Part shown: piece by piece, positions 1 to 64,000 of the stretch | How the letters are laid out: every line of letters starts with the position of its first letter | How positions within the stretch are numbered: position 1 is the stretch's first letter | Source: Candidatus Eiseniibacteriota bacterium | Lineage (GTDB): Bacteria; Eisenbacteria; RBG-16-71-46 | Length of the DNA: 64,000 nucleotides | Direction of reading: 5' to 3' | Assembly (NCBI GenBank): GCA_963707915.1 | Contig: OY970178.1 | Location: 192,001 to 256,000, forward strand | Made by a program: the position numbers and the translations under genes | The notes under the pieces: model-generated | Seen by the model: the letters and a program-made list of their open reading frames with translations, nothing else | The model's database searches: none | Told to the model about the DNA's origin: nothing

Positions 1-82
1 GCAGGCCCAGCGCGATGTTCTCGAAGTCGATGAACACGGCGATCTGCAACTGGGGTCCGCCGGTCGTGGGCGACGCGGGCAT
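1..82 (-). CDS. NYN/LabA-DUF88 domain protein, N-terminus only (runs off window)
   Basis: Manual translation MPASPTTGGPQLQIAVFIDFENIALGL; the AVFIDFEN motif is typical of NYN domains. Confidence 0.7.
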   Translation of the reverse strand, partial: MPASPTTGGPQLQIAVFIDFENIALGL

Positions 83-273
83 CGGGCACCTCCGGGGCTG
101 GGTGGATGGGGGGAACGGAGGCATCATGGAACCGCGCGGCCGGCGGCACAAGCCGGGCGGAGCGCCGCCGCGGCGGGGTCCGCGGCCGGGCGCACTTGAA
201 ACGGCGGACGGCCGGAGCGTAGGGTCGCCGTGACCGTCGCTGGCGAAGGCACACCTGGACCCGAGGAGAGACC

Positions 274-780
274 GTGGCGAGCACCAGTTCGTTCGATGTC
301 ACCACCGGCGTGGACATGATGGAGGTCACCAACGCCGTGGACCAGGCCACCAAGGAGATCACCCAGCGCTACGACTTCAAGGGGCTGAAGGCGAGCTTCG
401 AGCTGCAGCCCAAGGAGAAGCGCATCGTCCTGGCGGCACCCGACGAGTTCAAGCTGGACGCCATGTGGGAGTCGCTGCAGGGCAAGATGGTCAAGCGCGG
501 CGTGCCGCTCAAGAACCTGACGCGCGAGGCCCTCGAGACCGCGGCCGGAGCCAGCGTGCGCCAGCACGTCACCATCGCCGACGGGCTCACCACCGAGCAG
601 GCGCGCGAGATCGTGAAGGTGCTCAAGGAGGCCAAGCTCAAGCGCGTGCAGTGCTCCATCCAGGGCGACACCGTTCGCGTCCAGAGCCCGAGCAAGGACG
701 ACCTCCAGGGCGTGATCGCCCTGCTCAAGCAGCAGGACTTCGGCGTCGAGTTGAAGTTCGGCAACTTCCGCTCGAACTGA
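274..780 (+). CDS. yajQ: YajQ family nucleotide/c-di-GMP-binding protein
   Basis: SFDV...NAVDQA.KEI..RYDFKG and VQ.SIQGD.VRV...KDDLQ motifs; GAGGAG RBS. Confidence 0.93.
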   Translation: MASTSSFDVTTGVDMMEVTNAVDQATKEITQRYDFKGLKASFELQPKEKRIVLAAPDEFKLDAMWESLQGKMVKRGVPLKNLTREALETAAGASVRQHVTIADGLTTEQAREIVKVLKEAKLKRVQCSIQGDTVRVQSPSKDDLQGVIALLKQQDFGVELKFGNFRSN

Positions 781-1922
781 TGCGGCGCGGGTCGAGGCTC
801 GCGCTGGCGGCGATGGCCGTCGTGCTGGCCGTGTTCCTGGTCCAGGCGCTGCACCGCGCGGCGCGCCCCGGCGGTTACGACCTCACCGGCTACGTCGGCG
901 CCACGCGCGCCATGCTCGCCGGGCAGGACCCGTATGCCGCGCCCACGCCCTTCCCGTTCATCTACCCGCTGTTCCTGTGCGTGCTGCTGGCGCCGTTCAC
1001 GGCGCTGCCGGCGGCGGCCCTCGACGTGGCGTGGTTCGCGCTCGGCGTGGCCGCGCTGGGCGCCAGCGCGTGGATGGTGCTGCGCCGCGCCGCGCCGCCG
1101 TCGGCGGGCGCCCGCCCGGTGGTGCCGCTGGCGGCGACCTTCGCGGTGCTGGCGGGCGTCGTGCAGAACAACCTGCTCAACGGCCAGGTGAACCCGCTCG
1201 TGCTGCTGGCCTGCGTGCTCTTCCTCGCCGCGGTCCTGCGCGGCCGTCGCCTGGTCGCCGCGCTGCTGCTGGGCGCGGCCGTGGCGCTCAAGCTCACGCC
1301 GCTGGTGCTCGTCGTGTACCTGCTGGCGCGCCGCGAATGGCGGGTCGTGGCGCTCGCCGGCGTGGCGGCGCTGCTGTTCGCGGTCGCGCTGCCGTGGATG
1401 GTGGCGGGGCCCGCGGTGGCCGGGTGGTACGCGCGCTACGCCGACGGATTCCTCGGCGCGCAGCTGGCGCCGGCGCACGGTGCGGCGCTCGCGGCGGGGT
1501 TCTCGCTCACCTCGCTGCTCGGTGTGGGGTTGCCGGGGTTGGCGCGGCCGGTGACGATGGCGCTGGCCGCGATCCTGGCGCTGGCGGCGCCGGTCGCACT
1601 GCAGGTGACGTCGCCGCGCTCGCCAGGCGAGCGGCGGGAGGTGGCGGTGTTCGCGCTCTTCCTGCTGGCGATGCCGCTGGTGAGCCCGATGAGCGAGCCG
1701 CACCACCTGGTGATGCTGCTGCCCGCGGTCGCCGTGCTGGTCGCGGTCCTGGCCGGCCCCGGGGCCCGTCACGCCCGCACCTGCGGCGGCGCGCTGCTGG
1801 TCGCGGCCCTCGGCCTCGCGACGGGGCGGGCGTGGCCCCCGTCGGGGTTCGTGGCCATGCTCGCGCTGGGCGTGGCGCTGGTGCGGGTGGCGCGCACCGG
1901 CCCGGAGGCGCGCGCGGCCTGA
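780..1922 (+). CDS. GT87/DUF2029 family membrane glycosyltransferase
   Basis: Multi-TM protein with PFIYP, GQVN, AVALKLTP and HH motifs; ATG overlaps the yajQ stop (TGATG). Confidence 0.75.
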   Translation: MRRGSRLALAAMAVVLAVFLVQALHRAARPGGYDLTGYVGATRAMLAGQDPYAAPTPFPFIYPLFLCVLLAPFTALPAAALDVAWFALGVAALGASAWMVLRRAAPPSAGARPVVPLAATFAVLAGVVQNNLLNGQVNPLVLLACVLFLAAVLRGRRLVAALLLGAAVALKLTPLVLVVYLLARREWRVVALAGVAALLFAVALPWMVAGPAVAGWYARYADGFLGAQLAPAHGAALAAGFSLTSLLGVGLPGLARPVTMALAAILALAAPVALQVTSPRSPGERREVAVFALFLLAMPLVSPMSEPHHLVMLLPAVAVLVAVLAGPGARHARTCGGALLVAALGLATGRAWPPSGFVAMLALGVALVRVARTGPEARAA

Positions 1923-2036
1923 CGGCGCGCGGCGCCCGGCCGGGCCCGCGCGCCCCGGGGGCCCGGCGCCGGAGCGGGGCGGTGGCCGGTCCCGAGGCTG
2001 TACGTCCGCACCGGGAGTCGGCTATCGTCGCGCCCC

Positions 2037-3308
2037 ATGGCCCGCGTGGTGCTCACCACCTTCGGTTCGCTCGGCGACCTGCATCCCTTCCTGGCGCTGG
2101 CGTGCGAGCTCGCGGCCCGCGGCCACCGTCCGTTGCTCGCCACGCACGGCTCGTACCGGGAGCGCGTGGAGGCGGCCGGGATCGAGCACCACCCGGTGCG
2201 ACCGGACCTCGCGGACCTCGGCGACCCGGCCGTCACCATGCGCCGGGCGATCGACTCGCCGCGGGCCACCGAGTACGTCGTCCGTCGGCTGGTCATGCCC
2301 CACCTGCGCGCGAGTCACGAGGACCTGCTCGCGGCCTGCGCCGGGGCGGACGCGTTGATCGGGCACGTCCTGGCCCTGGCCGCCCCGCTGGTGGCCGAGC
2401 GGCGCGGTGTGCGGCGCTTCCACGTGGCCCTGCAGCCGCTGACGCTCGGCTCGGCCCACGACCCGCCCGTGCTCTCGACCGCCGCCGCGTCGCGCTGGGC
2501 GCGGCGGCTGGGCCCGGCCGCGTGGCGGGCCCTGTGGGGGTACTCCCGGGCGGTCAGCCGGCCGTGGATGCGCGGGCTGGACACGCTGCGGGCCGAGGCC
2601 GGGTTGCCGCCCGCGCCCGGGAACCCGCTGCTCGACAGCTTCTCCACGGAGCTCAACCTCGCGCTGTTCTCGCCGGTGTTCGCCGCGCCGCAGCCCGACT
2701 GGCCGCCGCGGACCGTCGCGACCGGGTTCCCGTTCTGGGACCGCGACGAGGCCGGCGACGGCGCGCTCGATGCGGTCCGCGCGTTCCTGGCCGCCGGGCC
2801 GCCGCCGATCGTCTTCACGCTCGGTTCCTCGGCGGTCTGGGCCGCGGGGGCGTTCTACCGCGAGGCCGCGCAGGCCGCGGAGCGGCTCGGGCGGCGCGCG
2901 GTGCTGCTCACCGGGCAGCTGCCGGCGGCCCCGCCCGTGCCGGAGCGGCGCGACGTCCTGGCGGTGCCCTACGCGCCCCACGCGGAGCTCTTCGCCCGCG
3001 CGGCGGCGATCGTCCACCAGGGCGGCATCGGCACCACGGGTCAGGCCCTGCGCGCCGGCCGGCCGATGCTGATCGTGCCGTTCAGCCACGACCAGCCCGA
3101 CAACGCCGCGCGCTGCGCGCGGCTCGGGGTCGCGCGCGTGGTGCCGCGTCACGCGTTGCGGACCCGGCGCCTCGCCCTGGAGCTCGCCGCGTTGCTCGGG
3201 GACCCGGGGGTGGGCGCGCGCGCAGAGCAGGTCGGGGCCCGGGTGCGCGGCGAGCATGGTGCGGCGACGGCGGTGGACGCCATCGAGGCGGCCCTGGCGC
3301 GGGGTTGA
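2037..3308 (+). CDS. GT1 family NDP-sugar glycosyltransferase (RhlB/MGT-like)
   Basis: GSLGDLHP, HQGGIGTT and PFSHDQPDNA motifs. Confidence 0.88.
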   Translation: MARVVLTTFGSLGDLHPFLALACELAARGHRPLLATHGSYRERVEAAGIEHHPVRPDLADLGDPAVTMRRAIDSPRATEYVVRRLVMPHLRASHEDLLAACAGADALIGHVLALAAPLVAERRGVRRFHVALQPLTLGSAHDPPVLSTAAASRWARRLGPAAWRALWGYSRAVSRPWMRGLDTLRAEAGLPPAPGNPLLDSFSTELNLALFSPVFAAPQPDWPPRTVATGFPFWDRDEAGDGALDAVRAFLAAGPPPIVFTLGSSAVWAAGAFYREAAQAAERLGRRAVLLTGQLPAAPPVPERRDVLAVPYAPHAELFARAAAIVHQGGIGTTGQALRAGRPMLIVPFSHDQPDNAARCARLGVARVVPRHALRTRRLALELAALLGDPGVGARAEQVGARVRGEHGAATAVDAIEAALARG

Positions 3309-3359
3309 CGGGCGTCCGGGACCGCCGGGGGGCGGGGGCCGGCGTCGGCGCTTTTCGGG

Positions 3360-3387
3360 TGAATTCGGCCCGGAAGCCTGCCGATAT
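3360..3387 (+). promoter_or_regulatory. Possible sigma28-type promoter
   Basis: TGAA-N16-GCCGATAT upstream of the hybrid kinase. Confidence 0.35.
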
Positions 3388-3565
3388 CCCCCTCGAACAG
3401 CCCCCGGCGCCGTGGCGGGCGCGCGCACAAGGCGCGGATCCGTCGCGGGGTGGGGGCCCGATCCCGCCGCACGGTGCAGGCCCGGCGGGAGGATCGGGCG
3501 TTCGTTCGAGTTCGGTGGGAGGGCGCGACTCCCGCCGGCACCACCTCGCACCCCTCCGAGGCGTC

Positions 3566-6433
3566 ATGAGTGAGCGAAGCGCGGGCATGCACAGGGAATT
3601 CAAGGGCGCGAACCTCGTCGTGCCCGGGTTGCGCGAGTTGCTCGACGCCAGCCCGGACCTGCTCTTCGCCTGCGATGCCGACGGTGAACTGCTCTGGTTG
3701 AGCCGGGCCTTCGAGACGCTCACCGGGCGGGCGGCCGCCGACCACATCGGCCGGCACTGGTCCACGCTGGTCCCGCCGGAGCAGGCCCGCCGCGCCACGC
3801 GCATGGTCCTGCGCCAGCGTCGCCGGCGCACCGCGGTGATCGAGACCGCGCTGGCGCTGCTCGCGAGTGATGAACGCGAGGTCCGGGTCGCGGTGCGCGT
3901 GAGCCTGCTCGAGCGCGCGGATGGCGGCCTGATCTTCGTGGGCACGGCGCGCGGGCTCGAGGCCGGCGCGGACGCCGGGGTGACCACGCCGGCGGTCGCG
4001 GCCGGCGCGTCGCCCGCCCCATCACCCGCGCCCGCCGACGAGCCGGCGCCGGCGTGCCCCGCGGCGGCCACCGTGGCCGCACCCGACCCGGCGCCGGAGC
4101 CACCGGGCGAGCCGCGGCCGCGTCGCGGCCTCGCGTCCGCGTTCGCGTTCCTCGCGCGGGGCGCCAGGAGCGCGGCGGACGCGGCGCAGTCGCCCGGCGA
4201 CCCGGCCGTGCTCCCGGGCGAGGTCGAACGGTTGAGGGCCGAGTCCGCGGCCGCGCGCGCCGCGGCGCAGTCCAGCGGCGAACTGCTGGCGACCGTGACG
4301 CACGAGTTCCACACGCCCCTGAAGGGCATGATGGGCCTGGCCCAGCTGCTGCTCGAGACCGAGCTGGACCGCGACCAGCGGGGCATGGTCGAGGTGCTGC
4401 TCCACTCGGGCGAGTCGCTCCTCACCCTGGTGAACGACACGCTGGACTTCTCGCGGGCCGAGGCGGGCGAGCTCCGGCTGGAGCGCGTGCCGTTCGACCT
4501 GCGCGCCACGACCAACGAAGCCGGAGCGCTGCTGGCGCCGCTGGCGAACGCGAAACGCCTGCACTTCGAGTGCGCGATGCAGGAGGAGGTGCCGGCGGGG
4601 GTCTGGGGCGATCCCGGCCGACTGCGCCAGGTGCTGCTCAACCTCGGCGGCAACGCCATCCGGTTCACCGAGCGTGGGCGGGTCCGGCTGGCGGTCGAGC
4701 GGGTGCGCGAGGACGAGCGCGAGGTGACGCTGCGGTTCGAGTTCCAGGACACGGGCACCGGCATGACCGAGGAGCAGCGGGACCGCGTGTTCCAGGCCTT
4801 CCAGGCGACCGAAGCCGCGGGGGCCGGACGCCACGGGGGTACCGGCATGGGCCTGGTGGTCTCGAGCCGGCTGGTGTCCCTGATGGGAGGCGCGATCGGG
4901 GTGGAGAGCGCGCCGGGTCGCGGGAGCACGTTCTGGTTCGACATCGCGCTCGAGAAGCAACACGCTGCCGCGCCGGCGCCGAGCGCCGCGGTTTCGCATC
5001 CGAAGCTCGCAGGCGTGAGGGTGATGGTGGTGGATCCGTCGCCGACGATGCGGCGCTCGTACCTGGGCAGGCTCGAGGCCTGGGGATGCCGCGTCGAGCC
5101 GGCCGAGAACGCCGAAGTGGGGCTGGTGATGCTCCAGGAGGCGGCCGAGGCGGGCGATCCGTACCGGCTCGCCCTGATCGAGCGTCAGTTGCCGGGCATG
5201 GACGGAGAGGAGATGGGGACGGCGATCCGGGCCGACGGCGCCTGCGACCGCACGTTGACCGTGCTCATGACCTCGGCGGGCCGCCGCGGTGACGCCGCGC
5301 GGGCCCGGGGACGCGGCTTCGCGGCCTACCTGTCCAAGCCGATCGAGTGGGAGCAGCTGGCGACGGCGATGGCCGAGGTGCTGCGGCGGGCGGAGACCGC
5401 GGCCCCGGGCGCGACGCCCGAACTGGTCACGCTGCACTCGATGGCCGAGACGGAGCGGGGCGGCCTGCGCGTCCTGCTGGTCGAGGACAGCGCGGTGAAC
5501 CAGCTGGTCACGCAGTGGACGCTCAAGCGGCTGGGCTACGGCCTGCAGGTGGTGCCCACGGCGCGCGAGGCGCGCGAGGCCTGGAGGCGGGAGGCGTTCG
5601 ACCTGGTGCTGATGGACATCCGGCTGCCGGACGGCGACGGGTGCGATCTGGCGCGCGAGCTGCGCTCGTCCGAGGCGGCCGGCCGCCGGGTGCCGATCGT
5701 GGCCATGACCGGGAGCACCGGGCCCGGTGACCGCGAGCGGTGCATCGCGGCGGGGATGGACGAGTACCTCCCGAAGCCGCTGGACCTCGGCCTGCTGTGT
5801 CGCGTGGTCCGGAGTCTCACCGGCGGCGGGGTGGAGGCGGGCCGCGACGCGGCCGTCGCAGAGCCCCCGCCGGCCGCCCTCGATCCGGCGACGGCCGTCG
5901 TCGCCCCCGACGACGCGCCGTTCCTGCGCGAGATCGAGGCGGCCGAGGCGGAGTTCCTCGGGATGGACGGAGTGGTCCGGGTCGTGCCTGCCGCCCCGGT
6001 GCGGCCGAGGGTGGTCCCGCTCTCGAGCGCGGACGTCATGCCGCTGACCGAGGAGGCGCTGGAGGACGCGGGCGCGACCGACCTGCCCCGGCCGGCCATC
6101 GACCTGGCCCACCTCCAGCAGGCCAGCATGGGCATCCCGGCCCTGCGCGAGTCGCTGCTGGGAACCTTCCTCAACGACGTACGGCCGCGGCTCGAGCGGC
6201 TGGGGGTGGCGGTGAACGAGCGCGACGCCCAGCGGATCGAGCTCGAGGCGCACGGCCTGAAGGGCATGTGCGCCACCGTCGGCGCGACCGCCTGCGCCGA
6301 GCGGTTCGCGGAGCTCGAGCGCGCGGGGCGCGAGCAGGCCCTGGGCCTGGCGCCGACGCTGCTGAAGCGCGTGCACCTCGAGCTGACGCGCACCGAACGA
6401 TACATCACGACGATGGAGCGCCCGGCGGCCTGA
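3566..6433 (+). CDS. Hybrid sensor histidine kinase (PAS-HisKA-HATPase-REC-REC-Hpt)
   Basis: H-box THEFHTP, N-box LNLGGNAIRF, DTGTG and GTGMGL boxes, two receiver domains, Hpt AHGLKG; start placed at MSERS. Confidence 0.88.
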   Translation: MSERSAGMHREFKGANLVVPGLRELLDASPDLLFACDADGELLWLSRAFETLTGRAAADHIGRHWSTLVPPEQARRATRMVLRQRRRRTAVIETALALLASDEREVRVAVRVSLLERADGGLIFVGTARGLEAGADAGVTTPAVAAGASPAPSPAPADEPAPACPAAATVAAPDPAPEPPGEPRPRRGLASAFAFLARGARSAADAAQSPGDPAVLPGEVERLRAESAAARAAAQSSGELLATVTHEFHTPLKGMMGLAQLLLETELDRDQRGMVEVLLHSGESLLTLVNDTLDFSRAEAGELRLERVPFDLRATTNEAGALLAPLANAKRLHFECAMQEEVPAGVWGDPGRLRQVLLNLGGNAIRFTERGRVRLAVERVREDEREVTLRFEFQDTGTGMTEEQRDRVFQAFQATEAAGAGRHGGTGMGLVVSSRLVSLMGGAIGVESAPGRGSTFWFDIALEKQHAAAPAPSAAVSHPKLAGVRVMVVDPSPTMRRSYLGRLEAWGCRVEPAENAEVGLVMLQEAAEAGDPYRLALIERQLPGMDGEEMGTAIRADGACDRTLTVLMTSAGRRGDAARARGRGFAAYLSKPIEWEQLATAMAEVLRRAETAAPGATPELVTLHSMAETERGGLRVLLVEDSAVNQLVTQWTLKRLGYGLQVVPTAREAREAWRREAFDLVLMDIRLPDGDGCDLARELRSSEAAGRRVPIVAMTGSTGPGDRERCIAAGMDEYLPKPLDLGLLCRVVRSLTGGGVEAGRDAAVAEPPPAALDPATAVVAPDDAPFLREIEAAEAEFLGMDGVVRVVPAAPVRPRVVPLSSADVMPLTEEALEDAGATDLPRPAIDLAHLQQASMGIPALRESLLGTFLNDVRPRLERLGVAVNERDAQRIELEAHGLKGMCATVGATACAERFAELERAGREQALGLAPTLLKRVHLELTRTERYITTMERPAA

Positions 6434-6503
6434 CCGGCTGCTGCGCTCGTCTCGGCGCCCTGCCTGAGTCCCGGCGGGGCGCTGTGCTATCGTCCGTGGT
6501 CCC

Positions 6504-7700
6504 ATGCGCAAAGTGCTCTCGCCGCGCCTCGCGTTGCTCACCACGGCCCACTTCACCGTCGACGCCTACTCGTCGTTCTTCTCGCCGCTGCTGCCGCTGC
6601 TGGCCACCCGCCTCCACCTGAACCTGGCGATGGTGGGCAGCCTGGTGGCCCTGGCCTCGCTGTCGTCCGCGTTCTCGCAGCCGCTCTTCGGGCTGGTGGC
6701 GGACCGCGTGCGGCGGCCGTGGCTGATCGGCTTCGGGCCGCTGGTGGCGGCCGTGTTCATGAGCGCCGTGGGGCTGGCGCCGTCGTACGGGGCGCTGGTG
6801 GGGATCCTGATGGTCGGCGGCCTGGGGATCTCCTGGTTCCACCCGCAGTCGGCGGTGCTGGCCACCCAGGACTCGGCGCGCCGCTCGCTCGCCATGTCGG
6901 TGTTCATCACCGGCGGCACGCTGGGCGGCTCGCTCGGGCCGCTCATCTCGGTGGCGGTGGTGGGCTGGGTCGGGCTCGGGCGCTCGTGGGTGGTGATGTT
7001 CCCGGGGCTGCTGCTCGCGGTCGTGCTGATCGCCGCCCTGGCCCGTCTGCACGGCACCGGGCGCGAGCCGCACGGCGCGGGCGGCGCCAGCGGCGGCGGG
7101 CCACCGCCGCTGCGCGCCCTGAAGCCGGTGCTCCGGCCGCTGGCGCTGCTCTACGTCGCCGTGGTGGCGCGCTCGGCGGTCTCGTACGGGTTCATGACCT
7201 TCCTGCCGATCCACCTGCACCGGCTGGGCCACTCGGTCGCGTTCGGCGGGACCGCGCTCACCGCGTATCTCTCGATGGGGGCGCTGGGCGGGTTCCTGGG
7301 CGGCTGGATGGCGGAGAAGCTCGGCGGCCGGCGCGTGGTCGTGTGGTCCTTCGTCGGCGCGATCCCGTTCTTCCTCGCGTTCCTGGCGCTGCCCACGGTG
7401 CCCGGGCTGATCTGCCTGGTGGCCGGTTCGTTCATCGTGCAGGGCTCGCTGCCGGTGAACATCGTGCTCGGACAGGAGCTGGCGCCGGGGCACTCCTCGA
7501 CCATCTCGAGCCTGCTGATGGGGGCGGCCTGGGGCGTAGGAGCGCTGCTGGTCGCGCCCATCGGGGTGCTGGCCGACGCGTTCGGCATCGCCGCGGCGCT
7601 GGCGGCGCTCACCGGGTTCCTGCTGGTCGGACTGGCCTGCGCGCTGGCGCTGCCGGCGCCGCACGAGCAGGTGCGGCTCGCGGAGACGACGCACGCCTGA
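6504..7700 (+). CDS. MFS transporter (Fsr-like)
   Basis: About 12 TM segments; HF.VD.Y, QPLFG.VADR and FHP motifs. Confidence 0.85.
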   Translation: MRKVLSPRLALLTTAHFTVDAYSSFFSPLLPLLATRLHLNLAMVGSLVALASLSSAFSQPLFGLVADRVRRPWLIGFGPLVAAVFMSAVGLAPSYGALVGILMVGGLGISWFHPQSAVLATQDSARRSLAMSVFITGGTLGGSLGPLISVAVVGWVGLGRSWVVMFPGLLLAVVLIAALARLHGTGREPHGAGGASGGGPPPLRALKPVLRPLALLYVAVVARSAVSYGFMTFLPIHLHRLGHSVAFGGTALTAYLSMGALGGFLGGWMAEKLGGRRVVVWSFVGAIPFFLAFLALPTVPGLICLVAGSFIVQGSLPVNIVLGQELAPGHSSTISSLLMGAAWGVGALLVAPIGVLADAFGIAAALAALTGFLLVGLACALALPAPHEQVRLAETTHA

Positions 7701-7804
7701 AGGGGCCGAAGGCCCCGCCCGGCGGGTTCGAGCGGGTTCGCGCGGGCGACGCCGCGCGGCCCGCCATGACGGCGGGCCGCTGTGGCATCGGAGGGAACCG
7801 GCGG

Positions 7805-8155
7805 CTACTTCTTCCTGCGCCGCCGCGCCGGCTTCACGCCGAAGATCGAGTCGAGGTAGGCGCTCACTTCCGCCCGGACGATGCCGGGGATGATCTGCCG
7901 CATCTTGTTCTGCACCTCGATGCGAACCTGCGTGCTGAGATCGCCCGCGAGCGGACGGGCCGCGGCGGCGCCCGCCGAGGCCCCGCGCCGGCGGGTGACC
8001 CCGGACTTCTTGCGCCACGAGTAGTACGTCACCGGGGTGACGCCGAACTTCTTCTGCACCTGCGCGGCCGTGAGCTTCTCGGCCTTTGCCGCGGCAAGCA
8101 CCTTCTCGCGCTGCTCGGGCGTGTACTCCGTCCGCTTCTTGCGGGTCTTGGCCAT
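7805..8155 (-). CDS. Small basic HTH DNA-binding protein (HTH_Tnp_1-like)
   Basis: YTPEQREKVL...VQKKFGV...TYYSWRKK; K/R-rich termini; GGAGG RBS. Confidence 0.7.
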   Translation of the reverse strand: MAKTRKKRTEYTPEQREKVLAAAKAEKLTAAQVQKKFGVTPVTYYSWRKKSGVTRRRGASAGAAAARPLAGDLSTQVRIEVQNKMRQIIPGIVRAEVSAYLDSIFGVKPARRRRKK

Positions 8156-8502
8156 GCTGCCTCCTGTGCCGAGGGTGGGGATATGCTACTCGGCAAGAAG
8201 AAGCCACAACCGCAATCTGAAGTCAAATAGCAAACCTCGCAGAGTTGACGTTTACGATACAAACGAGCTGCCGGACGCGGCGCCGCGCGCGTCGCCGCCG
8301 CTCCGCCGCGGGCGCGCGGGCGCCGTGGCGCGTCGCGCTGGCCGGGTGCCGTGGACGGCCAGGCGCGGCCGGGGCGGGCCGGTGCGCCCGGACGCTGGCG
8401 CAGGGCCGGCAAAGCCCATAGACTCCGCCCGGACCCCGCTCCACGGAGCGCTGCAGAGTCGGAACACCCGACGAGCCGCCCAAGCGGACTCAGGAGTGCA
8501 TC

Positions 8503-8958
8503 ATGAGCGACGCCACCCAGAAGCAGCCTGCTCACGTCAGCAGCAGCGCGACGCTGCGGCTCGAGACCCTGGAGGGCACGCGCCTGCGCTTCGGCGCGCG
8601 AACCGGCGAACACGTGTTCCGGTTCGACGCCGGGCCGGAGGCCGAGGGCCCCAGCCCGGTGCACGCGGTGCAGGCCGCGCTGGGCGCCTGCACCGCGATG
8701 GACGTCATCAGCATCCTGCGCAAGAAGCGCCAGGCGGTGACGGGGTACGAGGTCGAGGTGCTCGCCGATCGGCGGATGGACGAGCATCCCCGGATCTTCA
8801 CCCGCATGGAGGTCGTCCACCGGGTGCGGGGCCGGGGGATCAACCCCGCCGCGGTGGCGGAGGCCATCGAGTTGAGCGACAAGCGCTACTGCGCGGTACA
8901 CGCGATGCTGGAGCACGCGGTCACCATCAGCAGCCGCTTCGAGATCACCGAGGAGTGA
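8503..8958 (+). CDS. OsmC/YhfA family protein
   Basis: GPSP...LGACTAMDV and RYCAV motifs. Confidence 0.85.
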   Translation: MSDATQKQPAHVSSSATLRLETLEGTRLRFGARTGEHVFRFDAGPEAEGPSPVHAVQAALGACTAMDVISILRKKRQAVTGYEVEVLADRRMDEHPRIFTRMEVVHRVRGRGINPAAVAEAIELSDKRYCAVHAMLEHAVTISSRFEITEE

Positions 8959-9026
8959 GGCGACGGCCCGGCAGGCGCCGGGCGGGCCGCGGGGAGCAGG
9001 CCGGCGACGGTCGCGCGAGGTGCACG

Positions 9027-10427
9027 ATGAGCGAGTATCGAACCGAGCAGGACAGCATGGGTGAGATGAAGGTGCCCGCCGCGGCCCTGTACGGGCCGCA
9101 GACGCAGCGCGCGGTGGAGAACTTCCCGGTCTCGGGCGCGCCCATGCCCGCGGAGTTCGTCCACGCCCTGGGGCTGCTCAAGCAGGTCTGCGCGCGGGTG
9201 AACGCAGGGCTCGGGCTGCTCGATCCGGCGGTCGCCGGCGCCATCGAACAGGCCGCCGGCGAGGTGGCGTCCGGGCGGTGGGATGCCGAGTTCCCGGTGG
9301 ACGTCTTCCAGACCGGCAGCGGGACCAGCACCAACATGAACGCCAACGAGGTGATCGCCCGTCGCGCGGGCGAAGTCCTCGGCCGCCGGGTCCACCCCAA
9401 CGACCAGGTCAACCTGGGCCAGAGCAGCAACGACGTGATCCCTGCGGTGCTCCACGTCGCCGCGGTGATGGAGATCGAGCGCCGGCTCGTCCCCGCGCTC
9501 GAGCACCTGCAGGCGACGCTGGCGGAGAAGGCGCGGGCGTGGGACCGGATCATCAAGACGGGGCGCACGCACCTGATGGACGCCACGCCGATCCGGCTGG
9601 GACAGGAGTTCGGCGGCTACGCGTCGCAGGTCGAGCATGGCATCGGGCGGCTGCGGGCCGTGCTCCCCGACCTGCGCGAGCTGGCGCTGGGCGGCACCGC
9701 GGTGGGCACCGGGCTCAACACCCACCCCGAGTTCGCCCGGCGCGTGGCCGCGGAGCTGTCGCGGGTCGCCGGCACGGAATTCCGCGAGGCGGCGAACCAC
9801 TTCGAGGCGCAGGCCGCGCAGGACGCCGCGACCTGGGCGAGCGGGGCCCTGAACACGGTGGCCGCGAGCCTGATGAAGATCGCCAACGACCTCCGCCTGA
9901 TGAACTCGGGCCCGCGCTGCGGACTGGCCGAGATCGCGCTGCCCGCGGTGCAACCCGGCTCGAGCATCATGCCGGGCAAGGTGAACCCGGTCATCTGCGA
10001 ATCCGTGATCCAGGTCGGGGCGCAGGTCATGGGGAATCACGTCGCGGTCACGGTCGGTGCGCAGTGGGGGCAACTCGACCTCAACACCATGCTGCCGCTC
10101 ATCGTCCGCAACCTGCTCGAGAGCATCCGGCTGCTGGCGAACGTGGCACGCCTGTTCGCCGACAAGGCCATCGCCGGCACGACGGCGAACGAGGAGACCT
10201 GCCGGGGCTATGTCGAGATCTCGCCCGGCATGGCCACGGCGCTGAACCCGCTGATCGGCTACGACCGCGCGGCCGAGATCGCCAAGCGCGCCTTCGCCGA
10301 GCGGCGACCGGTGCGGGAACTGGCCGCGGAGATGACCGAGCTCACGCCCGGCCAGATCGAACAAGCCCTCGACCCGCGCCGCCAGACCGAGCCCGGGCTG
10401 GGGCCGGGCGGGGGCGCGAGCGGATGA
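9027..10427 (+). CDS. fumC: Class II fumarate hydratase
   Basis: YR.EQDSMG, QTGSGTSTNMN and GSSIMPGKVNP signatures. Confidence 0.92.
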   Translation: MSEYRTEQDSMGEMKVPAAALYGPQTQRAVENFPVSGAPMPAEFVHALGLLKQVCARVNAGLGLLDPAVAGAIEQAAGEVASGRWDAEFPVDVFQTGSGTSTNMNANEVIARRAGEVLGRRVHPNDQVNLGQSSNDVIPAVLHVAAVMEIERRLVPALEHLQATLAEKARAWDRIIKTGRTHLMDATPIRLGQEFGGYASQVEHGIGRLRAVLPDLRELALGGTAVGTGLNTHPEFARRVAAELSRVAGTEFREAANHFEAQAAQDAATWASGALNTVAASLMKIANDLRLMNSGPRCGLAEIALPAVQPGSSIMPGKVNPVICESVIQVGAQVMGNHVAVTVGAQWGQLDLNTMLPLIVRNLLESIRLLANVARLFADKAIAGTTANEETCRGYVEISPGMATALNPLIGYDRAAEIAKRAFAERRPVRELAAEMTELTPGQIEQALDPRRQTEPGLGPGGGASG

Positions 10428-10494
10428 CGCCGCGCGCGGGCGAGGACCACGCCGGGGCGCCGGTCGCGCCGGGGCCCGTGCGCGCGGTGGGCGG

Positions 10495-11508
10495 ATGAGC
10501 GCGCCCGCGGCGGTCCCGCCGTACGACCCGGCCGCGTTGCCCGCGCGCGAGGCGATGGCGGCGCGGCTCGATGACGCCGTCCCGCGCGTGAGCGCGGTCG
10601 CCCACCGCACGCCGGTCGCCACCTCGCGGACCCTGGACGCGCGCACCGGCGCGAGCGTCTACCTCAAGTGCGAGAACCTGCAGCGGATGGGGGCGTTCAA
10701 GTTCCGGGGCGCCTACAACACCATCTCGCGGCTGTCGCCCGACGCGCTGAAGCGCGGCGTGATCGCCTACTCGTCCGGCAACCACGCCCAGGCCGTCGCC
10801 CTGGTCGCGCGCACGCTCGAGGCGCCGGCGGTGATCGTGATGCCGAGCCACGCGCCGCGGCCGAAGCTCGAGGCGACGCGCGGCTACGGCGCCGAGGTCG
10901 TCTTCTACGACGTGCTGGGCGAGCCGCGCGAGGCGCTGGCGGCGCGGCTCGCGGCCGAGCGCGGGCTCACGCTGGTGCCGCCCTTCGACCACCCGGACAT
11001 CATCGCCGGGGCGGGCACGGCCGCCGCGGAGTTGTTCGAGGACGCCGGGCCGATGGACGTGCTGCTGGTGCCGGTGGGGGGCGGCGGCCTCATCTCGGGC
11101 TCGGCGCTGGCGGCCGACCTGCGCTGTGGCGGGCGCTGCCGCGTGGTCGGCGTGGAACCCGCGGCGGGCGACGACGCCGGCCGCTCGTTCCGCGAGGGCC
11201 GCATCGTGACCATCGCGCCGCCGGTCACCATCGCCGACGGCGCGCGCACGCCCTGCGTCGGGCCGCTCACCCTCGAGATGATGCGGCGCCACGTCGGCGA
11301 GATGACCACCGTGCCGGACGCGGCGCTGATCGAGGCCATGCGGTTCGTCTGGGAGCGCATGAAGCTGGTGGTCGAGCCGACCGGGGTGCTGGGCCTGGCC
11401 GCGCTGCTCACCGGCCAGGTGCGCGCCGAGGGCAAGCGCGTGGGCGTCATCCTCTCGGGCGGCAACGTCGACCTGGCGCGCGCGGGGGAGTGGTTCGGGA
11501 GCGCGTGA
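10495..11508 (+). CDS. PLP-dependent serine/threonine dehydratase (threo-3-hydroxyaspartate ammonia-lyase-like)
   Basis: KCENLQ.MGAFKFRGA, SSGNHAQA, VGGGGL and SGGN motifs. Confidence 0.88.
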   Translation: MSAPAAVPPYDPAALPAREAMAARLDDAVPRVSAVAHRTPVATSRTLDARTGASVYLKCENLQRMGAFKFRGAYNTISRLSPDALKRGVIAYSSGNHAQAVALVARTLEAPAVIVMPSHAPRPKLEATRGYGAEVVFYDVLGEPREALAARLAAERGLTLVPPFDHPDIIAGAGTAAAELFEDAGPMDVLLVPVGGGGLISGSALAADLRCGGRCRVVGVEPAAGDDAGRSFREGRIVTIAPPVTIADGARTPCVGPLTLEMMRRHVGEMTTVPDAALIEAMRFVWERMKLVVEPTGVLGLAALLTGQVRAEGKRVGVILSGGNVDLARAGEWFGSA

Positions 11509-11577
11509 CGGGGGCGCCGCGCCGGCAGTCGTCGCCGGTGGGGAGGCGCGGCCTGGACGCACGGCGCGGGAACACGA

Positions 11578-11610
11578 ACCCCCGCCGGACGGGGACCGTC
11601 CAACGGGGGT
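11578..11610. terminator. Stem-loop between convergent genes
   Basis: ACCCCCG..GGACGG/CCGTCC..CGGGGGT inverted repeat. Confidence 0.45.
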
Positions 11611-11641
11611 CGTCACCTTCGCGGGCGGAGGAGTTCGACCG

Positions 11642-12832
11642 CTACTTCATCCCCGCCTTGGCGAGCGCCTCGCGCAGCACGCTCTCCTCGCGCACGCCGG
11701 TGAAGTACGAGCTGATCCTGCCGTCCCGGCCGATCACCACCAGCGTGGGGATGCCGTCGGCCTGGTACTTGCGCCCGACGTCACCGTTCACGTCGAGCAG
11801 GATGGGGATGGAGTAGGGGTTCTTGGCGAGGAAGCCCTTCACGGTCGCGGGATCCTCGGCGTAGTCGACGCCGAACACCACCAGCCCCTTGGCCCTGAAC
11901 TCCCGGTAGAGCTTCTCCACGCGTGGCATCTCGATGCGGCACGGGGCGCACCAGGTGGCCCAGAAGTCGAGGAGCACGACCTTGCCCTTGTAGGCTGCGA
12001 GCGAGACCGTGCTGCCCTTGACCCCCTTGAGCGTGAACGGCGGCGCGGGCTTGCCGACCAGCGGCGACACCGTCTCGGGGGTGGCCGGGGGGCCGAACTG
12101 CTGCACCAGCTTCGCGTCCGCCGGGGGCGAGAAGGCGAAGAGCGCGTCGGGCAGCGGCTCGTTCACGCTGGCCAGCGAATAGCCCGTCACCTGGTCCATC
12201 TGCATCGGGGCGCCGGTCGAGGAGTTGCGCATGTGGATGCTGATGCTGTCGCGTAGCACCAGCTTCCGTGCCTTGTCCACCCAGTAGGTGGCCGTGGCGC
12301 CCGCCGAGGTGTCCGCGGCGAGCGCCTGGAACGGCGTCATGTCGGCGCGCACCACCCAGCAGTCGGCCGTGACGCCGCCGACGGTGACCGGCTGCTCCCC
12401 GGTGAGGCTGGCGGCCCGCAGGTCCTGGAGCGGGTCGAAGTAGCGCGCGAGCGGCGAGTTCTGCGGCGGTTTCGGCATCCCCGCGCTGTCCGACACGGCC
12501 TCCGCCGGTTTCTGCGTGTACTGGTTGAACGAGGCGACGTACATCGAGGTCTGGCGTCCGTCCGAGACCAGCGCGCCGCCCATCTGGGGGTGGCGCATCT
12601 CCAGGCGCGCGCGCCCCGCGCGATCGGCCGCCGCGACCACGGGGACGTCGAAGGCCTGGCCCGCCCCGCCGCTCACCCGGATGTTCATCGAGCCCTCGAA
12701 GTGATAGCTGGTGAGCGCGCGATAGGTGGCGCTCACCTGCCCGAGGAGCGTGCGCCCGTCGGGCGCCGGCTCGGCCCGCACCGGACCGGCGAGGGAGAGG
12801 GCGAGCAGCGCGACCAGGATGGGCTTGAGCAT
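11642..12832 (-). CDS. Secreted LolA-like domain + TlpA/redoxin domain protein
   Basis: Signal peptide MLKPILVALLAL; C-terminal DFWATWCAPC thioredoxin motif. Confidence 0.82.
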   Translation of the reverse strand: MLKPILVALLALSLAGPVRAEPAPDGRTLLGQVSATYRALTSYHFEGSMNIRVSGGAGQAFDVPVVAAADRAGRARLEMRHPQMGGALVSDGRQTSMYVASFNQYTQKPAEAVSDSAGMPKPPQNSPLARYFDPLQDLRAASLTGEQPVTVGGVTADCWVVRADMTPFQALAADTSAGATATYWVDKARKLVLRDSISIHMRNSSTGAPMQMDQVTGYSLASVNEPLPDALFAFSPPADAKLVQQFGPPATPETVSPLVGKPAPPFTLKGVKGSTVSLAAYKGKVVLLDFWATWCAPCRIEMPRVEKLYREFRAKGLVVFGVDYAEDPATVKGFLAKNPYSIPILLDVNGDVGRKYQADGIPTLVVIGRDGRISSYFTGVREESVLREALAKAGMK

Positions 12833-13002
12833 GGCGGGATTCCTCTGGGCTGGGTTCGGGTCGGTACTCGGGAGTGGCCGATGAGGATACCCCGCGGGAA
12901 CGGGGCGCGTCCACGCCGCGGTCGGCGTTCTGCGGGGACGGACGCGGGGCGCGGCAGCGTCACCGTGCCCCGCGGCGCGCCCGCAGCGCCCGGGAGGGCG
13001 GC

Positions 13003-14643
13003 TCAGGCGCCCGCGAGCCGGGCGAGCGCGGCCGTGACGTCGCCCGCGAAGTGCAGCCGGACCACCCTCCGGTCGCGCCGGGCCAGCACCTCGTAGTCGC
13101 CGGCGGCCTGCGCGCGGCGCAGCATCCCGAAGCTGTACGGTTCGCCGGGGATCGGGACGTCGGGCCCCTCGTCCGCGGTGACCTGCAGGAAGAGGCCGCG
13201 GGCGGACCCGCCCTTGTGAAGCTGGCCGGTCGAGTGCAGGAAGCGCGGGCCGATGCCGAGCGTGGTGGCGAGCCCGGCGGGCCCGCCACCGGCCGCGCGC
13301 ACGCGCTGGAGCGCCCGCTCCACCGCCGGCGTGGCGTGCAGGTAGGCGAGCAGGGCGAGGTAGTCGCCCGGGCGGGCGAGCGAGCGCAGCGCCGCGAGCG
13401 CGGCGCGCGGATCGGCGGCGCCCGCCGCGCGCAGCGCCGGCTCCGCCGGGCCGGCGGCGTACAGGCTCCAGCCGTCGCCGGTCGCCAGCGCCGCCTCCGC
13501 GGGGAAGCGGCCCTCGGCGAGCGCGCGGTCGAGCACCGCCTGCGTCGCCTGCTTGGCCTCGGACACGTTGGGCTCGTCGAAAGGGTCCACGCCGAGCACG
13601 GCGGCCGCGGCCGCGGTCGCGATCTCCCAGCGCAGGAACGCCGCGCCCAGGTCGCGCGGCGACTCGAGGTCGACCAGCCAGGCGGGGCCGGCACGATGGG
13701 CGATCGACCGGCCGAGCGCGGGAGCGAGGTCGGGCGTCGCGGCGAAGGCCCGGTCCGTGCCGGCGAGCGCCGCGGGCCCGATCGCCTCGCCGTCCACCGG
13801 CACGACGCCGAGACCGTCCTTGCCGGTGCTCTCGGCGACGAGTTGCTCGACCCACGCGCCGAAGGGCGCCCAGTGCGGGCCGAAGGCGAGCGTGAGCTTG
13901 TCCTGGCCGGCGCGCGCGGCCTCGCCCACGGCGACGCCGAAGGTCACTCCCGCGCCCCCGGCGGGGTCGCGGCGGGCCTCGTCCAGCTCGCGCGCCGCGC
14001 TCTCGAGTAGCGCGGCGGGGCTCGCGCCGATGAGCGCCGCGGGCAGCAGGCCGAACAGCGAGAGCGCGGAGTAGCGTCCGCCCACGTCGGGCGGGTTGAG
14101 GAACACGCGGCGGTAGCCGCGCGCCGCGGCGCGCCCGGCGAGCGGGCTCCCGGGGTCGGTGATGGCGACGAAGGCGCTGCCCGCCGCGGCGCCGCGCGCC
14201 GCGCGCGTCCATTCGAAGAAGTACTTCTCGAAGGAGGCGACCTCGATGGTGCCGCCCGACTTCGAGGAGACCAGGAACAGCGTGCGGCGCGGGTCGTGCG
14301 CGTCCGCGACGGCGCGCACCGCGGCCGGCGAGGTGTTGTCGAGCACGGTCAGCTCGAGGAACCCCGGCGCGACGCCGAGCATCCGCCGCAGGACCTCGGG
14401 GGCGAGGCTCGAGCCGCCCATGCCGAGCAGCACGGCGTGGGTGAAGCCCTCGGAGCGGACCCCGGCCACGAAGGCCTCGAGCCCTGCCACCTCACCGCGC
14501 ATGCCTCCGGGCAGGTCGAGCCAGCCGAGGCGGTTCGCCGCGACCTTGCGGTGCGCCGGGTCGGTGCTCCAGAGCGTCGCGTCCTTGCGCCAGAGCCGGG
14601 TGGCGAAGTCCGCGCGCCGCGCGCCGTCCCAGGCGGCGCTCAC
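13003..14643 (-). CDS. pgi: Glucose-6-phosphate isomerase (type found in Tal-Pgi fusions)
   Basis: GMGGSSL, SSKSGGT, GGRYS, QLVAESTGK and HSTGQLHKGG motifs; GTG start overlaps the tal stop. Confidence 0.85.
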   Translation of the reverse strand: MSAAWDGARRADFATRLWRKDATLWSTDPAHRKVAANRLGWLDLPGGMRGEVAGLEAFVAGVRSEGFTHAVLLGMGGSSLAPEVLRRMLGVAPGFLELTVLDNTSPAAVRAVADAHDPRRTLFLVSSKSGGTIEVASFEKYFFEWTRAARGAAAGSAFVAITDPGSPLAGRAAARGYRRVFLNPPDVGGRYSALSLFGLLPAALIGASPAALLESAARELDEARRDPAGGAGVTFGVAVGEAARAGQDKLTLAFGPHWAPFGAWVEQLVAESTGKDGLGVVPVDGEAIGPAALAGTDRAFAATPDLAPALGRSIAHRAGPAWLVDLESPRDLGAAFLRWEIATAAAAAVLGVDPFDEPNVSEAKQATQAVLDRALAEGRFPAEAALATGDGWSLYAAGPAEPALRAAGAADPRAALAALRSLARPGDYLALLAYLHATPAVERALQRVRAAGGGPAGLATTLGIGPRFLHSTGQLHKGGSARGLFLQVTADEGPDVPIPGEPYSFGMLRRAQAAGDYEVLARRDRRVVRLHFAGDVTAALARLAGA

Positions 14644-15779
14644 GACTGGACCGCCATCCGCGCGCGCTTCTCCTCGAGCGTGGCCAGCAGCGAATCGAAG
14701 GACTTCGCGAACGCCGTCACGCCCTCCTCCTCGAGCTGGCCGATGAGCTCCCCGACCGGCACGCCCAGCTCGGGCAGGCGCCGGAACAGCGCCGCCGCCT
14801 CGTCCGCGCCGCGCAGCAGCCGCGGGTCGAGCACGCCGTGGTCGTTGTAGGCCGCGAGCGTCGCGGGCGGGATGGTGTTCACCGTGTCGGGGCCGATCAG
14901 CTCGTCGACGTAGAGCGTGTCGGAGTAGGCCGGGTTCTTGGTGCTGGTCGAGGCCCAGAGCGGGCGCTGCAGCCGGGCGCCGCGCGCGGCGAGCGCGTGG
15001 AAACGCGGCGTGTCGAAGACCTCGCGGAAGCGGGCGTAGGCCAGCTTGGCGTTGGCGACCGCGGCCTGGCCGCGCAGGTCGGCGAGCTCGACGTGCTCGA
15101 CCGAGTCGGCGGGCAGGGTGGCGAGGCGCCGTTCGATCGCGGCATCCACCTTGCCGTCGACGCGCGAGACGAAGAACGAGGCCACCGAGACCACCGGGGC
15201 AAGCGGCTCGCCCCGGGCGGCGCGGGCCTCGAGCCCGGAGAGGTAGGCCTCCATCACCTGCTCGTGGCGCGCCAGCGAGAAGATGAGCGTGACGTTCACG
15301 CAGGTCCCCTCCGCGATCAGCGTGCGGATCGCGGGCAGGCCCTCGGCGGTGGCGGGTACCTTGATCATCACGTTGGCGCGGTCCACCGCGGCCCGGAGCC
15401 GGCGCGCCTCCTCGACCGTGCCGGTGGCGTCGTGCGCCAGGCGCGGGCTCACCTCGATGCTCACGCGGCCGTCGCGCCCGCCGGTCCGCTCGAAGACCGG
15501 CAGCAGCGCGTCGCACGCCGCCTGCACGTCCGCGATGGCCAGCGACTCGTAGAGCGGCACCCCCGAGAGCCGGCGGGCGAGGCCGGCGCGGATGGCGTCG
15601 TCGTAGTCGCCGCCCTGCCCGATGGCCTGCTGGAAGATGGTCGGGTTCGAGGTCACGCCGACGACGCCCTGGTCGCGGACCTGCGCGGCGAAGACGCCGG
15701 ACCGGAGCTCGCGGCGGTGGATGTAGTCGAGCCAGACGCTCTGGCCGAGGTCGAGCAGTTGCTGGGCGCGGCAGGGCAT
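14640..15779 (-). CDS. tal: Transaldolase
   Basis: GQSVWLD, GVTSNPTIF, MIKVPAT, SFFVSR and WASTSTKNP motifs. Confidence 0.93.
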   Translation of the reverse strand: MPCRAQQLLDLGQSVWLDYIHRRELRSGVFAAQVRDQGVVGVTSNPTIFQQAIGQGGDYDDAIRAGLARRLSGVPLYESLAIADVQAACDALLPVFERTGGRDGRVSIEVSPRLAHDATGTVEEARRLRAAVDRANVMIKVPATAEGLPAIRTLIAEGTCVNVTLIFSLARHEQVMEAYLSGLEARAARGEPLAPVVSVASFFVSRVDGKVDAAIERRLATLPADSVEHVELADLRGQAAVANAKLAYARFREVFDTPRFHALAARGARLQRPLWASTSTKNPAYSDTLYVDELIGPDTVNTIPPATLAAYNDHGVLDPRLLRGADEAAALFRRLPELGVPVGELIGQLEEEGVTAFAKSFDSLLATLEEKRARMAVQS

Positions 15780-16085
15780 GGGATCTCCTGTGGACTCGGG
15801 CCGGGGCCGATGCACGGGTTCCCGAGGCGCGGCTCCGGCCGCCGGCCTCGCGGCGCGGCACCCGGGTGGATGTCGATGCATCAAACGTCACGGATTCACG
15901 GCCAAGATGCGCCCGGGCGGGGGCCGGACGCAAGGTGGCGGACGGCCCGTGGCGGTCCGCGGGCCATTGCCGTTTGATGCAGCGGCCGCTACCATGCGCG
16001 CGTCACGCCGAGTCAAGGCCGCCCACACCAGCCTTCCGCCGCCAGGTCCCTGGCCGGGCGGGAGCATCACCATAGGACGGACGAC

Positions 16086-17885
16086 ATGGCAGCCAATCGC
16101 AAGCTCGAGGCCTGGGTCCAGGAAGTCGCCGCGATGTGCCAGCCGGAGAAGGTGATCTGGTGCGACGGATCGCCGGCGGAATACCAGACCATGCTGCGCC
16201 TCATGGTGCAGGCGGGCACCGCCCAGTGGCTCGATCCCGGCAAGCGGCCCAACAGCATCTATGTGCGCTCCGACCCGGCCGACGTGGCGCGGGTCGAGGA
16301 ATTCACGTTCATCTGCTCCAGGAGCAAGGACGACGCGGGCCCGACCAACAACTGGCGTGACCCCGACGAGATCAAGCGCACCCTGACCGGGCTGTTCACC
16401 GGCTGCATGGCGGGCCGCACGCTCTTCGTGATCCCCTACAGCATGGGTCCGATCGGCTCGCCGATCGCCAAGATCGGCGTGGAGCTCACCGACTCGCCCT
16501 ACGTGGTCGCCAACATGCACACCATGGCCCGGGTCGGCACCCGGGTGCTCGAGGCGCTGGGCGCAGAGGGCGAGTTCGTGCGCGGGCTGCACTCGGTCGG
16601 CGCGCCGATCGCCTCGCCCACCGCGGCGGACGCGCCCTGGCCGTGCAACGCGCAGAACAAGTACATCTGCCACTTCCCCGAGACCCGCGAGATCTGGTCG
16701 TTCGGCTCGGGCTACGGCGGCAACGCCCTGCTCGGCAAGAAGTGCCACGCCCTGCGCATCGCCTCGGTGCAGGCCCGCGACGAGGGCTGGCTGGCGGAGC
16801 ACATGCTGATCCTCAAGCTCACCGACCCGGCGGGGAAGAGCCTCTACGTCGGGGCCGCGTTCCCCTCGGCCTGCGGCAAGACCAACCTGGCGATGCTGGA
16901 GCCGACGGTCAAGGGCTGGAAGGTCGAGACCATCGGTGACGACATCGCGTGGATGAAGTTCGGCGCCGACGGGCGGCTCTACGCCATCAACCCCGAGGCC
17001 GGCTTCTTCGGCGTCGCGCCGGGCACCAGCATGCAGAGCAACCCGAATGCCCTGCGCACGCTCAGCAAGAACGCCATCTTCACCAACTGCGCCATCACGC
17101 CCGAGGGCGACATCTGGTGGGAGGGGATGGGCGGCGAGACCCCGCCGAACCTGGTGGACTGGCTGCGGCGCCCCTGGACGCCGAAGAGCGACCGCAAGGC
17201 GGCGCACCCGAACTCGCGCTTCACCGTGCCGGCGCGACAGTGCCCGGTGATCGCTCCCGAGTGGGAGGATCCCAAGGGCGTGCCGATCTCGGCGTTCCTC
17301 TTTGGCGGCCGGCGCGCGACCACGGCACCGCTGGTGAACGAGGCGTTCAACTGGCAGCACGGCACGTTCCTCGGCTCGATCATGAGCAGCGAGACCACCG
17401 CCGCGGCGGCCGGTGCCCAGGGCCAGTTGCGCTTCGACCCGTTCGCCATGCTGCCGTTCTGCGGCTACCACATGGGGGACTACTTCGCGCACTGGCTCAA
17501 GGTCGGCGGGGCGAGCACGGCCGACAAGCTGCCGCGCATCTACTACGTGAACTGGTTCCGCCGCGGCGCCGACGGCGGCTTCCTGTGGCCGGGCTACGGC
17601 GAGAACAGCCGCGTGCTCAAGTGGATCTTCGAGCGCGTGACGGGGACGGCGCAGGCGGTGGATACGCCCATCGGCCGTCTGCCCGCGCCGGGCGCGCTCG
17701 ACCTCGCGGGCCTGGACGTGCCGAAGGCGGCGCAGGACGAACTGCTGCGCGTGGATGCCGGGCGCTGGCTGGCGGACCTGCCCTTGATCCGGGCGCACTA
17801 CGAGAAGTTCGGCAGCCGGCTGCCGGCGGTGCTGAAGCAGGAACTGGACGCGCTCGAGGCGAGGCTCAAGGGCGCGGCGAAGTAG
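16086..17885 (+). CDS. pckG: Phosphoenolpyruvate carboxykinase (GTP)
   Basis: [25 protein letters not shown] and GDDIAWM motifs. Confidence 0.95.
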
Positions 17886-17966
17886 GCGAAGGGCCGCGCC
17901 CGACGCGCGGCCCGCAGGAGATCGAGACGCGACGCCCGGGGCGCATGGCCGCGGGCGTCGCGCCGT

Positions 17967-18944
17967 TCAGGGCTCCGCCAGCGCCAGCCGGGCCGCGCCC
18001 CAGAGGGCCGCGCGGTCGTCGCGCAGGACCGTGACCGGGATGCGCGCCAGCACCGGGCCGAGGCGGCCCTTGTCGCGGAAGGCCTCGAGGAAGCCGTTGC
18101 CGCGCAGCAGCGGGAGGATGCGCGGGGCGATCCCGCCACCGAGGAAGACCCCGTTCACGGCGAGCGCCTTGAGGGCGAGGTTGCCGGCCTCGGCGCCGTA
18201 GATCGAGACGAAGCGCTCGAGCGCCAGCCGCGCGCGCGCGCAGGAGCCGTCGAGCGCGGCCGCGCTCACCACCGCGGCCGGGTCCGCGGCGCTCTCGAAG
18301 GCGGCGGCGACGTCGGCCGACGCCGCTCCGCGCCCGGTCGCGGCGAGGAAGCGGTAGAGGTCCGCGAGGCCCTGCCCCGAGAGGATGCGCTCGTAGCTCA
18401 CGCGCCCGTGGCGCGCGCGGAGCCAGAGCAGCAACTCGTCCTCGAGCGCGTCGCGCGGAGCGAAATCGGTGTGCCCGCCCTCGGAGGCGCACGGCCGCCA
18501 GGTCGTCCCGTCCCAGGTGAGCAGCGCCTCGCCCAGTCCCGTGCCGGCCGCGATCAGGGCGCGGTTGCCGGTCCGGGGCGCGCCGGCGTGCAGCGTCTCG
18601 ATCTCGCCCGCCTCCAGCAGCGGCAGGCTCCAGGCGGTCGCCTCGAGGTCGTTGACGAGCAGCACCGGGGCGCCGCCGAGCGCGGCGCCGAGCGCCGCGG
18701 CGCCGATCCTCCACGGCAGGTTGGTGGCCACCACCTGCTGTTCCACGACCGGCCCGGCGACGCCGAGGACGGCGCGGCCCGGCCGCGCGGGCGCACCGGC
18801 CAGGAACGCCCGCACCAGGGCCTCGAGCGAGGCGTAGTCGCGGCTGGGCAGGCGGCGCTCGAAGACGGGCGCGCGCACCGCGGCGGCGGGCTCGTAGAGG
18901 GCAAGGTGGGTCTTCGTCCCACCGACGTCACCGGCGAGGATCAC
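17967..18944 (-). CDS. glk: Glucokinase
   Basis: GDVGGT, NDLEA, GTGLG and SEGGH motifs. Confidence 0.92.
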   Translation of the reverse strand: MILAGDVGGTKTHLALYEPAAAVRAPVFERRLPSRDYASLEALVRAFLAGAPARPGRAVLGVAGPVVEQQVVATNLPWRIGAAALGAALGGAPVLLVNDLEATAWSLPLLEAGEIETLHAGAPRTGNRALIAAGTGLGEALLTWDGTTWRPCASEGGHTDFAPRDALEDELLLWLRARHGRVSYERILSGQGLADLYRFLAATGRGAASADVAAAFESAADPAAVVSAAALDGSCARARLALERFVSIYGAEAGNLALKALAVNGVFLGGGIAPRILPLLRGNGFLEAFRDKGRLGPVLARIPVTVLRDDRAALWGAARLALAEP

Positions 18945-19070
18945 CGCGGCATCCTAACCCGTGCGATTCACCGGCCGCCAGCGGGCCGGGACGGTTGACG
19001 CCGCGCGCCGCCGCGGACAATATCGGCCTCGTCACACCGGACCCGTACTGGCCTCACCGGGAGGGACGTC

Positions 19071-20522
19071 ATGGGACCCATGCCTCGTTGTGTCCTGTCG
19101 CTGGTGCTGCTCGGGCTGGTGACCGCGGGTTGCGCGGTCAATCCCGTCACCGGCCGGCGCGAGTTGTCGCTGGTCGGCCCCGAGCAGGAGCTGAAGATCG
19201 GCAGCGAAGGCTACAAGGCGGTGGTCGCGGAGTACGGGCTCTATGGCGACCCGGCGCTCCAGGCCTACGTGAACGAGGTCGGGCAGAAGGTGGCGCGGAC
19301 CTCGCACCAGCCCAGCCTGGCGTGGCACTTCGCCGTGCTCGACGACCCGACGGTGAACGCCTTCGCCATGCCCGGCGGCTACATCTACATCACCCGCGGC
19401 ATCCTCGCCCACCTGAACTCCGAGGCGCAGCTGGCGGGCGTGCTGGGCCACGAGATCGGCCACGTCACCCATCGCCACACCGCCGAGCGCATCACGCAGC
19501 AGCAGCTCTACGGCCTGGGCCTGGGCGTGGCGTCGGCGGTCTCCGAGACCGTGCGCCGCTACGGTGACCTGGCGCAGCAGGGGCTGGGGCTGCTGTTCCT
19601 CAAGTACAGCCGCGACGACGAGCGGCAGGCCGACGAGCTGGGGGTCGCCTACGCCACCGCCGCCGGCTACGATCCGCGGGAGATCCCCTCGACCTACGCC
19701 ACGCTCAAGCGGGTCGGCGAACAGGGCGGACAGCGCCTGCCGGGCTTCCTCTCGACCCATCCCGACCCGGGCGACCGCGAGGTGACCACCGCGACGCTGG
19801 CGAAGCAGGCGGCGCAGGGGAAGACCGGCCTGACGGTCAACGGGCGGGGCTACGTGCAGCGCCTCGACGGCGTGGTCTTCGGCAGCGACCCGCGGCAGGG
19901 CTACTTCGTTGGGGACGAGTACATCCACCCGACGCTGCGCTTCCAGTTGACCTTCCCGGCGGGCTGGAAGCACCAGGACACGCGCTCTTCGGTGACCGCG
20001 CAGGAGCCGGGCCAGCAGGCGGTGCTGCAGTTGACGCTGGCGGACGCCGGCACGCTCGCGCCCGGCGCGTTCGTCCAGCAACTGGCCGGCCGCGGCACCT
20101 TCACCGACGTCGCGGGCAAGCCGGAGACCATCGGCGGCTTCCCGGCCTGGGTCGGCAGGGTCTCGGTGCCCCAGGACCAGGCGGCGCCGGTGCCGGCCGC
20201 GGCCGGCTACATCCGGCGCGCCGACTCGTTGACGTTCCAGGTGCTGGGCCGCAGCCAGCAGGCCGGGGACGCGAACGACGCGAAGATCTACGCGAGCCTG
20301 CGCTCGTTCCGGGCCGTGACCGACCTGGCGCGGCTCGCCGTGCAGCCCGACCGGGTGAAGGTGGAGAAGGTCGCCGCCACCGCGACCCTCGATGCGACCC
20401 TGCGGAAGCTGGGCGCGGCCGATAGCCTGTTCCCGACCGATGCGCTGCTGAACAGCCTCGAGACCGACGAGACCGTGATGGCGGGCACGCTGCTCAAGGT
20501 GGTCGTGCCCGGGAAGCGATAG
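19071..20522 (+). CDS. M48 family zinc metalloprotease, lipoprotein
   Basis: Lipobox TAGC, NAFAMPGG, HEIGH, YSRDDERQAD and LSTHP motifs. Confidence 0.88.
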   Translation: MGPMPRCVLSLVLLGLVTAGCAVNPVTGRRELSLVGPEQELKIGSEGYKAVVAEYGLYGDPALQAYVNEVGQKVARTSHQPSLAWHFAVLDDPTVNAFAMPGGYIYITRGILAHLNSEAQLAGVLGHEIGHVTHRHTAERITQQQLYGLGLGVASAVSETVRRYGDLAQQGLGLLFLKYSRDDERQADELGVAYATAAGYDPREIPSTYATLKRVGEQGGQRLPGFLSTHPDPGDREVTTATLAKQAAQGKTGLTVNGRGYVQRLDGVVFGSDPRQGYFVGDEYIHPTLRFQLTFPAGWKHQDTRSSVTAQEPGQQAVLQLTLADAGTLAPGAFVQQLAGRGTFTDVAGKPETIGGFPAWVGRVSVPQDQAAPVPAAAGYIRRADSLTFQVLGRSQQAGDANDAKIYASLRSFRAVTDLARLAVQPDRVKVEKVAATATLDATLRKLGAADSLFPTDALLNSLETDETVMAGTLLKVVVPGKR

Positions 20523-20591
20523 GCGCGAGGGACGACTCGTTCGCGCACCGCGGCGCCCGGACCAGGATGGGTCCGGGCGCTCGAGGACACC

Positions 20592-20676
20592 GCCGGGGTG
20601 GCGGAACTGGCTAGACGCGGCGGACTTAAAATCCGCCGGGCGCAAGCCCGTCCGGGTTCGACTCCCGGCCCCGGCA
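20592..20676 (+). tRNA. tRNA-Leu(UAA), CCA not encoded
   Basis: GCCGGGG/CCCCGGC acceptor stem, anticodon loop CTTAAAA, long variable arm, GGTTCGACT T-loop, discriminator A. Confidence 0.93.
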
Positions 20677-20694
20677 GACTGCGCTGCAATACGT

Positions 20695-20720
20695 TAGGGC
20701 GCCTCGTGAGGGGCGCCCTA
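20695..20720 (+). terminator. Hairpin downstream of the tRNA
   Basis: TAGGGCGCC-N8-GGCGCCCTA followed by GTTGTT. Confidence 0.55.
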
Positions 20721-20824
20721 GTTGTTGGAATCGTCCAACGTAGCACGCACGTAGCAACTAATCCGCTAACCGCCGCTGGAGCAGCCGGGGCGGAACGGGG
20801 CAACGTCGCGGGATCGTGGCGGGG

Positions 20825-21262
20825 CTACTTCGTAACCTTTGCTGGCGCTGGCATGGCGTATTTCGCCTTGAGCGCGCCGATGGAAATGGACTGCGCGGGG
20901 ACGGGGTTGCCCACCCCGGCAAAGCTGCCGTAGAGCACCCACGTAGTTCCGCCCGAAGGCCAGTAGTAGCAACTGCCGTCGGCCAGAATCACTAACGCCG
21001 TCGGCCCCGCGCCACTGATCCCACCACACGTGTTGAGTACGGACGAAGTGCCCGGAATAGGAGTCGCGATGCTATGTAGCCCATCGCTCGCCACCATCCA
21101 CACGACCCGGTTGATTGACGCCGTGTAGTTCCCGCCAGCGCTGTCCGCACCCTCCAGCCAACCGGCGGACTGCGCCCCTGCGCTCCGCGCACCGAGGTGG
21201 TAGCTCAGCGCGAGTAAGAAGATGCCACAGGATACGAAGAAGAACGAGCGAGCACGGTTCAT
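20825..21262 (-). CDS. Secreted hypothetical protein (island)
   Basis: Signal peptide MNRARSFFFVSCGIFLLAL..AGA; GGAGG RBS; tail PVPAQSISIGALKAKY. Confidence 0.7.
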   Translation of the reverse strand: MNRARSFFFVSCGIFLLALSYHLGARSAGAQSAGWLEGADSAGGNYTASINRVVWMVASDGLHSIATPIPGTSSVLNTCGGISGAGPTALVILADGSCYYWPSGGTTWVLYGSFAGVGNPVPAQSISIGALKAKYAMPAPAKVTK

Positions 21263-21308
21263 GTGCGGCCTCCGAGGGGACTGTGGTGAAAGGTGGCGAA
21301 GACGACCC

Positions 21309-22088
21309 CTATGTGTCCTTCGGGCCAGTGTTCTGCGGGGGAGGTGTCTGCCCCAGCCGAGCCGGACTACTCGTGAGAATTGGGAGGATTGCCTCTCCGT
21401 CGTCGTAGAAGTTGAACGACACCCCCAGTCCGCGTGCTTGGCCAAGAACCTGACCAATCCTCTGCAAGGCCGCCTCGCCGATCGTACGCTGCGGTTTCCC
21501 AGACTCCTTCTGAAGGCGCGCCAATTCCGCGTCGAGTGGAGTCGGTTCCGGCAAGTCGCGCCGGGCCGCCTGACTGTCTGTGAAGACTTCGACGGCCTCC
21601 GGCACCGACTCGGCCAACATGAACCACATGTACAAGCGAGTGGCGTGGGCCTCGTCACGCAATTGCAGCAGTCGAGGCAGTAGCGCTTCAAACGACTGCA
21701 CTCGCCTCCTGAGTTCTTGAACGGTCTTCGGGAAGGCAACCCTATCCCGGACAATCCGGTCCCGAATTGGCCGCAGACAGCTCTCAATGCGACTCACGCC
21801 GATGGCAGCTTGATTGCGAATCTCCACATCGGACCGGCGCTCTGCGCGGTCGGACAGGTGCTTCTGGACGAGAAAGCCGCCGAGCACGGCCAGAGCAGCC
21901 GCGCCGAGTTGGGCGAGAATCCTCCAGAACTCGGCCCACCAGCCTAGCGATGCGCTCGCGACGCGCACGACGGTATCGGGAACGGCAACGGCCACCGTCT
22001 CAGGATGGGCGAGCGCCGCCTGGACGAGCGAATCCTTGAGCGCGACGACGTGGCGCAGGGAATCGAAGATAGATGCGAACCGCTGCAC
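21309..22088 (-). CDS. Hypothetical membrane-anchored protein (island)
   Basis: 259-aa ORF with one TM segment; AGGAG upstream of GTG. Confidence 0.5.
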   Translation of the reverse strand: MQRFASIFDSLRHVVALKDSLVQAALAHPETVAVAVPDTVVRVASASLGWWAEFWRILAQLGAAALAVLGGFLVQKHLSDRAERRSDVEIRNQAAIGVSRIESCLRPIRDRIVRDRVAFPKTVQELRRRVQSFEALLPRLLQLRDEAHATRLYMWFMLAESVPEAVEVFTDSQAARRDLPEPTPLDAELARLQKESGKPQRTIGEAALQRIGQVLGQARGLGVSFNFYDDGEAILPILTSSPARLGQTPPPQNTGPKDT

Positions 22089-22276
22089 GCGAGGTCTCCT
22101 GATGGAAGAGGGCGAAGCGTCCTTGCGCTAGTGCGACCTCGGAGGTAGTACCGGCCGCGTGGGCGCGGTCGGGTCGCTGCGGCAAGTTGCTCCCGCCAAC
22201 AAGAAGCATACGCTGTGGCCCAAGAGGCGTCTACCTTCTACTTACTGAGGCGCAAGAACCGGAATCATGCCTGGCA

Positions 22277-22900
22277 TCAGCGAGCGCCGCGCACGCGCAA
22301 CTCATCAACGAACTTCTGGAGCACCCGCTTCTGGTCCCGCACTTCATCGGGTTGCGTTGGGCCGTAGACACCTCCGGCCCCGTTGAACTCCACCTCATAT
22401 GAGTGGCTTAGACCGCAGCCACGCAAGTACTGTCGGACGTCTTGAGACCAGCGTCGGGGGCGCGCATACCGAGGCCCCGACACGGTGTACTCCCAGTCAC
22501 TCAGGAGCGTATCGGCTTCGGCGATGAAAGTGGCGAGACGTCCGCAAATCACCCTGTCGTGGTCCGTGGTTGCTGGTGCGGCCTTGGCGTTGACCACGCG
22601 GAGCGAATCAGCCACGCGGAGGGAATCGCGGGCGACCCAACCTCGAATGGCTTTGCGCGCCGCATCAATCTCGCGAGAGTGCTCACTGCGCTGTTGTGAC
22701 CAGACGCCGAACGGAGCCACCACGAGCAGAAGAAGAAAGGAGGCCTTTGCGAGAATACGTCCTGCCTTGAAGCGTTCCTCGAGCGCAGGCCACCTGTGCA
22801 GCACGACCTCGACTAGAACCCCAGCGGCTCCAAGCCAACTCAGGAGTCCCTTCCAGACAGTGAGCACGGCTAGCAGATAGGCAAGAACGACGCCCCACAT
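22277..22900 (-). CDS. Hypothetical membrane protein (island)
   Basis: 207 aa with N-terminal hydrophobic segments; GAGGAGG RBS. Confidence 0.55.
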   Translation of the reverse strand: MWGVVLAYLLAVLTVWKGLLSWLGAAGVLVEVVLHRWPALEERFKAGRILAKASFLLLLVVAPFGVWSQQRSEHSREIDAARKAIRGWVARDSLRVADSLRVVNAKAAPATTDHDRVICGRLATFIAEADTLLSDWEYTVSGPRYARPRRWSQDVRQYLRGCGLSHSYEVEFNGAGGVYGPTQPDEVRDQKRVLQKFVDELRVRGAR

Positions 22901-23047
22901 CCTTGTCTGGTCCTCCTCAGGGTCAACACGAAGCAGCGCGCTCGGTCGCTACGGAGACCGACTGCCACCAGCATGAGGATACACCGTGGAAGCGGGCTCG
23001 GCCACGTGCGAGCGTGGGTGCAGGGTGTTCACCGGGGAGGGTCGCGC

Positions 23048-23379
23048 ATGTCTTGGTTGAAACCGTGGGCTTTGGTGGTCGTTGCCGGACTTGCCTTCGT
23101 GTACACGGGGCCGGGCCACCCGTTCGTCTGGGCCTTCGCGGTGCTAGTCGCCATCGGATTCGCTGTTCCGTCTCTTGCAGCGGACAAGCGGTCAGACCTA
23201 GCGCCCTTCTGGGTCCGCATCTGGCCGACCAGTGCCCTTCTCACCGAGACGGGGCTCGCGACAGATCAAGAAGTGAAGGCGATGGAAGCGAAGTTGATGG
23301 CGACGCATGAAGATGCGTACTTCGGCAGGTACGAATTCCATCGCTACAGCCAACCCCGGTATCCGCACGAGCACTCGTC
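23048..23379 (+). pseudogene. Membrane protein ORF apparently truncated at the att site
   Basis: GGAGG RBS and MSWLKPWALVVVAG; the frame runs into the att copy without its own stop. Confidence 0.4.
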
Positions 23380-23428
23380 AAAATCCGCCGGGCTCACGCC
23401 CGTCCGGGTTCGACTCCCGGCCCCGGCA
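23380..23428 (+). repeat. att copy: 3' half of tRNA-Leu
   Basis: AAAATCCGCCGGGCTCACGCCCGTCCGGGTTCGACTCCCGGCCCCGGCA matches 20628-20676 except 2 nt in the variable loop. Confidence 0.9.
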
Positions 23429-23690
23429 CTCTCTGCCCGCACGGGGCTCGGGGTTTCCACCGGATCGGGGCCCAGCATCCGCGCCGCACTCGTGCCCGGA
23501 TCGCGCCCGACCGCGCGACCTGCCCCTCGGATATTGCTGACGCGCGAGTGGGAAGGTGCTAGCCTTTGTCGACAGGCAGGTGGCGCCCTTCCGCTCGGGC
23601 CGACCCATGATCCTGCGGATCGGGCCGTCGCCGGCAACGGGATCAAGTCCTTCCCCCGTGATCTTCTGGAGCCGCATCCTGGAGGAAGCC

Positions 23691-24521
23691 ATGAAGAAGA
23701 TCCCTCTCACCGGCACGATGCTGCTGCTGGCTGCCTCCACGGCGCTGGCTGGCGGGCTCAACTTCAACTGGAACACGAACACGCAGTGCCCGGCCGCGGC
23801 CGACCAGTACGCGGCCAAGATGCTGACATGGGACTGCACCAATCCCGCGACCGCCAACTCGGGTGAGTTCTTCATGGTCGCCTCGGTGATGCCCAATTTC
23901 GCGCTCGTCGGGTTCCAGGCCCTGGATGCCAGGATCGAGGGCTGGAGCGAGGGTCCGCTGCCGGCATGGTGGGCGGCGGTCAATCCCGGTTCGTGTCGAG
24001 TGAGCGCCTTCATTCCCGGCCTGCCCCCGGCCATCCCCACGGCACCGTGTGCCGGCAACGCCACGACCAAGCTGTGGACGGGCCTCGCGTACGGCGGCAT
24101 GGGCACGTGGGTCACCAACGCACAGGATCCCGGCATGGAGTTGTGCCGCTTCTACACCGTGGTCGGCTTCGCGATGAACGGTCCTCGCGCGGCGAACCTG
24201 AGCACGACCACCGAGTACAACGCCTTCAACATCGCGATGCTCACCACCAACTCCGTGGACGTCCCCGAGTCGGCGCCCGGCGCGGACGACGGCGTCGTCG
24301 CCTGCGCGGGCTGCGGCGCGGGCGTGACGCTGGTCCTCACCCAGGTGGGGCTCTACGGCTCTGCTGCCGAGGACCAGGTCTACTTCCCGATATCCAGCCC
24401 GAATGCCTCGCAGGTCATCGTCTGGCAGGGTGGCGGTCACTTCAACTGGGAGCACGGGGGGTGGTGCACCGTGGCGGCCCGCAACACGACCTGGGGCCAG
24501 ATCAAGAGCCTGTACCGGTAA
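23691..24521 (+). CDS. Secreted Cys-containing protein with C-terminal TWGQIKSLYR motif
   Basis: Signal peptide MKKIPLTGTMLLLAASTALA; GGAGG RBS; terminal motif. Confidence 0.8.
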   Translation: MKKIPLTGTMLLLAASTALAGGLNFNWNTNTQCPAAADQYAAKMLTWDCTNPATANSGEFFMVASVMPNFALVGFQALDARIEGWSEGPLPAWWAAVNPGSCRVSAFIPGLPPAIPTAPCAGNATTKLWTGLAYGGMGTWVTNAQDPGMELCRFYTVVGFAMNGPRAANLSTTTEYNAFNIAMLTTNSVDVPESAPGADDGVVACAGCGAGVTLVLTQVGLYGSAAEDQVYFPISSPNASQVIVWQGGGHFNWEHGGWCTVAARNTTWGQIKSLYR

Positions 24522-24844
24522 CGGCTCCAGCCCGGAGCGGGACCCGATCCGCTCTCGTCCTTGTGCCGCAATGTGCTAGCCGGGGCCGGCGCGGGGCCGA
24601 AGAATGGCCTTCAGCGCGGCCCGGGACCCGCCGATCCACCACGGAAGCCCCGCGAGCGGGGGATCTGTTGCTTTTCGGCCGTCGGAAGTGCAGGGTTCCC
24701 CAACGGGGATCCCGCCGGCGGCAGGTGGCTCCCGACCGCGGAGCGACCGTCGCGTCGTGTCCGTGGCCAGCGTTCGAATCGATCCGGGCTCCCCACCGGA
24801 GCCGCCTCCGGTCGTTCCATCCATGTGTGGGAGAAACGACACTC

Positions 24845-26464
24845 ATGCCCCGACGTCAGCGTCTGCCTCTGCTTCGGTTCCTCGCGGTGGGTGTCGTGGC
24901 CGGCGCGCTCCTGTGGTCCGCGAGCGCTTCCGCCGCCCAGGATTCCGGTCTCACCCTGCGGGTCAACCCCGCCTTTTCTCGGGCCGGACTGACGACGGCG
25001 GAGCAACGCTGGTATGACCTGATCTGGGCGCACAACACCGGCTGTGCGTCCACGGTCCTGACCCGTTCCAACTACGACGACCTCTACACCTACGGGCGCT
25101 CCATCGGCGACTACAACACCTTCATGCTGATGGGCCTGCGAGCCACCGGGGACCGGGCCTTCCTGGACCGCGTGAAGACCATCACCGACTCCATGCGGAC
25201 GAAGCTCCGGGACGCCGACGACGCCTGCGTGGGCGGCGCGACGGACGGCTACCTCGACTGGCGCTGGCGGGCGGTCGGAATGGGGTACAGCTGCACCAAC
25301 ACCGGCGGCTTCTACGGCAGCGACCGGCACCAGCTGGACGACGCGATGACCCACGGCAACCTGGCCCTGGTGGCCTATGCCTTCGTCGTCAACGCGGACA
25401 TCGACACGGCGTACGCCTCGCGGGCGGCGTTCTGGACGAACTACCTCGTGCATCACTGGGAGGCGAAGTGGATCGCCCGGGCGGGCGGCGACTCGGTCAA
25501 GGCCTGGATGGACAACGCCACCGGGATGTACAAGCACGAGGCGCACGTCGTCGCCAACATCATGCGGGCGGCCTACTACCTGTGGAAGATCACCGGCAAC
25601 CCGTCCTACAAGGCGCGGGCGGACGCGCTCGCGGCGCTCTCGGCCGCGAACTGCGTGCCGAACCCGAGCGTGCCGACGGCGTACAGCTGGCATCACCAGG
25701 TCGACAACAACGACACCTGGCAGACGATCAACTACGCGCAACACACGAGCGGCGTCTTCTCCGACCTCCACGTCGACGGCTACACGCCCTACGCGAGCGA
25801 CGTGGTGATCAAGCGGTTCACGTCCACCTACCGCGACATCGTGCTGGGCGCCTCGGCGCCGACCTACCAGCTGATGAGTCCGGACGTCTACGGGGGTGGC
25901 ACGCAGATCAGCACGTCGCCGGGCTACGGCGGGATCTCGTCGTTCGCGCGCTGGGACAGCACGGGGAAGGTGCTCGCGTATGCGGCCGCCCTCACCTCCG
26001 CGTCGCCCTCGGCCAGCAGCATCTACGCCGTGCCGGTGCTCGCGGGAGCGCTGCTGGCGGTGAGCGCCCGCGGCGCCACCAACGCGCCCCCGTCCCGGAT
26101 CGGCGACCTCGCCGCCCCGCAGGTGGGCGACAGCAGCGTGGTGCTGACCTGGACCGCGCCGGGCGACGACGGCGCGAGCGGCCGCGCGGCCCTCTACCAG
26201 CTGCGGCGGTCGAGCCAGCCGATCACGGACGCGAACTTCGCCGCGGCCAGCGTGGTTCCCATCTCGCAGCTCCCGCGGGCCGCCGGCACGGTCGAGTCGT
26301 TCCTGGTCTACGGCCTGGTCCCCGGCACGCCCTACTTCTTCGCGATCCGCTCGCTCGACGACGCAGCCAGCGCCTCGCTGGTCAGCAACAACGTCGCGGT
26401 CACCACCGCGGCGACCGACACGATCCCGCCCGCGGCCATCCGGGACCTCTCGGGGACCCCGTAG
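24845..26464 (+). CDS. Secreted protein: putative helical enzymatic domain + fibronectin type III domain
   Basis: Signal peptide ending ASA; FN3 motif LTWTAPGDDG...YFFAIR; W/Y/H-rich core. Confidence 0.75.
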   Translation: MPRRQRLPLLRFLAVGVVAGALLWSASASAAQDSGLTLRVNPAFSRAGLTTAEQRWYDLIWAHNTGCASTVLTRSNYDDLYTYGRSIGDYNTFMLMGLRATGDRAFLDRVKTITDSMRTKLRDADDACVGGATDGYLDWRWRAVGMGYSCTNTGGFYGSDRHQLDDAMTHGNLALVAYAFVVNADIDTAYASRAAFWTNYLVHHWEAKWIARAGGDSVKAWMDNATGMYKHEAHVVANIMRAAYYLWKITGNPSYKARADALAALSAANCVPNPSVPTAYSWHHQVDNNDTWQTINYAQHTSGVFSDLHVDGYTPYASDVVIKRFTSTYRDIVLGASAPTYQLMSPDVYGGGTQISTSPGYGGISSFARWDSTGKVLAYAAALTSASPSASSIYAVPVLAGALLAVSARGATNAPPSRIGDLAAPQVGDSSVVLTWTAPGDDGASGRAALYQLRRSSQPITDANFAAASVVPISQLPRAAGTVESFLVYGLVPGTPYFFAIRSLDDAASASLVSNNVAVTTAATDTIPPAAIRDLSGTP

Positions 26465-26525
26465 TCGCGGAGCCCGCGACCGGCCGCCCGCTCGCTCCCG
26501 CGACGTCGGCGGCGGTGGCGCGCCC

Positions 26526-28025
26526 CTACGCCGGTGGCCCGATCTTGCAGATGATCGCGGTCAGGTCGTCGGTCTGGGGGGTGCCGTCCGCGAAGGCCCG
26601 GACCCCGGCAACGAGGCCCTCGAGCGCCTGCCGGGCGGACCCGGCGAGGTGGCCCCGGAGCAACCGCAGGGCGCCCTCGGCACCGAGGAACTCGCCGCCG
26701 GGCGACTGGCTCTCGGTGACCCCGTCCGTCATGAGGACCACGGTGTCCCCGGTCTCGAGCGGGACGGGTTCCGCGTCCACGACGCCCCACGCCGGCGAGA
26801 CGCCGAGCGGGGTCCCGCTGCTCTCGAGCGCGAACCGCGGCCGCCCGTCACGCCCCACCACGAACCCGGACGGGTGCCCCGCGTTGGCGTAGGTCAGGAG
26901 CCGCTTGCGCGTGTCCAGGCAGGCCAGCAGCATGGTGACGAAGCGCCCGTCCTCCAGGTCGTCGATCAGCGCGCGGTTGAGCGCGCGCAGCACGTCGCCC
27001 GGCTCCGGCAGCGTGCGCATGAAGGCGCGCAGGTAGCCGCGGGTCTCGGCCATCACCACCGCCGGACCGAGGCCGTGCCCGCTGACGTCGCCGATGACGA
27101 TCCCGAGCCGGCCGTCGGCCGCGGCCACGTAGTCGAAGTAGTCGCCGCTCATCGCGGTGGAGGGGTACGCGACTCCGGCGAAGTCGAACCCGGGGAACTC
27201 GGGCGCCCCGGCGGGGAAGAGCCCCTGCTGCACGCGGCGGGCGATCGCCAGCTCGAGTTCCTGTTCCTGGCGGATGTGGCGGTCGGTCATGTCCTTGCCC
27301 ACCGCCACGAAGTGCGTGACCACGTCCGCCGGGTCCCGGATCGGCGTGATGGTCATCTCGGCGTGGTAGATCTCGCCGTTCTTGCGCCGGTTGACCATCG
27401 TGCCGCGGTAGACCTCCCCCGCGAGCACCGTGTCCCAGAGCTCGCGGTAGTGGGCGGAGTCGTGCCGGCCCGAGCGGAGCAACCCCGGCGTGCGGCCGAG
27501 GATCTCGTCCTTCGAATAGCCGGTGATGCGTTCGAAGCCGGGGTTGACGTACTCGACCACGCCGTTGCGGTCGGTGATGTAGATCGCGTCGGCGGTCTGC
27601 TCGACGGCGTTGGACAGCCGGCGGACGGTGGCGTCGGCGTTCCGGTGGGCGGTGACGTCGCGAAAGACCGCGACCGCGCCGACGAGTTCCCCCGACGGGT
27701 CGCGCCAGGGCATGGCGGTGACGCTGATCACCGCACCCTCGGGCCGGTACCGGCTGCGCACGTGCATCTCGACGTCGTGCACGGCCTCGCCCCGGGCGGC
27801 CCGGACCAGCGGGAGCCGCTCGGGCGGATAGGGCGTGACGCGGTCGGGGAGGAAGAGACCGTAGGCCTCGGGCCAGTCCTCGGGCTGCACGTCCAGCGAG
27901 CCGACGCCGAGGATCCGCTCGGCGGCCTCGTTGAAGACGAGGAAGGCGCCCTGGTGGTCGACCACCACGATGCCGTCGGAGATGGTCTGGAGGATGGGTT
28001 CGAGCGCCCGTGTCCGGGCGCGCAT
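26526..28025 (-). CDS. PAS-PAS-SpoIIE (PP2C) phosphatase, RsbU/RsbP-like
   Basis: Two PAS domains; SGDYFD, GDVSGHG, TDGVTE and DDLT motifs; alternative start at 28100. Confidence 0.88.
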   Translation of the reverse strand: MRARTRALEPILQTISDGIVVVDHQGAFLVFNEAAERILGVGSLDVQPEDWPEAYGLFLPDRVTPYPPERLPLVRAARGEAVHDVEMHVRSRYRPEGAVISVTAMPWRDPSGELVGAVAVFRDVTAHRNADATVRRLSNAVEQTADAIYITDRNGVVEYVNPGFERITGYSKDEILGRTPGLLRSGRHDSAHYRELWDTVLAGEVYRGTMVNRRKNGEIYHAEMTITPIRDPADVVTHFVAVGKDMTDRHIRQEQELELAIARRVQQGLFPAGAPEFPGFDFAGVAYPSTAMSGDYFDYVAAADGRLGIVIGDVSGHGLGPAVVMAETRGYLRAFMRTLPEPGDVLRALNRALIDDLEDGRFVTMLLACLDTRKRLLTYANAGHPSGFVVGRDGRPRFALESSGTPLGVSPAWGVVDAEPVPLETGDTVVLMTDGVTESQSPGGEFLGAEGALRLLRGHLAGSARQALEGLVAGVRAFADGTPQTDDLTAIICKIGPPA

Positions 28026-28472
28026 CGAGTCGCGGCCGGTGCCGGCTCGATCTTCCTGCGTCCCGGTCTCGCCGCCTGTCCGATCCCTGGCTGTCGGCAT
28101 TTCGAGTGTGCACCCCTGGGGGGAAGGGGACAGCGATGGCTTGCCGCAGCGGTGGGCGCGTCGCGTCCGCCGCTGCGACGAAACGACCGCATCCGCAGTC
28201 CCGTCGCTCGGCGACCACGGATGCGCTCCCGTCGTGATTGCTTGGATGCATCCGGGGGGCCGAGGGTGGTGCCGAAATCGATGGTCCCCCGCGCCGCCGG
28301 CCGAGCGGGCTCTGGTGTGGCGCCGCCGTGCCCGGGCCCCGGCCGGAGTGGGCTCCCCGGCGGCGCCGGCGGCCACCCGGGTGGCGGTATCGCGCGACGG
28401 ACGATGGATGGACTCCCGTGGTATCCTCGGCCCGCCTGTGTCACGTCCTACCTGCCTTCCAGGGGAGCCGCC

Positions 28473-29378
28473 ATGTCGATCACCAAGCTCGAGCAACTCG
28501 TCGAAACCGTGAAGTCACGTCCCCGCAAGCGCCTCATCGCAGCCTGGGCCAACGACTCGCACACCATCGCCGCCGTGGGGCAGGCGGTGAAGCTGGGCCT
28601 CGTGGAGGGGACCCTGGTGGGGGACGAGGCCGCCATCCGCTCGGTCTGCAAGAGCGAGGGGCTCGACCCGGCGATGTTCGCCATCGTGCAGGAATCGTCC
28701 GACACGGGTGCGTCCGCCCGTGCCGTCGCGATGGTGAACGCCGGCGAGGCGCAGATCCTGATGAAGGGGCTGGTCTCGAGCGACAAGTACATGCGCGCCA
28801 TCCTCCACAAGGAGAAGGGGCTCATGGACCCCGGCGCGATCCTCAGCCACGTCACGGTCATCGAGGTGGAGCGCTACCCGAAGCTCATCGTCTGCGGTGA
28901 CGTGGCGGTCCTGCCGGCCCCCGAGCTGAAGGAGAAGATCGCCATCACGCGCTACCAGATCGCGGTGGCCCACGCGCTGGGCATCGAGCAGCCCAAGGTG
29001 GCGATCATCGCGGCGACCGAGCAGATGCTCTACAAGATGCCGGCCTGCGTGGACGCCGCGATCATCGCGAAGATGGCCGATCGCGGGGACATCAAGGGTG
29101 CGCTGGTGGACGGCCCGCTCGCGCTGGACGTCGCGGTGGACGCCGAGGCGGTGGCGATCAAGGGGCTCAAGAGTCCGGTGGCCGGCGCCGCGGACTGCCT
29201 GGTGTTCCCCAGCATCGAATCGGGGAACGTCTTCTACAAGACCTGCACCAAGCTGGCGGGCGCGGAGCTGGCTGGCCTGGTGGTGGGCGCACGCGTCCCG
29301 TGCGTGCTGACCTCGCGGGGAGACACGGCCAAGAGCAAGATGTACTCGATCGCGCTGGCCGCGCTCACCGCCCGCTGA
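28473..29378 (+). CDS. ptb: Phosphate butyryltransferase
   Basis: LMKG, DGPLALD, GNVFYK and LTSRGD motifs. Confidence 0.88.
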   Translation: MSITKLEQLVETVKSRPRKRLIAAWANDSHTIAAVGQAVKLGLVEGTLVGDEAAIRSVCKSEGLDPAMFAIVQESSDTGASARAVAMVNAGEAQILMKGLVSSDKYMRAILHKEKGLMDPGAILSHVTVIEVERYPKLIVCGDVAVLPAPELKEKIAITRYQIAVAHALGIEQPKVAIIAATEQMLYKMPACVDAAIIAKMADRGDIKGALVDGPLALDVAVDAEAVAIKGLKSPVAGAADCLVFPSIESGNVFYKTCTKLAGAELAGLVVGARVPCVLTSRGDTAKSKMYSIALAALTAR

Positions 29379-29475
29379 GCGGCGACGCGGCCGCCGAGGA
29401 TGGCTCGCCGGTCGCGGTCGGGAAGCGAAGCCGGACGGGGCGCCCCGGGCTCGTGCCCGGGGCGCCCCGGTCTGC

Positions 29476-31729
29476 CTACCCGCCCGCGCCGAGCTCCTGC
29501 CGGGGCGCCGACTGCCGGGGCTCCGACACGTACTCGCGCGCCGGCTCCTTGCCATCGAGCACCCGGAGCGCGCCCTTGACCAGGGCGGAGAGCTCGTTCT
29601 CGCCGGCGTAGACGCTGATGCCGCAGCCCACGGCGGCGAGCAGGCGCTCGAGGTCGGCCACCAGGCGCTTCGAGCGGGCCATGCCGCCGGTCAGCAGCAC
29701 GCGGTCCAGCGGCTGGCCGTCGAAGGCCGGGATGAGCGAGGCGATCTCCTTGGCGATGCGGTAGACCATGCGCCTCGTACACCCGCGCGGCGTCCGGGTC
29801 GCCGGCGTCGATGCGGCGCTCGACCTCGCGCAGGTCGGCGGTGCCGAGCAGGTCGACGAGGCCGCCGCGCCCCTTGTTGAGCAGCTTGAGCTCGGGCTTG
29901 GTGTAGCGGCCCGAGAAGCACAGGTCGATCATCTGGCCGGTGGGCATGCCGCCCGAGCGCTGGGGCGAGAACGGCCCCTCGCCGTCGAGTCCGTTGTTGA
30001 CGTCGATGTAGCGGCCGCGCTTGTGCGCGCCCACGGTGATGCCGCCGCCGAGGTGGCAGACGACGACGTTGACCTTCTCGTAGAAGGTCTCGTGCTCCTC
30101 GGCGTAGCGGCGGGCGGTGGCGATCTGGTTGAGGGCGTGGCTGATGACCTTGCGCCGGACGGCCTTCATGCCGGTCACCCGCACGCGCTCCGCGGCCTCG
30201 TCCACCACCACCGGGTCCACGATGAAGGCCGGCGTGACGTGCTCGGTGGTCAGCTCGCGGGCGATGAGCGCCCCGAGGTTCGAAGCGTGCTCGCCGTAGC
30301 GCGCCGCGCGCAGGTCGGCCACCATGTCGTCCGAGACCGCCAGCGTGCCGTGCGGGATCGGGTGCAGCAGGCCGCCGCGGGCCGCGACCGCGTCGAGGTC
30401 CGCCACGTTCAGCCCGTGGTCGGCCAGGGCCCGGGTGATGATCTCCTTGCGGAAGGCGTACTGCTCGGTGATGCTCTTGCCCTCGAAGGGGAGCAGTTCC
30501 TCGGCGGTGTGCTGCAACTCGAGCGCGAACCGCTCCTCCTCGCCCTCGTAGACGCCGATCTTGGTGGAGGTCGAGCCCGGGTTCACCGCCAGCACGCGGT
30601 GGCGGCGGAAGTAGGTGTCGCGCGGCGTGCGCTGCCACTCGCCGAAGCGGTACATGCGCAGCACCGACGCCTTGATCGCGAGCCGGATGTCCTCGGGCGT
30701 GCAGTCCATCGGCAGGTCCACGCCGCGGAAGCGCAGGCCGAACATGGCCGGGAACTTCTTCGCCTCGGGGAAGCGGGCCGCGTAGAGGTGGTAGAGCAGG
30801 TTCCCCATCTCGAGGTTCGGGCAGATGATCACGTTGGGGCTGCCGCCCCACTTCGCCTCGCGGTCCCCCTCGTGGTACATGGCCGAGCGCTGCGACAGCG
30901 CCACGGAGACCTTGACCTCGCCCTGGATGCGGATGCTCGCGTAGCGCTCGCCCTTGTCGACGCGCTCGGCCAGCACGTCCGGGATGAGCGCCATGGCCTT
31001 GCGCACCAGCTCGGGCGAGGGCCCCTCGTCCGAGCCGCGGTTCGAGTACGAGACGATGACGCCGCGGATCTCGGGCAGCACGTCCGGCGGGATCAGGTCG
31101 CGGGCGACCACGCAGGTGCCGACCGCCACGCTGGCGAGCACCTCGGGCGTCATGGTGGCGTTCACGCCGACGTCGCCGAAGACCACGATGTTGTGCGGGA
31201 ACACGTCGGGCGCGGCGTCGGCGGGGAGCACGAACACTCCCGCCTCGCAACGCACCTGCTGCTTGGCGAGCAGCCGGAGCATCGGCCGGAAGTAGTCCTT
31301 GGGCGCGTGCCGGGCGCCGGCCACGACCGTGTCGGCGTGGTCGCGGCGCACCGACCAGATGCCGAAGCGGGCGGGCTCCATGACCATGCGCTGCGCCGCC
31401 TCGAGCGGGATCGGCGAGGCCATCTCCTGGCAGAACTCGAACTGCGCCCGGGCGAACTCCTCGACCAGGTCGGTGCGCGCCGGGATGTCCACGAACGCGC
31501 TCTCCGACAGCATGAACTCCACGCGGTCCGAGTCGACGTGGCCGAGGTCGCGGGCGATGACGTCGCGCACCTGCGGCTCGGGGGCCAGGAACACGGGGCG
31601 CACGAAGCGGGCGAGGTGGCAGACGGCCTCGAGGATGCGCGGGTCGAGGGCCTCGGGGAAGACGACCGTCGGACGGATCTTGGCGAAGCTCTGGATCTGC
31701 CGGTCGAAGCTGCCTTCGATATCGAACAT
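29476..31729 (-). CDS. buk: Fused Pta/Ptb-like domain + butyrate kinase, with a +1 frameshift at ~29770
   Basis: N-terminal VFPEA.DPRIL and GDVGVN; Buk motifs NPGSTSTK, HASNLG, HALNQ, HLGGGITV; the LTGGMA tail lies in another frame. Confidence 0.8.
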
Positions 31730-31934
31730 GCGGCCTCTGGCTCCCGCACCGGCCGGGAAGCGCGGCCGGCAGGGCAGGGGTACGGGTTGAAGCAACGTCT
31801 GACCGGTGACACCGGTCGCGGCGCCGCATTCTAGCAACGGAACGGCCCGGTGGGTACCCGAGCGCCCGGTGCTTGCGGGGCGGGCGCGAACCGGGTCGCC
31901 GACCGGGCCCCGGCGGCGCGGGCGCCGCCGCCGG

Positions 31935-32972
31935 TCAGCGGGGTGCGGTCCGTTCGAACGCCGCGGCGATGCCCGCGGCGCTCGCCGGCACGATCCCGAC
32001 CTCGGTGACGATCCCGGCGATCAGGGCGTGCGGCGTGACGTCGAAGGCCGGGTTGAGCGCCCGCGCGCCCGCCGGGGCCACGCGCACCCGGTTCAGCCGG
32101 CCCGACGCGTCGACGCCCTCCACCGTGAGCACCTCGTCCTCGGCGCGCTCCTCGATGACGATCTCCGCTCCGGTGGGCGTGGCCCGGTCGATGGTGGTGC
32201 GCGGGGCCGCAACGTGGAACGGCACGGAGTGCGCCCGCGCCGCCAGCGCCTTGCCGTAGGTGCCGATCTTGTTCGCGGTGTCGCCGTTGGCGGCGATGCG
32301 GTCCGCGCCGGTGAGCACCAGGTCCACGAGCCCGCGCTGGATCAGGTGGGCGCAGGCGCCGTCCGCCAACACGACGTGGGCCACGCCCTCCTGCGCCAGC
32401 TCCCAGGCGGTGAGGCGGGCACCCTGCAGCCGCGGCCGCGTCTCGCTCACGTAGACGAAGGGCTCGAGCCCGGCGCGCGCCGCCCGGTAGACGGGCGCCA
32501 GCGCGGTGCCCCAGTCCTGCACGGCGAGCCAGCCGGCGTTGCAGTGCGTGAGCACGCGGGTGCCCGGGCGGAAGAGCGCGAGCCCGTGCTCGCCGATGGC
32601 TGCACCCGCGGCGACCTCGGCCTCGTCGTAGGCGTGCGCGGCGACGAGCATGGCGTCGGCCGCGGGCCCGGCGCGGGCGACGCTCTCGAGCCCGGCGCGC
32701 AGGTTCACCGCGGTGGGCCGGGTGCCGAGCAGGCGGTCCCGGGCCGGCCCGAGCGGTTCGCCGTGCCTCGCCGCGAGCGCCAGGCCGTAGGCCGCCAGCA
32801 CGCCGATCGCGGGCGCGCCCCGCACCGCCATCTCCTCGATCACGCGGGCCACCTCCGCGGTGTCGCGCGCCAGGCCGAACTCGAGCGCGTGGGGGAGGAG
32901 GCGCTGGTCCACGAAGCGCACGCCCTCGTCGGTCCACCACACGGCGCGCAGGTCCCGCCCGCCGACCCTCAT
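31935..32972 (-). CDS. mtnA: S-methyl-5-thioribose-1-phosphate isomerase
   Basis: DQRLLP, MAVRGAPAIG, RPTAVNL, THCNAG.LA, ETRP and ANKIGT motifs. Confidence 0.92.
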   Translation of the reverse strand: MRVGGRDLRAVWWTDEGVRFVDQRLLPHALEFGLARDTAEVARVIEEMAVRGAPAIGVLAAYGLALAARHGEPLGPARDRLLGTRPTAVNLRAGLESVARAGPAADAMLVAAHAYDEAEVAAGAAIGEHGLALFRPGTRVLTHCNAGWLAVQDWGTALAPVYRAARAGLEPFVYVSETRPRLQGARLTAWELAQEGVAHVVLADGACAHLIQRGLVDLVLTGADRIAANGDTANKIGTYGKALAARAHSVPFHVAAPRTTIDRATPTGAEIVIEERAEDEVLTVEGVDASGRLNRVRVAPAGARALNPAFDVTPHALIAGIVTEVGIVPASAAGIAAAFERTAPR

Positions 32973-33646
32973 CGCGGCCCGGCCTGGAGCTCGAGCGCGC
33001 GGCCGAGGTGACGCACGAGGATCGCGCCGGCCTCGCCGACGCTGGGGCCGAACGTGAGCACGCCGTCCTCGTGGCCGCCCATGACGAGGATCCCCAACGC
33101 GGCGAGCGGTCCGTCGCGGTGGAGCCGCTGCACCTCGGCGGCCATCTCGGGCGTGCCGTTCTGCGCGCCGTCGCGGGTCGCAGGCAGGCCGAGGGCCCGC
33201 GCCCCCCGCCAGACCTCGGGGGCGTGGGCGTGGAGCACCGCCCGCGCCGCCGGGGCGATGTCGTAGAGGGCGCCGTGGGTGAGCGATTCGGACGAGGGCG
33301 CCACCGGCCCCGCGCTGCGCACGCGGTTGCGCGCGGGGTCGTATTCCTCCACCACGCAGAAGTCGGCGAGCGTGAGCTGGCGCCGTCCGCCGGTCTGCGT
33401 GCCGGTGACGAGGAAGCGCCGCCGTCCGCGCGGCGCACCGCCGAAGGGGCCGAGGCGCGCGCTCACGTTGCCGTAGCCGAGGCCGCCGTAGCGCGCCGGG
33501 TCCTGGCCGAGCATCCCGAGCCGGGCGAGGATCTCGCGCCACGCGGCCAGCGCGCGCACCGCCTCCGCGTGCACGCGCTCCTCGAGCGGGCGCGTCTCGT
33601 GAACGGCCTCGAAGCGGATGACGCCTTCTGTGCGCGGATCGGCCAT
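32969..33646 (-). CDS. Class II aldolase/adducin family protein (MtnB/Ald2-like)
   Basis: GNVS.R, PSSESLTH, HAH and GHEDG metal-binding motifs; stop overlaps the mtnA start. Confidence 0.8.
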   Translation of the reverse strand: MADPRTEGVIRFEAVHETRPLEERVHAEAVRALAAWREILARLGMLGQDPARYGGLGYGNVSARLGPFGGAPRGRRRFLVTGTQTGGRRQLTLADFCVVEEYDPARNRVRSAGPVAPSSESLTHGALYDIAPAARAVLHAHAPEVWRGARALGLPATRDGAQNGTPEMAAEVQRLHRDGPLAALGILVMGGHEDGVLTFGPSVGEAGAILVRHLGRALELQAGPR

Positions 33647-33715
33647 CACCGGCACGTTAGCATCGGGTCCCGCCGGCGGCCAGCCGGTGGCCGCCTCGAC
33701 GCCGGGGTCCCGGCG

Positions 33716-34327
33716 CTACTCGGGGTCCCGGCCCGCGTCCGCGGCGTCCGCGACCGCGGGAGGCTGCTGCTGGCACTCGGCACAGAGCTCGTCGGCGAGC
33801 AGGAAGTCGGGATGCTTGCGCAGGAAGACCTGCGCCTGGGCGAGCGGGTCGGAAGGCTCGCGGTGGGTCCCGCAGCCCGGGCACAGCGGCAACATCGCGC
33901 GCAGCTCGACGAGCTGGGTGGCGTCCTCCAGCGCGACCAGCACGAGGTCGCGGCCGCCGAGGCTGACCGGCGAGGCGCTGACCTGGAACCAGCAGTCCTC
34001 GGGCTGTCCGTTCGCCTGCACGAGCATGTGTGCCAGGCGGCGCGGCGCCGGCCTCCCCGCCGCCGCCGCCTCGATCGAGCGCCGCACCAGGCAGGACGGG
34101 CAGAAGTCGGTGGCGCCGCATTCGCCGCGGGAGTCGCGCGGGAAGATGCAGTGGACCGTGCTTCCGAGCGGCTTGCCCAGCCTGGCTTCGCCCCGGTCCC
34201 CCAGCCACAGCCGGGCCGCCCGGTTCGCCTCCAGGATCGTCGCGGCGGAGTCCACGATGAATGCCATCGAGGGGATCGCATCGAGCAGCGCGAGCTGGCT
34301 GGAGCCTTCGGGCAGCAGGGGTTCCAT
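33716..34327 (-). CDS. PAS domain protein with Cys cluster and C-terminal CxxC...CxxC
   Basis: LLDAIPSMAFIVD...ANRAA; HC..CG...CPSC; LPLCPGC and LCAEC. Confidence 0.7.
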   Translation of the reverse strand: MEPLLPEGSSQLALLDAIPSMAFIVDSAATILEANRAARLWLGDRGEARLGKPLGSTVHCIFPRDSRGECGATDFCPSCLVRRSIEAAAAGRPAPRRLAHMLVQANGQPEDCWFQVSASPVSLGGRDLVLVALEDATQLVELRAMLPLCPGCGTHREPSDPLAQAQVFLRKHPDFLLADELCAECQQQPPAVADAADAGRDPE

Positions 34328-34475
34328 GGAGGTGACCTCGGAGCGCGCAGCATCAGGGCGGCGTTGCGGGAACCAGGCTCGGTTGTCGGACTCCCCCGGG
34401 AACGGGCGCTCGAGCTCCGAGATTGACGCAAGCCTGCCACAGGCGCGGACCGCAGGCAAACCGCGCGACCGGCCG

Positions 34476-35754
34476 GGTGATGTACCAGTGTTTGTGTCAG
34501 GGACAAGGAAGGGGGTACTCCAACAGAGGCAGGGCCAACCACCTCAAGGAGGTACCCCCATGCAGCAGGTCGCTGCGGTGCGCAGTGTGAAGCAGGCGGT
34601 GCGGATGCTCAAGTCGATGGCGGTGCAGGCGCCGGAGTGGAACGAGCTGAGGCAGGCGAGCCAGGCCGCGGTCCGGCGGGTGATCGAGGAGCGGATGCAC
34701 GGCCTGGTGGGCAACCGGATCGCCGAACTGGCCGCGGCCGGGGTCGCTGACCGCCGCAATGGCAGCTACCGCCGCTGGCTGTGGCATGAGGTCGGCGTCC
34801 TGGAGTTGCAGGTGCCACGCTCCCGGACCTACAGCGCGGTCGCCGTGCTGGGCCGCTATGCCCGGCGGGTGCCCCAACTCGAGCGGGTGATCCTGGCCGG
34901 CTTCGTCCTCGGGCTTTCGACCCGCAAGGTGGGCGAGGCGCTGCTGCCCCTGCTGGGCGAGCGGGTCAGCCCGGCGACGGTGAGCCGGGTGGCGCGGGGC
35001 CTGGATGAGGCGGCCGCCGCGTTCCATCGTCGCCCGCTCGCCAACCGTTACCGGGCCGTGCTGCTCGATGGCGTGGTGCTGGCCCGCAAGAGCGGCGCCG
35101 GGGCGTTGCGCCGGCCCGTGCTGGTGGCGCTCGGGATCACGCTCGCCGGGAAGAAGGAGATCCTCGACTTCCGCCTCGCCCCGGCCGAGAGCCAGCCGGC
35201 CTGGGAGGCGTTCCTCAACGATCTCTATGCCCGCGGGCTCACCGGCGAGGGCCTCACCCTGATCGCCACCGATGGCGGTGCCGGTCTGCTCGCCGCGCTG
35301 CCGCTGGTCTACCCGCGGGTCCGGGTCGGCCGCTGCTGGGCCCACAAGACCCGCAACATCCTCGACAAGGTGCGAGACACCGACCGCGAGCGGGTCAAGC
35401 GCGACCTGCACCGCATCAGCCACGCAGTCAACCGCACCACTGCACGAGCGGCCGCCCGGCACCTGGTCGACCGCTGGCACACCCGCTACCCGGCCGCGGT
35501 CCGCTGCCTGCAGCAGGACCTCGAGGACCTGCTGGCGTTCTTCGCCTTCGACGATTCCGCCTGGCGCCAGGCCACCCGCACCACCAACGCCATCGAACGC
35601 CGCTTCCGCGAGGTCCGCAGAAGAACGCGCCCCATGGGGGTCTTCAGTGACCGCACCTCCATGGAGCGCATCCTGTTCGCCGTCTTCACCTACGAAAACC
35701 ACAAGGCCGGAACCTCAGCCCCCTTCCTCCTGACACATGACTCTTGACGCTACC
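34476..35754 (+). mobile_element. IS256 family insertion sequence, complete
   Basis: Imperfect ~26-bp terminal IRs (GGT...TGTGTCAGG); 8-bp TSD ACCGGCCG at 34468-34475 and 35755-35762. Confidence 0.9.
34560..35747 (+). CDS. IS256 family transposase
   Basis: DRRNG, GLSTRKV, LLDG, TDG, RCWAHK and TTNAIER motifs. Confidence 0.93.
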   Translation: MQQVAAVRSVKQAVRMLKSMAVQAPEWNELRQASQAAVRRVIEERMHGLVGNRIAELAAAGVADRRNGSYRRWLWHEVGVLELQVPRSRTYSAVAVLGRYARRVPQLERVILAGFVLGLSTRKVGEALLPLLGERVSPATVSRVARGLDEAAAAFHRRPLANRYRAVLLDGVVLARKSGAGALRRPVLVALGITLAGKKEILDFRLAPAESQPAWEAFLNDLYARGLTGEGLTLIATDGGAGLLAALPLVYPRVRVGRCWAHKTRNILDKVRDTDRERVKRDLHRISHAVNRTTARAAARHLVDRWHTRYPAAVRCLQQDLEDLLAFFAFDDSAWRQATRTTNAIERRFREVRRRTRPMGVFSDRTSMERILFAVFTYENHKAGTSAPFLLTHDS

Positions 35755-35975
35755 ACCGGCCGCGCGAGCTGCCACCGCGCGACCCGCGCCCGGGTCCGGG
35801 TCTTTGACGCGCGGCCCGCGGTGGCGGACCATGCGAACGTGGGAGCCCGCCCGACCGCGCGACCGGTCCGCTGGACGGTGGCATGGGAGCGGGGAGCGCC
35901 CGTCCAGACTCGCGTCCTGTCCCATCCCGGCCCTCCGGCCATCGCCGGTCCGGCCGCGCCCCCGGGGGAGAACTC

Positions 35976-38078
35976 ATGAGCCTCATCGCCGTGTGCCGGC
36001 GCGGATCCAGCGCCCTCGTCTGCTCCGCGACCCTCCTCGCTCTCCTGGTCTCCGTCGTGCAGGTGCCCGCCGTCCGCGCCGACGAGGGCATGTGGACGTT
36101 CGACCACCTGCCGCTGAAGCCGCTGCAGGAGCGCTACGGTTTCGCCGCGACGCCCGAGTGGATCGAGCACGTGCAGAAGGCCTCGATCAACTTCGGCGGC
36201 GGTTCGGGGGCCTTCGTCTCGCCGGATGGCCTGGCGCTCACCAACCACCACGTGGCGCTCGGCCAGCTGGCGAAGCTCTCCTCGCCCGAGCACGACTACG
36301 TCCGCGACGGCTTCTTCGCCCGCACCCGCGCCGAGGAACTGTCCTGTCCCGACCTCGAGCTCAAGGTGCTCATGAGCAGCGAGGACGTGACCGCGGCCGT
36401 CCTGGGCGCGGTGGACTCGTCGTCGGCCGACGCGGCGCAGAGCAGCCAGCGCAAGGCGGCCATGGCCCGCATCGAGCAGGGTGCGAGCCGCGACGGCCTC
36501 AAGGGCGAGGTGGTCGAGCTCTACCGCGGCGGCGAGTACTGGCTCTACCGCTACAAGACCTACAAGGACGTGCGGCTGGTGTGCGCGCCCGAGGAGCAGG
36601 CCGCGTCCTTCGGCGGCGACCCGGACAACTTCAGCTTCCCGCGGCACGACCTGGACTTCGCCTTCTTCCGCGTCTACGAGGACGGCCAGCCGGTCCACCC
36701 GAAGCACTGGTTCCGCTGGAGCAAGGAGGGCGCGCGCGAGGGCGAGCTCGCCTTCGTGTCGGGCAACCCGGGCTCGACCCGGCGCCTCTACACCGTGGCC
36801 CAGCTCGAGCACGAGCGCGGCCTGGACCTGCCGCTGCGCATCCGCCTCAACGAGCAGCGGCTCGCGGCCTACAACGCCTACGAGGCGCGCGGGCCCGAGC
36901 AGGCGCGCCAGGCGCGCGACCGCATCCGGGGACTCGAGAACAACCTCAAGCGCCAGCACGGCTTCCTCGAGGCGCTCTCCGACCCGGAGGTGATGAAGGC
37001 GCGGCGCGTCGCCGAGGAGAACCTGCGCCAGCGCATCGCCACCAACCAGGTGGCCTCGGGGATCGCCATCCTCACCTGGGAACGCATCGCGGACGCGATG
37101 AAGGAGCTGGGCCGGCGGCACAAGGAGTACGTGGTGCGCGAGTTCGGACGCTCCAGCCGCCTGCTGGACATCGCCAACGGCATCGTGCGCTACACCGCCG
37201 AGGTGGCGAAGCCCAACGAGCAGCGCTTCCGGGAGTACCGTGACGCCCGGCTCGACTCCGAGCGCTTCCGGCTCTTCTCGCGCGCGCCGGTCTATCCCGA
37301 GATGGAGGAGATGGCGCTCGGCGTGCTCCTCCAACAGTGCGTCGACGAGCTGGGAGCGGCCGATCCGTTCGTCCAGCTGGCGCTGGGCGGCCGCACCCCG
37401 CAGGAGGTCGCGCGGACGCTGGTCGCGGGCACGAAGCTGGCCGATCCCGCGGTGCGCAAGACCCTGGTCGACGGCGGCGCGAAGGCCGTGGCCGCGTCGA
37501 AGGACCCGCTCATCGTCTGGGCGCGCAAGCTCGACGCGCCCTACCGCGAGATGCGCACCTGGTACGAGGACCGGGTGCAGAGCGTCGAGACCCTGGACGG
37601 CGGCCGGATCGCGCGGGCGCGGTTCGTCCTCGACGGCCGGGCGACGCCCCCGGACGCCACCGGCTCGCTGCGGCTGTCCTACGGGAAGGTCGCCGGCTAC
37701 CCGCAGTTGACCACGCTCGTGCCCTGGGCCACCACGTTCCACGGCCTGTTCGACCGGTCCGCCGGCTTCGGCGGCAAGCCGCCGTTCGACCTGCCCGCGC
37801 GCATCGCCGCGCACGAGAAGGACCTCGACCTGAACACCCCGCTGAACTTCGTCAGCACCGACGACATCATCGGCGGGAATTCGGGCAGCGCGGTGCTGAA
37901 CCGCGAGGGCGAATACATCGGGCTGGTCTTCGACGGCAACGTGCAGTCCTACGCCTGGGACTACTACTACACCGACGAGCAGGCGCGCTGCGTCTCGGTG
38001 CACTCGCGCGCGCTGACCGAGGCGCTGCGCCGGATCTACGACATGGGCGCGCTGGCCGACGAGGTGGAGGGGAAGTAG
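35976..38078 (+). CDS. S46 family dipeptidyl peptidase
   Basis: ADEGMW, LTNHHV and DIIGGNSGS motifs. Confidence 0.92.
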   Translation: MSLIAVCRRGSSALVCSATLLALLVSVVQVPAVRADEGMWTFDHLPLKPLQERYGFAATPEWIEHVQKASINFGGGSGAFVSPDGLALTNHHVALGQLAKLSSPEHDYVRDGFFARTRAEELSCPDLELKVLMSSEDVTAAVLGAVDSSSADAAQSSQRKAAMARIEQGASRDGLKGEVVELYRGGEYWLYRYKTYKDVRLVCAPEEQAASFGGDPDNFSFPRHDLDFAFFRVYEDGQPVHPKHWFRWSKEGAREGELAFVSGNPGSTRRLYTVAQLEHERGLDLPLRIRLNEQRLAAYNAYEARGPEQARQARDRIRGLENNLKRQHGFLEALSDPEVMKARRVAEENLRQRIATNQVASGIAILTWERIADAMKELGRRHKEYVVREFGRSSRLLDIANGIVRYTAEVAKPNEQRFREYRDARLDSERFRLFSRAPVYPEMEEMALGVLLQQCVDELGAADPFVQLALGGRTPQEVARTLVAGTKLADPAVRKTLVDGGAKAVAASKDPLIVWARKLDAPYREMRTWYEDRVQSVETLDGGRIARARFVLDGRATPPDATGSLRLSYGKVAGYPQLTTLVPWATTFHGLFDRSAGFGGKPPFDLPARIAAHEKDLDLNTPLNFVSTDDIIGGNSGSAVLNREGEYIGLVFDGNVQSYAWDYYYTDEQARCVSVHSRALTEALRRIYDMGALADEVEGK

Positions 38079-38082
38079 CGGG

Positions 38083-40317
38083 TCAACGCCGGTCGCGTGG
38101 CCCCAGGGCGGCGCGCGCCGCCCGGGCGAGCGCGCGCAGCACGGGGTCCGCGGGGGGGCCCGATCGCAGGCCGCGCGCGAGCGCATCGCGCGCGGCCTTT
38201 GCGTCGCGCAGGGTCGAGTCGCGACTGGCGGCGAGCAGGCTCGCCAGTTCGAGCCACGCGGGCGCCTCGTCGGGCCTCAGCCGGGTGACCTGGCGCAGCG
38301 CCGCAGCGGCCTCGCGGTCCTGCCCGGCGGCCCGGAGCGAACGGGCGTAACCGAGCAGGCCCGGGACGTCCCACCGGGTGCCGCCGCTGGCGGCGAGGCA
38401 GATCGTCCACGCCTCCACGGCGTCGGCCGCCCGGCCCGCGACCGCCAGCCGGGGTGCGCGGAGGCGCTGCGCATCCACGCAGGCGAGCGCCTCGTCCTGC
38501 CCGCGGGGATTCTGCCCGGCCGCGCGGTCCAGCCAGCGGTCCGCCTCCGCGTCCTGGCCGCCGCGGACCGCGATCAGGCCGAGCAGCGCGGCGGTCTCGA
38601 CGCTCGTCCCCGGCAGCCGCGAGAGCCTCGCCGCGGCGGAGCGGGCGCGCTCGAGATCCCCGCGCTCCGCGAGCGAGCGCCCGTGCAGGTAGAGCGCGGC
38701 CCCCGACGTCGAATCGATCGTCAGGGCCGCCCCGGCCGCGCGCTCCGCCTCCGCCCAGCGTCCGGAGCGCGCCAGGGCTCGGGCGAGGCCCACGTGGGTC
38801 CACGGCTTGTGGGGCGCCGCCCCGACCGCCGCGGCGGCGAAGACCACCGAGGAATCGAGTCCGCCGTTCGCGGCCGCGATGTCCGAGAGCAGCAGGAACC
38901 GTTGCGGGTCCGGTCCGCCGAGCGCCAGCGCGCGGCGCACCGCGGTCTCGGCCGCCGCCACGCTGTCCGCCGCGAAGAGCAGGCGTCCGACCTGGTACCA
39001 GGCGCGGGGATTCGCGGGGGAGACCCGCGTGGCTTCGCGCCACAGCGCCAGGTCGGAGCGCCACACGCGGGCGCGCCCGTGCGTCGCCCAGCCGAGCGGC
39101 AGCGCGAGCGCGAGGGCCAGCGCCAGCAGCAGGCCGCGCGGCGCCACGCGCAGGCGGGGCGCCGCGCGCGCGGCGAGCCAGGCCAGGGCCCCGGCCGCCA
39201 GCGCTGCCGCCGCGGGCGTGGCCATGGTGAGGTAGCGCTCGGCCACGAACTCGCGGTTCGGGATGAGCGAGGTCGGGGCGAGGGCCGCGAGCCACCACGC
39301 ACCCCACAGGCCGGCCCACGGTGCGCGCCGCAGCGCACCGACCACGACCGCCACGAGGACCAGCACGCCCAGGGCGGCCAGCCACGCGGCCGGATCGGCG
39401 GGGCCGAGCAGCCCGAAGGTGCGGTCCACCGACAGCCCCGCGGGCCACAGGTAGAGGCGCAGGTAGAAGAGCAGCACCAGCGGCTGCGTCGCGTAGAAGC
39501 GCGCGGCGTCCACCACGCCGGCGCCGAAGACGCCCCCGTGGGGGTTCCGCAGCGTGGCGTAGGCCAGGACCAGGGGCAGCAGGGCGGCCCACACCGGCAG
39601 GTGGAAGCGCGCCAGCCGGTCGCGCAGCCCGCGCGCGTCGCCGCGTGCCGACCGGGCGACGTCGTAGAGCAGCACCAGGGCGGGGACCACGGCGCCGGTC
39701 TCCTTGCCGAGCGCCGCGAGCGCGGCCGCCAGCGCGGTGGCGAACGTGCGCCATCCCCGATGCCGCGCGTGCGACCAGCGCCCGATCGCGTCCACCGCCA
39801 GGAGCATCGCGGCGAGGGCGAACACGCTCGAGAGCAGTCCGGGCCGGCCCTGGATGTAGAGGACCGAGGTGCTGTGGGCCGGGTGAAGGGCGAGGATGAG
39901 CGCCGCCACGGCAGCCAGCAGGCCGTCGTCCCGGGCGGCGGCAGTCCCCGCGGCCGGGCGCAATCGCAGGAGCAGCAGGAAGAGCAGCAGCACGCTCGCC
40001 AGGTGGAGCCCGAGGTTGACGACGTGGTGCGCGCGCGGCTCCGGCCCGAGCGCGGCGATGTCGAGCGCGAAGCTCAGGTTGGTGAGCGGACGCGTCTCCT
40101 GCGTGCCGGCCCGGATCCAACCCGGGGGCCAGAGCTGCAGGAGCGCGGGGTTGTCACGGACGTAGCGCTCGTCGTCGAAGAGGAACGGCGAGTCGAGCGC
40201 GGGCGCATACGCGAGGACGGCACCGAGCATCGCGACGGCCAGGACGATCAAGGCGAGCGCGCCGGCCGGGGCCGGGGTCGGGAACGGCGGGGAGGCTGGA
40301 TCGGTCTTGCGGCGCAT
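38083..40317 (-). CDS. TMTC-like membrane glycosyltransferase with TPR repeats
   Basis: FLFDD, RPL, HVVNL.LH, HP, KE and AERYL motifs; C-terminal TPRs. Confidence 0.75.
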   Translation of the reverse strand: MRRKTDPASPPFPTPAPAGALALIVLAVAMLGAVLAYAPALDSPFLFDDERYVRDNPALLQLWPPGWIRAGTQETRPLTNLSFALDIAALGPEPRAHHVVNLGLHLASVLLLFLLLLRLRPAAGTAAARDDGLLAAVAALILALHPAHSTSVLYIQGRPGLLSSVFALAAMLLAVDAIGRWSHARHRGWRTFATALAAALAALGKETGAVVPALVLLYDVARSARGDARGLRDRLARFHLPVWAALLPLVLAYATLRNPHGGVFGAGVVDAARFYATQPLVLLFYLRLYLWPAGLSVDRTFGLLGPADPAAWLAALGVLVLVAVVVGALRRAPWAGLWGAWWLAALAPTSLIPNREFVAERYLTMATPAAAALAAGALAWLAARAAPRLRVAPRGLLLALALALALPLGWATHGRARVWRSDLALWREATRVSPANPRAWYQVGRLLFAADSVAAAETAVRRALALGGPDPQRFLLLSDIAAANGGLDSSVVFAAAAVGAAPHKPWTHVGLARALARSGRWAEAERAAGAALTIDSTSGAALYLHGRSLAERGDLERARSAAARLSRLPGTSVETAALLGLIAVRGGQDAEADRWLDRAAGQNPRGQDEALACVDAQRLRAPRLAVAGRAADAVEAWTICLAASGGTRWDVPGLLGYARSLRAAGQDREAAAALRQVTRLRPDEAPAWLELASLLAASRDSTLRDAKAARDALARGLRSGPPADPVLRALARAARAALGPRDRR

Positions 40318-40505
40318 CGGCCCTCGTCCGGCGGTCGGATCACGGCACGGGTGTCACCCCGTGACCGCGGGCCGCGGGAGGACGCGGTCAGGATAGCGCG
40401 GTTGGCTACCGTGCTTCCATCGGCCCGGCATCATGCACAAGCGGCGCGACGGGGTCGGCCCCGTTGGAATCGCGTTCCCGCCCTGTGGCATAGTGCGTCG
40501 TGACC

Positions 40506-41993
<1,488 letters not shown>

Positions 41994-44115
41994 GCGCACG
42001 CTTCGGCGCGCGGCGGCGGCCACCCCCGGGCTCCGGAGGTGGCCGCCGCGTCACCGGCGCGGCCTGGAGTCCCGCCGCTAGTCCAGCACCACCGCGCTCG
42101 CCGACGTCACGCGTCCGGCCTGGCTGAGGCGGATCACGTAACGGCCGGCCGGGACCCGGCGGCCCGCCGACAGGTCCACCGCGTGCCGCCCCGCGCCGAG
42201 CGAACCGACCTCGCGCCGGGCCATGCGACGCCCGCCGACGTCGAAGAGCTCGAGCTGCGCCGGCGCCGCGGAGGGCAGGACGAACTCCACCGACAGCCGG
42301 CCCCGTGGGCTCGGATTGGGCCGCGCGCCCCCGAGGGCGAACTCGAGCGCGCCGACCTCCACCCAGGCCTCGCCGAAGAACAGGTGCACGCCGGCGTCCA
42401 CGACGCCGAGGCAGTAGCCGTAGCGGCGGCCGGCCTGCACCGCCTCGTCCACGAACCGCAGGTAGCCCGAGCCGTCGGTGGAGACCGCCGCGATCGGGGC
42501 CCAGTCGGAGCCCTCGGTGCGCCGGTACACCGTGGCGTCGAGCGCCCCGCCCGCCGGCGCGAACCAGGTGAGCTCGGCACGGCCGGAGCGCGCGATCGCC
42601 GCGACCAGCGAGGCCAGCGTGGCGACCGGCGCGCCGGGCGAGACCACGGCGGTCCGGCTGCGATTCCCGTGCAAGTCCACTGCCACGAGCTTGTAGTGGA
42701 AGTCCCCGGTTCCGTCCACGAACGACGTGTCGCGCGTGGCGGCCACGAGGTTGCCGCTCCCGGGGACGAAATCGGCCGTGGCGCCGCGGTAGAGTCGGAA
42801 TTCGAGCAGGTCCTCGGCGGGACTGGGGCCCCAGTGGAGCGAGGTCGACGCGCCGAGGTAGGCGGCGACGAAGGGGACGGGCAGCGGGGGCGCGAGGTTG
42901 TCCACGGAGTAGCCGCTGTCCACGTTGGATTCGTAGAAGACCGTCGCGCTCGTGGTCAGCGCGGTGACGAAGAACGCCGTGAAGGGGTTGGAGCCCGGCA
43001 TCGAGTCCTGGGTGGTGGCGGCCGTGTACCCGTAGCCGGCGAGCTGTTCGGCGGGCAACGTGGCGATGGCCTCCCAGTACTCGATCGCCGCCGCGCCGGA
43101 GCCGGTGCGCCCCGGCATGGCGCGCACCGTCGCCTCGCCCGCGCTCCCGGCGCGTGCCCGGGCCTCCGCGGCGGCCTCCGGCGGCAGCCGGCGCCAGACC
43201 CGGTAGCCGCTGACCAGCGCGATCCCCGCGGTGTCGTAGGAGGAGCGCGTCCAGCGCAGGAACACGCGGCCGCCCTGGTCGTTGGGCACGTCGCGCACCG
43301 AGACGAGGTGCGGCAACCTCGGGTCCGGACCCGGCACCTGGCAGCTCGCGAGCAGGATGCTGATCTCGCCGGCATCGCTCCAGCCCGAGACCAGCAGGTC
43401 CTGGGCGCCGTCGCCATCGAGGTCTCCGGTCGCGAGGCCCAGCGGGAAGGGAGACACGGGATAGCTGGAGTGGACCGTGAACGTGCCGTTCCCGACCCCA
43501 CCGGCGCCTCCGCCCTTCAGGACCACGACGTTGTCGCCAGTGGCGTCGGTGAAGACGAGGTCGGCGATCGCGTCTCCGTCGAAGTCGGCGGCGACCACGC
43601 CGCCCACGTTGGCCAGGCCAGCGGCGTAGGCCGTGGGCGTGCCGAAGGTGCCGGCCGCGCCGCCCTTGAGGACGGTCACGCCCCCGTAGCTGGAATTCGA
43701 GACCGCCAGGTCCAGGTTGCCGTCCCCGTCGAGGTCGCACAGGGTGACGTCATAGGGCTGAGCGCCGGCAGCGTAGTGCTGCGCGGTCCCGAAGGTGCCG
43801 GTGCCCTGGCCGAACATCACCGCCACGCCGTTGAAGCTCTCGGTCGCGACCAGGTCGAGGTGGCCGTCGTGGTTCAGGTCCCCCGCCGCGATCCCCACCG
43901 AGATCCCGGCGAGCGGGTAGGTGACCGGGGTGGCGAAACTGCCGTTGCCGACGCCGCCACTGCCCAGGCCGATCAGCACCGAGAACGCCTTGACGGCGTT
44001 GTTCGCGACGGCGAGGTCGAGGATGCCGTCCTGGTTGAAGTCCCCGGCCACCACCTCGTAGGGGCCGGGGCCCGCGCCGGAGCTCACGGCGGCCGCGAAC
44101 GTGCCGTCGCCTAGG

Positions 44116-45176
44116 TGTGGAGTCTCAGGACGTTGTTCTCACCCGGGGTCGCAACCGACTGAAGGGTGGTAGGCCGTCCAGACTACCGTGTGGACGTCTC
44201 TGGTTGTAGTAGCGAAGCCAGCGGGGCAGGACGCGGGCCCGGACCTCGGAGGTCAGGTAGGCGGCCCCGTAGGCCCACTCGCGGATCAGGGTCTGGATGA
44301 AGCGCTCGGCCTTGCCGTTCGTCCTCGGGCGGTAGGGCCGCGTACGTTTGTGGACCAAGCGCAGCCGTTCCACCTCGTGAGCAAAGCAGCGCGCGAGGTA
44401 GCCCGAGCCGTTGTCACTGAGGATTCGGCGGATGCGGATGCCCAAGGTGCGGAACCAGGCCACAGCACGACGCAGGAACGCTGCCGAGGTCACGCCGGTC
44501 TCGTCCCGCAGCACCTCGGCATAGGCGATCCGGCTGCGGTCGTCGATGGCGACGTGCACGTAGTCCCAGCCCACCCGATGACCCCGTCGCCGGCGGTCTC
44601 CGGTGATGCGGTGACCGTAGAAGCCACTGATCCGCCCCAGTTTCTTGACGTCGAAGTGGAGCAGGTCCCCCGGGCGACGATGCTGGTAGCGGTTCGCGGG
44701 CTCCTGCGGCTCGAGCTTCTGGAGCCGTTCCAGCCCGGCGCGTTTGAGCACCCGCGCCACCGTTGCCCGCGGACGCTTCAGGTCCCGGGCGATCTGCGGC
44801 CCGGTCATCCTCGTGCGCCGCAGCAGCAGGATCATCTCCCGCCATTCGATCGGGGTCGCGTGGGGGTGGCGCCGAGGCCGCGAGCTGCGGTCCTGCAGGC
44901 TGGCCGAGTCCTCGGCCTGGTAGCGGCCCAGCCACTTGTGGGCCGTCCGGCGGCTGATCCCTGCGGCCGTGGCCGCTCGGGTCACGCTCCAGCCCGACTC
45001 CCGTACCCGGCCAACAAGCAGTGCTCGACTGGCAGGGCAGGTCCGTGCTCCACTGTGGAGGTTCATCCGGGGTTCCTCGCTGGTCAGACGTTGACGGCTT
45101 CGAACACCACCAACATCTGTCAGAAGGACCCCGGTTGAACAGTCTCAACCTGTGAACAACCTAGTGAGACTCCACA
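44116..45176 (-). mobile_element. IS481 family insertion sequence, complete
   Basis: Terminal IR TGTGGAGTCTCA/TGAGACTCCACA; 6-bp TSD CCTAGG at 44110-44115 and 45177-45182. Confidence 0.93.
44125..45066 (-). CDS. IS481 family transposase
   Basis: HTH, DRSSRP, HFDVKKLGRI, SDNG and PRTNGKAERF motifs. Confidence 0.94.
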   Translation of the reverse strand: MNLHSGARTCPASRALLVGRVRESGWSVTRAATAAGISRRTAHKWLGRYQAEDSASLQDRSSRPRRHPHATPIEWREMILLLRRTRMTGPQIARDLKRPRATVARVLKRAGLERLQKLEPQEPANRYQHRRPGDLLHFDVKKLGRISGFYGHRITGDRRRRGHRVGWDYVHVAIDDRSRIAYAEVLRDETGVTSAAFLRRAVAWFRTLGIRIRRILSDNGSGYLARCFAHEVERLRLVHKRTRPYRPRTNGKAERFIQTLIREWAYGAAYLTSEVRARVLPRWLRYYNQRRPHGSLDGLPPFSRLRPRVRTTS

Positions 45177-45805
45177 CCTAGGCCGTGAAGGAACCAGACC
45201 TTGCTGTCTCCCATGGTCGTCACGACCAGGTCGAGGTGGCCGTCTCCGTCGAAGTCGGCGATGGCGATTCCGACGGGATGGGGGCCGACGGTGTGGAACT
45301 GTGGCGGGCCGAAGGTGCCATCGCCGATGCCGCCGCTTCCGCCGCCGAGCATCACGGCGATCGTGTTGTTGACTCCGCCGTCCTGGGCCTCTGACTGGCA
45401 GGCGACCAGGTCCAGGATGCCGTCGCCGTTCAGGTCGGCGAGCTCCACGCGGTTCGTGCGAGTGCCCACGGCCTGCAGCGTCGCCGGAGCGAACCAGGCC
45501 GGCTGGTCGCAAGGTGCGGACGCGCTGCCCGTCGGCGACAGCAGGCCGGTGCCGGCGAGCAGGCAGAAGGTCAGGAGCGTGGCGATGGAATGGAAGATGT
45601 TCCGCATGGTCGGCCTCCGCGCGTTCAGGGACAGGGGCGATCCCCGCTGGTCACCCAAGTACAGCATAGGACCGGCGGGAGCCGTCCGAAACCGGATTCT
45701 CGGCGCTGATGGCGGGGAGGCACGTCCGGTCCCGGCTGCGGGCACGACCCCCGCCCACTAGTGTATATTCCGACAGCCCATGACCTTCCAACCGAGGCCC
45801 GCCGC

Positions 45806-47878
45806 ATGAACCCGGTCGCCGACTCTCCCGCGCTCCAGCCGCCGTCCGATCTCAACCCCCGCCCCGAGCCGGTGCTCGACTTTCCCGACCGCGAGCTGGG
45901 GGAGATGACGCCGGCGGACTACGACACGCTGGGCTTCATGTCGGGGCTCGAGGTCCACCAGCAGATCGTCACCCGCGGCAAGCTCTTCTGCCGCTGCCCG
46001 GCCGGCCGGCGCGTCACCCGGGTGGACGCCGAGGTGCTGCGCCACATGCGCCCCACGCTCTCGGAGCTGGGCGAGTACGACGGCTGCGCGCTGATGGAGT
46101 TCAAGACCCGCAAGGAGATCGTCTACCTGCTCGAGCGGGGCACCGTCTGCACCTACGAGATCGACGACACGCCGCCCTTCCCGATGGACGACGAGGCGGT
46201 GCGCGTCGCCCTCGAGATCGCCCTGCTCTTCGGCCTGAACCTGGTCTCCGAGCTGCACGTGATGCGCAAGCAGTACCTGGACGGCTCGATCCCGACCGGC
46301 TTCCAGCGCACGGCGATGATGGGGCTCGCCGGGAGCATCCCGTTCCGGGTGCCCGAGCTGGGGGTGGACCGCGAACTGCGCATCCGCCAGTACTCGCTCG
46401 AGGAGGACTCCTGCCGCGAGGTCTCCGACGTCGGGCACCGCATCACCTTCCGCACCGACCGGCTGGGGATGCCGCTGATCGAGACGGTGACCGAGCCCGA
46501 CCTGCTCACGCCCTTCGAGGTCGCGGCCGGTGGCCGCCTGCTGGCCCGCGTGGCGCGCGCCTCGGGCAAGGTGCGGCGCGGGGCCGGCGCGGCGCGCCAG
46601 GACACCAACGTGTCGGTCGCCGGCGGCCGGCGGGTCGAGATCAAGGGCGTGGGCAACCACCGGCACCTGCCGCTGCTCACGCACAACGAGGCCTTCCGGC
46701 AGCTGAACCTGCTGCGGGTCCGGGCCGAGCTGCGGCGCCGCGGGGTGAAGGCCGAGGCGCTGGCGGTCCCCGACGGGCCGCGGCCCTGGGAGCGCTCGCC
46801 GCTGGTCGTGCATGCGGGCCCCATGCTCCGGCGCTCCGAGTACATGCCGCTGCGCGAGGCGCGCGAGCGGGGCGACACGGTGGTGGCGCTGGCGCTGCCC
46901 GGCTTCGGCGGTCTGCTGTCGCGGCCCACGCAGCCGGGCGTCACCTTCGCCCGCGAGTTCGCCGACCGCGTCCGGGTGATAGCCTGCCTCACGGCGCGCC
47001 CGTTCATGATCCACTCCGACCTGACCGACTACGGCCTGACGCCCGCCGAATGGCGCGCGCTGCGCAAGAGCCTGCGCGCCGGGCCGGCCGACGCCACCGT
47101 GGTGTTGTGGGGCACCGAGCAGGACGTGGAGACGGCGGTGCGCGAGGTGTTCCTGCGCGCGCGCGACGCGCTGGTCGGAGTCCCGGCGGAGACGCGACAG
47201 TCGTTCTCGGACGGGACCAACGGGTTCGAGCGCATCCTGCCGGGAGCCGACCGCATGTACCCCGACACCGACACGCCGCCGAAGGCCATCCCCGAGGAGT
47301 GGGTGGTCGAGATCACCGCGCGCCTGTCCGAGCGTCCCTGGGTCCGGGAGGAGCGCTACCGCGCCCTCGGGCTGTCCGAGGAGCTGGCGAACCGCCTGGC
47401 GGTCGCCACCGGGACCGCGGACCTCTTCGACGCGCTCGCCGTGCCGGTCGGGCCGGCCGCGGCGCGCGTGGCGGGGGCGCTGCTCAAGCGCCCGGCGCGG
47501 TGGCGCCGGCGGCGGTCCGGAGAGGCGCCGGCCAGCGCGGAGCGCCTGCAGCCGCTGGTGGCGGCCTTCGTGCGGGGCGAGTTGCGGCCGGAGGGCTTCG
47601 AGCGCGCGATCGAGCGGGCGCTGGTCGAACCGGGGCGCACGGTGGTGGAGCTGATCGAGGCCGTGCGGCCGCGGGCGGGCGACGCCGAGGCGGCCGCCCG
47701 CAGCATCGCCGCGGCGGTCGAGCGCTGCGCCGGGCAGCCGGAGCGCCCGCGGTCGAGCCTGGTGCGCTGGACCATGGGGCTGGTGATGCGGGACCTGGTC
47801 GGGCGCGTGGATCCGCGCGAGCTGCAGGCGCGGCTCGAAGCGGCGCTCGCGGCCCGCGAGATCGGGGTGACGCGATGA
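45806..47878 (+). CDS. gatE: Glu-tRNA(Gln) amidotransferase subunit E (archaeal type)
   Basis: GLEVHQQ..KLFCRCP, RPT.SELGEYD, MRKQYLDGSIPTGFQRT, LEED, DRLG.PLIE, VRRG.G..RQD.NVS, insertion domain, PGADRMYPDTD. Confidence 0.9.
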   Translation: MNPVADSPALQPPSDLNPRPEPVLDFPDRELGEMTPADYDTLGFMSGLEVHQQIVTRGKLFCRCPAGRRVTRVDAEVLRHMRPTLSELGEYDGCALMEFKTRKEIVYLLERGTVCTYEIDDTPPFPMDDEAVRVALEIALLFGLNLVSELHVMRKQYLDGSIPTGFQRTAMMGLAGSIPFRVPELGVDRELRIRQYSLEEDSCREVSDVGHRITFRTDRLGMPLIETVTEPDLLTPFEVAAGGRLLARVARASGKVRRGAGAARQDTNVSVAGGRRVEIKGVGNHRHLPLLTHNEAFRQLNLLRVRAELRRRGVKAEALAVPDGPRPWERSPLVVHAGPMLRRSEYMPLREARERGDTVVALALPGFGGLLSRPTQPGVTFAREFADRVRVIACLTARPFMIHSDLTDYGLTPAEWRALRKSLRAGPADATVVLWGTEQDVETAVREVFLRARDALVGVPAETRQSFSDGTNGFERILPGADRMYPDTDTPPKAIPEEWVVEITARLSERPWVREERYRALGLSEELANRLAVATGTADLFDALAVPVGPAAARVAGALLKRPARWRRRRSGEAPASAERLQPLVAAFVRGELRPEGFERAIERALVEPGRTVVELIEAVRPRAGDAEAAARSIAAAVERCAGQPERPRSSLVRWTMGLVMRDLVGRVDPRELQARLEAALAAREIGVTR

Positions 47879-49263
47879 GCGACGATCGCTACAAGGGCTA
47901 CCGTGACCCCTGCCTGTCGGTGCTGAAGCGCTTCGACGTGACCGTGTGGTGCGAGCTGCGCGCCCGCACCACGCGCGGCGACTTCGAGGGCCTGCTGCTC
48001 CCGCGCTCGGAGACCGCCGACCCGCTGCACCTGGTGCTCAAGCTGCCGACCGGCTACAACGTCGGCCTGCGCCACGACACCGTGACCGGGCTCGAGAAGA
48101 TCGGCTACCGCGAGGCGCACTACCAGATCCCCGAGCGCCAGTTCCCGGTGAACCCCTCGATGCCGCGGGTGAAGCTGCTGGGCACCGGCGGCACGATCGC
48201 CTCGCGGCTCGACTACCGCACCGGTGCGGTCATCCCCGCCTTCAGCCCCGGCGAGCTCTACGGTTCGGTGCCGGAACTGGCGGACATCTGCAACCTCGAG
48301 ACCGAGAAGCTCTTCGGCGTGTTCTCGGAGAACATGGGACCGGAGCAGTACATCGTGCTGGCCGAGCGGATCGGCGAGGCCATCCGCGACGGTTGGGACG
48401 GCGTCGTCGTCGGCCACGGCACCGACACCATGCACCACACCGCCGCGGCGCTCTCGTTCATGGTCCAGCGCTCGCCGGTGCCGATCATCATGGTGGGCAG
48501 CCAGCGCTCCTCCGACCGGCCCTCGTCGGACGCGGCCCAGAACCTGATCAGCGCGACCTGGGCCGCCGCCCACGGTCCCATCGCCGAGGTCATGGTGTGC
48601 ATGTTCGGCCCGACCTCGGACCGCTACAACCTGCTGCACCGCGGCACGCGGGTGCGCAAGATGCACACCTCCTACCGCAGCACCTTCCGCACGCTGGGGG
48701 ACATCCCGCTGGCGATGGTCGAGCGCGGGAAGCTCACGCCGCTCAAGGAGGACTGGGCGCCCCGGCGCAAGGACCGCGAGGTCACGGTGCAGGCGGTGTT
48801 CGAGGAGCGCGTCACCATCGTCTACTACTACCCGAACATGAATCCCGACCTGATCGACGCGCTGGTGGAGAAGGGCTACAAGGGCATCGTCATCGCGGGC
48901 ACCGGCCTGGGGCACGTGAACCGCAAGATCTACCCGGCGCTCGATCGCGCGTGCAAGGCCGGCGTGCTGATCTTCATGGCGGTGCAGACGCTCTGGGGCT
49001 TCGTGCAGATGTACGTCTACGAGACCGGCCGCGAGATCCTCGAGCTGGGCGTCACCCCGCTGGCGAACATGCTGCCCGAGGTGGCCTACATCAAGCTGGG
49101 CTGGGCGCTGGGCGTGCATCCCGACGATCCCGAGGCGGCGCGGCGCCTCATGATCACGCCGATCGCCGGCGAGACCACCGAGCGCGAGCCGCACGACGGC
49201 TACCTGGTGTTCCAGGGAGGCGTTCCCGAGATCCAGGAGTTCCTGGGCAAGGTCTGGAAGTGA
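47875..49263 (+). CDS. gatD: Glu-tRNA(Gln) amidotransferase subunit D (archaeal type)
   Basis: GatD-specific N-domain LKL.TGYNVG; TGGTIASRLDYRTGAV, HGTDT, GSQRSSDRPSSD and RKMHTS motifs; 4-nt overlap with gatE. Confidence 0.92.
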   Translation: MSDDRYKGYRDPCLSVLKRFDVTVWCELRARTTRGDFEGLLLPRSETADPLHLVLKLPTGYNVGLRHDTVTGLEKIGYREAHYQIPERQFPVNPSMPRVKLLGTGGTIASRLDYRTGAVIPAFSPGELYGSVPELADICNLETEKLFGVFSENMGPEQYIVLAERIGEAIRDGWDGVVVGHGTDTMHHTAAALSFMVQRSPVPIIMVGSQRSSDRPSSDAAQNLISATWAAAHGPIAEVMVCMFGPTSDRYNLLHRGTRVRKMHTSYRSTFRTLGDIPLAMVERGKLTPLKEDWAPRRKDREVTVQAVFEERVTIVYYYPNMNPDLIDALVEKGYKGIVIAGTGLGHVNRKIYPALDRACKAGVLIFMAVQTLWGFVQMYVYETGREILELGVTPLANMLPEVAYIKLGWALGVHPDDPEAARRLMITPIAGETTEREPHDGYLVFQGGVPEIQEFLGKVWK

Positions 49264-49285
49264 ACCGACAAGGACGGATGGCCGC

Positions 49286-50728
49286 ATGAAGCCGACGACG
49301 ATGCCAGTGACCGAAGCGAGACCGGAACCGCAGACGGGGGGCACGGGGGCCGCGGCGCCGAGGTTGACGGCCTGCCTGCTCGAGCGCGAGATCGGCCGGC
49401 CGGCCGCGGCCTGGACGGTGGACGACCTGCTGGCGCTCGCCGCCGGGCGCGGCGTGCGCCTGGTGAGCCTGATGCACGTGGGCGGCGACGGCTGCCTCAA
49501 GGTCCTGGACTTCGTGCCGCAGAGCCGCGAACACCTGCGCGACATCCTCTCCGGGGGCGAGCGGGCCGACGGCTCGAGCCTGTTCGCCGGGCTCGGTCTC
49601 GAGGTCGGGGCCTCGGACATCCTGCTGCGGCCGCGCGTCGAGACCGCATTCCTCGACCCGTTCGCGGCCCAGCCCACGCTGGCCTTGCTGTGCGGACACG
49701 CGGGGCGCGACGGCGACAGCCTGCCCCAGTCGCCCGACACCATCGTGCGGCGGGCCGCCGCGCGGACGGCGAGCGAACTGGACGTCGACCTGCACGCGCT
49801 GGGCGAGGTCGAGTACTTCCTCGGCCGTCGCGCGGGCGAGGAGGACGCCTACGGCGCGAACGACCGCGGCTACCACGCCACCTCGCCGTTCGTCTTCGGC
49901 GAGGCGCTGCGGCGCGAGGCCATGGCCCTGCTGGCCGAGATCGGCGTGCCGGTCAAGTACGGGCACAGCGAGGTGGGCTACGTCCAGGCCACCGAGTCGG
50001 ACGGGTACATCTGGGAGCAGCACGAGATCGAGCTCGGGCTCGCCCCGCTCGCCGCCGCCGCGGACGCGGTGGTGCTCACGCACTGGGTGCTGCGCAACCT
50101 CGCCTACCGCGAGGGCATGCGCTGCAGCTTCGATCCGATCCTGCGCCGCGGTCACGCCGGCACCGGCCTGCATTTCCATTTCTCGCCGGTCCGCGACGGG
50201 GCCCACCTCGGCGGGCGCGGTGCGGACGGGACGCTGAGCGCGCCCGCGCAGTGGCTGATCGCCGGGCTGGTGCGCATGGGCGGGGCGCTGATGGCGTTCG
50301 GCAACCGCACCGAGGGCTCGCTCATCCGCCTCACGCAGGCCAAGGAGGCGCCCAACACCATCGTCTGGGGCGAGTTCGACCGCAGCGCGCTGGTGCGGCT
50401 GCCGATCGTGGCGACGACCACCGACGGCCGCGCGGTCAGCCCGCCGACCATCGAGTTCCGGCTGCCCGACGGTTCGGCCCACCCGCACCTGCTGCTCGCG
50501 GGCGTCGCCCAGGTGATGATCGAGGCGCGCTCGGTCGGGCACCTCGAGGCGTTGCTCGAGCGCACCTCGGTGAAGGCGCTCAAGCGCGGGGCCGGGACCG
50601 CCACGCCCGTGCCGACGCGGTTCCTGGAGGTGGCGCAGGCGCTCCAGGCGAGCCGCTCCGCGCTCGAGGCCGGCGGGGTCTTCCCGCCGGTGCTGCTGGA
50701 TCGGTTCATCGAGCGGTTGAGGGCCTGA
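49286..50728 (+). CDS. glnA: Glutamine synthetase family protein (type I-like)
   Basis: DGSS, GEVEYF, HSEVG, QHEIE, GTGLHFH, RL...EAP, RSALVR and EFR.PD motifs. Confidence 0.82.
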   Translation: MKPTTMPVTEARPEPQTGGTGAAAPRLTACLLEREIGRPAAAWTVDDLLALAAGRGVRLVSLMHVGGDGCLKVLDFVPQSREHLRDILSGGERADGSSLFAGLGLEVGASDILLRPRVETAFLDPFAAQPTLALLCGHAGRDGDSLPQSPDTIVRRAAARTASELDVDLHALGEVEYFLGRRAGEEDAYGANDRGYHATSPFVFGEALRREAMALLAEIGVPVKYGHSEVGYVQATESDGYIWEQHEIELGLAPLAAAADAVVLTHWVLRNLAYREGMRCSFDPILRRGHAGTGLHFHFSPVRDGAHLGGRGADGTLSAPAQWLIAGLVRMGGALMAFGNRTEGSLIRLTQAKEAPNTIVWGEFDRSALVRLPIVATTTDGRAVSPPTIEFRLPDGSAHPHLLLAGVAQVMIEARSVGHLEALLERTSVKALKRGAGTATPVPTRFLEVAQALQASRSALEAGGVFPPVLLDRFIERLRA

Positions 50729-50785
50729 GGCGGCGGCGGGCCCGCAGCCCCGCGGCCGCGCGCCCCTCGGGGCGCCCGGGTCTGA

Positions 50786-50821
50786 ACGAAGACGGCCGGG
50801 CACGCGCCCGGCCGTCTTCGT
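50786..50821. terminator. Perfect 16-bp stem hairpin between convergent genes
   Basis: ACGAAGACGGCCGGGC-ACGC-GCCCGGCCGTCTTCGT. Confidence 0.7.
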
Positions 50822-50838
50822 GAGCGTCGCGACGCGCC

Positions 50839-52190
50839 TCAGGCCTTGCCGGCCAGCGCCTCCTCGATGGTCGAGCAGTCCACCAGGCCGGCGCAGCCGT
50901 AGAGCACGGGCAGCAGCTTCGCGGGCGCGTGGCGGCGACGCAGGTCGGCGACCAGGTCGGTGCCGGCGCGGTAGCACGGCAGGTACATGCGCCCCATCAG
51001 CGGGTGCTTGCCCCACGCCCCGGCGAACTTGCCGGCGCGCTCCTCGGAGACCAGGAAGTCGCGCCGCAGCACCGGCGCCACCTCCTTCTCCGCCAGGCGC
51101 TCCTGCCACGTCAGGTACGAGGCCTGGTTCTTGGCGTCGTCCTGCAGCAGCGCCAGCAGCAGGCCGATCTTGAGGTCGTCGTCGGGGACCTGCTCCAGCT
51201 CGGTCACGCCGTGGGCGATGAGGATGGCGTTGTTGGCGATGCCCTCGGAGAGCGTGGCCCCGCGGGTGTTCATGGTGAGCACCGAGGCCTCGAAGCCGAT
51301 CTGCTTGCGCCAGTAGAGGTCCTGCAGGAACGCGAAGGTGGTGACGTGGCCGGGCACCACCTCGTGCGAGACCAACTGCTCGAACTCGGGCACCGTGATC
51401 TGGAGCGACGCGTTGATCTCGTACGAGGCCTCGTACTCCGGCCGGCCGCCGGGGCGGCGCTTGCGGCCCAGGTAGTTCATCGAGCCCGAGAACCATGCGT
51501 CCTTGATGGGCAGGAACTCGATGTTGTCCATCGGCACGTCGCCCATCTCGCTTGGCAGGAACGGGCGCAGGTTGCGCTCGGCCAGCGCGCGGTAGTGGGC
51601 GATGTAGGCGGCGCCGACCGACCGCACGCACGCCATCGGCACGTAGCGTGCGCCGCGCCAGGCGTCCACCGCGGCGAGCAGGTCGCGCGTCGCCCTTCGA
51701 CGGGTGGCCGACGCGGGCGAGCAGTTCCTGCACCTGGCCGCGCTTGGCCGCCGGGTCCGAGGGCGAGGGCGGCTGGCCGGTCGAGGCCAGCACGCAGCGC
51801 TCGTAGGGCACGGGCTGGCCCTTGCCGAGGATCTCCATCGCCAGGTCCCACATCACCTCGAAGCGACTCGGCCATCCCCGCGACGTAGCGCCCGCGCAGG
51901 CCGGGGAGCTCCTTCGCCTCGGCGCCGAGGGCGGCGATGGCGCCGCGCACGTCCACCGCGGCGAGGTAGGCCTCGATCGCGGCGCGGTCGGGCGCCTTCG
52001 CCGAGACCCCGCCGCCGTCGCGCACGGGCGCGGCGGTGGGGTGCGTGTAGGCGAGCGGCATGGGGGCGTCGGAGAACCACGAGTCGGCGATGAAGCGCCC
52101 CAGGCCGGAGGGGTTCATGACGTCGCCGCCCCACAGGGTGTCGATGCCGAGGACGGCGTTGGCGACGTGCTCGTCGAAGCGCTGGCTCAT
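50839..52190 (-). pseudogene. DUF885-like putative metallopeptidase with two +1 frameshifts (~51863, ~51685)
   Basis: Three ORF pieces join to 449 aa; HEVVPGH and LSEG motifs; GGAGG RBS. Confidence 0.65.
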
Positions 52191-52468
52191 GGAGCCTCCT
52201 CGTGGCCGGACCCGGGGCGGCGCGCGCGGGCGTGGCGGGGCTGGATGGAATCGCGATCTGCGGTCGGTCCCACCCGCCGGTGGCGGGTGGTGCCCGGGCA
52301 GTCTAGCCCGGCCGGTTCGTGAACCGCCAGCGCGAGGCGCGCCCGCTGCCGCCCGGGGAGGTGGCGGGGTGGCCCCCGGGCGGCCCGGAGACACGAACGC
52401 GCCCGGACCGCTTCATGGGTTCGGGCGCGTCGCTGTGGGCGGGGAGACCCGCCCATGTTCCGCCGAAG

Positions 52469-52525
52469 CTAGCGGCGGATCCACCACAGCAGATCGATGA
52501 ACATGACGATCAGGCCGAATTCCAC
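52469..52525 (-). CDS. Putative 18-aa hydrophobic small protein MEFGLIVMFIDLLWWIRR
   Basis: GGAGGT 5 nt before GTG; TAG stop; below the ORF-track cutoff. Confidence 0.5.
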   Translation of the reverse strand: MEFGLIVMFIDLLWWIRR

Positions 52526-52630
52526 GGTCCACCTCCGCAGGGAGGGTGGCGCGCTCTTCGCGCGGTCAACCGTTCGAATCGGCCGTCCGTGGGTTGGCGT
52601 CACGGACGGGGGAAGCGGCTTCCTGTCGCT

Positions 52631-55105
52631 TCACCTCGTATAGTCGGCACCCTGCTCCTGGAACTTTAGCTCCTCCTGGCGCGGCCCGGGCGACGGGCGG
52701 GCGGCCTGGGTCAACTGCTTGAGCACCACGACGGTCACGTCGTCGAGGGGTTGGTCGGTGAAGGCCTGGACCTCGGCCAGCAGCACCCGCAGGATCTCGG
52801 CCGCCCCCTTGCGGGCATTGGCCTCGAGTGCGCGGCGGACCCCCTCGGTGCCGAACTCCTCGTTGCCGCGCCGGGCCTCGGTCAGCCCGTCCGAGTAGAG
52901 CACCAGGATGTCGCCGGCCTCCAACTCGACGCTGTAGTCCTCGTACTGCGCCCGGGGAGCGACCCCGAGCAGGACGCCGCTCTGGCTCAACTCCTCGAAG
53001 CGGCCGTCGCGCCGTCGCAGCAGCGGCGGCGTGAGCCCCGCGTTGGCGAAGGTGAGCCGGGCGGGCCGCACGTCGACCCGGGCGCAGAGCAGGGCCACGA
53101 ACGCCTCCGGCTGGTTCAGCGCCACCAGGTCGCGGTTGAGGGCGGAGAGCAGCTTGCCGGGGGGGACGCCCTGGCGCGCCCGGTCGCGGAAGGCGGCGTG
53201 CGCCCAGGTCCCCATGAGCGCGGCGGGGATGCCCTTGCCGGCCGCGTCGCCCACCGCCAGCGTCACCACCGGGCCGGGGCTGCGAACGAAATCGTAGTAG
53301 TCGCCCCCGATCGACTCCGAGGAGAGCGCGGCGGCGGCGCAGTCGAGCGAGCGGAACACGGGCACGCGCCGCGGCAGCAGGTGCGCCTGGATGGCGCCGG
53401 CCCTGGAGAGTTCGCGACCCATCGAGCCGTGCGTGGTCGCCGCCGCGCGCAGGCGCGCGTTCTCGAGCAGCACCGCGAGGTGCCCCGAGAAGCGCTTCAG
53501 CTCGCGCTGCTCCTCGAGACCGAACCACGAGCCGCCCAGGCGCCGGCCCAGCAGCAGGCAATGCCGCAAGGTCCCGCCCACGGGCAGCAGCCACGCCACG
53601 CCCGAGCGCTCGAGCGCACGACGGTCGGGCGCCCGCAGGCGCAGCTCTTCGAGCGCCAGGACCCCGCCGCTCTCGGGCAGGGCGGCGGTGAAGTCGGTGT
53701 CCGGCGGGGGCACCGCGGTCGTCCCGGTCCGCCCGGCGGTGCGCAGCATCCCGCCGCGGGCGAGCTCGAGCGCCACGCAGCCCTCGAGGTGGAACGCCTC
53801 GGCCAGCGCCTCACAGGCGGCCCTGGCGACGTGGGCCGGGTCGTCGCGGTGCGCGGTGATCCGGCCGTCCAGCCGCTCGGTGGCGGTGGCCTCGTCGGGC
53901 ACGAAGCGCTGCCCGAGCGTGCGCAGCCAGCGGCTGGTCGGGCCGGCCACCGCGGCGGTGAGGGCCACGAAGGCCAGGCCGCCGCCGGCGAGACCGGAGC
54001 CCAGGTCCTGCCGCCATGCCCCGCCGAGCCACTCGCCGGCCATGTACACGGTCGCACCCACGATGGCCAGGGCGACGAGCACGACGCCGACGCGCAGGGC
54101 CACCCTGAACTCGAACACCCGGTGGACGGCCGTGGCCCAGGCGAAGGAGGCGGGCACGAGCAGGGTGAGGAGCACGGCGAGTCGCTCGCCCGGGGCGGGA
54201 CCGCCCGGCGAGAGATTGCGCACCGCGACCAGGGCGGCGAAGGGCAGTGCGCCGAGCATGGTTCCCGCCAGCGCGACGCGCAGGCGCCGTCGCGCGTCGG
54301 TGGTGGCCGCGCGACGATAGGAACCCGCGAACAGGACGAGCGCCGCCAGCAGGCCGAGCGCGAACCACAGGCCGGCGACGCCTTCGATCAACGCCTGCGC
54401 GGCGTCGGCCGGGGCCGGGAACACGGGCTCGGCCAGCATGATGAGGAACGACGCGCCGAAGAGCCCGGTGGCGATCCCGTAGGCGATGGAGGTGGCCGAT
54501 CGTAGGCGGCCCCGCGGCTGCCCCGATTCGGGGAACAGCGCGAAGAAGTGGATGAAGAGCGCGGGAAGGTAGAGCCCCACGCCGGTGTAGAGCGAATCGT
54601 AGAGCGCGCCCGAGGCCGCGCTGCTCAGGCGCGGCGGCGGGGCCAGCAGCCAGGCGAAGGCCACGCACAGGAGGAAGAAGGTGCGCGCCAGGCGATCGCG
54701 CCGCTCGCTCCAGACCCAGCCGCCGATCAGCACGAACCCCGACGCCACCGCCAGCAGGGCGGCCATCATGCGCCGCTCACCCTGGGGCAGGGGCTCGGGG
54801 ACCAGGCGGATGATGGCGATGCTGCTCCCGCGCTCGCGCAACAGGTCCATGGGTTGGCCCGGGGCCGTGTAGGCGAGCGGCGAGCGGGTGAACGGCGGTT
54901 GGCCGCTCAGGGGCAGCAACTGGTCGCCGTGGGCGAGCCCGGCACGCTCGGCGGGGCCGCCGGGGACCACGGCCGCCACGCGGTCGCCGCGCAGCACGAG
55001 TCCGGCGTAGGGCTGGTGGGGAAGGCTCAGGGCCGACAGGATCAGCCCGGTGGTGACCGGCACCAGCAACCAGGACAGGAGGGGTGACGAAGTGCCGCGA
55101 TCCAT
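52631..55105 (-). CDS. PDZ + multi-TM + SpoIIE (PP2C) phosphatase
   Basis: GGPAERAGL PDZ motif, TM segments, GGDYYD, GDAAGKG, SDGLTE and DDVT; GGAGG RBS. Confidence 0.85.
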   Translation of the reverse strand: MDRGTSSPLLSWLLVPVTTGLILSALSLPHQPYAGLVLRGDRVAAVVPGGPAERAGLAHGDQLLPLSGQPPFTRSPLAYTAPGQPMDLLRERGSSIAIIRLVPEPLPQGERRMMAALLAVASGFVLIGGWVWSERRDRLARTFFLLCVAFAWLLAPPPRLSSAASGALYDSLYTGVGLYLPALFIHFFALFPESGQPRGRLRSATSIAYGIATGLFGASFLIMLAEPVFPAPADAAQALIEGVAGLWFALGLLAALVLFAGSYRRAATTDARRRLRVALAGTMLGALPFAALVAVRNLSPGGPAPGERLAVLLTLLVPASFAWATAVHRVFEFRVALRVGVVLVALAIVGATVYMAGEWLGGAWRQDLGSGLAGGGLAFVALTAAVAGPTSRWLRTLGQRFVPDEATATERLDGRITAHRDDPAHVARAACEALAEAFHLEGCVALELARGGMLRTAGRTGTTAVPPPDTDFTAALPESGGVLALEELRLRAPDRRALERSGVAWLLPVGGTLRHCLLLGRRLGGSWFGLEEQRELKRFSGHLAVLLENARLRAAATTHGSMGRELSRAGAIQAHLLPRRVPVFRSLDCAAAALSSESIGGDYYDFVRSPGPVVTLAVGDAAGKGIPAALMGTWAHAAFRDRARQGVPPGKLLSALNRDLVALNQPEAFVALLCARVDVRPARLTFANAGLTPPLLRRRDGRFEELSQSGVLLGVAPRAQYEDYSVELEAGDILVLYSDGLTEARRGNEEFGTEGVRRALEANARKGAAEILRVLLAEVQAFTDQPLDDVTVVVLKQLTQAARPSPGPRQEELKFQEQGADYTR
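52641..52668 (-). promoter_or_regulatory. Possible sigma28-type promoter within the 3' end of the SpoIIE gene
   Basis: TAAA-N16-GCCGACTA, pointing at the sORF. Confidence 0.4.
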
Positions 55106-55258
55106 GCGGACCTCCCGGTGCGGTTCGTGGGCCGATGCGGTGTCGGGGCGGACTTGCGCGGCCGGCGCCACGTACAGACCGTGACAGGCTACCAACCGCC
55201 GGACGCCTGTCAATGCCTCATTTGCGCCGGTCGAGGGTCCCCGGGCGCGGCGCCGCGA

Positions 55259-56155
55259 CTAACTGCCGGACTCGACGCGCCGCTTGAGGATCTCCCAGCG
55301 CGCGTCCACCTCGTGCTGGAGCTGCCGCTCCTGCCCGGGAGCCAGGCCCGCAAAGCGGCCCTGGCGGCGGAAGCAGGGTGCGACCGGGTCGCCGGGGTGG
55401 TCGGCGGTGAGACGCCAGAGCTGCCCCTTCTCGACCTCGAAGAGCGGGAACAGGCGGGTCCGCACCGCCTGGCGCGCCAGGTCGATGGTCTCGTCATCGG
55501 AGATCCTCCAGCCCGGCGGGCAGGGCGCGAGGACGTGCAGGAACCTCGTGCCGCGGATGGCCCTGGCCTTCTGCACCTTCTCGACGAGGTCCACCGGGTG
55601 GGAGACCGAGGCGGTCGCCGCGTAGGGGATGCGGTGCGCGGCGAGGATGCCGACCAGGTCCTTCCCGAGGTGGGATGCCGGCGGGCCGGCCGGCCTGCCG
55701 GCACCTCGCATGCCCCACGGCAGGGCCGGGGAGCAATCGATCCCGGTGGCCATCCCGGCCTCGTCGTCGTGGCAGACGTAGAGGATGTCCTCGTTGCGCT
55801 CCGCCGCGCCCGACAGGGCCTGCAGTCCGGCACCGGAGGTGTCGCCGACATCCGCCCAGGCCAGCACGGTCGTGTCGCGATCGCCCCGCGCATCGAGCGC
55901 GGCACGGATGCCCGCGGCCGTGGCGGCGGCGGCCCCCGGTGCCATGCGCAGGTGCGGCACACCCAGCGCCGACATCGGCGCCGGGCCGGGGAGGACGGTC
56001 CAGCAGCACTCCGGCAGCGTGACGACGGTCTTCGGGCCGAGGGCCTTGAGCACGAGCCGCATGGCGATGCTGCCGCCGCAGCCCGGGCAGCCCACGTGCC
56101 CGGACGCCAACAGCTCGACGGCCGGGATGCTGTCCTTGATGACCGGCTGGCTCAC
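55259..56155 (-). CDS. PorB-like 2-oxoacid:ferredoxin oxidoreductase beta subunit with degenerate ThDP motif
   Basis: GH.GCPGCG, GLQALSGAAERNEDILYVC, IPYAATAS and PCPPGW; the GDG and DNEAYMNTG motifs are altered. Confidence 0.82.
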   Translation of the reverse strand: MSQPVIKDSIPAVELLASGHVGCPGCGGSIAMRLVLKALGPKTVVTLPECCWTVLPGPAPMSALGVPHLRMAPGAAAATAAGIRAALDARGDRDTTVLAWADVGDTSGAGLQALSGAAERNEDILYVCHDDEAGMATGIDCSPALPWGMRGAGRPAGPPASHLGKDLVGILAAHRIPYAATASVSHPVDLVEKVQKARAIRGTRFLHVLAPCPPGWRISDDETIDLARQAVRTRLFPLFEVEKGQLWRLTADHPGDPVAPCFRRQGRFAGLAPGQERQLQHEVDARWEILKRRVESGS

Positions 56156-57321
56156 GACTGCACCCCCACCCAGATGTCCTCGCGCTCGCCCGCCGCGGGG
56201 CGCTTCGCCGCGGTGCGCGCGCGTTCGATGCATTCGAGGACCGCCGCGCGGCCGGCGTCGCGGCCGCCCGGCCCGACGAGGCAGCCCTGGACTGAGGGGC
56301 GATGCGCGCCGTCGGCATCGTACAGGGCCGCGCGGGTCTCCCCGGCGAGGATGCCGCCGTGCCCGGGCGAGAAGTCGCGGTCGAGCACGACGACCTGCGG
56401 GGTGCCGGCGAGCGCGGTACGGAGCGCGGCGGCGGGGAAGGGGCGGAAGAGGCGCACCTTCACCAGCCCGACCTGCTCGCCCCGGGCGCGCAGCTCGTCC
56501 ACCACCTCGCGAGCCGCCGAGGCGACGGTGCCCGACACCACCAGCACCAGGTCCGCGCCCTCCGCCTGGTAGCTCTCGACGGCGCCGTAGCGCCGTCCGA
56601 AGCGGCGGCCCCAGTCCTCGTCCACGGCGGCGAGCGTCGCGAGCGCCTCCGCCATCGCCTGCTGGTGGCGATGCCGCTCCTCCGTGCCGGGCGCGGGGGG
56701 GACCAGCGGGCGGAGGCCATCGGCGTCTTTGGCGCCCGGCGGCCCGGCGCGGCGCCCCGGCAGGAAGGCATCCACGTCGGCCGGCTCGGGGACGACCACC
56801 GGGCCCTTGGCGGACGCGGCCGGGACGGCATCCAGGACGACCATGACCGGCAATTGCACGTTCTCGGCCAACTTGAAGGCCTGGATCGTGGAGTCGAGCG
56901 CTTCCTGGCCGCTCTCGCAGTGGATCTGGATCCAGCCGGTGTCGCGCTGCGCGAGGCCGCGGTCCGGCTCGGTCCACGCCACCCGGCCTCTTACCGAGGC
57001 GCCAGGGACGCTGGCCATCACGATCGGCAGCCGGGCCGCGGCCGCCCGGATCAGCAGCTCGTGCATGAGGGCCAGGCCCGGCGCCGAGGTCGCCGCGAAG
57101 GTGCGGGCCCCCGCGAACGACGCGCCGATGCTCGCCGCCAGGGCCGATGCGTCCGACTCGGCCCGGACCAGGCGCGCCTTCAGCTCCCCGGCCGCGCACC
57201 GCTCGCTCAACGACTCCAGGAGCACGGCCTGGGGCATGGCCGGGCAGGCCGCGACGACCTCGGCGCGAGCCAACTGCACGCCCCACGAGAAGGCCTGGCT
57301 GCCGGTGATGGCCGGCTTCAC
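56152..57321 (-). CDS. PorA-like alpha subunit with degenerate active site
   Basis: GARTFAATSAPGLALMHE, QRDTGWIQ, LPVMV and RLFRPFP; YPITP is replaced by CPAMP. Confidence 0.82.
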   Translation of the reverse strand: MKPAITGSQAFSWGVQLARAEVVAACPAMPQAVLLESLSERCAAGELKARLVRAESDASALAASIGASFAGARTFAATSAPGLALMHELLIRAAAARLPIVMASVPGASVRGRVAWTEPDRGLAQRDTGWIQIHCESGQEALDSTIQAFKLAENVQLPVMVVLDAVPAASAKGPVVVPEPADVDAFLPGRRAGPPGAKDADGLRPLVPPAPGTEERHRHQQAMAEALATLAAVDEDWGRRFGRRYGAVESYQAEGADLVLVVSGTVASAAREVVDELRARGEQVGLVKVRLFRPFPAAALRTALAGTPQVVVLDRDFSPGHGGILAGETRAALYDADGAHRPSVQGCLVGPGGRDAGRAAVLECIERARTAAKRPAAGEREDIWVGVQS

Positions 57322-59156
57322 GGCCGCTCCTCGAGCATGACCCTGGCGCCGCGCGGGCACTCCGCCACGCACAGGCCACAGCCCTTGCAGCACTGCTCGG
57401 AGAGGAGGACGCCGTGCCCGCCCGGGTTGCGCTGGATGGCCCGGTCGGGGCAGAAGGCGAGACACAGCTCGCACTCGTTGCAGACCCCGCATTCGAAGCA
57501 GCGGCGCGCCTCGGCGAGCGCCTCGTTGGCGGTGAGGCCGAGGTTGGCCTCGGCGAAGGTGGTGCGGCGCTCTTCGAAGGAACGGTGCCGGTCGGGCTTG
57601 CCGGGCACGCTCTTGAAGTGCGCCAGGTTGAGGCGCTCGAGCGGCACCACCTCGTTCACCGCGCCGGCGCGGCGCACCGGGTCGTCCCCCCGCCAGCGGG
57701 TGACGCTGAAGTTGCCGGTGCCGCCGTAGCGCAGCGCCCTCGATTCGACCTCGGGGAGGGTCTCGCCCGCCTTCCCGCGCAGGTAGCGGTCGATGCCGAT
57801 GGCCGCCCGCTTGCCCGAGCCGAGCGAGTGCGCCACGGTGCGGGTCTCGCCGGTGACGTCGCCCCCGGCGAAGAAGCCGGCGTGATTGGTGCTCCCGAAC
57901 TCGTCCACCTTGACGACGTAGCCCTTGCGCGTGATCTCCGCCGGCAGGAAGTCCAGGTCCGGCTCCTCGCCCAGCGCGGTGAGCAGGGTGTCCGCCGGGA
58001 GGACGAAGTTGCTGCCCGGGACCGGCAGCGCGCGACGTTCGCCGGATAGGCCCGCTTCGGCGGCGCGGGTGCGCATGCACTCGACGCCCACCAGGCGCGC
58101 CCGCGGCCGGTCGCGCTCGCTCTCGACGTACATGACGCGGATGGCCTCGATCGCCTCCTCCTGCTCGGCGTGCCCGGAGGTCTGCACGGCCACCGGCCAG
58201 GCCTCGAACTCGAAGCGGACGCCTTCGCGGACGGCCTCCTCGTAGGCCTCCGTGCTGGCCGAAAGGTCGGCGCGCGTGCCGTGGCAGACCACCACCGGCT
58301 CCGCGCCGAGCCGCAGCGCGGTGCGGGCGCAGTCCACCGCCGTGTCGGTGCCGCCGACCACCACGACCCGGTGCCCGACGGTGCCGCGGTCGGCGACCTT
58401 CGCCTCGCGCAGGAACTCGAGACCGGGCCGGACGTCCGCGGGGTCCTGGCCGGCGACCTCGAACGGCCGGTTCACGCGCGCGCCGCTCGCCAGGAAGATG
58501 GCGTCGTAGGCATCCATGTCCTTCCACGAGAGGTCTCCGCCGACGCGCACGCCACAGCGGATGGCGACTCCCTGCGAGCGGATGCGCTCGATCTCCCTCG
58601 CCAGCACCTCGCGGGGCAGGTGGTACTCGGGAATGCCGTAGCGCAGCGCCCCTCCCGGCTCGGGCTCGGCCTCGAACACCTCGACCGCGTAGCCGAGTCG
58701 GGCCAGGTGATACCCACAGGACAGGCCGGCCGGGCCCGAGCCCACGATGGCCACCCGCTCCCTGCGGGTGCGCGCCGGGATGGGCGCGTGGGCCTCGGGT
58801 TCGAGGTCGCCCAGCATGCGTTCGACCGCGTGGATGTTCACCGCCTCGTCGAAGAGCGCACGGTTGCAGGCGGACTGGCAGGGATGGTCGCAGACCCGCC
58901 CGCTGACCGCCGGCATCGGGTTCTCGCGCAGCAGCAGGTCGCGGGCCTCCACCACCCGGCCCTCGCGCAGCAGGTTCATGGCGCCCTCGATGTCCGCGCC
59001 GACCGGGCAGGCGGCGTTGCAGGGAGCGACCATGTCATGGTGGGCGGGCCGGTAGCGCTTCGGCTCGACGGCGCGCTTCGCGACGGCCGGGTCGGCGGCC
59101 GCGGAGACGGACGGCTCGCCCTTCCGGTTGCCGCGCCCGGCCTGATCGTCGCTCAA
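57318..59156 (-). CDS. GltD/SudA-like FAD/Fe-S oxidoreductase with C-terminal ferredoxin (PorD-like) domain
   Basis: PCNAACP, GRVCDHPCQSAC, VGSGPAG, FAGGD and C-terminal Cys clusters; TTG start after GGAGGTG (start uncertain). Confidence 0.82.
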   Translation of the reverse strand: MSDDQAGRGNRKGEPSVSAAADPAVAKRAVEPKRYRPAHHDMVAPCNAACPVGADIEGAMNLLREGRVVEARDLLLRENPMPAVSGRVCDHPCQSACNRALFDEAVNIHAVERMLGDLEPEAHAPIPARTRRERVAIVGSGPAGLSCGYHLARLGYAVEVFEAEPEPGGALRYGIPEYHLPREVLAREIERIRSQGVAIRCGVRVGGDLSWKDMDAYDAIFLASGARVNRPFEVAGQDPADVRPGLEFLREAKVADRGTVGHRVVVVGGTDTAVDCARTALRLGAEPVVVCHGTRADLSASTEAYEEAVREGVRFEFEAWPVAVQTSGHAEQEEAIEAIRVMYVESERDRPRARLVGVECMRTRAAEAGLSGERRALPVPGSNFVLPADTLLTALGEEPDLDFLPAEITRKGYVVKVDEFGSTNHAGFFAGGDVTGETRTVAHSLGSGKRAAIGIDRYLRGKAGETLPEVESRALRYGGTGNFSVTRWRGDDPVRRAGAVNEVVPLERLNLAHFKSVPGKPDRHRSFEERRTTFAEANLGLTANEALAEARRCFECGVCNECELCLAFCPDRAIQRNPGGHGVLLSEQCCKGCGLCVAECPRGARVMLEERP

Positions 59157-59258
59157 ACCGCACCTCCCGGTCACCGGTCCTCGCCGCTCCCCGCGCCACC
59201 CGGCGGGCGGATGCGATCCGCCGGCCGAGGGGGCTTCCTGGTGAAAGACCCCCACGAG

Positions 59259-59275
59259 CGCATGGTTCGTGCCAG
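59259..59275 (-). promoter_or_regulatory. Putative sigma54 (-24/-12) promoter
   Basis: CTGGCACGAACCATGCG: GG-N10-GC with TGGCACG, about 100 nt upstream of the oxidoreductase. Confidence 0.55.
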
Positions 59276-59549
59276 CGCGGCCACGGATGGTCGTGGCCTG
59301 GCCACGCCGGGAACCCGCTCCGGGAAGGCCGAATCCGCGCGCCTTGTGCCGGGGTCCCGGCCGCCGGGCGCGACCCCGTCGGGCCGCCCCGCTGCCAACC
59401 TGTCAGGCCGATGGCTCGGGCTGTCAGCCTTCTGCCGGCGTCTGCGACGGTGCGGACCGGGAGCGGCGCCCGGGGTTTGCACCTGGCCGGGTGGCCGCCT
59501 AGAGTGGATTCTCAGGGCCGCAAGCGGGCTCTGCGTCATCGGAGAGGCC

Positions 59550-60143
59550 ATGATCGCGTTCACCGAGGCAGCACGCCGGAAGGTCCTCGAGCTGCTGGCC
59601 GGCGAGGGTCGCCAGGGCTCGGCCCTGCGGTTCTCCATCAGCGGCCGCATGGGCGGCGTCTTCCAGTACCGGCTGGCCTTCGTGAAGCCGGACGAGCGCG
59701 ATCCGGGCGACATCCTCCAGGATGCCGGTGGCTTCCAGGTCGTGATGGACGCGCGCAGCGCGCCCCACCTCGACGGCACCGCCGTGGACTACGTCGAGGC
59801 CCCGTCGCACAGCGGGTTCAAGATCGACAACCCCAACCCGCTGTGGGCCGACCCGCTGGCGTCCGGGGTCCAGCGGCTCATCGACGAGGAGATCAACCCG
59901 GCCCTGGCCTCGCACGGCGGCTTCGTGCACCTGCTGGAGCTGCGCGAGGGCGTGGCCCACGTCGAACTCGGTGGCGGTTGCCAGGGCTGCGGGATGGCGC
60001 ACGTCACGCTCAAGCGGGGCATCGAGGCCCGCATCCGCGAGGCCTTCCCCGAGGTCCTCGAGGTGCTGGACGCGACCGACCACGCTGGCGGAGCGAAGCC
60101 CTACTTCCGCGGCTCGGAGTCCCGCGAGTCGCCCTACGCCTGA
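59550..60143 (+). CDS. nfuA: NfuA-type Fe-S cluster biogenesis protein
   Basis: Degenerate IscA-like N-domain plus NifU-C motif INPALASHGG...GGCQGCG. Confidence 0.88.
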   Translation: MIAFTEAARRKVLELLAGEGRQGSALRFSISGRMGGVFQYRLAFVKPDERDPGDILQDAGGFQVVMDARSAPHLDGTAVDYVEAPSHSGFKIDNPNPLWADPLASGVQRLIDEEINPALASHGGFVHLLELREGVAHVELGGGCQGCGMAHVTLKRGIEARIREAFPEVLEVLDATDHAGGAKPYFRGSESRESPYA

Positions 60144-60195
60144 ATCGCATCGGGACGGGGCGCATCGGAACCGTCCCCATCAACCAGGAGGCGAC

Positions 60196-60621
60196 ATGCA
60201 GCGCAAGGCGACCGCGGTGTGGAACGGCGGGCTGAAGGACGGCAAGGGCACGATGTCGGGCGAGAGCCGGGGCTTCCACGACCTGCCCTACGACTTCCGC
60301 AAGCGCTTCGAGAATGACCCGGGCACGAACCCGGAAGAGTTGATCGCCGCCGCCCACGCGGGCTGTTTCTCCATGGCGCTCTCGGCCGAGCTGGGCAAGG
60401 CCGGCCTCGTCCCGGAGAGCATCCGCACCACGGCCGGCGTCACCCTGGAGATGCTGGCGACCGGCCCGACGGTCACGACCATCCACCTCGACGTGGCGGC
60501 CCGCGTTCCCGGCGCCAGCGCCACGGCCTTCGAGCAGGCCGCCCAGGCCGCGAAGGCGGGCTGCCCGATCTCGCGGCTGCTCCAGGCCGCGACCATCACC
60601 ATGACGGCGAAGCTCGAGTAG
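60196..60621 (+). CDS. osmC: OsmC peroxiredoxin
   Basis: A.W.G.LKDGKG, GTNPEELIAAAHAGCFSMA and CPISR motifs. Confidence 0.92.
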   Translation: MQRKATAVWNGGLKDGKGTMSGESRGFHDLPYDFRKRFENDPGTNPEELIAAAHAGCFSMALSAELGKAGLVPESIRTTAGVTLEMLATGPTVTTIHLDVAARVPGASATAFEQAAQAAKAGCPISRLLQAATITMTAKLE

Positions 60622-60662
60622 CCGGCCCGGCGGGCGCGCCGTGCTTGCGGCGCCGACAGCGA

Positions 60663-60690
60663 GGCCCCGTTCCCTGCCGGGAGCGGGGCC
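60663..60690. terminator. Hairpin between convergent genes
   Basis: GGCCCCGTTCCC-TGCC-GGGAGCGGGGCC. Confidence 0.55.
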
Positions 60691-60713
60691 CTGCCTTGAG
60701 TACGGCCAGGACT

Positions 60714-63700
60714 TCAGAAGCCAGGTTGGAGCGAGAGCTCCCAGTACCAGCCCTGGCCGGGCCGGTCGTTGGGGTGGACCAGGTCGGCCTCGCCGATGGC
60801 GAAGCCGAACAGGTTGGCTCGCAGGGCGATGCCATAGCTCGTCACCGTCGAGCGTCGCGGGCCGAGGAAGGCGGGCTTGAACTCGCTCGTCCAGGCGGCG
60901 CCGGCGTCGAAGAATACCGCGGCCTCGATCGGGGGGACCGCCGGGGTGGGGTAGAGCCCGAGGGCCCCGAGCAACGGGATCCGCAATTCGACGTTGGCCA
61001 CGGCGAGCCGGCTGCCGAAGAGGCGATAGTAGACCGGCTCCACCGCGTCGTTGCTGTTGGTCACGTGGTTGCTGAAGGACGTGTAGTCGTAGCCGCGGAT
61101 CAGCCACGGGTCGCCGACGTACAGCGACGAGAGCCGCGGGTCCTCGGCCCCCGGGCCGTAGCGCCCGTAGTGGAGCGCCCGCCCGGCCAGGATGAGGGAG
61201 CGGCTCAGCCGCACGTAGCGCCGGTAGTCGGCGAGCGCGTCCCCGTAGTCGATGCTGCCACCGAGTCCCGTGACCTCGAAACGGTAGCGCTGGCCCATCA
61301 CCGGGCCGGTGCCCCCGAACACGCCGCTGTCGTGGACCAGCGCGACCCCGCCGCCGGCGAGGGTGAGGGACGGCGGATTGCCGTAGGGGTTGTTCACGGT
61401 CTTGTCGATGCTGCCGTTGTTGTCGTACGCGATGGTGCGGAGCCGGCTCGCGAAGGCGATGTTGCGCAGCCCGCCCGAGAACTCCACGCGCGAGAATCGG
61501 CTGAACGGGTAGGAGACGCTTCCCATCAGGGCGCGCTCGATCTGCCAGATCGTGAACTCGGAGTCCCGCGCGGTCTGGTCGAAATGGACCTGTTCCGGGT
61601 TGTAGTACTGCGTGATGTACGGGATCTGGCTGGCCTGCAGTCCCCAGTTCCAGCGCTGGCGCAGGTCCTGGTAGGCGACCGCCGCCGCGGTGTTGTTCAA
61701 CACGTTGCCGCCCACGTTGGTGACCTGCAGCAGGGTCACCATCTCGTGGTCGCCCAGCATGTCGCTCCAGTAGAGACCGGCGCCACCGCCGACGCCGACC
61801 CCGGAGGATCCGGCCGCCACCCCCAGGCTCGGCTGGGAGATGTAGTCGAGCGAAAGCCGCGGACGGTAGCGCGAGGAGGAGAAGCGCATGGTGTCCACCG
61901 CGGCGACGCCGACGCGGGCGGAGTCGGCCCAGGCGGCCCGGGGCCGTGGCGACGGCGGCAGGACCCCGGGGGCGCTCGCCGCGGAATTGCCGGCGGCCGC
62001 GGCGGCCAGCGAATCGCTCACCAGCGCGGACGCGACCGGCAGCGAGTCGCGCGCGGCGGACGGCACGGTGGCCGGCGCGGCGGCCAGCGAATCGCGCGCG
62101 GCGGAGAGCACGGTGGCCGGCGCGGCGGCCAGCGAATCGCGCGCGGCGGAGAGCACGGTGGCCGGCGCGGCGGCCAGCGAATCGCGCGGGATCCCCGCGA
62201 CGCGGCGCGCCTCGTCGAGGCGGAAGAGTTCGAAGTTGCCGGCGTCGTAGGCGCTGAAGACCACCTTCCCCGACCGGCGCGCGACCGTGAGGGCGGGGCT
62301 GAGGCGGGTGAGGCCCGACACGCCGGTCAGCAGGTTGGTGAGCGGCTCGATGCGGCCGCTCGCCAGGTCGATCCGGTAGAGGTCGGCGATCCCCTCGGGA
62401 TCTCCGACGAAGTACAGGCCGCGCCCGTCCGGGGTCCACTGGGGGTTGATGCTCTTGCCGGCCGGGAAGGTCTCGAGCGCGCGGATCGCGCCGCTCTCCG
62501 GGTCGATGGTCGCCAGGCGGTACTCGCCGTAGCGGGTGCTGTCCGAGACCGGACCGAAGCGGTCGGTGACGAACGCGATGGTCTTCCCGTCGGGTGACCA
62601 CGCGGGCTGCAGGTCCGCCCAGTCGTCGTGGGTGAGGCGCCGCGAAGCGCCGCTCTCGAGGTCGAGCACCCACAGGTCCGTCACGCCGTGCCCGAGCGCG
62701 GAGAAGGCGACGCGGCGGCCGTCGGGCGACCAGGTCGGATGGAAGACCTCGCCGAGGTCCGGGAAGGGCACGCGGCGCACGATGCGGCCACTCGCCATCT
62801 CCATCACCGAGAGCACCGGGCGGCCACGGTTCACGGCCGAGAACGCCAGGCGCGTGCCGTCGGGGCTCCACTCGCCGCCGGAGTTGACGAATCCCAGGTT
62901 CTGCATCTCCAGGTCCACGGTGCTGCGGGTGATCGCCCGCAGTACCTTCCCGCTCTCCGCGTCCGCGAGGTACATCTCGATCGACAACTGGCCGCGCTCC
63001 GAGAAGAAGACGATCTGCCGGCCGTCGGGGGAGAGCGCCGGTCCCAGGTTCATGCGGCCGCCGCCGTGCTTGGTGATCACGAGCGGGGTGGCGGCCTTGC
63101 GGATCGGCTCGGTCCGGCGGGCGAGCCGGCCCTCCCAGCTGCGCAAGGCCCGGTGCCACGACATGATGACCGAGTCGGCCGGCACGCCGAGCGTGCCCTG
63201 CAGCGCCTGGCGGACGTCACCCGAGCGGCCCGCCGCCTTCAGCAAGCGGGCCACGGCGTCCTCGCCGAAGCGGCCGGTCAGGTACGCCCACAGCGACTGC
63301 CCGTAGCGGTAGGGGAAGTAGCGCGAGTCCTCGAGCCGGCCGTACTTGGGGAGCCTGCCGGCCTGTGCCGCATCGCGCATCCACATGGCCGTGTGCGGGT
63401 CGTCGGCGCCGAGCGTCAGGTACTCGGCCATGCCTTCCATGAACCACAGGGGCAGCCGCGCGGCGGTGGTGAGCCCGAGGGTCTGAGAGCGGCCCTGGCC
63501 GACGACGTCGTACTGGAACGCGTGCACCAGCTCGTGGCCGATGACGTGGTCGGTCTCAGCGAGCGGACCGGCGAAGGGGACCACGATGCGGCGCTTGAGG
63601 GCCTCGGTCACGCCTCCCACGCCCTCGCCCAGGTCGCCGTAGATGGCGTTGGTCTGCTGGAAGGCCGGGTGGCTGGCGTAGAGGATCAGCGGCTGGCGGC

Positions 63701-63959
63701 GCGAGAGATCGTGCTGCAGGGCCTTCGAGATCCGCGCGTACCAGCGCTCCGCCATCCGCGCCGCCTCGGGCGCGATGTCCTGGGTCTCGGGGTAGTAGTA
63801 GATGTCGAAGTGCTCGGTCCTGAGCACCTGGAAGTCGAAGGCCTGGTAGCGGACCTTGTTCTGGCCGAAGTAGTCCTGGGCGCCGGCCAGCGGCGCGAGC
63901 ACGGCCGCCAGCGCGAGGCAGGCGATGAGCGGCGCGACCGGACGACGCCACGAAGACAT
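60714..63959 (-). CDS. Outer membrane protein: peptidase MA-like domain + PD40/TolB propeller + Omp85-like beta-barrel
   Basis: Signal peptide, HELVH and WFMEG, WSPDG repeats, IRGYD, terminal F. Confidence 0.82.
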   Translation of the reverse strand: MSSWRRPVAPLIACLALAAVLAPLAGAQDYFGQNKVRYQAFDFQVLRTEHFDIYYYPETQDIAPEAARMAERWYARISKALQHDLSRRQPLILYASHPAFQQTNAIYGDLGEGVGGVTEALKRRIVVPFAGPLAETDHVIGHELVHAFQYDVVGQGRSQTLGLTTAARLPLWFMEGMAEYLTLGADDPHTAMWMRDAAQAGRLPKYGRLEDSRYFPYRYGQSLWAYLTGRFGEDAVARLLKAAGRSGDVRQALQGTLGVPADSVIMSWHRALRSWEGRLARRTEPIRKAATPLVITKHGGGRMNLGPALSPDGRQIVFFSERGQLSIEMYLADAESGKVLRAITRSTVDLEMQNLGFVNSGGEWSPDGTRLAFSAVNRGRPVLSVMEMASGRIVRRVPFPDLGEVFHPTWSPDGRRVAFSALGHGVTDLWVLDLESGASRRLTHDDWADLQPAWSPDGKTIAFVTDRFGPVSDSTRYGEYRLATIDPESGAIRALETFPAGKSINPQWTPDGRGLYFVGDPEGIADLYRIDLASGRIEPLTNLLTGVSGLTRLSPALTVARRSGKVVFSAYDAGNFELFRLDEARRVAGIPRDSLAAAPATVLSAARDSLAAAPATVLSAARDSLAAAPATVPSAARDSLPVASALVSDSLAAAAAGNSAASAPGVLPPSPRPRAAWADSARVGVAAVDTMRFSSSRYRPRLSLDYISQPSLGVAAGSSGVGVGGGAGLYWSDMLGDHEMVTLLQVTNVGGNVLNNTAAAVAYQDLRQRWNWGLQASQIPYITQYYNPEQVHFDQTARDSEFTIWQIERALMGSVSYPFSRFSRVEFSGGLRNIAFASRLRTIAYDNNGSIDKTVNNPYGNPPSLTLAGGGVALVHDSGVFGGTGPVMGQRYRFEVTGLGGSIDYGDALADYRRYVRLSRSLILAGRALHYGRYGPGAEDPRLSSLYVGDPWLIRGYDYTSFSNHVTNSNDAVEPVYYRLFGSRLAVANVELRIPLLGALGLYPTPAVPPIEAAVFFDAGAAWTSEFKPAFLGPRRSTVTSYGIALRANLFGFAIGEADLVHPNDRPGQGWYWELSLQPGF
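62041..62188. repeat. In-frame 45-bp tandem repeat, about 3.3 copies
   Basis: Encodes RDSLAAAPATVLSAA; CAGCGAATCGCGCG recurs at 45-nt spacing. Confidence 0.85.
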
Positions 63960-64000
63960 GAAGCGGGCCTCTCGCAGTTGGAGACGGGCGGATCGAACCC

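Follow-up and report, generated by a model that had tools for sequence, protein, structure and literature searches.

The closest described relatives of the locus considered here are the archaeal GatDE enzymes of M. thermautotrophicus (2D6F) and Pyrococcus abyssi (1ZQ1), two-subunit tRNA-dependent amidotransferases encoded by adjacent genes, which, in an archaeal setting devoid of GlnRS, are the sole route to Gln-tRNA, and which reviews up to 2021, in the excerpts available, still call an archaeal signature or an archaea-only enzyme. Archaeal GatDE recognises the A1-U72 pair of tRNA(Gln) (PMC2330236, accessible part), and amidotransferases are reported, likewise in partly available sources, to read the first base pair (1-72) and the D-loop. 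Bacterial GatCAB performs the same chemistry and, as far as the accessible text goes, reads U1-A72 and D-loop size, as the GatDE described below would have to; it uses the amidase-type GatA and GatC where GatDE has the asparaginase-type GatD, and its GatB, a paralogue of GatE, is without the insertion domain. Retention of an amidotransferase beside a direct synthetase is described for Thermus, Deinococcus and Bdellovibrio, which have both AsnRS and GatCAB (PMC4206432, accessible part), although there the amide amino acid is Asn and the enzyme GatCAB, whereas here they would be Gln and GatDE; B. bacteriovorus is, moreover, a predicted asparagine auxotroph (same excerpt), and the genome studied here has GS-family genes. 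A literature search returned no paper on a bacterial GatDE and no assay of any such enzyme.

The gene pair found in the window (the whole 64,000-nt stretch of DNA analysed) matches archaeal GatDE best in both sequence and fold, with the same two-subunit domain order (GatD_N and the AspRS-like insertion of GatE included), catalytic motifs, Mg ligands and gene adjacency. Unlike the archaeal systems, it sits in a bacterial host that possesses GlnRS, AsnRS and GatCAB and whose tRNA(Gln) carries U1-A72 and not A1-U72; the bacterial proteins group in a clade apart, with a very variable GatE tail, and the operon here includes a GS-like gene. We consider the chances slightly better than even that GatDE is a working tRNA-dependent amidotransferase of a large bacterial branch, providing a parallel Glu-tRNA(Gln) route on U1-A72 tRNA.

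Organisation and expression signals of the locus

Table 1. Features of the gatE-gatD-GS locus (positions within the window).
Feature	Coordinates	Strand	Description
Upstream intergenic region of operon	45746-45805	+	sequence read; sigma-70-like scan empty
gatE	45806-47878	+	690 aa, P0001; kinase/amidotransferase and tRNA-binding subunit
gatD	47875-49263	+	462 aa, P0002; asparaginase-type glutaminase subunit
Spacer gatD/GS-like	49264-49285	+	22 nt; AAGGA ribosome-binding-like motif precedes GS-like start
GS-family gene	49286-50728	+	480 aa, P0003; divergent type-I-like glutamine synthetase
Hairpin	50786-50821 (approx.)		G+C-rich; between convergent GS-like gene and ORF 50839-51669 (-)

The ATG of gatD sits within the ATGA ending gatE, and this 4-nt overlap, the GS gene following after 22 nt and the hairpin behind it, all pointed out in an earlier sequence-only reading of the same DNA, are confirmed by the open reading frames, their translations and folding. 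The frames of all three genes are intact, and the codon style, previously judged host-like, is so indeed, with codon adaptation at the 89th (gatE), 99th (gatD) and 77th (GS-like) percentiles of the genome's long reference ORFs (n = 1107). The order GH77-gatE-gatD-GS-orf-SpoIIE is the same in a congener (G004), as is GH77-gatE-gatD, up to the contig end, in G005; the source genome is one contig of 3.6 Mb, and the chimerism with archaeal DNA that the earlier reading had considered is contradicted by the codon use and by the gene order common to G004 and G005. Upstream, the operon is flanked by the 5' part of a minus-strand FG-GAP gene, and an IS481-family transposase is located 740 nt upstream, within the broken FG-GAP gene.

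The hairpin (16-bp stem, 4-nt loop) lies in a 110-nt intergenic region (50729-50838) with an MFE of -79.8 kcal/mol (z -3.14; none of 200 shuffles folds as well); it has no T tract, the consensus terminator scan gave zero sites there, and the consensus scan of 45000-51500 for sigma-70-like promoters gave none. Public sequencing runs contain at most 0.14 of the locus words in any one run. In two RNA libraries of one study, contigs from a ~90% identical relative cover all three genes, one of them spanning gatD to GS, and these, being relatives' sequence that is uninformative on transcription, transcript ends and level, are a weak hint at a gatE-gatD-GS operon; the three genes appear to be co-transcribed in this bacterial order.

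Family membership and conservation of the three proteins

P0001 scores 390.9 bits against TIGR00134 gatE_arch (cut-off 319.55) and 449.6 against a second model, NF003107, slightly below the cut-off of 456, while GatB models give only 98-130 bits against cut-offs of 315-338, so that its initial designation as a true GatE, not a GatB, stands. The PF02934 match covers residues 46-500, 1zq1_C (E 4e-88), followed by 2d6f_C, comes nearest among solved chains by sequence, and the top structural matches of the AF2 model (pLDDT 79.7) are again GatE of 2d6f and 1zq1 (E 1e-35); GatB chains align with this model over ~600-670 columns, tail included, and eukaryotic GlnRS matches it through its tRNA-binding domains. 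Residues H51, E199 and E226, invariant across 35 bacterial GatE, align with His15, Glu157 and Glu184, the Mg ligands of the M. thermautotrophicus enzyme (PMC2330236, accessible part).

The GatE core (residues 38-130) averages 74% identity to the query among 65 bacterial GatE, and across phyla the kinase and CCA-binding core as a whole hardly varies. The insertion region is covered by the alignments to both solved archaeal GatE chains, AspRS chains are partial fold matches to the model, and Pfam GAD, at 17.4 bits, stays under its cut-off of 23.4; judging by alignment and model, the AspRS-like insertion domain, absent from GatB, is retained. Sequence divergence marks the C-terminal 185 residues: over the helical and tail region (506-690), the part of archaeal GatE and of GatB that reads the tRNA D-loop, mean identity to the query is only 16-20% among bacterial GatE, and Pfam GatB_Yqey has no match in P0001. 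The predicted structure keeps a GatB-like helical fold in the tail (helices with pLDDT ~90). A kept insertion domain and a divergent tail had both been read from the sequence before, and alignment to archaeal GatE bears this out.

GatD exceeds the cut-offs of TIGR02153 (486.7 bits vs. 324) and NF003217 (479.1 vs. 310), and its closest solved relative is 1zq1_A (E 1e-114). The glutaminase motifs and the specific N-domain formerly attributed to it were all found: TGGT (104-107), HGTDT (181-185) and RKMH (261-264) are conserved with respect to 1zq1_A and 2d6f_A, and GatD_N (PF18195, 37.5 bits, cut-off 25.7) is over cut-off together with Asparaginase (PF00710) and Asparaginase_C (PF17763). The motifs presumably hold the Thr nucleophile and the Thr-Lys-Asp triad. 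Because the GatE word-index search gave only close bacterial relatives (at least 120, all of at least 62% identity and all bacterial among the matches listed), a tree was built for GatD alone; it was rooted with AnsA of three Bacteroidales genomes, the root position being weakly supported, and tblastn found no asparaginase paralogue for rooting in the source genome. All 20 named bacterial rows fall into one clade (SH-aLRT 100), next to a group containing an Asgard archaeon protein; of 20 clusters looked up for labelling, 4 bore an organism name. GatD identity across bacterial phyla is 60-83%, and the bacterial clade is monophyletic and old. P0002 is a genuine GatD, no plain asparaginase.

P0003 belongs, by sequence, to the glutamine synthetase superfamily as a divergent type-I-like member: Gln-synt_C (PF00120) reaches 119.1 bits against a cut-off of 24, Gln-synt_N misses its cut-off of 33.4 with 29.4 bits, and the TIGR00653 GlnA equivalog model gives only 137.7, far under its 429.15. 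It aligns with solved GS I chains (E 1e-27; including 3ng0 and 4s17), and the stretches DGSS, EVEYF, HSEVG, QHEIE, GLHFH, SLIRL, AKEAP, DRSALVRLP and EFRLPD are present, presumably as the metal, ATP and ammonium sites of GS. The nearest ESM Atlas clusters (Acidobacteriota, Bacteroidota) carry no more specific name than "glutamine synthetase family protein".

Distribution, companion enzymes and tRNAs

That GatDE would be a rarity in a bacterium, as the sequence-only reading implied, does not hold: the best 80 GatE relatives among species genomes are all bacterial, come from about ten phyla and almost all have gatE and gatD adjacent. A conserved third partner was rejected after clustering of 685 neighbour ORFs, beyond GatE and GatD no family being found in more than 12 of the 80 loci, and the families in 12 of them representing Bacteroidales-level synteny (LptD, OstA, MlaD, amidase). 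ARAGORN found no recurrent linked tRNA gene in these loci (seven scattered tRNAs, none Gln). The gene glnS stands beside gatDE in five loci, with at least two arrangements: in L031, L033, L038 and L046 it comes right after gatD, in L039 it is upstream of gatE. The L046 genome has gltX ~3 kb upstream, and the linkage to glnS and gltX points to tRNA; among the families in at least three of the 80 loci, some of whose clusters were named, neither asnS nor aspS was seen.

The source genome also encodes GlnRS (over cut-off), AsnRS, AsnA and GatCAB (GatA and GatB), so both gatCAB and glnS, which the earlier reading had proposed to look for, are there, and GatDE is therefore not needed for decoding. 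Of the 24 genomes in the phylum sample that are GatE-positive, 22 have GlnRS, as have five of five in other phyla; no GlnRS was found in G025 (95% complete), which has GatDE and one GluRS. AsnRS is over cut-off in all five genomes searched (the source genome and four other GatDE-bearing ones). GatDE is the sole amidotransferase, beside GlnRS, in one Gemmatimonadales and three Bacteroidales genomes, and AsnRS is present in the three of these four that were searched. Two GluRS copies are common in this bacterial family; a coupling of the second copy to GatE was considered and rejected, a second GluRS being common with or without GatE and not seen in G041, G042, G044 and G045. The GluRS discrimination residue is Arg358 in T. 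thermophilus (PMC2978374, accessible part).

Both tRNA-Gln genes of the source genome have U1-A72, G73 and a 7-nt D-loop, its two tRNA-Glu pair G1 with C72 or U72 and have D-loops of 9 nt, and its tRNA-Asn has U1-A72 and G73 too; among its tRNA calls ending in CCA, A1-U72 is found in tRNA-Trp alone. As tRNA-Gln carries the bacterial U1-A72, recognition must differ from the archaeal A1-U72 rule, in keeping with the different rules that the earlier reading had offered as one of two options, the other being another substrate; the A1-U72 criterion is a property of the archaeal substrate, not of the GatDE protein family.

Candidate roles of bacterial GatDE

If the enzyme does act on Glu-tRNA(Gln), GatE would bind this bacterial substrate (U1-A72, short D-loop) and phosphorylate its glutamyl side chain using ATP and Mg, GatD would free ammonia from glutamine (or asparagine), and the ammonia, travelling through an internal tunnel, would amidate the side chain to give Gln-tRNA(Gln); the type-I-like GS could supply the amide donor. 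This route would run alongside GlnRS and GatCAB, consuming Glu-tRNA(Gln) made by the GluRS enzymes of the lineage, and, since GlnRS and GatCAB are in the same cell, GatDE would be a parallel or safety route and not the sole source of Gln-tRNA. Such a parallel route is supported by the equivalog scores, the Mg ligands, the GatD identities, the conserved GatE core, the structural matches, codon adaptation, the glnS/gltX linkage, the tRNA features, the GluRS copies, G025 and the conserved gene order of the operon. Against it speak the presence of GlnRS, GatA/GatB, AsnRS and AsnA, which leaves no apparent need for GatDE, the poor conservation of the D-loop-reading region, the U1-A72 of the tRNA, the NF003107 score below cut-off, and the fact that the genomes with GatDE as the only amidotransferase have GlnRS (and AsnRS in the three searched), so that the substrate may be lacking there. 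More tentatively, and with the odds rather against it, bacterial GatDE might be no leftover but a distinct old lineage adapted to U1-A72 tRNA(Gln), kept mainly with GlnRS and converting Glu-tRNA(Gln) from incompletely discriminating GluRS.

What the sequence data establish is a bacterial GatDE branch, intact and strongly conserved, which is found in many phyla and mostly co-occurs with GlnRS; to it this locus adds a lineage-specific operon link to a glutamine synthetase-like gene. The textbook account has it that acquisition of GlnRS forced GluRS to become discriminating; if bacterial GatDE were the distinct lineage just outlined, this would not always have been so, many FCB (Fibrobacterota-Chlorobiota-Bacteroidota) bacteria, Myxococcota and Acidobacteriota would have two Gln-tRNA routes, and the indirect route would, in some lineages, be coupled to a glutamine synthetase of its own or to glnS. 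Activity on bacterial tRNA(Gln) would mean that the rules for reading the first base pair and D-loop need revisiting, that some bacteria have two or even three Gln-tRNA routes, and that the indirect pathway passed from archaea to bacteria at least once in its history, the donor being possibly Asgard-like.

A non-translational job, i.e., GatDE repurposed for another glutamyl-linked substrate or as a regulated glutaminase/asparaginase in nitrogen metabolism, would explain its persistence in cells with GlnRS, and the frequent co-occurrence with GlnRS, the poorly conserved tail sequence and the GS-like or asnA genes at the locus in some lineages are all compatible with it; we nevertheless deem it unlikely, given the near-invariant kinase and CCA-binding core, the GatB-like helical fold predicted for the tail, the lack of any other partner family in more than 12 of the 80 loci and a glnS and gltX linkage pointing to tRNA.

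An obligate GS-GatD-GatE module, in which glutamine is handed straight from GS to GatD, had been the proposal of the sequence-only reading, and we find it similarly hard to favour. The proposed gatE-gatD-glnA synteny holds in G004, G019 and G025 (gatD-GS in G007), the GS-like gene is present in all six GatE-positive relatives, and the sole other GS-family match in the source genome is one long ORF elsewhere. The same synteny fails in 78 of the 80 wider loci, which lack a GS-like gene up to 7 kb away from gatDE; in the remaining two (L054 and L100; one Planctomycetia and one Bacteroidales MAG), the gene is found upstream, not downstream, and is only 34-35% identical. The claim of a self-contained module is further weakened by GS-like orthologues, present in 12 of 41 relatives, that have no adjoining gatDE in G001, G008 and G033, with asnA in the place of gatDE in the congener G001. 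The GS link is a local operon arrangement of this order and no part of the enzyme.

That bacterial GatDE has switched substrate, amidating Asp-tRNA(Asn) in a tRNA-dependent asparagine route, is quite improbable. The U1-A72 and G73 of tRNA-Asn, the acceptance of Asn or Gln as donor by archaeal GatD-type subunits (in the accessible part of the source) and the asnA of G001 would fit such a switch; AsnRS, AsnA and GatCAB are, however, all in the source genome, AsnRS is in every GatDE-bearing genome searched, the genes found linked are glnS, gltX and GS-like ones, with no asnS or aspS seen among the named families, and the GatE insertion domain, which is retained here, clashes with AspRS in published modelling (partly available source).

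That the genes were recently imported from archaea, stem from a chimeric assembly or are in decay, as the nearby IS481-family transposase in its broken FG-GAP gene might suggest, is refuted by the single 3.6-Mb contig, the host-like codon use, the flanking genes common to congeners, the intact frames, the monophyly and age of the bacterial clade in the tree, and genus orthologues that are 91-99% identical.

The GatE and GatD proteins

A functional GatDE that acts on bacterial Glu-tRNA(Gln), beside GlnRS and GatCAB, its genes in this bacterial order apparently sharing a transcript with that of a GS-like enzyme that supplies glutamine, is the reading towards which we lean, with modest confidence. 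The GatE protein (P0001) scores 390.9 bits on TIGR00134 (cut-off 319.55) and 449.6 on the second GatE model, NF003107, narrowly below the cut-off of 456, and its being a GatB is ruled out by scores of at most 130 bits on GatB models with cut-offs of at least 315. Residues H51, E199 and E226, invariant across an alignment of 35 bacterial GatE, align with His15, Glu157 and Glu184 of Methanothermobacter thermautotrophicus GatE, described in an excerpt of PMC2330236 as Mg ligands of that enzyme. An AlphaFold2 model made from a 35-sequence bacterial GatE alignment (mean pLDDT 79.7) retrieves first the GatE of 2D6F and 1ZQ1 (E ~1e-35, TM to target 0.77-0.79) and then GatB chains (~600-670 columns aligned), its insertion domain being matched by AspRS chains and its tail by GlnRS tRNA-binding domains from yeast and human; the closest solved structures for GatE and GatD alike are the two archaeal GatDE structures. 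GatD (P0002) reaches 486.7 bits on TIGR02153 (cut-off 324), also exceeds the cut-off of NF003217, and carries GatD_N and both asparaginase domains (Pfam) with the TGGT, HGTDT and RKMH motifs intact.

Conservation among 65 bacterial GatE is uneven: identity to the query averages 74% over residues 38-130 of the core, where 56 of 93 columns reach 90% or more, and 16-20% in the helical and tail region (506-690), which has three such columns and whose fold is nonetheless confidently predicted. In both archaeal GatE and GatB this region is reported to read the tRNA D-loop, and its low identity would therefore suggest that the D-loop-reading part is either free to vary or co-varies with the tRNA of each lineage. 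Two database proteins, P0125 (943 aa) and P0057 (969 aa), look like GatE-GatD fusions and could be either real or gene-calling artefacts; P0125 has a GatE-like start and matches GatD over residues 492-936, which leaves space for a tail-less GatE portion.

Distribution and descent of bacterial GatDE

Scanning one genome per species gave at least 599 pattern matches, at least 585 of them confirmed as GatE relatives, and the best 80 of these all bear bacterial titles (identity 39-76%), coming from Gemmatimonadota, Eisenbacteria, Acidobacteriota, Myxococcota, Krumholzibacteriota, Aminicenantes, Calditrichota, Ignavibacteriota, Planctomycetia and many Bacteroidales. In the protein collection at least 8000 clusters match at E ≤1e-20, several of the top ones named by NCBI or JGI as GatE of Gemmatimonadota or Eisenbacteria. 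These bacterial genes already carry names in databases; a full-text search found no paper on bacterial GatDE, and GatDE is termed archaeal in two reviews, from 2008 and 2021. The present copy belongs, as an ordinary member, to a bacterial clade that has been little discussed; what sets it apart is the lineage-specific link to GS. Closer to home, GatE exceeds the cut-off in 6 of the 41 nearest genomes (41-genome counts take in the unpublished G026 as one negative row), G007 adding gatD and GS side by side where a contig ends, and in 24 of 172 genomes and 14 of 78 genera of the phylum sample (≥80% complete).

When 50%-identity representatives were searched exhaustively, 438 clusters were retrieved (E ≤1e-30); quick LG+G4 trees, without bootstraps, were built from 119 full-length representatives (those under 400 aa or over 500 aa excluded), the query and 19 GatD of named bacterial loci. 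All 20 rows with bacterial names and three unnamed representatives form one clade (SH-aLRT 100), within which phyla are intermingled, and its sister (support 98) is a four-row group whose sole named member comes from Candidatus Sigynarchaeota. Three of the remaining 112 rows are named (Thermococcus, Bathyarchaeia, Thermoplasmata), and the root placed by three bacterial AnsA lands, with weak support, among these 112. This topology fits a single ancient transfer from archaea to bacteria with later spread among the latter, its direction and donor being unproven.

The operon and its GS-like gene

The sequence-only reading had described a gatE/gatD overlap, a GS gene 22 nt on and a 3' hairpin, every detail of which was confirmed by ORFs, translations and folding, and its impression of a host-like codon style was likewise borne out, the GC3 and codon adaptation of gatE, gatD and the GS-like gene standing at the 89th, 99th and 77th percentile of 1107 long reference ORFs; the window has 72-75% G+C throughout. 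The 110-nt spacer holding the hairpin folds at -79.8 kcal/mol (z -3.14; none of 200 shuffles as stable), the hairpin has no T tract, and a consensus scan called neither terminator nor promoter around the operon. The convergent ORF beyond it is kept in the congeners G004 (91% identity) and G001 (83%). Metatranscriptome contigs of a ~90% identical relative (two libraries of one study) extend over gatE, gatD and the GS-like gene with comparable depth, and one contig, of 4.5 kb, continues from gatD into the GS-like gene and past it; as contigs are no proof of transcription and RNA libraries can hold DNA, this is a faint hint of operon expression.

Features of the window (plain coordinates) and of the source genome G000 (its contig C1 where indicated)
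Feature	Position	Strand	Remarks
gatE	45806-47878	+	690 aa (P0001); frame-aware ORF list and translation
gatD	47875-49263	+	462 aa (P0002); ATG within the ATGA closing gatE
GS-family gene	49286-50728	+	480 aa (P0003); starts 22 nt past gatD, AAGGA motif ahead
Hairpin	~50786-50821		G+C-rich, 16-bp stem; between GS-like gene and convergent ORF
ORF	50839-51669	-	276 aa; convergent with GS-like gene; no Pfam family
FG-GAP repeat gene	42078-44087 + 45161-45745	-	two parts, split by IS481-family transposase
IS481-family transposase gene	44125-45066		inside FG-GAP gene (42078-45745)
Mutator-family transposase domain	33618-35747	+	709-aa ORF
GlnRS			676 bits summed, over cut-off
gatA, gatB			both over cut-off
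AsnRS			present
AsnA homologue	C1:746114-747127		present
GluRS			adjoins glnS
Second GluRS copy	C1:1918352-1919475		bacterial-type; split over three frames

The GS-like protein (P0003) has a Gln-synt_C domain (119 bits), scores 137.7 on the GlnA equivalog, far under its cut-off of 429, and retains stretches that we take to be the GS metal, ATP and ammonium sites. Elsewhere in the genome the GS family is matched by a single long ORF (C1:2110462-2111013), type III at a guess from its length.

An obligate GS-GatDE module, as proposed by the sequence-only reading, seems unlikely. Its linkage part stood, the GS-like gene lying near gatDE within this bacterial order (G004, G007, G019 and G025), and near gatDE also in one Planctomycetia and one Bacteroidales MAG; its self-containment did not, as the GS-like gene, detected in 12 of the 41 relatives, occurs without adjacent gatDE in G001, G008 and G033, preceded there by asnA, a TRAP-transporter gene and an S46 peptidase gene, respectively. 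In G001 (L125 7746-9233), asnA (aspartate-ammonia ligase; 47% identical to that of G000) lies 72 nt 5' of the GS-like gene in the same orientation, in the gatE-gatD position. The link to GS is thus genuine yet local, and the GS-like gene is independent of GatDE. Elsewhere, gatD follows gatE in all loci long enough to show it, and when 685 neighbour ORFs were clustered, every other family was confined to 12 or fewer of the 80 loci, the links that recur across lineages being those to glnS and to GS-like genes.

The tRNA machinery and the genomic setting

GlnRS exceeds the cut-off in 98 of the 172 phylum-sample genomes, in 22 of the 24 that carry GatE (all save G104, 92% complete, and G025, 95% complete) and in 5/5 GatE-bearing genomes examined from other phyla, counts that are descriptions rather than tests because kin are not independent. 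This contrasts with Archaea, in which GatDE is reported to exist because GlnRS is absent. GatB besides GatE itself was not found in G041-G044 (three Bacteroidales genomes, two of them complete chromosomes, and one of Gemmatimonadales). The glnS gene (TIGR00440 >700 bits) immediately follows gatD in four Gemmatimonadota/Gemmatimonadales loci and precedes gatE in one Myxococcota locus, gltX being ~3 kb off in one genome with glnS-linked gatDE. The top model of these GlnRS (loci L031, L033, L038, L046, L039) is the Deinococcus-type GlnRS/YqeY fusion (>900 bits), of which they match only the first ~560 positions and thus lack the YqeY part.

With GlnRS and the rest of the Gln/Asn-tRNA machinery present, GatDE is not needed for decoding in G000, and a non-translational job for bacterial GatDE, which would account for its persistence in cells with GlnRS but against which the adjoining glnS genes speak, strikes us as rather doubtful. 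Amidation of Asp-tRNA(Asn) appears quite improbable, AsnRS exceeding the cut-off in 5/5 genomes searched (G000 and four of the five GatE-bearing genomes from other phyla). Both tRNA-Gln genes and tRNA-Asn of G000 carry U1-A72 and G73. Any tRNA(Gln) substrate of the G000 GatDE, as under the favoured action on Glu-tRNA(Gln), is, given U1-A72, of the bacterial type; A1-U72 occurs only in tRNA-Trp among tRNA calls ending in CCA, and the D-loop has 7 nt in tRNA-Gln(CUG) and 9 nt in both tRNA-Glu. Outside the window, glnS-gltX-tRNA-Gln(CUG)-tRNA-Glu(CUC) form a cluster (C1:318955-322551); tRNA-Glu(CUC) has a G1.U72 wobble and A73, and tRNA-Glu(UUC) has G1-C72 and G73.

That gatDE is a remnant or chimera is scarcely credible, an assembly chimera being ruled out by the one-contig genome (3.62 Mb), the codon use and the order common to congeners, namely GH77-gatE-gatD-GS-orf-SpoIIE in G004 and GH77-gatE-gatD, up to its contig end, in G005. 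In G004 the GS-like gene (L104 10949-12405) is fragmented over many frames, with in-frame TGA, and intact second GluRS copies are found in relatives of G000; as G000 and G004 are few-contig assemblies, this break and the split GluRS may stem from indel errors in the consensus rather than mark pseudogenes. GH77 lies directly upstream of gatE, with no FG-GAP gene in between, in G004 and G005, and in G000 the IS481-interrupted FG-GAP gene has come between them; two insertion-sequence families (IS481, Mutator) occur inside 12 kb of the window.

Follow-up and report, generated by a model that had tools for sequence, protein, structure and literature searches.

What holds an oxidoreductase operon open and in frame once the residues for its chemistry have gone? 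The question is raised by three minus-strand genes in a 64,000-nucleotide window (the whole stretch of DNA analysed) of a Candidatus Eisenbacteria genome, which a first-pass annotation had described as an intact operon retaining its Fe–S and FAD motifs and having lost its substrate and ThDP motifs. Inspection of the open reading frames (ORFs) bore out the description: the three genes are coupled through 4-nucleotide overlaps and contain no stops, and the motifs read as claimed, with CPAMP, ESDA and no Arg at the NRA site (N106P, R107G) in PorA; DVGD and HDDEAGMATG in PorB, alongside the cluster cysteines of CPGC, CC and PCP; and GGTD and CHG in the flavoprotein, alongside an intact FAD motif and cluster cysteines. 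The sigma54-type promoter (TGGCAC-N6-TGC at 59274–59260) and the divergent nfuA were likewise found. The genome carries rpoN and 17 strong sigma54-activator matches, and a CTGACAG repeat before the promoter, which occurs once in the genome, is likely an activator-binding enhancer. The features of the locus are as follows.

59550..60143, plus strand: nfuA (NifU and Fe-S_biosyn), divergent neighbour.
59400..59427, minus strand: CTGACAG-N14-CTGACAG repeat, about 125 bp upstream of the -24 site, found in 8 of 63 loci.
59260..59274, minus strand: sigma54-type -24/-12 site, core invariant in 8 of 8 aligned loci.
57318..59156, minus strand: gene for a DsrL-like FAD and 4x[4Fe-4S] flavoprotein, TTG start, stop-free ORF of 612 amino acids, with a GltD-type body between a delta (PorD) N-terminal motif and a ferredoxin domain.
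56152..57321, minus strand: porA, stop-free ORF of 389 amino acids, putative PorA-derived pseudoenzyme with Y26C, I28A, T29M, E57D and R107G.
55259..56155, minus strand: porB, stop-free ORF of 298 amino acids, putative PorB-derived pseudoenzyme with G102D, D103V, N131D and N136A, with C23, C26, C51 and C212 kept and with new H129 and C141.
55186..55213, minus strand: TTGACA-N16-TAGCCT, sigma70-type promoter-like site before spoIIE; neither hexamer varies in any of the 8 loci.
52631..55105, minus strand: gene for a PDZ, membrane and SpoIIE phosphatase protein, a neighbour also in POR-intact genus members.

The reported absence of a gamma subunit extends beyond the locus, as no cognate porC is present there or elsewhere in the single-contig genome. 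When the PorC of a relative was searched against the genome, its best match (E 1.5e-17) belonged to another OFOR locus, and the five POR-domain matches in the genome all lie in loci other than this operon. A proposed search for a canonical paralogue returned none that was close, the other OFOR alpha and beta matches in the genome being 23–27% identical, and we therefore rejected the idea of a spare copy beside such a paralogue. Nor has the genome lost its ThDP motifs wholesale: other OFOR loci retain YPITP (two), YPGTP (one) and GDGD (two). Assembly error was rejected for two motif stretches, those of CPAMP (57184–57502) and Arg107 (56870–57030), which show 0 differences between the window and contigs from two different studies; one of the matching runs may come from the source sample itself, and no listed contig piece covers the DVGD site.

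Both catalytic subunits are altered at positions that are almost without variation elsewhere. Canonical PorA rows retain the residue at the literature-named substrate and ThDP positions in 114–115 of 115 cases. Here YPITP reads CPAMP and lacks the substrate Thr found in all 115 rows, and the substrate Arg (Arg114 of the D. africanus enzyme) and the ThDP-activating Glu are replaced (R107G and E57D). The latter two residues are both present in all canonical rows and in the four other altered PorA proteins, five being known among the relatives searched when this genome's is included. Cofactor contacts were assigned from motifs and from PMC5020499, in which single mutants of the YPITP motif lose activity or kcat. 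In PorB, the GDG...N Mg/diphosphate motif, invariant in 92 of 92 canonical rows, carries G102D, D103V, N131D and N136A, and the four proximal-cluster cysteines of the beta subunit (C23, C26, C51 and C212) remain. We take C51 and C212 to be ligands of the proximal cluster. Of the 32 altered PorBs, all have C23, C26 and C212; the replacements at D103 and N131 vary by lineage, with six residue types at each. The PorB structure model (pLDDT 78.6) shows the OFOR beta fold, with 9bt4_C as the top Foldseek match (TM 0.77) and the ThDP loop (134–158) at a pLDDT under 50. A search of the ESM Atlas returned ordinary PorB clusters only.

The first-pass annotation had proposed that this loss was selective, rather than the mark of a young decaying duplicate. 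On this branch, changes in active-site segments, which were drawn by hand from motifs after the alignments had been viewed, affect 24 of 48 invariant positions in PorA and 12 of 31 in PorB, against neutral simulations of 24.5–30 and 14–16, respectively. At the other invariant positions only 23 of 136 changed in PorA (neutral, 66–79) and 7 of 94 in PorB (neutral, 41–50). Whichever of the three GC settings was used, retention of hydrophobic residues and of invariant residues outside the active site far exceeded the neutral level, as it did in three other pairs of altered porB genes. A smaller test confined to literature-named residues found 9 of 12 changed versus 78 of 319 other invariants (p 4.6e-4). 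In the suggested dN/dS check, omega is below 1 for PorB (0.062 canonical versus 0.203 altered) and for the flavoprotein (0.137 versus 0.136, and 0.12–0.24 in G003, G006 and G007), whereas PorA (0.079 versus 0.285) reaches 0.76 on this branch under F1X4, which is not different from 1 (2dL 1.9), although it is 0.34 under F3X4 (2dL 26). PorA may thus be close to free decay; its fold positions are under purifying selection, yet it is the most relaxed of the three genes. With fold positions under purifying selection, active-site segments changing at the neutral rate and relatives altered too (the homologue search found 32 altered PorB and five altered PorA), selective loss holds up. As active-site positions are neutral, other positions are conserved and the cluster cysteines are kept, PorA and PorB appear by sequence to be pseudoenzymes that have lost their catalytic motifs from folds under purifying selection, less firmly so for PorA, and they are likely retained as structural partners. 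Protein searches list only intact ORFs and so would miss broken gene copies; a six-frame genome search found no stops in five of five altered porB genes.

Relatives within Ca. Eisenbacteria, which are uncultured sediment and soil bacteria, place these changes in a series. The genes concerned are porC, the delta/DsrL-like flavoprotein gene, porA and porB, and all 17 genomes whose porA/porB are canonical carry a cognate porC, whereas none of the 5 in which porB is altered does. One genus contains the full set, flavoprotein with altered PorA and PorB, flavoprotein with altered PorB, and flavoprotein alone; in the present genome porC is gone and porA and porB are altered. Between the flavoprotein gene and porB, porA is missing from four genomes (G003, G004, G005 and G007). 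The deletion in G004 and G005 leaves a 25-codon in-frame remnant with both 4-nucleotide overlaps, so that porB translation is still coupled; they share this deletion and are grouped by rpoB and porB, but not by the flavoprotein gene or flanking genes. G006 has the flavoprotein alone, with all cluster cysteines and the same promoter and candidate enhancer, at a locus on one contig spanning spoIIE to nfuA. Loss of porA in four genomes, and of porA and porB in a fifth, contradicts the suggestion that a three-subunit electron wire is conserved as a unit. Selection on porB persists after porA loss, with 41 of 247 positions changed versus a neutral 108–121 and 44 of 247 versus 148–167. G116 of PorB is kept in 8 of 8 members of the group that holds the known PorA-bearing members and is replaced in the other 24. 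The altered state may have arisen once or twice: the 32 altered rows form one side of a branch in the PorB tree (support 77), and altered rows are grouped in the flavoprotein nucleotide tree (support 92–96); the flavoprotein protein tree requires two changes, with a single clade not rejected (p-AU 0.43), and the rpoB tree gives no placement for G003 (support 62–70). The presence of an E1-type dehydrogenase gave no information on POR loss, as 59 of 61 genomes carry one.

The flavoprotein is the constant member of this series. It matches PRK12771 at E 2e-147 (below the cut-off), with PorD matches at its C terminus; all cluster cysteines are kept and the N-terminal TGSWKY delta motif is eroded. 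By mean identity, the delta N-terminal motif (0.40 versus 0.89) and the ferredoxin domain (0.71 versus 0.87) are relaxed, whereas the FAD domain (0.80 versus 0.79) and nucleotide domain (0.76 versus 0.76) are not. The nucleotide site had been read as part of the same loss event, which proved wrong: the change to GGTD/C(Q/H)G is older than POR loss and common to POR-intact relatives, with GGTD/CQG already present in POR-intact G001 and G002. Across the genus, GGTD occurs in 31 of 32 flavoproteins and CQG in 30 of 32, but 34 other, POR-intact relatives show drift, with nine forms of the motif. The YRR and GGGN of the NADP(H)-specific GltD/NfnB/DsrL-2 type, found in 51 and 50, respectively, of the 54 listed homologues that are most distant, are replaced here by CHG and GGTD. 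Nor need this change mean that the GltD-type site was lost, since DsrL proteins without YRR use NAD(H) (PMC7596348). With Thr in place of the motif's second Gly, and given this drift among POR-intact relatives, the flavoprotein may bind no nicotinamide. The G004 flavoprotein gene is frameshifted, as are neighbouring genes in that assembly.

We favour, at a probability of about 60%, a reading in which a POR lost its gamma subunit and the catalytic residues of alpha and beta, whose folds stay under selection as dead partners of a DsrL-like flavoprotein that performs the kept function. With domain III (CoA), Thr and Arg (substrate), Glu (ThDP activation) and Asp and Asn (Mg) all absent, 2-oxoacid chemistry would not be expected. 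Altered PorB probably still holds its [4Fe-4S] cluster and, by analogy with beta and delta in solved OFORs, shields the ferredoxin domain of its flavoprotein partner. Altered PorA is likely retained only as a cover for PorB, so each partner could be shed once compensating changes arise, which G116 would mark. For the flavoprotein, the most likely role is electron exchange with ferredoxin or some other acceptor, the nicotinamide being NAD(H) in preference to NADP(H); it might, for instance, balance the ferredoxin of the intact OFORs elsewhere in the genome. Which nucleotide it uses is the weakest part of the explanation.

The strongest competitor turns on the cluster cysteines of PorB. In a subclade of 22 PorBs (72–87% identical), C51 is gone from every member and C141, H129 and P142 are invariant, with 10 residue types at nearby position 139; none of the 32 altered PorBs lacks both C51 and C141, and that of this genome carries both. 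This pattern makes a ligand swap at the [4Fe-4S] cluster possible. Invariance of C141 and H129 in the subclade exceeds what a passive cover needs. PorB might accordingly have taken on new redox work: its cluster, now bound through C141 and perhaps H129, would be a new site of electron entry or of metal binding, and PorB and the flavoprotein would form a new two-subunit oxidoreductase instead of a remnant. The translational coupling of porB is indeed preserved when porA is deleted. We nevertheless find this doubtful: the swap may have happened once, on a single branch, and could serve simply to maintain a structural cluster; G003 and G007 retain C51 and lack C141 and H129; G006 lost porB entirely with its flavoprotein still under selection; and the proximity of C141 to the cluster is conjectural, the subclade model being of low confidence (pLDDT 41.7) and set aside. 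Marginally easier to entertain, though still tentative, is a new two-subunit redox enzyme derived from PFOR, in which beta would have dropped ThDP and alpha, exchanged its [4Fe-4S] ligand C51 for C141 in the former ThDP loop, gained His129 and become the electron port of the DsrL-like flavoprotein, with the present genome, which has both cysteines and a dead alpha, as a living intermediate.

Another possibility is that, once porC was lost, porA and porB slowly decayed without selection, their frames left open by chance, GC bias and translational coupling. This would fit the 3–4-fold rise in omega, the PorA value under F1X4, the repeated deletion of porA and single deletion of porB, and the few stops (0.5–3.3 per gene) expected under a GC-biased neutral model. 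It does not fit the invariant and hydrophobic residues kept above neutral under each GC setting and in the three other porB pairs, or the three cysteines common to all 32 altered PorBs. Polarity gives no reason for an open porB, which is the last gene, spoIIE having its own promoter-like site. We consider decay improbable overall and, for porB, already largely refuted.

Still less probable is a three-subunit redox-sensing complex that signals to SpoIIE or reports Fe–S status with NfuA. Both genes adjoin the operon, all cluster cysteines are kept and the sigma54-type promoter is conserved. The spoIIE gene follows on the same strand, but the proposed link to SpoIIE is weak: spoIIE also adjoins the operon in POR-intact G001 and G002, and its own sigma70-type site is invariant in loci that include POR-intact ones (a sigma70/terminator consensus scan found nothing, the second hexamer of this site falling below its threshold). 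In addition, relatives that retain spoIIE can do without porA and porB, other genes lie between nfuA and the operon in POR-intact relatives, and the flanking sequence retrieved for the 13 loci of other genera gave no spoIIE or nfuA match, some of those contigs ending early. The spoIIE gene probably does not belong to the system. It is very unlikely that the complex is still a working ThDP enzyme that has switched substrate: the fold is kept and oxalate oxidoreductase shows that YPITP may change with substrate, to YPIRP (PMC5020499), but here the changes reach beyond the substrate residues to the Asp and Asn that bind Mg and the Glu that activates ThDP, replacements vary by lineage and accrue at the neutral rate, no gamma remains and relatives have deleted alpha.

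Extant genomes represent every step by which a multi-subunit metalloenzyme is taken apart, from the intact complex through the retention of dead subunits to the shedding of one and then of both. Whether dead subunits persist through structural dependence becomes directly testable, as does a route from a PFOR delta subunit to a standalone DsrL-like flavoprotein, and the PorB subclade adds a possible natural exchange of a [4Fe-4S] ligand. These proteins are annotated as pyruvate/2-oxoacid oxidoreductase subunits, so metabolic reconstructions of the lineage likely over-call that activity.

Pseudoenzymes in general share with this locus lost catalytic motifs and, if the structural-partner reading holds, scaffold roles, although a review of them (PMC10211241) contains 0 occurrences of thiamin, ferredoxin or iron-sulfur. 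In the literature searched, no OFOR pseudoenzyme was found. Phenylglyoxylate:NAD+ oxidoreductase (Pad) is an OFOR coupled to a nicotinamide-linked flavoprotein, but an active ThDP enzyme with separate subunits; the PadG and PadI models match PorA and PorB below cut-off, and all NCBIfam PorA/PorB scores are below cut-off as well. Four-subunit PFOR/VOR (PorCDAB), such as the Methanosarcina acetivorans PFOR (PDB 9bt4), resembles the system in its alpha and beta folds and sequences (phmmer 1e-67 and 2e-52), in its proximal-cluster cysteines and in the ancestral order porC-porD-porA-porB (PMC13768988). It differs in having gamma with domain III, which binds CoA and is essential (PMC13768988), and in keeping the residues replaced here, namely the Thr of YPITP, the Glu, the Arg and the Asp and Asn of GDG...N, and its delta lacks the inserted flavoprotein. 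DsrL, an NAD(P)H:acceptor oxidoreductase (PMC7596348), shares the domain order of the flavoprotein: an N-terminal Fe–S domain, FAD with an embedded nucleotide domain, a linker and a C-terminal 2x[4Fe-4S] ferredoxin, with all cluster cysteines present; replacement of YRR recalls NAD(H)-using DsrL-1. Here, by contrast, the second nucleotide Gly is Thr and the gene overlaps porA, contrary to the third DsrL criterion of that study, which excludes genes from pyruvate/ketoisovalerate oxidoreductase clusters. The direct ancestor is the intact OFOR cluster with a GltD-like flavoprotein fused into delta (PRK12771-type), represented by 17 operons among the relatives searched, from which the present system differs in retaining the flavoprotein while its catalytic half has died or been deleted.

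Re-reading the window sequence confirmed the three open reading frames of the operon and their overlaps, together with every motif reading that the first-pass annotation had reported in PorA, PorB and the flavoprotein. The flavoprotein gene, with a TTG start codon at position 59156, encodes 612 amino acids. Pfam and NCBIfam assigned the products to PorA, PorB and a PRK12771-like flavoprotein with a C-terminal PorD-like ferredoxin, with NCBIfam scores for PorA, PorB and PRK12771 all below cut-off; the closest solved chains in the PorA and PorB searches were M. acetivorans PFOR and M. thermoacetica OOR. Contigs from two studies are identical to the window over the CPAMP and Arg107 stretches, and the sources name the homologues Ca. 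Eisenbacteria. The genome is a single 3.62-Mb contig, in which a search for a canonical paralogue found other OFOR matches that were 23–27% identical with intact motifs. Three more OFOR gene sets cluster with a ferredoxin-type membrane-complex gene at 2020000–2066000 of this contig (G000:C1).

Close PorB homologues (E under 1e-80) were found in 21 genomes besides this one among 61 searched; 17 were canonical (motifs intact) and 4 were altered. The canonical order is porC, the delta/flavoprotein fusion gene, porA, porB. Cognate porC was present in 17/17 canonical and 0/5 altered genomes, which bears out the missing gamma subunit. An order-wide search gave matches in 36 of 102 genomes. Of 29 loci examined, 27 had canonical forms of both genes; the exceptions were this genome and its genus relative G004. 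Within the genus, the operon is found in four states. In G001 and G002 it is intact. In this genome and the metagenome loci L051 and L052, porC is missing and the flavoprotein gene is accompanied by altered forms of porA and porB. G003, G004, G005 and G007 carry an altered porB directly after the flavoprotein gene, with a 25-codon in-frame porA remnant and both 4-nt overlaps preserved in G004 and G005. Finally, G006 has the flavoprotein gene without porA or porB on a contig covering spoIIE to nfuA, and a DUF4920 gene occupies their former place. Only the flavoprotein gene is retained in all eight members. Homologues with altered motifs, which the first-pass annotation had proposed seeking, exist: 5 PorA (this one included) and 30 PorB among the best 120 listed matches each. 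All five of these PorA share Y26C and differ in further changes, and the altered state may have arisen once or twice. The PorB set used below has 125 rows, two of them locus-derived, of which 32 are altered. From these comparisons, we infer that the operon holds a genuine pseudoenzyme variant within the OFOR family, one shared across the lineage, and that it represents an intermediate step in the four-state series. No OFOR pseudoenzyme was described in the literature searched (titles and abstract starts, with subscription papers mostly outside), which does not prove absence.

Given that domain III is absent and that Thr, Glu, Arg, Asp and Asn residues are changed (the Glu being the ThDP-activating Glu64, D. 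africanus numbering), 2-oxoacid chemistry by the altered subunits, PorA* and PorB*, appears very unlikely. PFOR activity requires domains I, II, III and VI (PMC13768988), and mutations in YPITP or at the Arg cost activity or kcat (PMC5020499). We propose that PorA* and PorB* would be dead subunits, retained because the delta part of the flavoprotein still leans on them and then shed stepwise. We assign a probability of roughly 0.6 to this reading of them as structural supports, which draws on the constant retention of the flavoprotein gene.

A new redox role for PorB* seems doubtful. C23, C26 and C212 are retained in 32/32 altered PorBs. C51 is missing from all 22 members of the subclade containing G004 and G005. 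This subclade carries a new C141 together with H129 and P142, all three without variation among positions that do vary. None of the 32 lacks both C51 and C141, and the PorB of this genome has both. We take C51 and C212 to be cluster ligands, and the pattern suggests that C141 may have replaced C51 as a ligand in the 22-member subclade, perhaps in one event. The CXGC loop is described in PMC5020499 as cluster ligand and ferredoxin-docking surface. G116 is conserved in 8 altered PorB rows, among them the members known to carry PorA, and the remaining 24 have another residue there. PorB is still under selection after porA loss, and its predicted model retains the beta fold, with low confidence in the ThDP loop.

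Slow decay of PorA* and PorB* is improbable. Whole-tree omega rose from canonical to altered sequences (PorB, 0.062 to 0.203; PorA, 0.079 to 0.285), whereas that of the flavoprotein gene was unchanged (0.137 versus 0.136); neighbouring genes gave 0.07–0.17. The dN/dS and relatives check favours selection in part: relatives share the pattern, and on this genome's branch PorB omega was below 1 under both F3X4 (0.27, 2dL 18.5) and F1X4 (0.52, 2dL 6.1), but PorA omega (0.34 under F3X4, 2dL 26) could not be distinguished from 1 under F1X4 (0.76, 2dL 1.9). A neutral simulation, calibrated on fourfold sites, served as the reference for two site classes. Within active-site segments, which were delimited by hand after the alignments had been inspected, positions invariant in canonical sequences changed at the rate expected under neutrality (PorA, 24/48 versus 24.5–30; PorB, 12/31 versus 14–16), and other invariants changed far less (PorA, 23/136 versus 66–79; PorB, 7/94 versus 41–50). 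Hydrophobic residues were kept at 0.82 (PorA) and 0.96 (PorB), against 0.41–0.66 under neutrality. In a set restricted to residues named in PMC5020499 and placed by motif, 9/12 had changed versus 78/319 other invariants (p = 4.6e-4). These results support the selective loss that was first suggested.

Two elements lie upstream of the operon:
59274–59260, minus strand: sigma54-type site, conserved in 8/8 aligned loci and G006
59427–59400, minus strand: CTGACAG-N14-CTGACAG repeat, single copy in the genome, conserved in 8/8 aligned loci and G006
This conservation upholds the earlier call of a putative sigma54-like promoter; the genome encodes rpoN and 17 strong sigma54-activator matches. That the complex is a sensor for SpoIIE/NfuA is quite improbable: spoIIE has its own promoter-like site, TTGACA-N16-TAGCCT, invariant in 8/8 loci including intact operons, which argues against the supposed functional link, a shared transcript, and polarity as the reason for an open porB. 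An enzyme with a new substrate is scarcely credible beside active-site positions changing at the neutral rate.

In intact G001 and G002, a di-haem cytochrome c gene, absent from altered loci, lies between nfuA and porC (L032 7052–7801, minus strand; L033 about 4700–5500), with one further gene there in G001. A 276-aa ORF (50839–51669, minus strand) has no Pfam match above threshold, only a weak one to DUF885 (E 0.003), and is strongly conserved in the genus (83–92% identity, omega 0.07). In one assembly (L031, the G004 locus), the flavoprotein, glnA-like and 276-aa genes are frameshifted, probably through read errors. A glutamine synthetase-like gene (49286–50728, plus strand) immediately follows a gene that we take, from its sequence, to be GatD-like. 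A 1081-aa protein (60714–63959, minus strand) has peptidase-like, beta-propeller and Omp85 domains and contains RDSL-AAAPATV repeated three times; relatives have a shorter version of this repeat or none.

In the flavoprotein, the GGTD and CHG readings were correct and all cluster cysteines are retained, G006 included, but these changes lie outside the pseudoenzyme event, because GGTD (31/32) and CQG (30/32) occur in most genus-level proteins and both are carried by intact G001 and G002. The nucleotide site drifts in 34 further homologues from POR-intact relatives (for example, G008, G024, G029 and G039) with conserved delta parts, the mirror image of the pseudoenzyme finding; the last 54 homologues mostly have GGGN/YRR. 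Sixteen proteins have no delta TGSWKY motif; in these, relaxation affects the motif segment and the ferredoxin domain but not the FAD and nucleotide domains. One genus-level flavoprotein (P0273, 550 aa) stops before the C-terminal ferredoxin domain, and may reflect further reduction or an incomplete assembly. The Gly-to-Thr change in the nucleotide motif may mean that the flavoprotein binds no nicotinamide at all. Alternatively, since YRR loss in DsrL accompanies NAD(H) use (PMC7596348), the supposedly lost NADPH site may by analogy have switched to NAD(H). In that study, such genes were left out when linked to pyruvate/ketoisovalerate oxidoreductases, and the domain order described for DsrL is the one that the flavoprotein shares.
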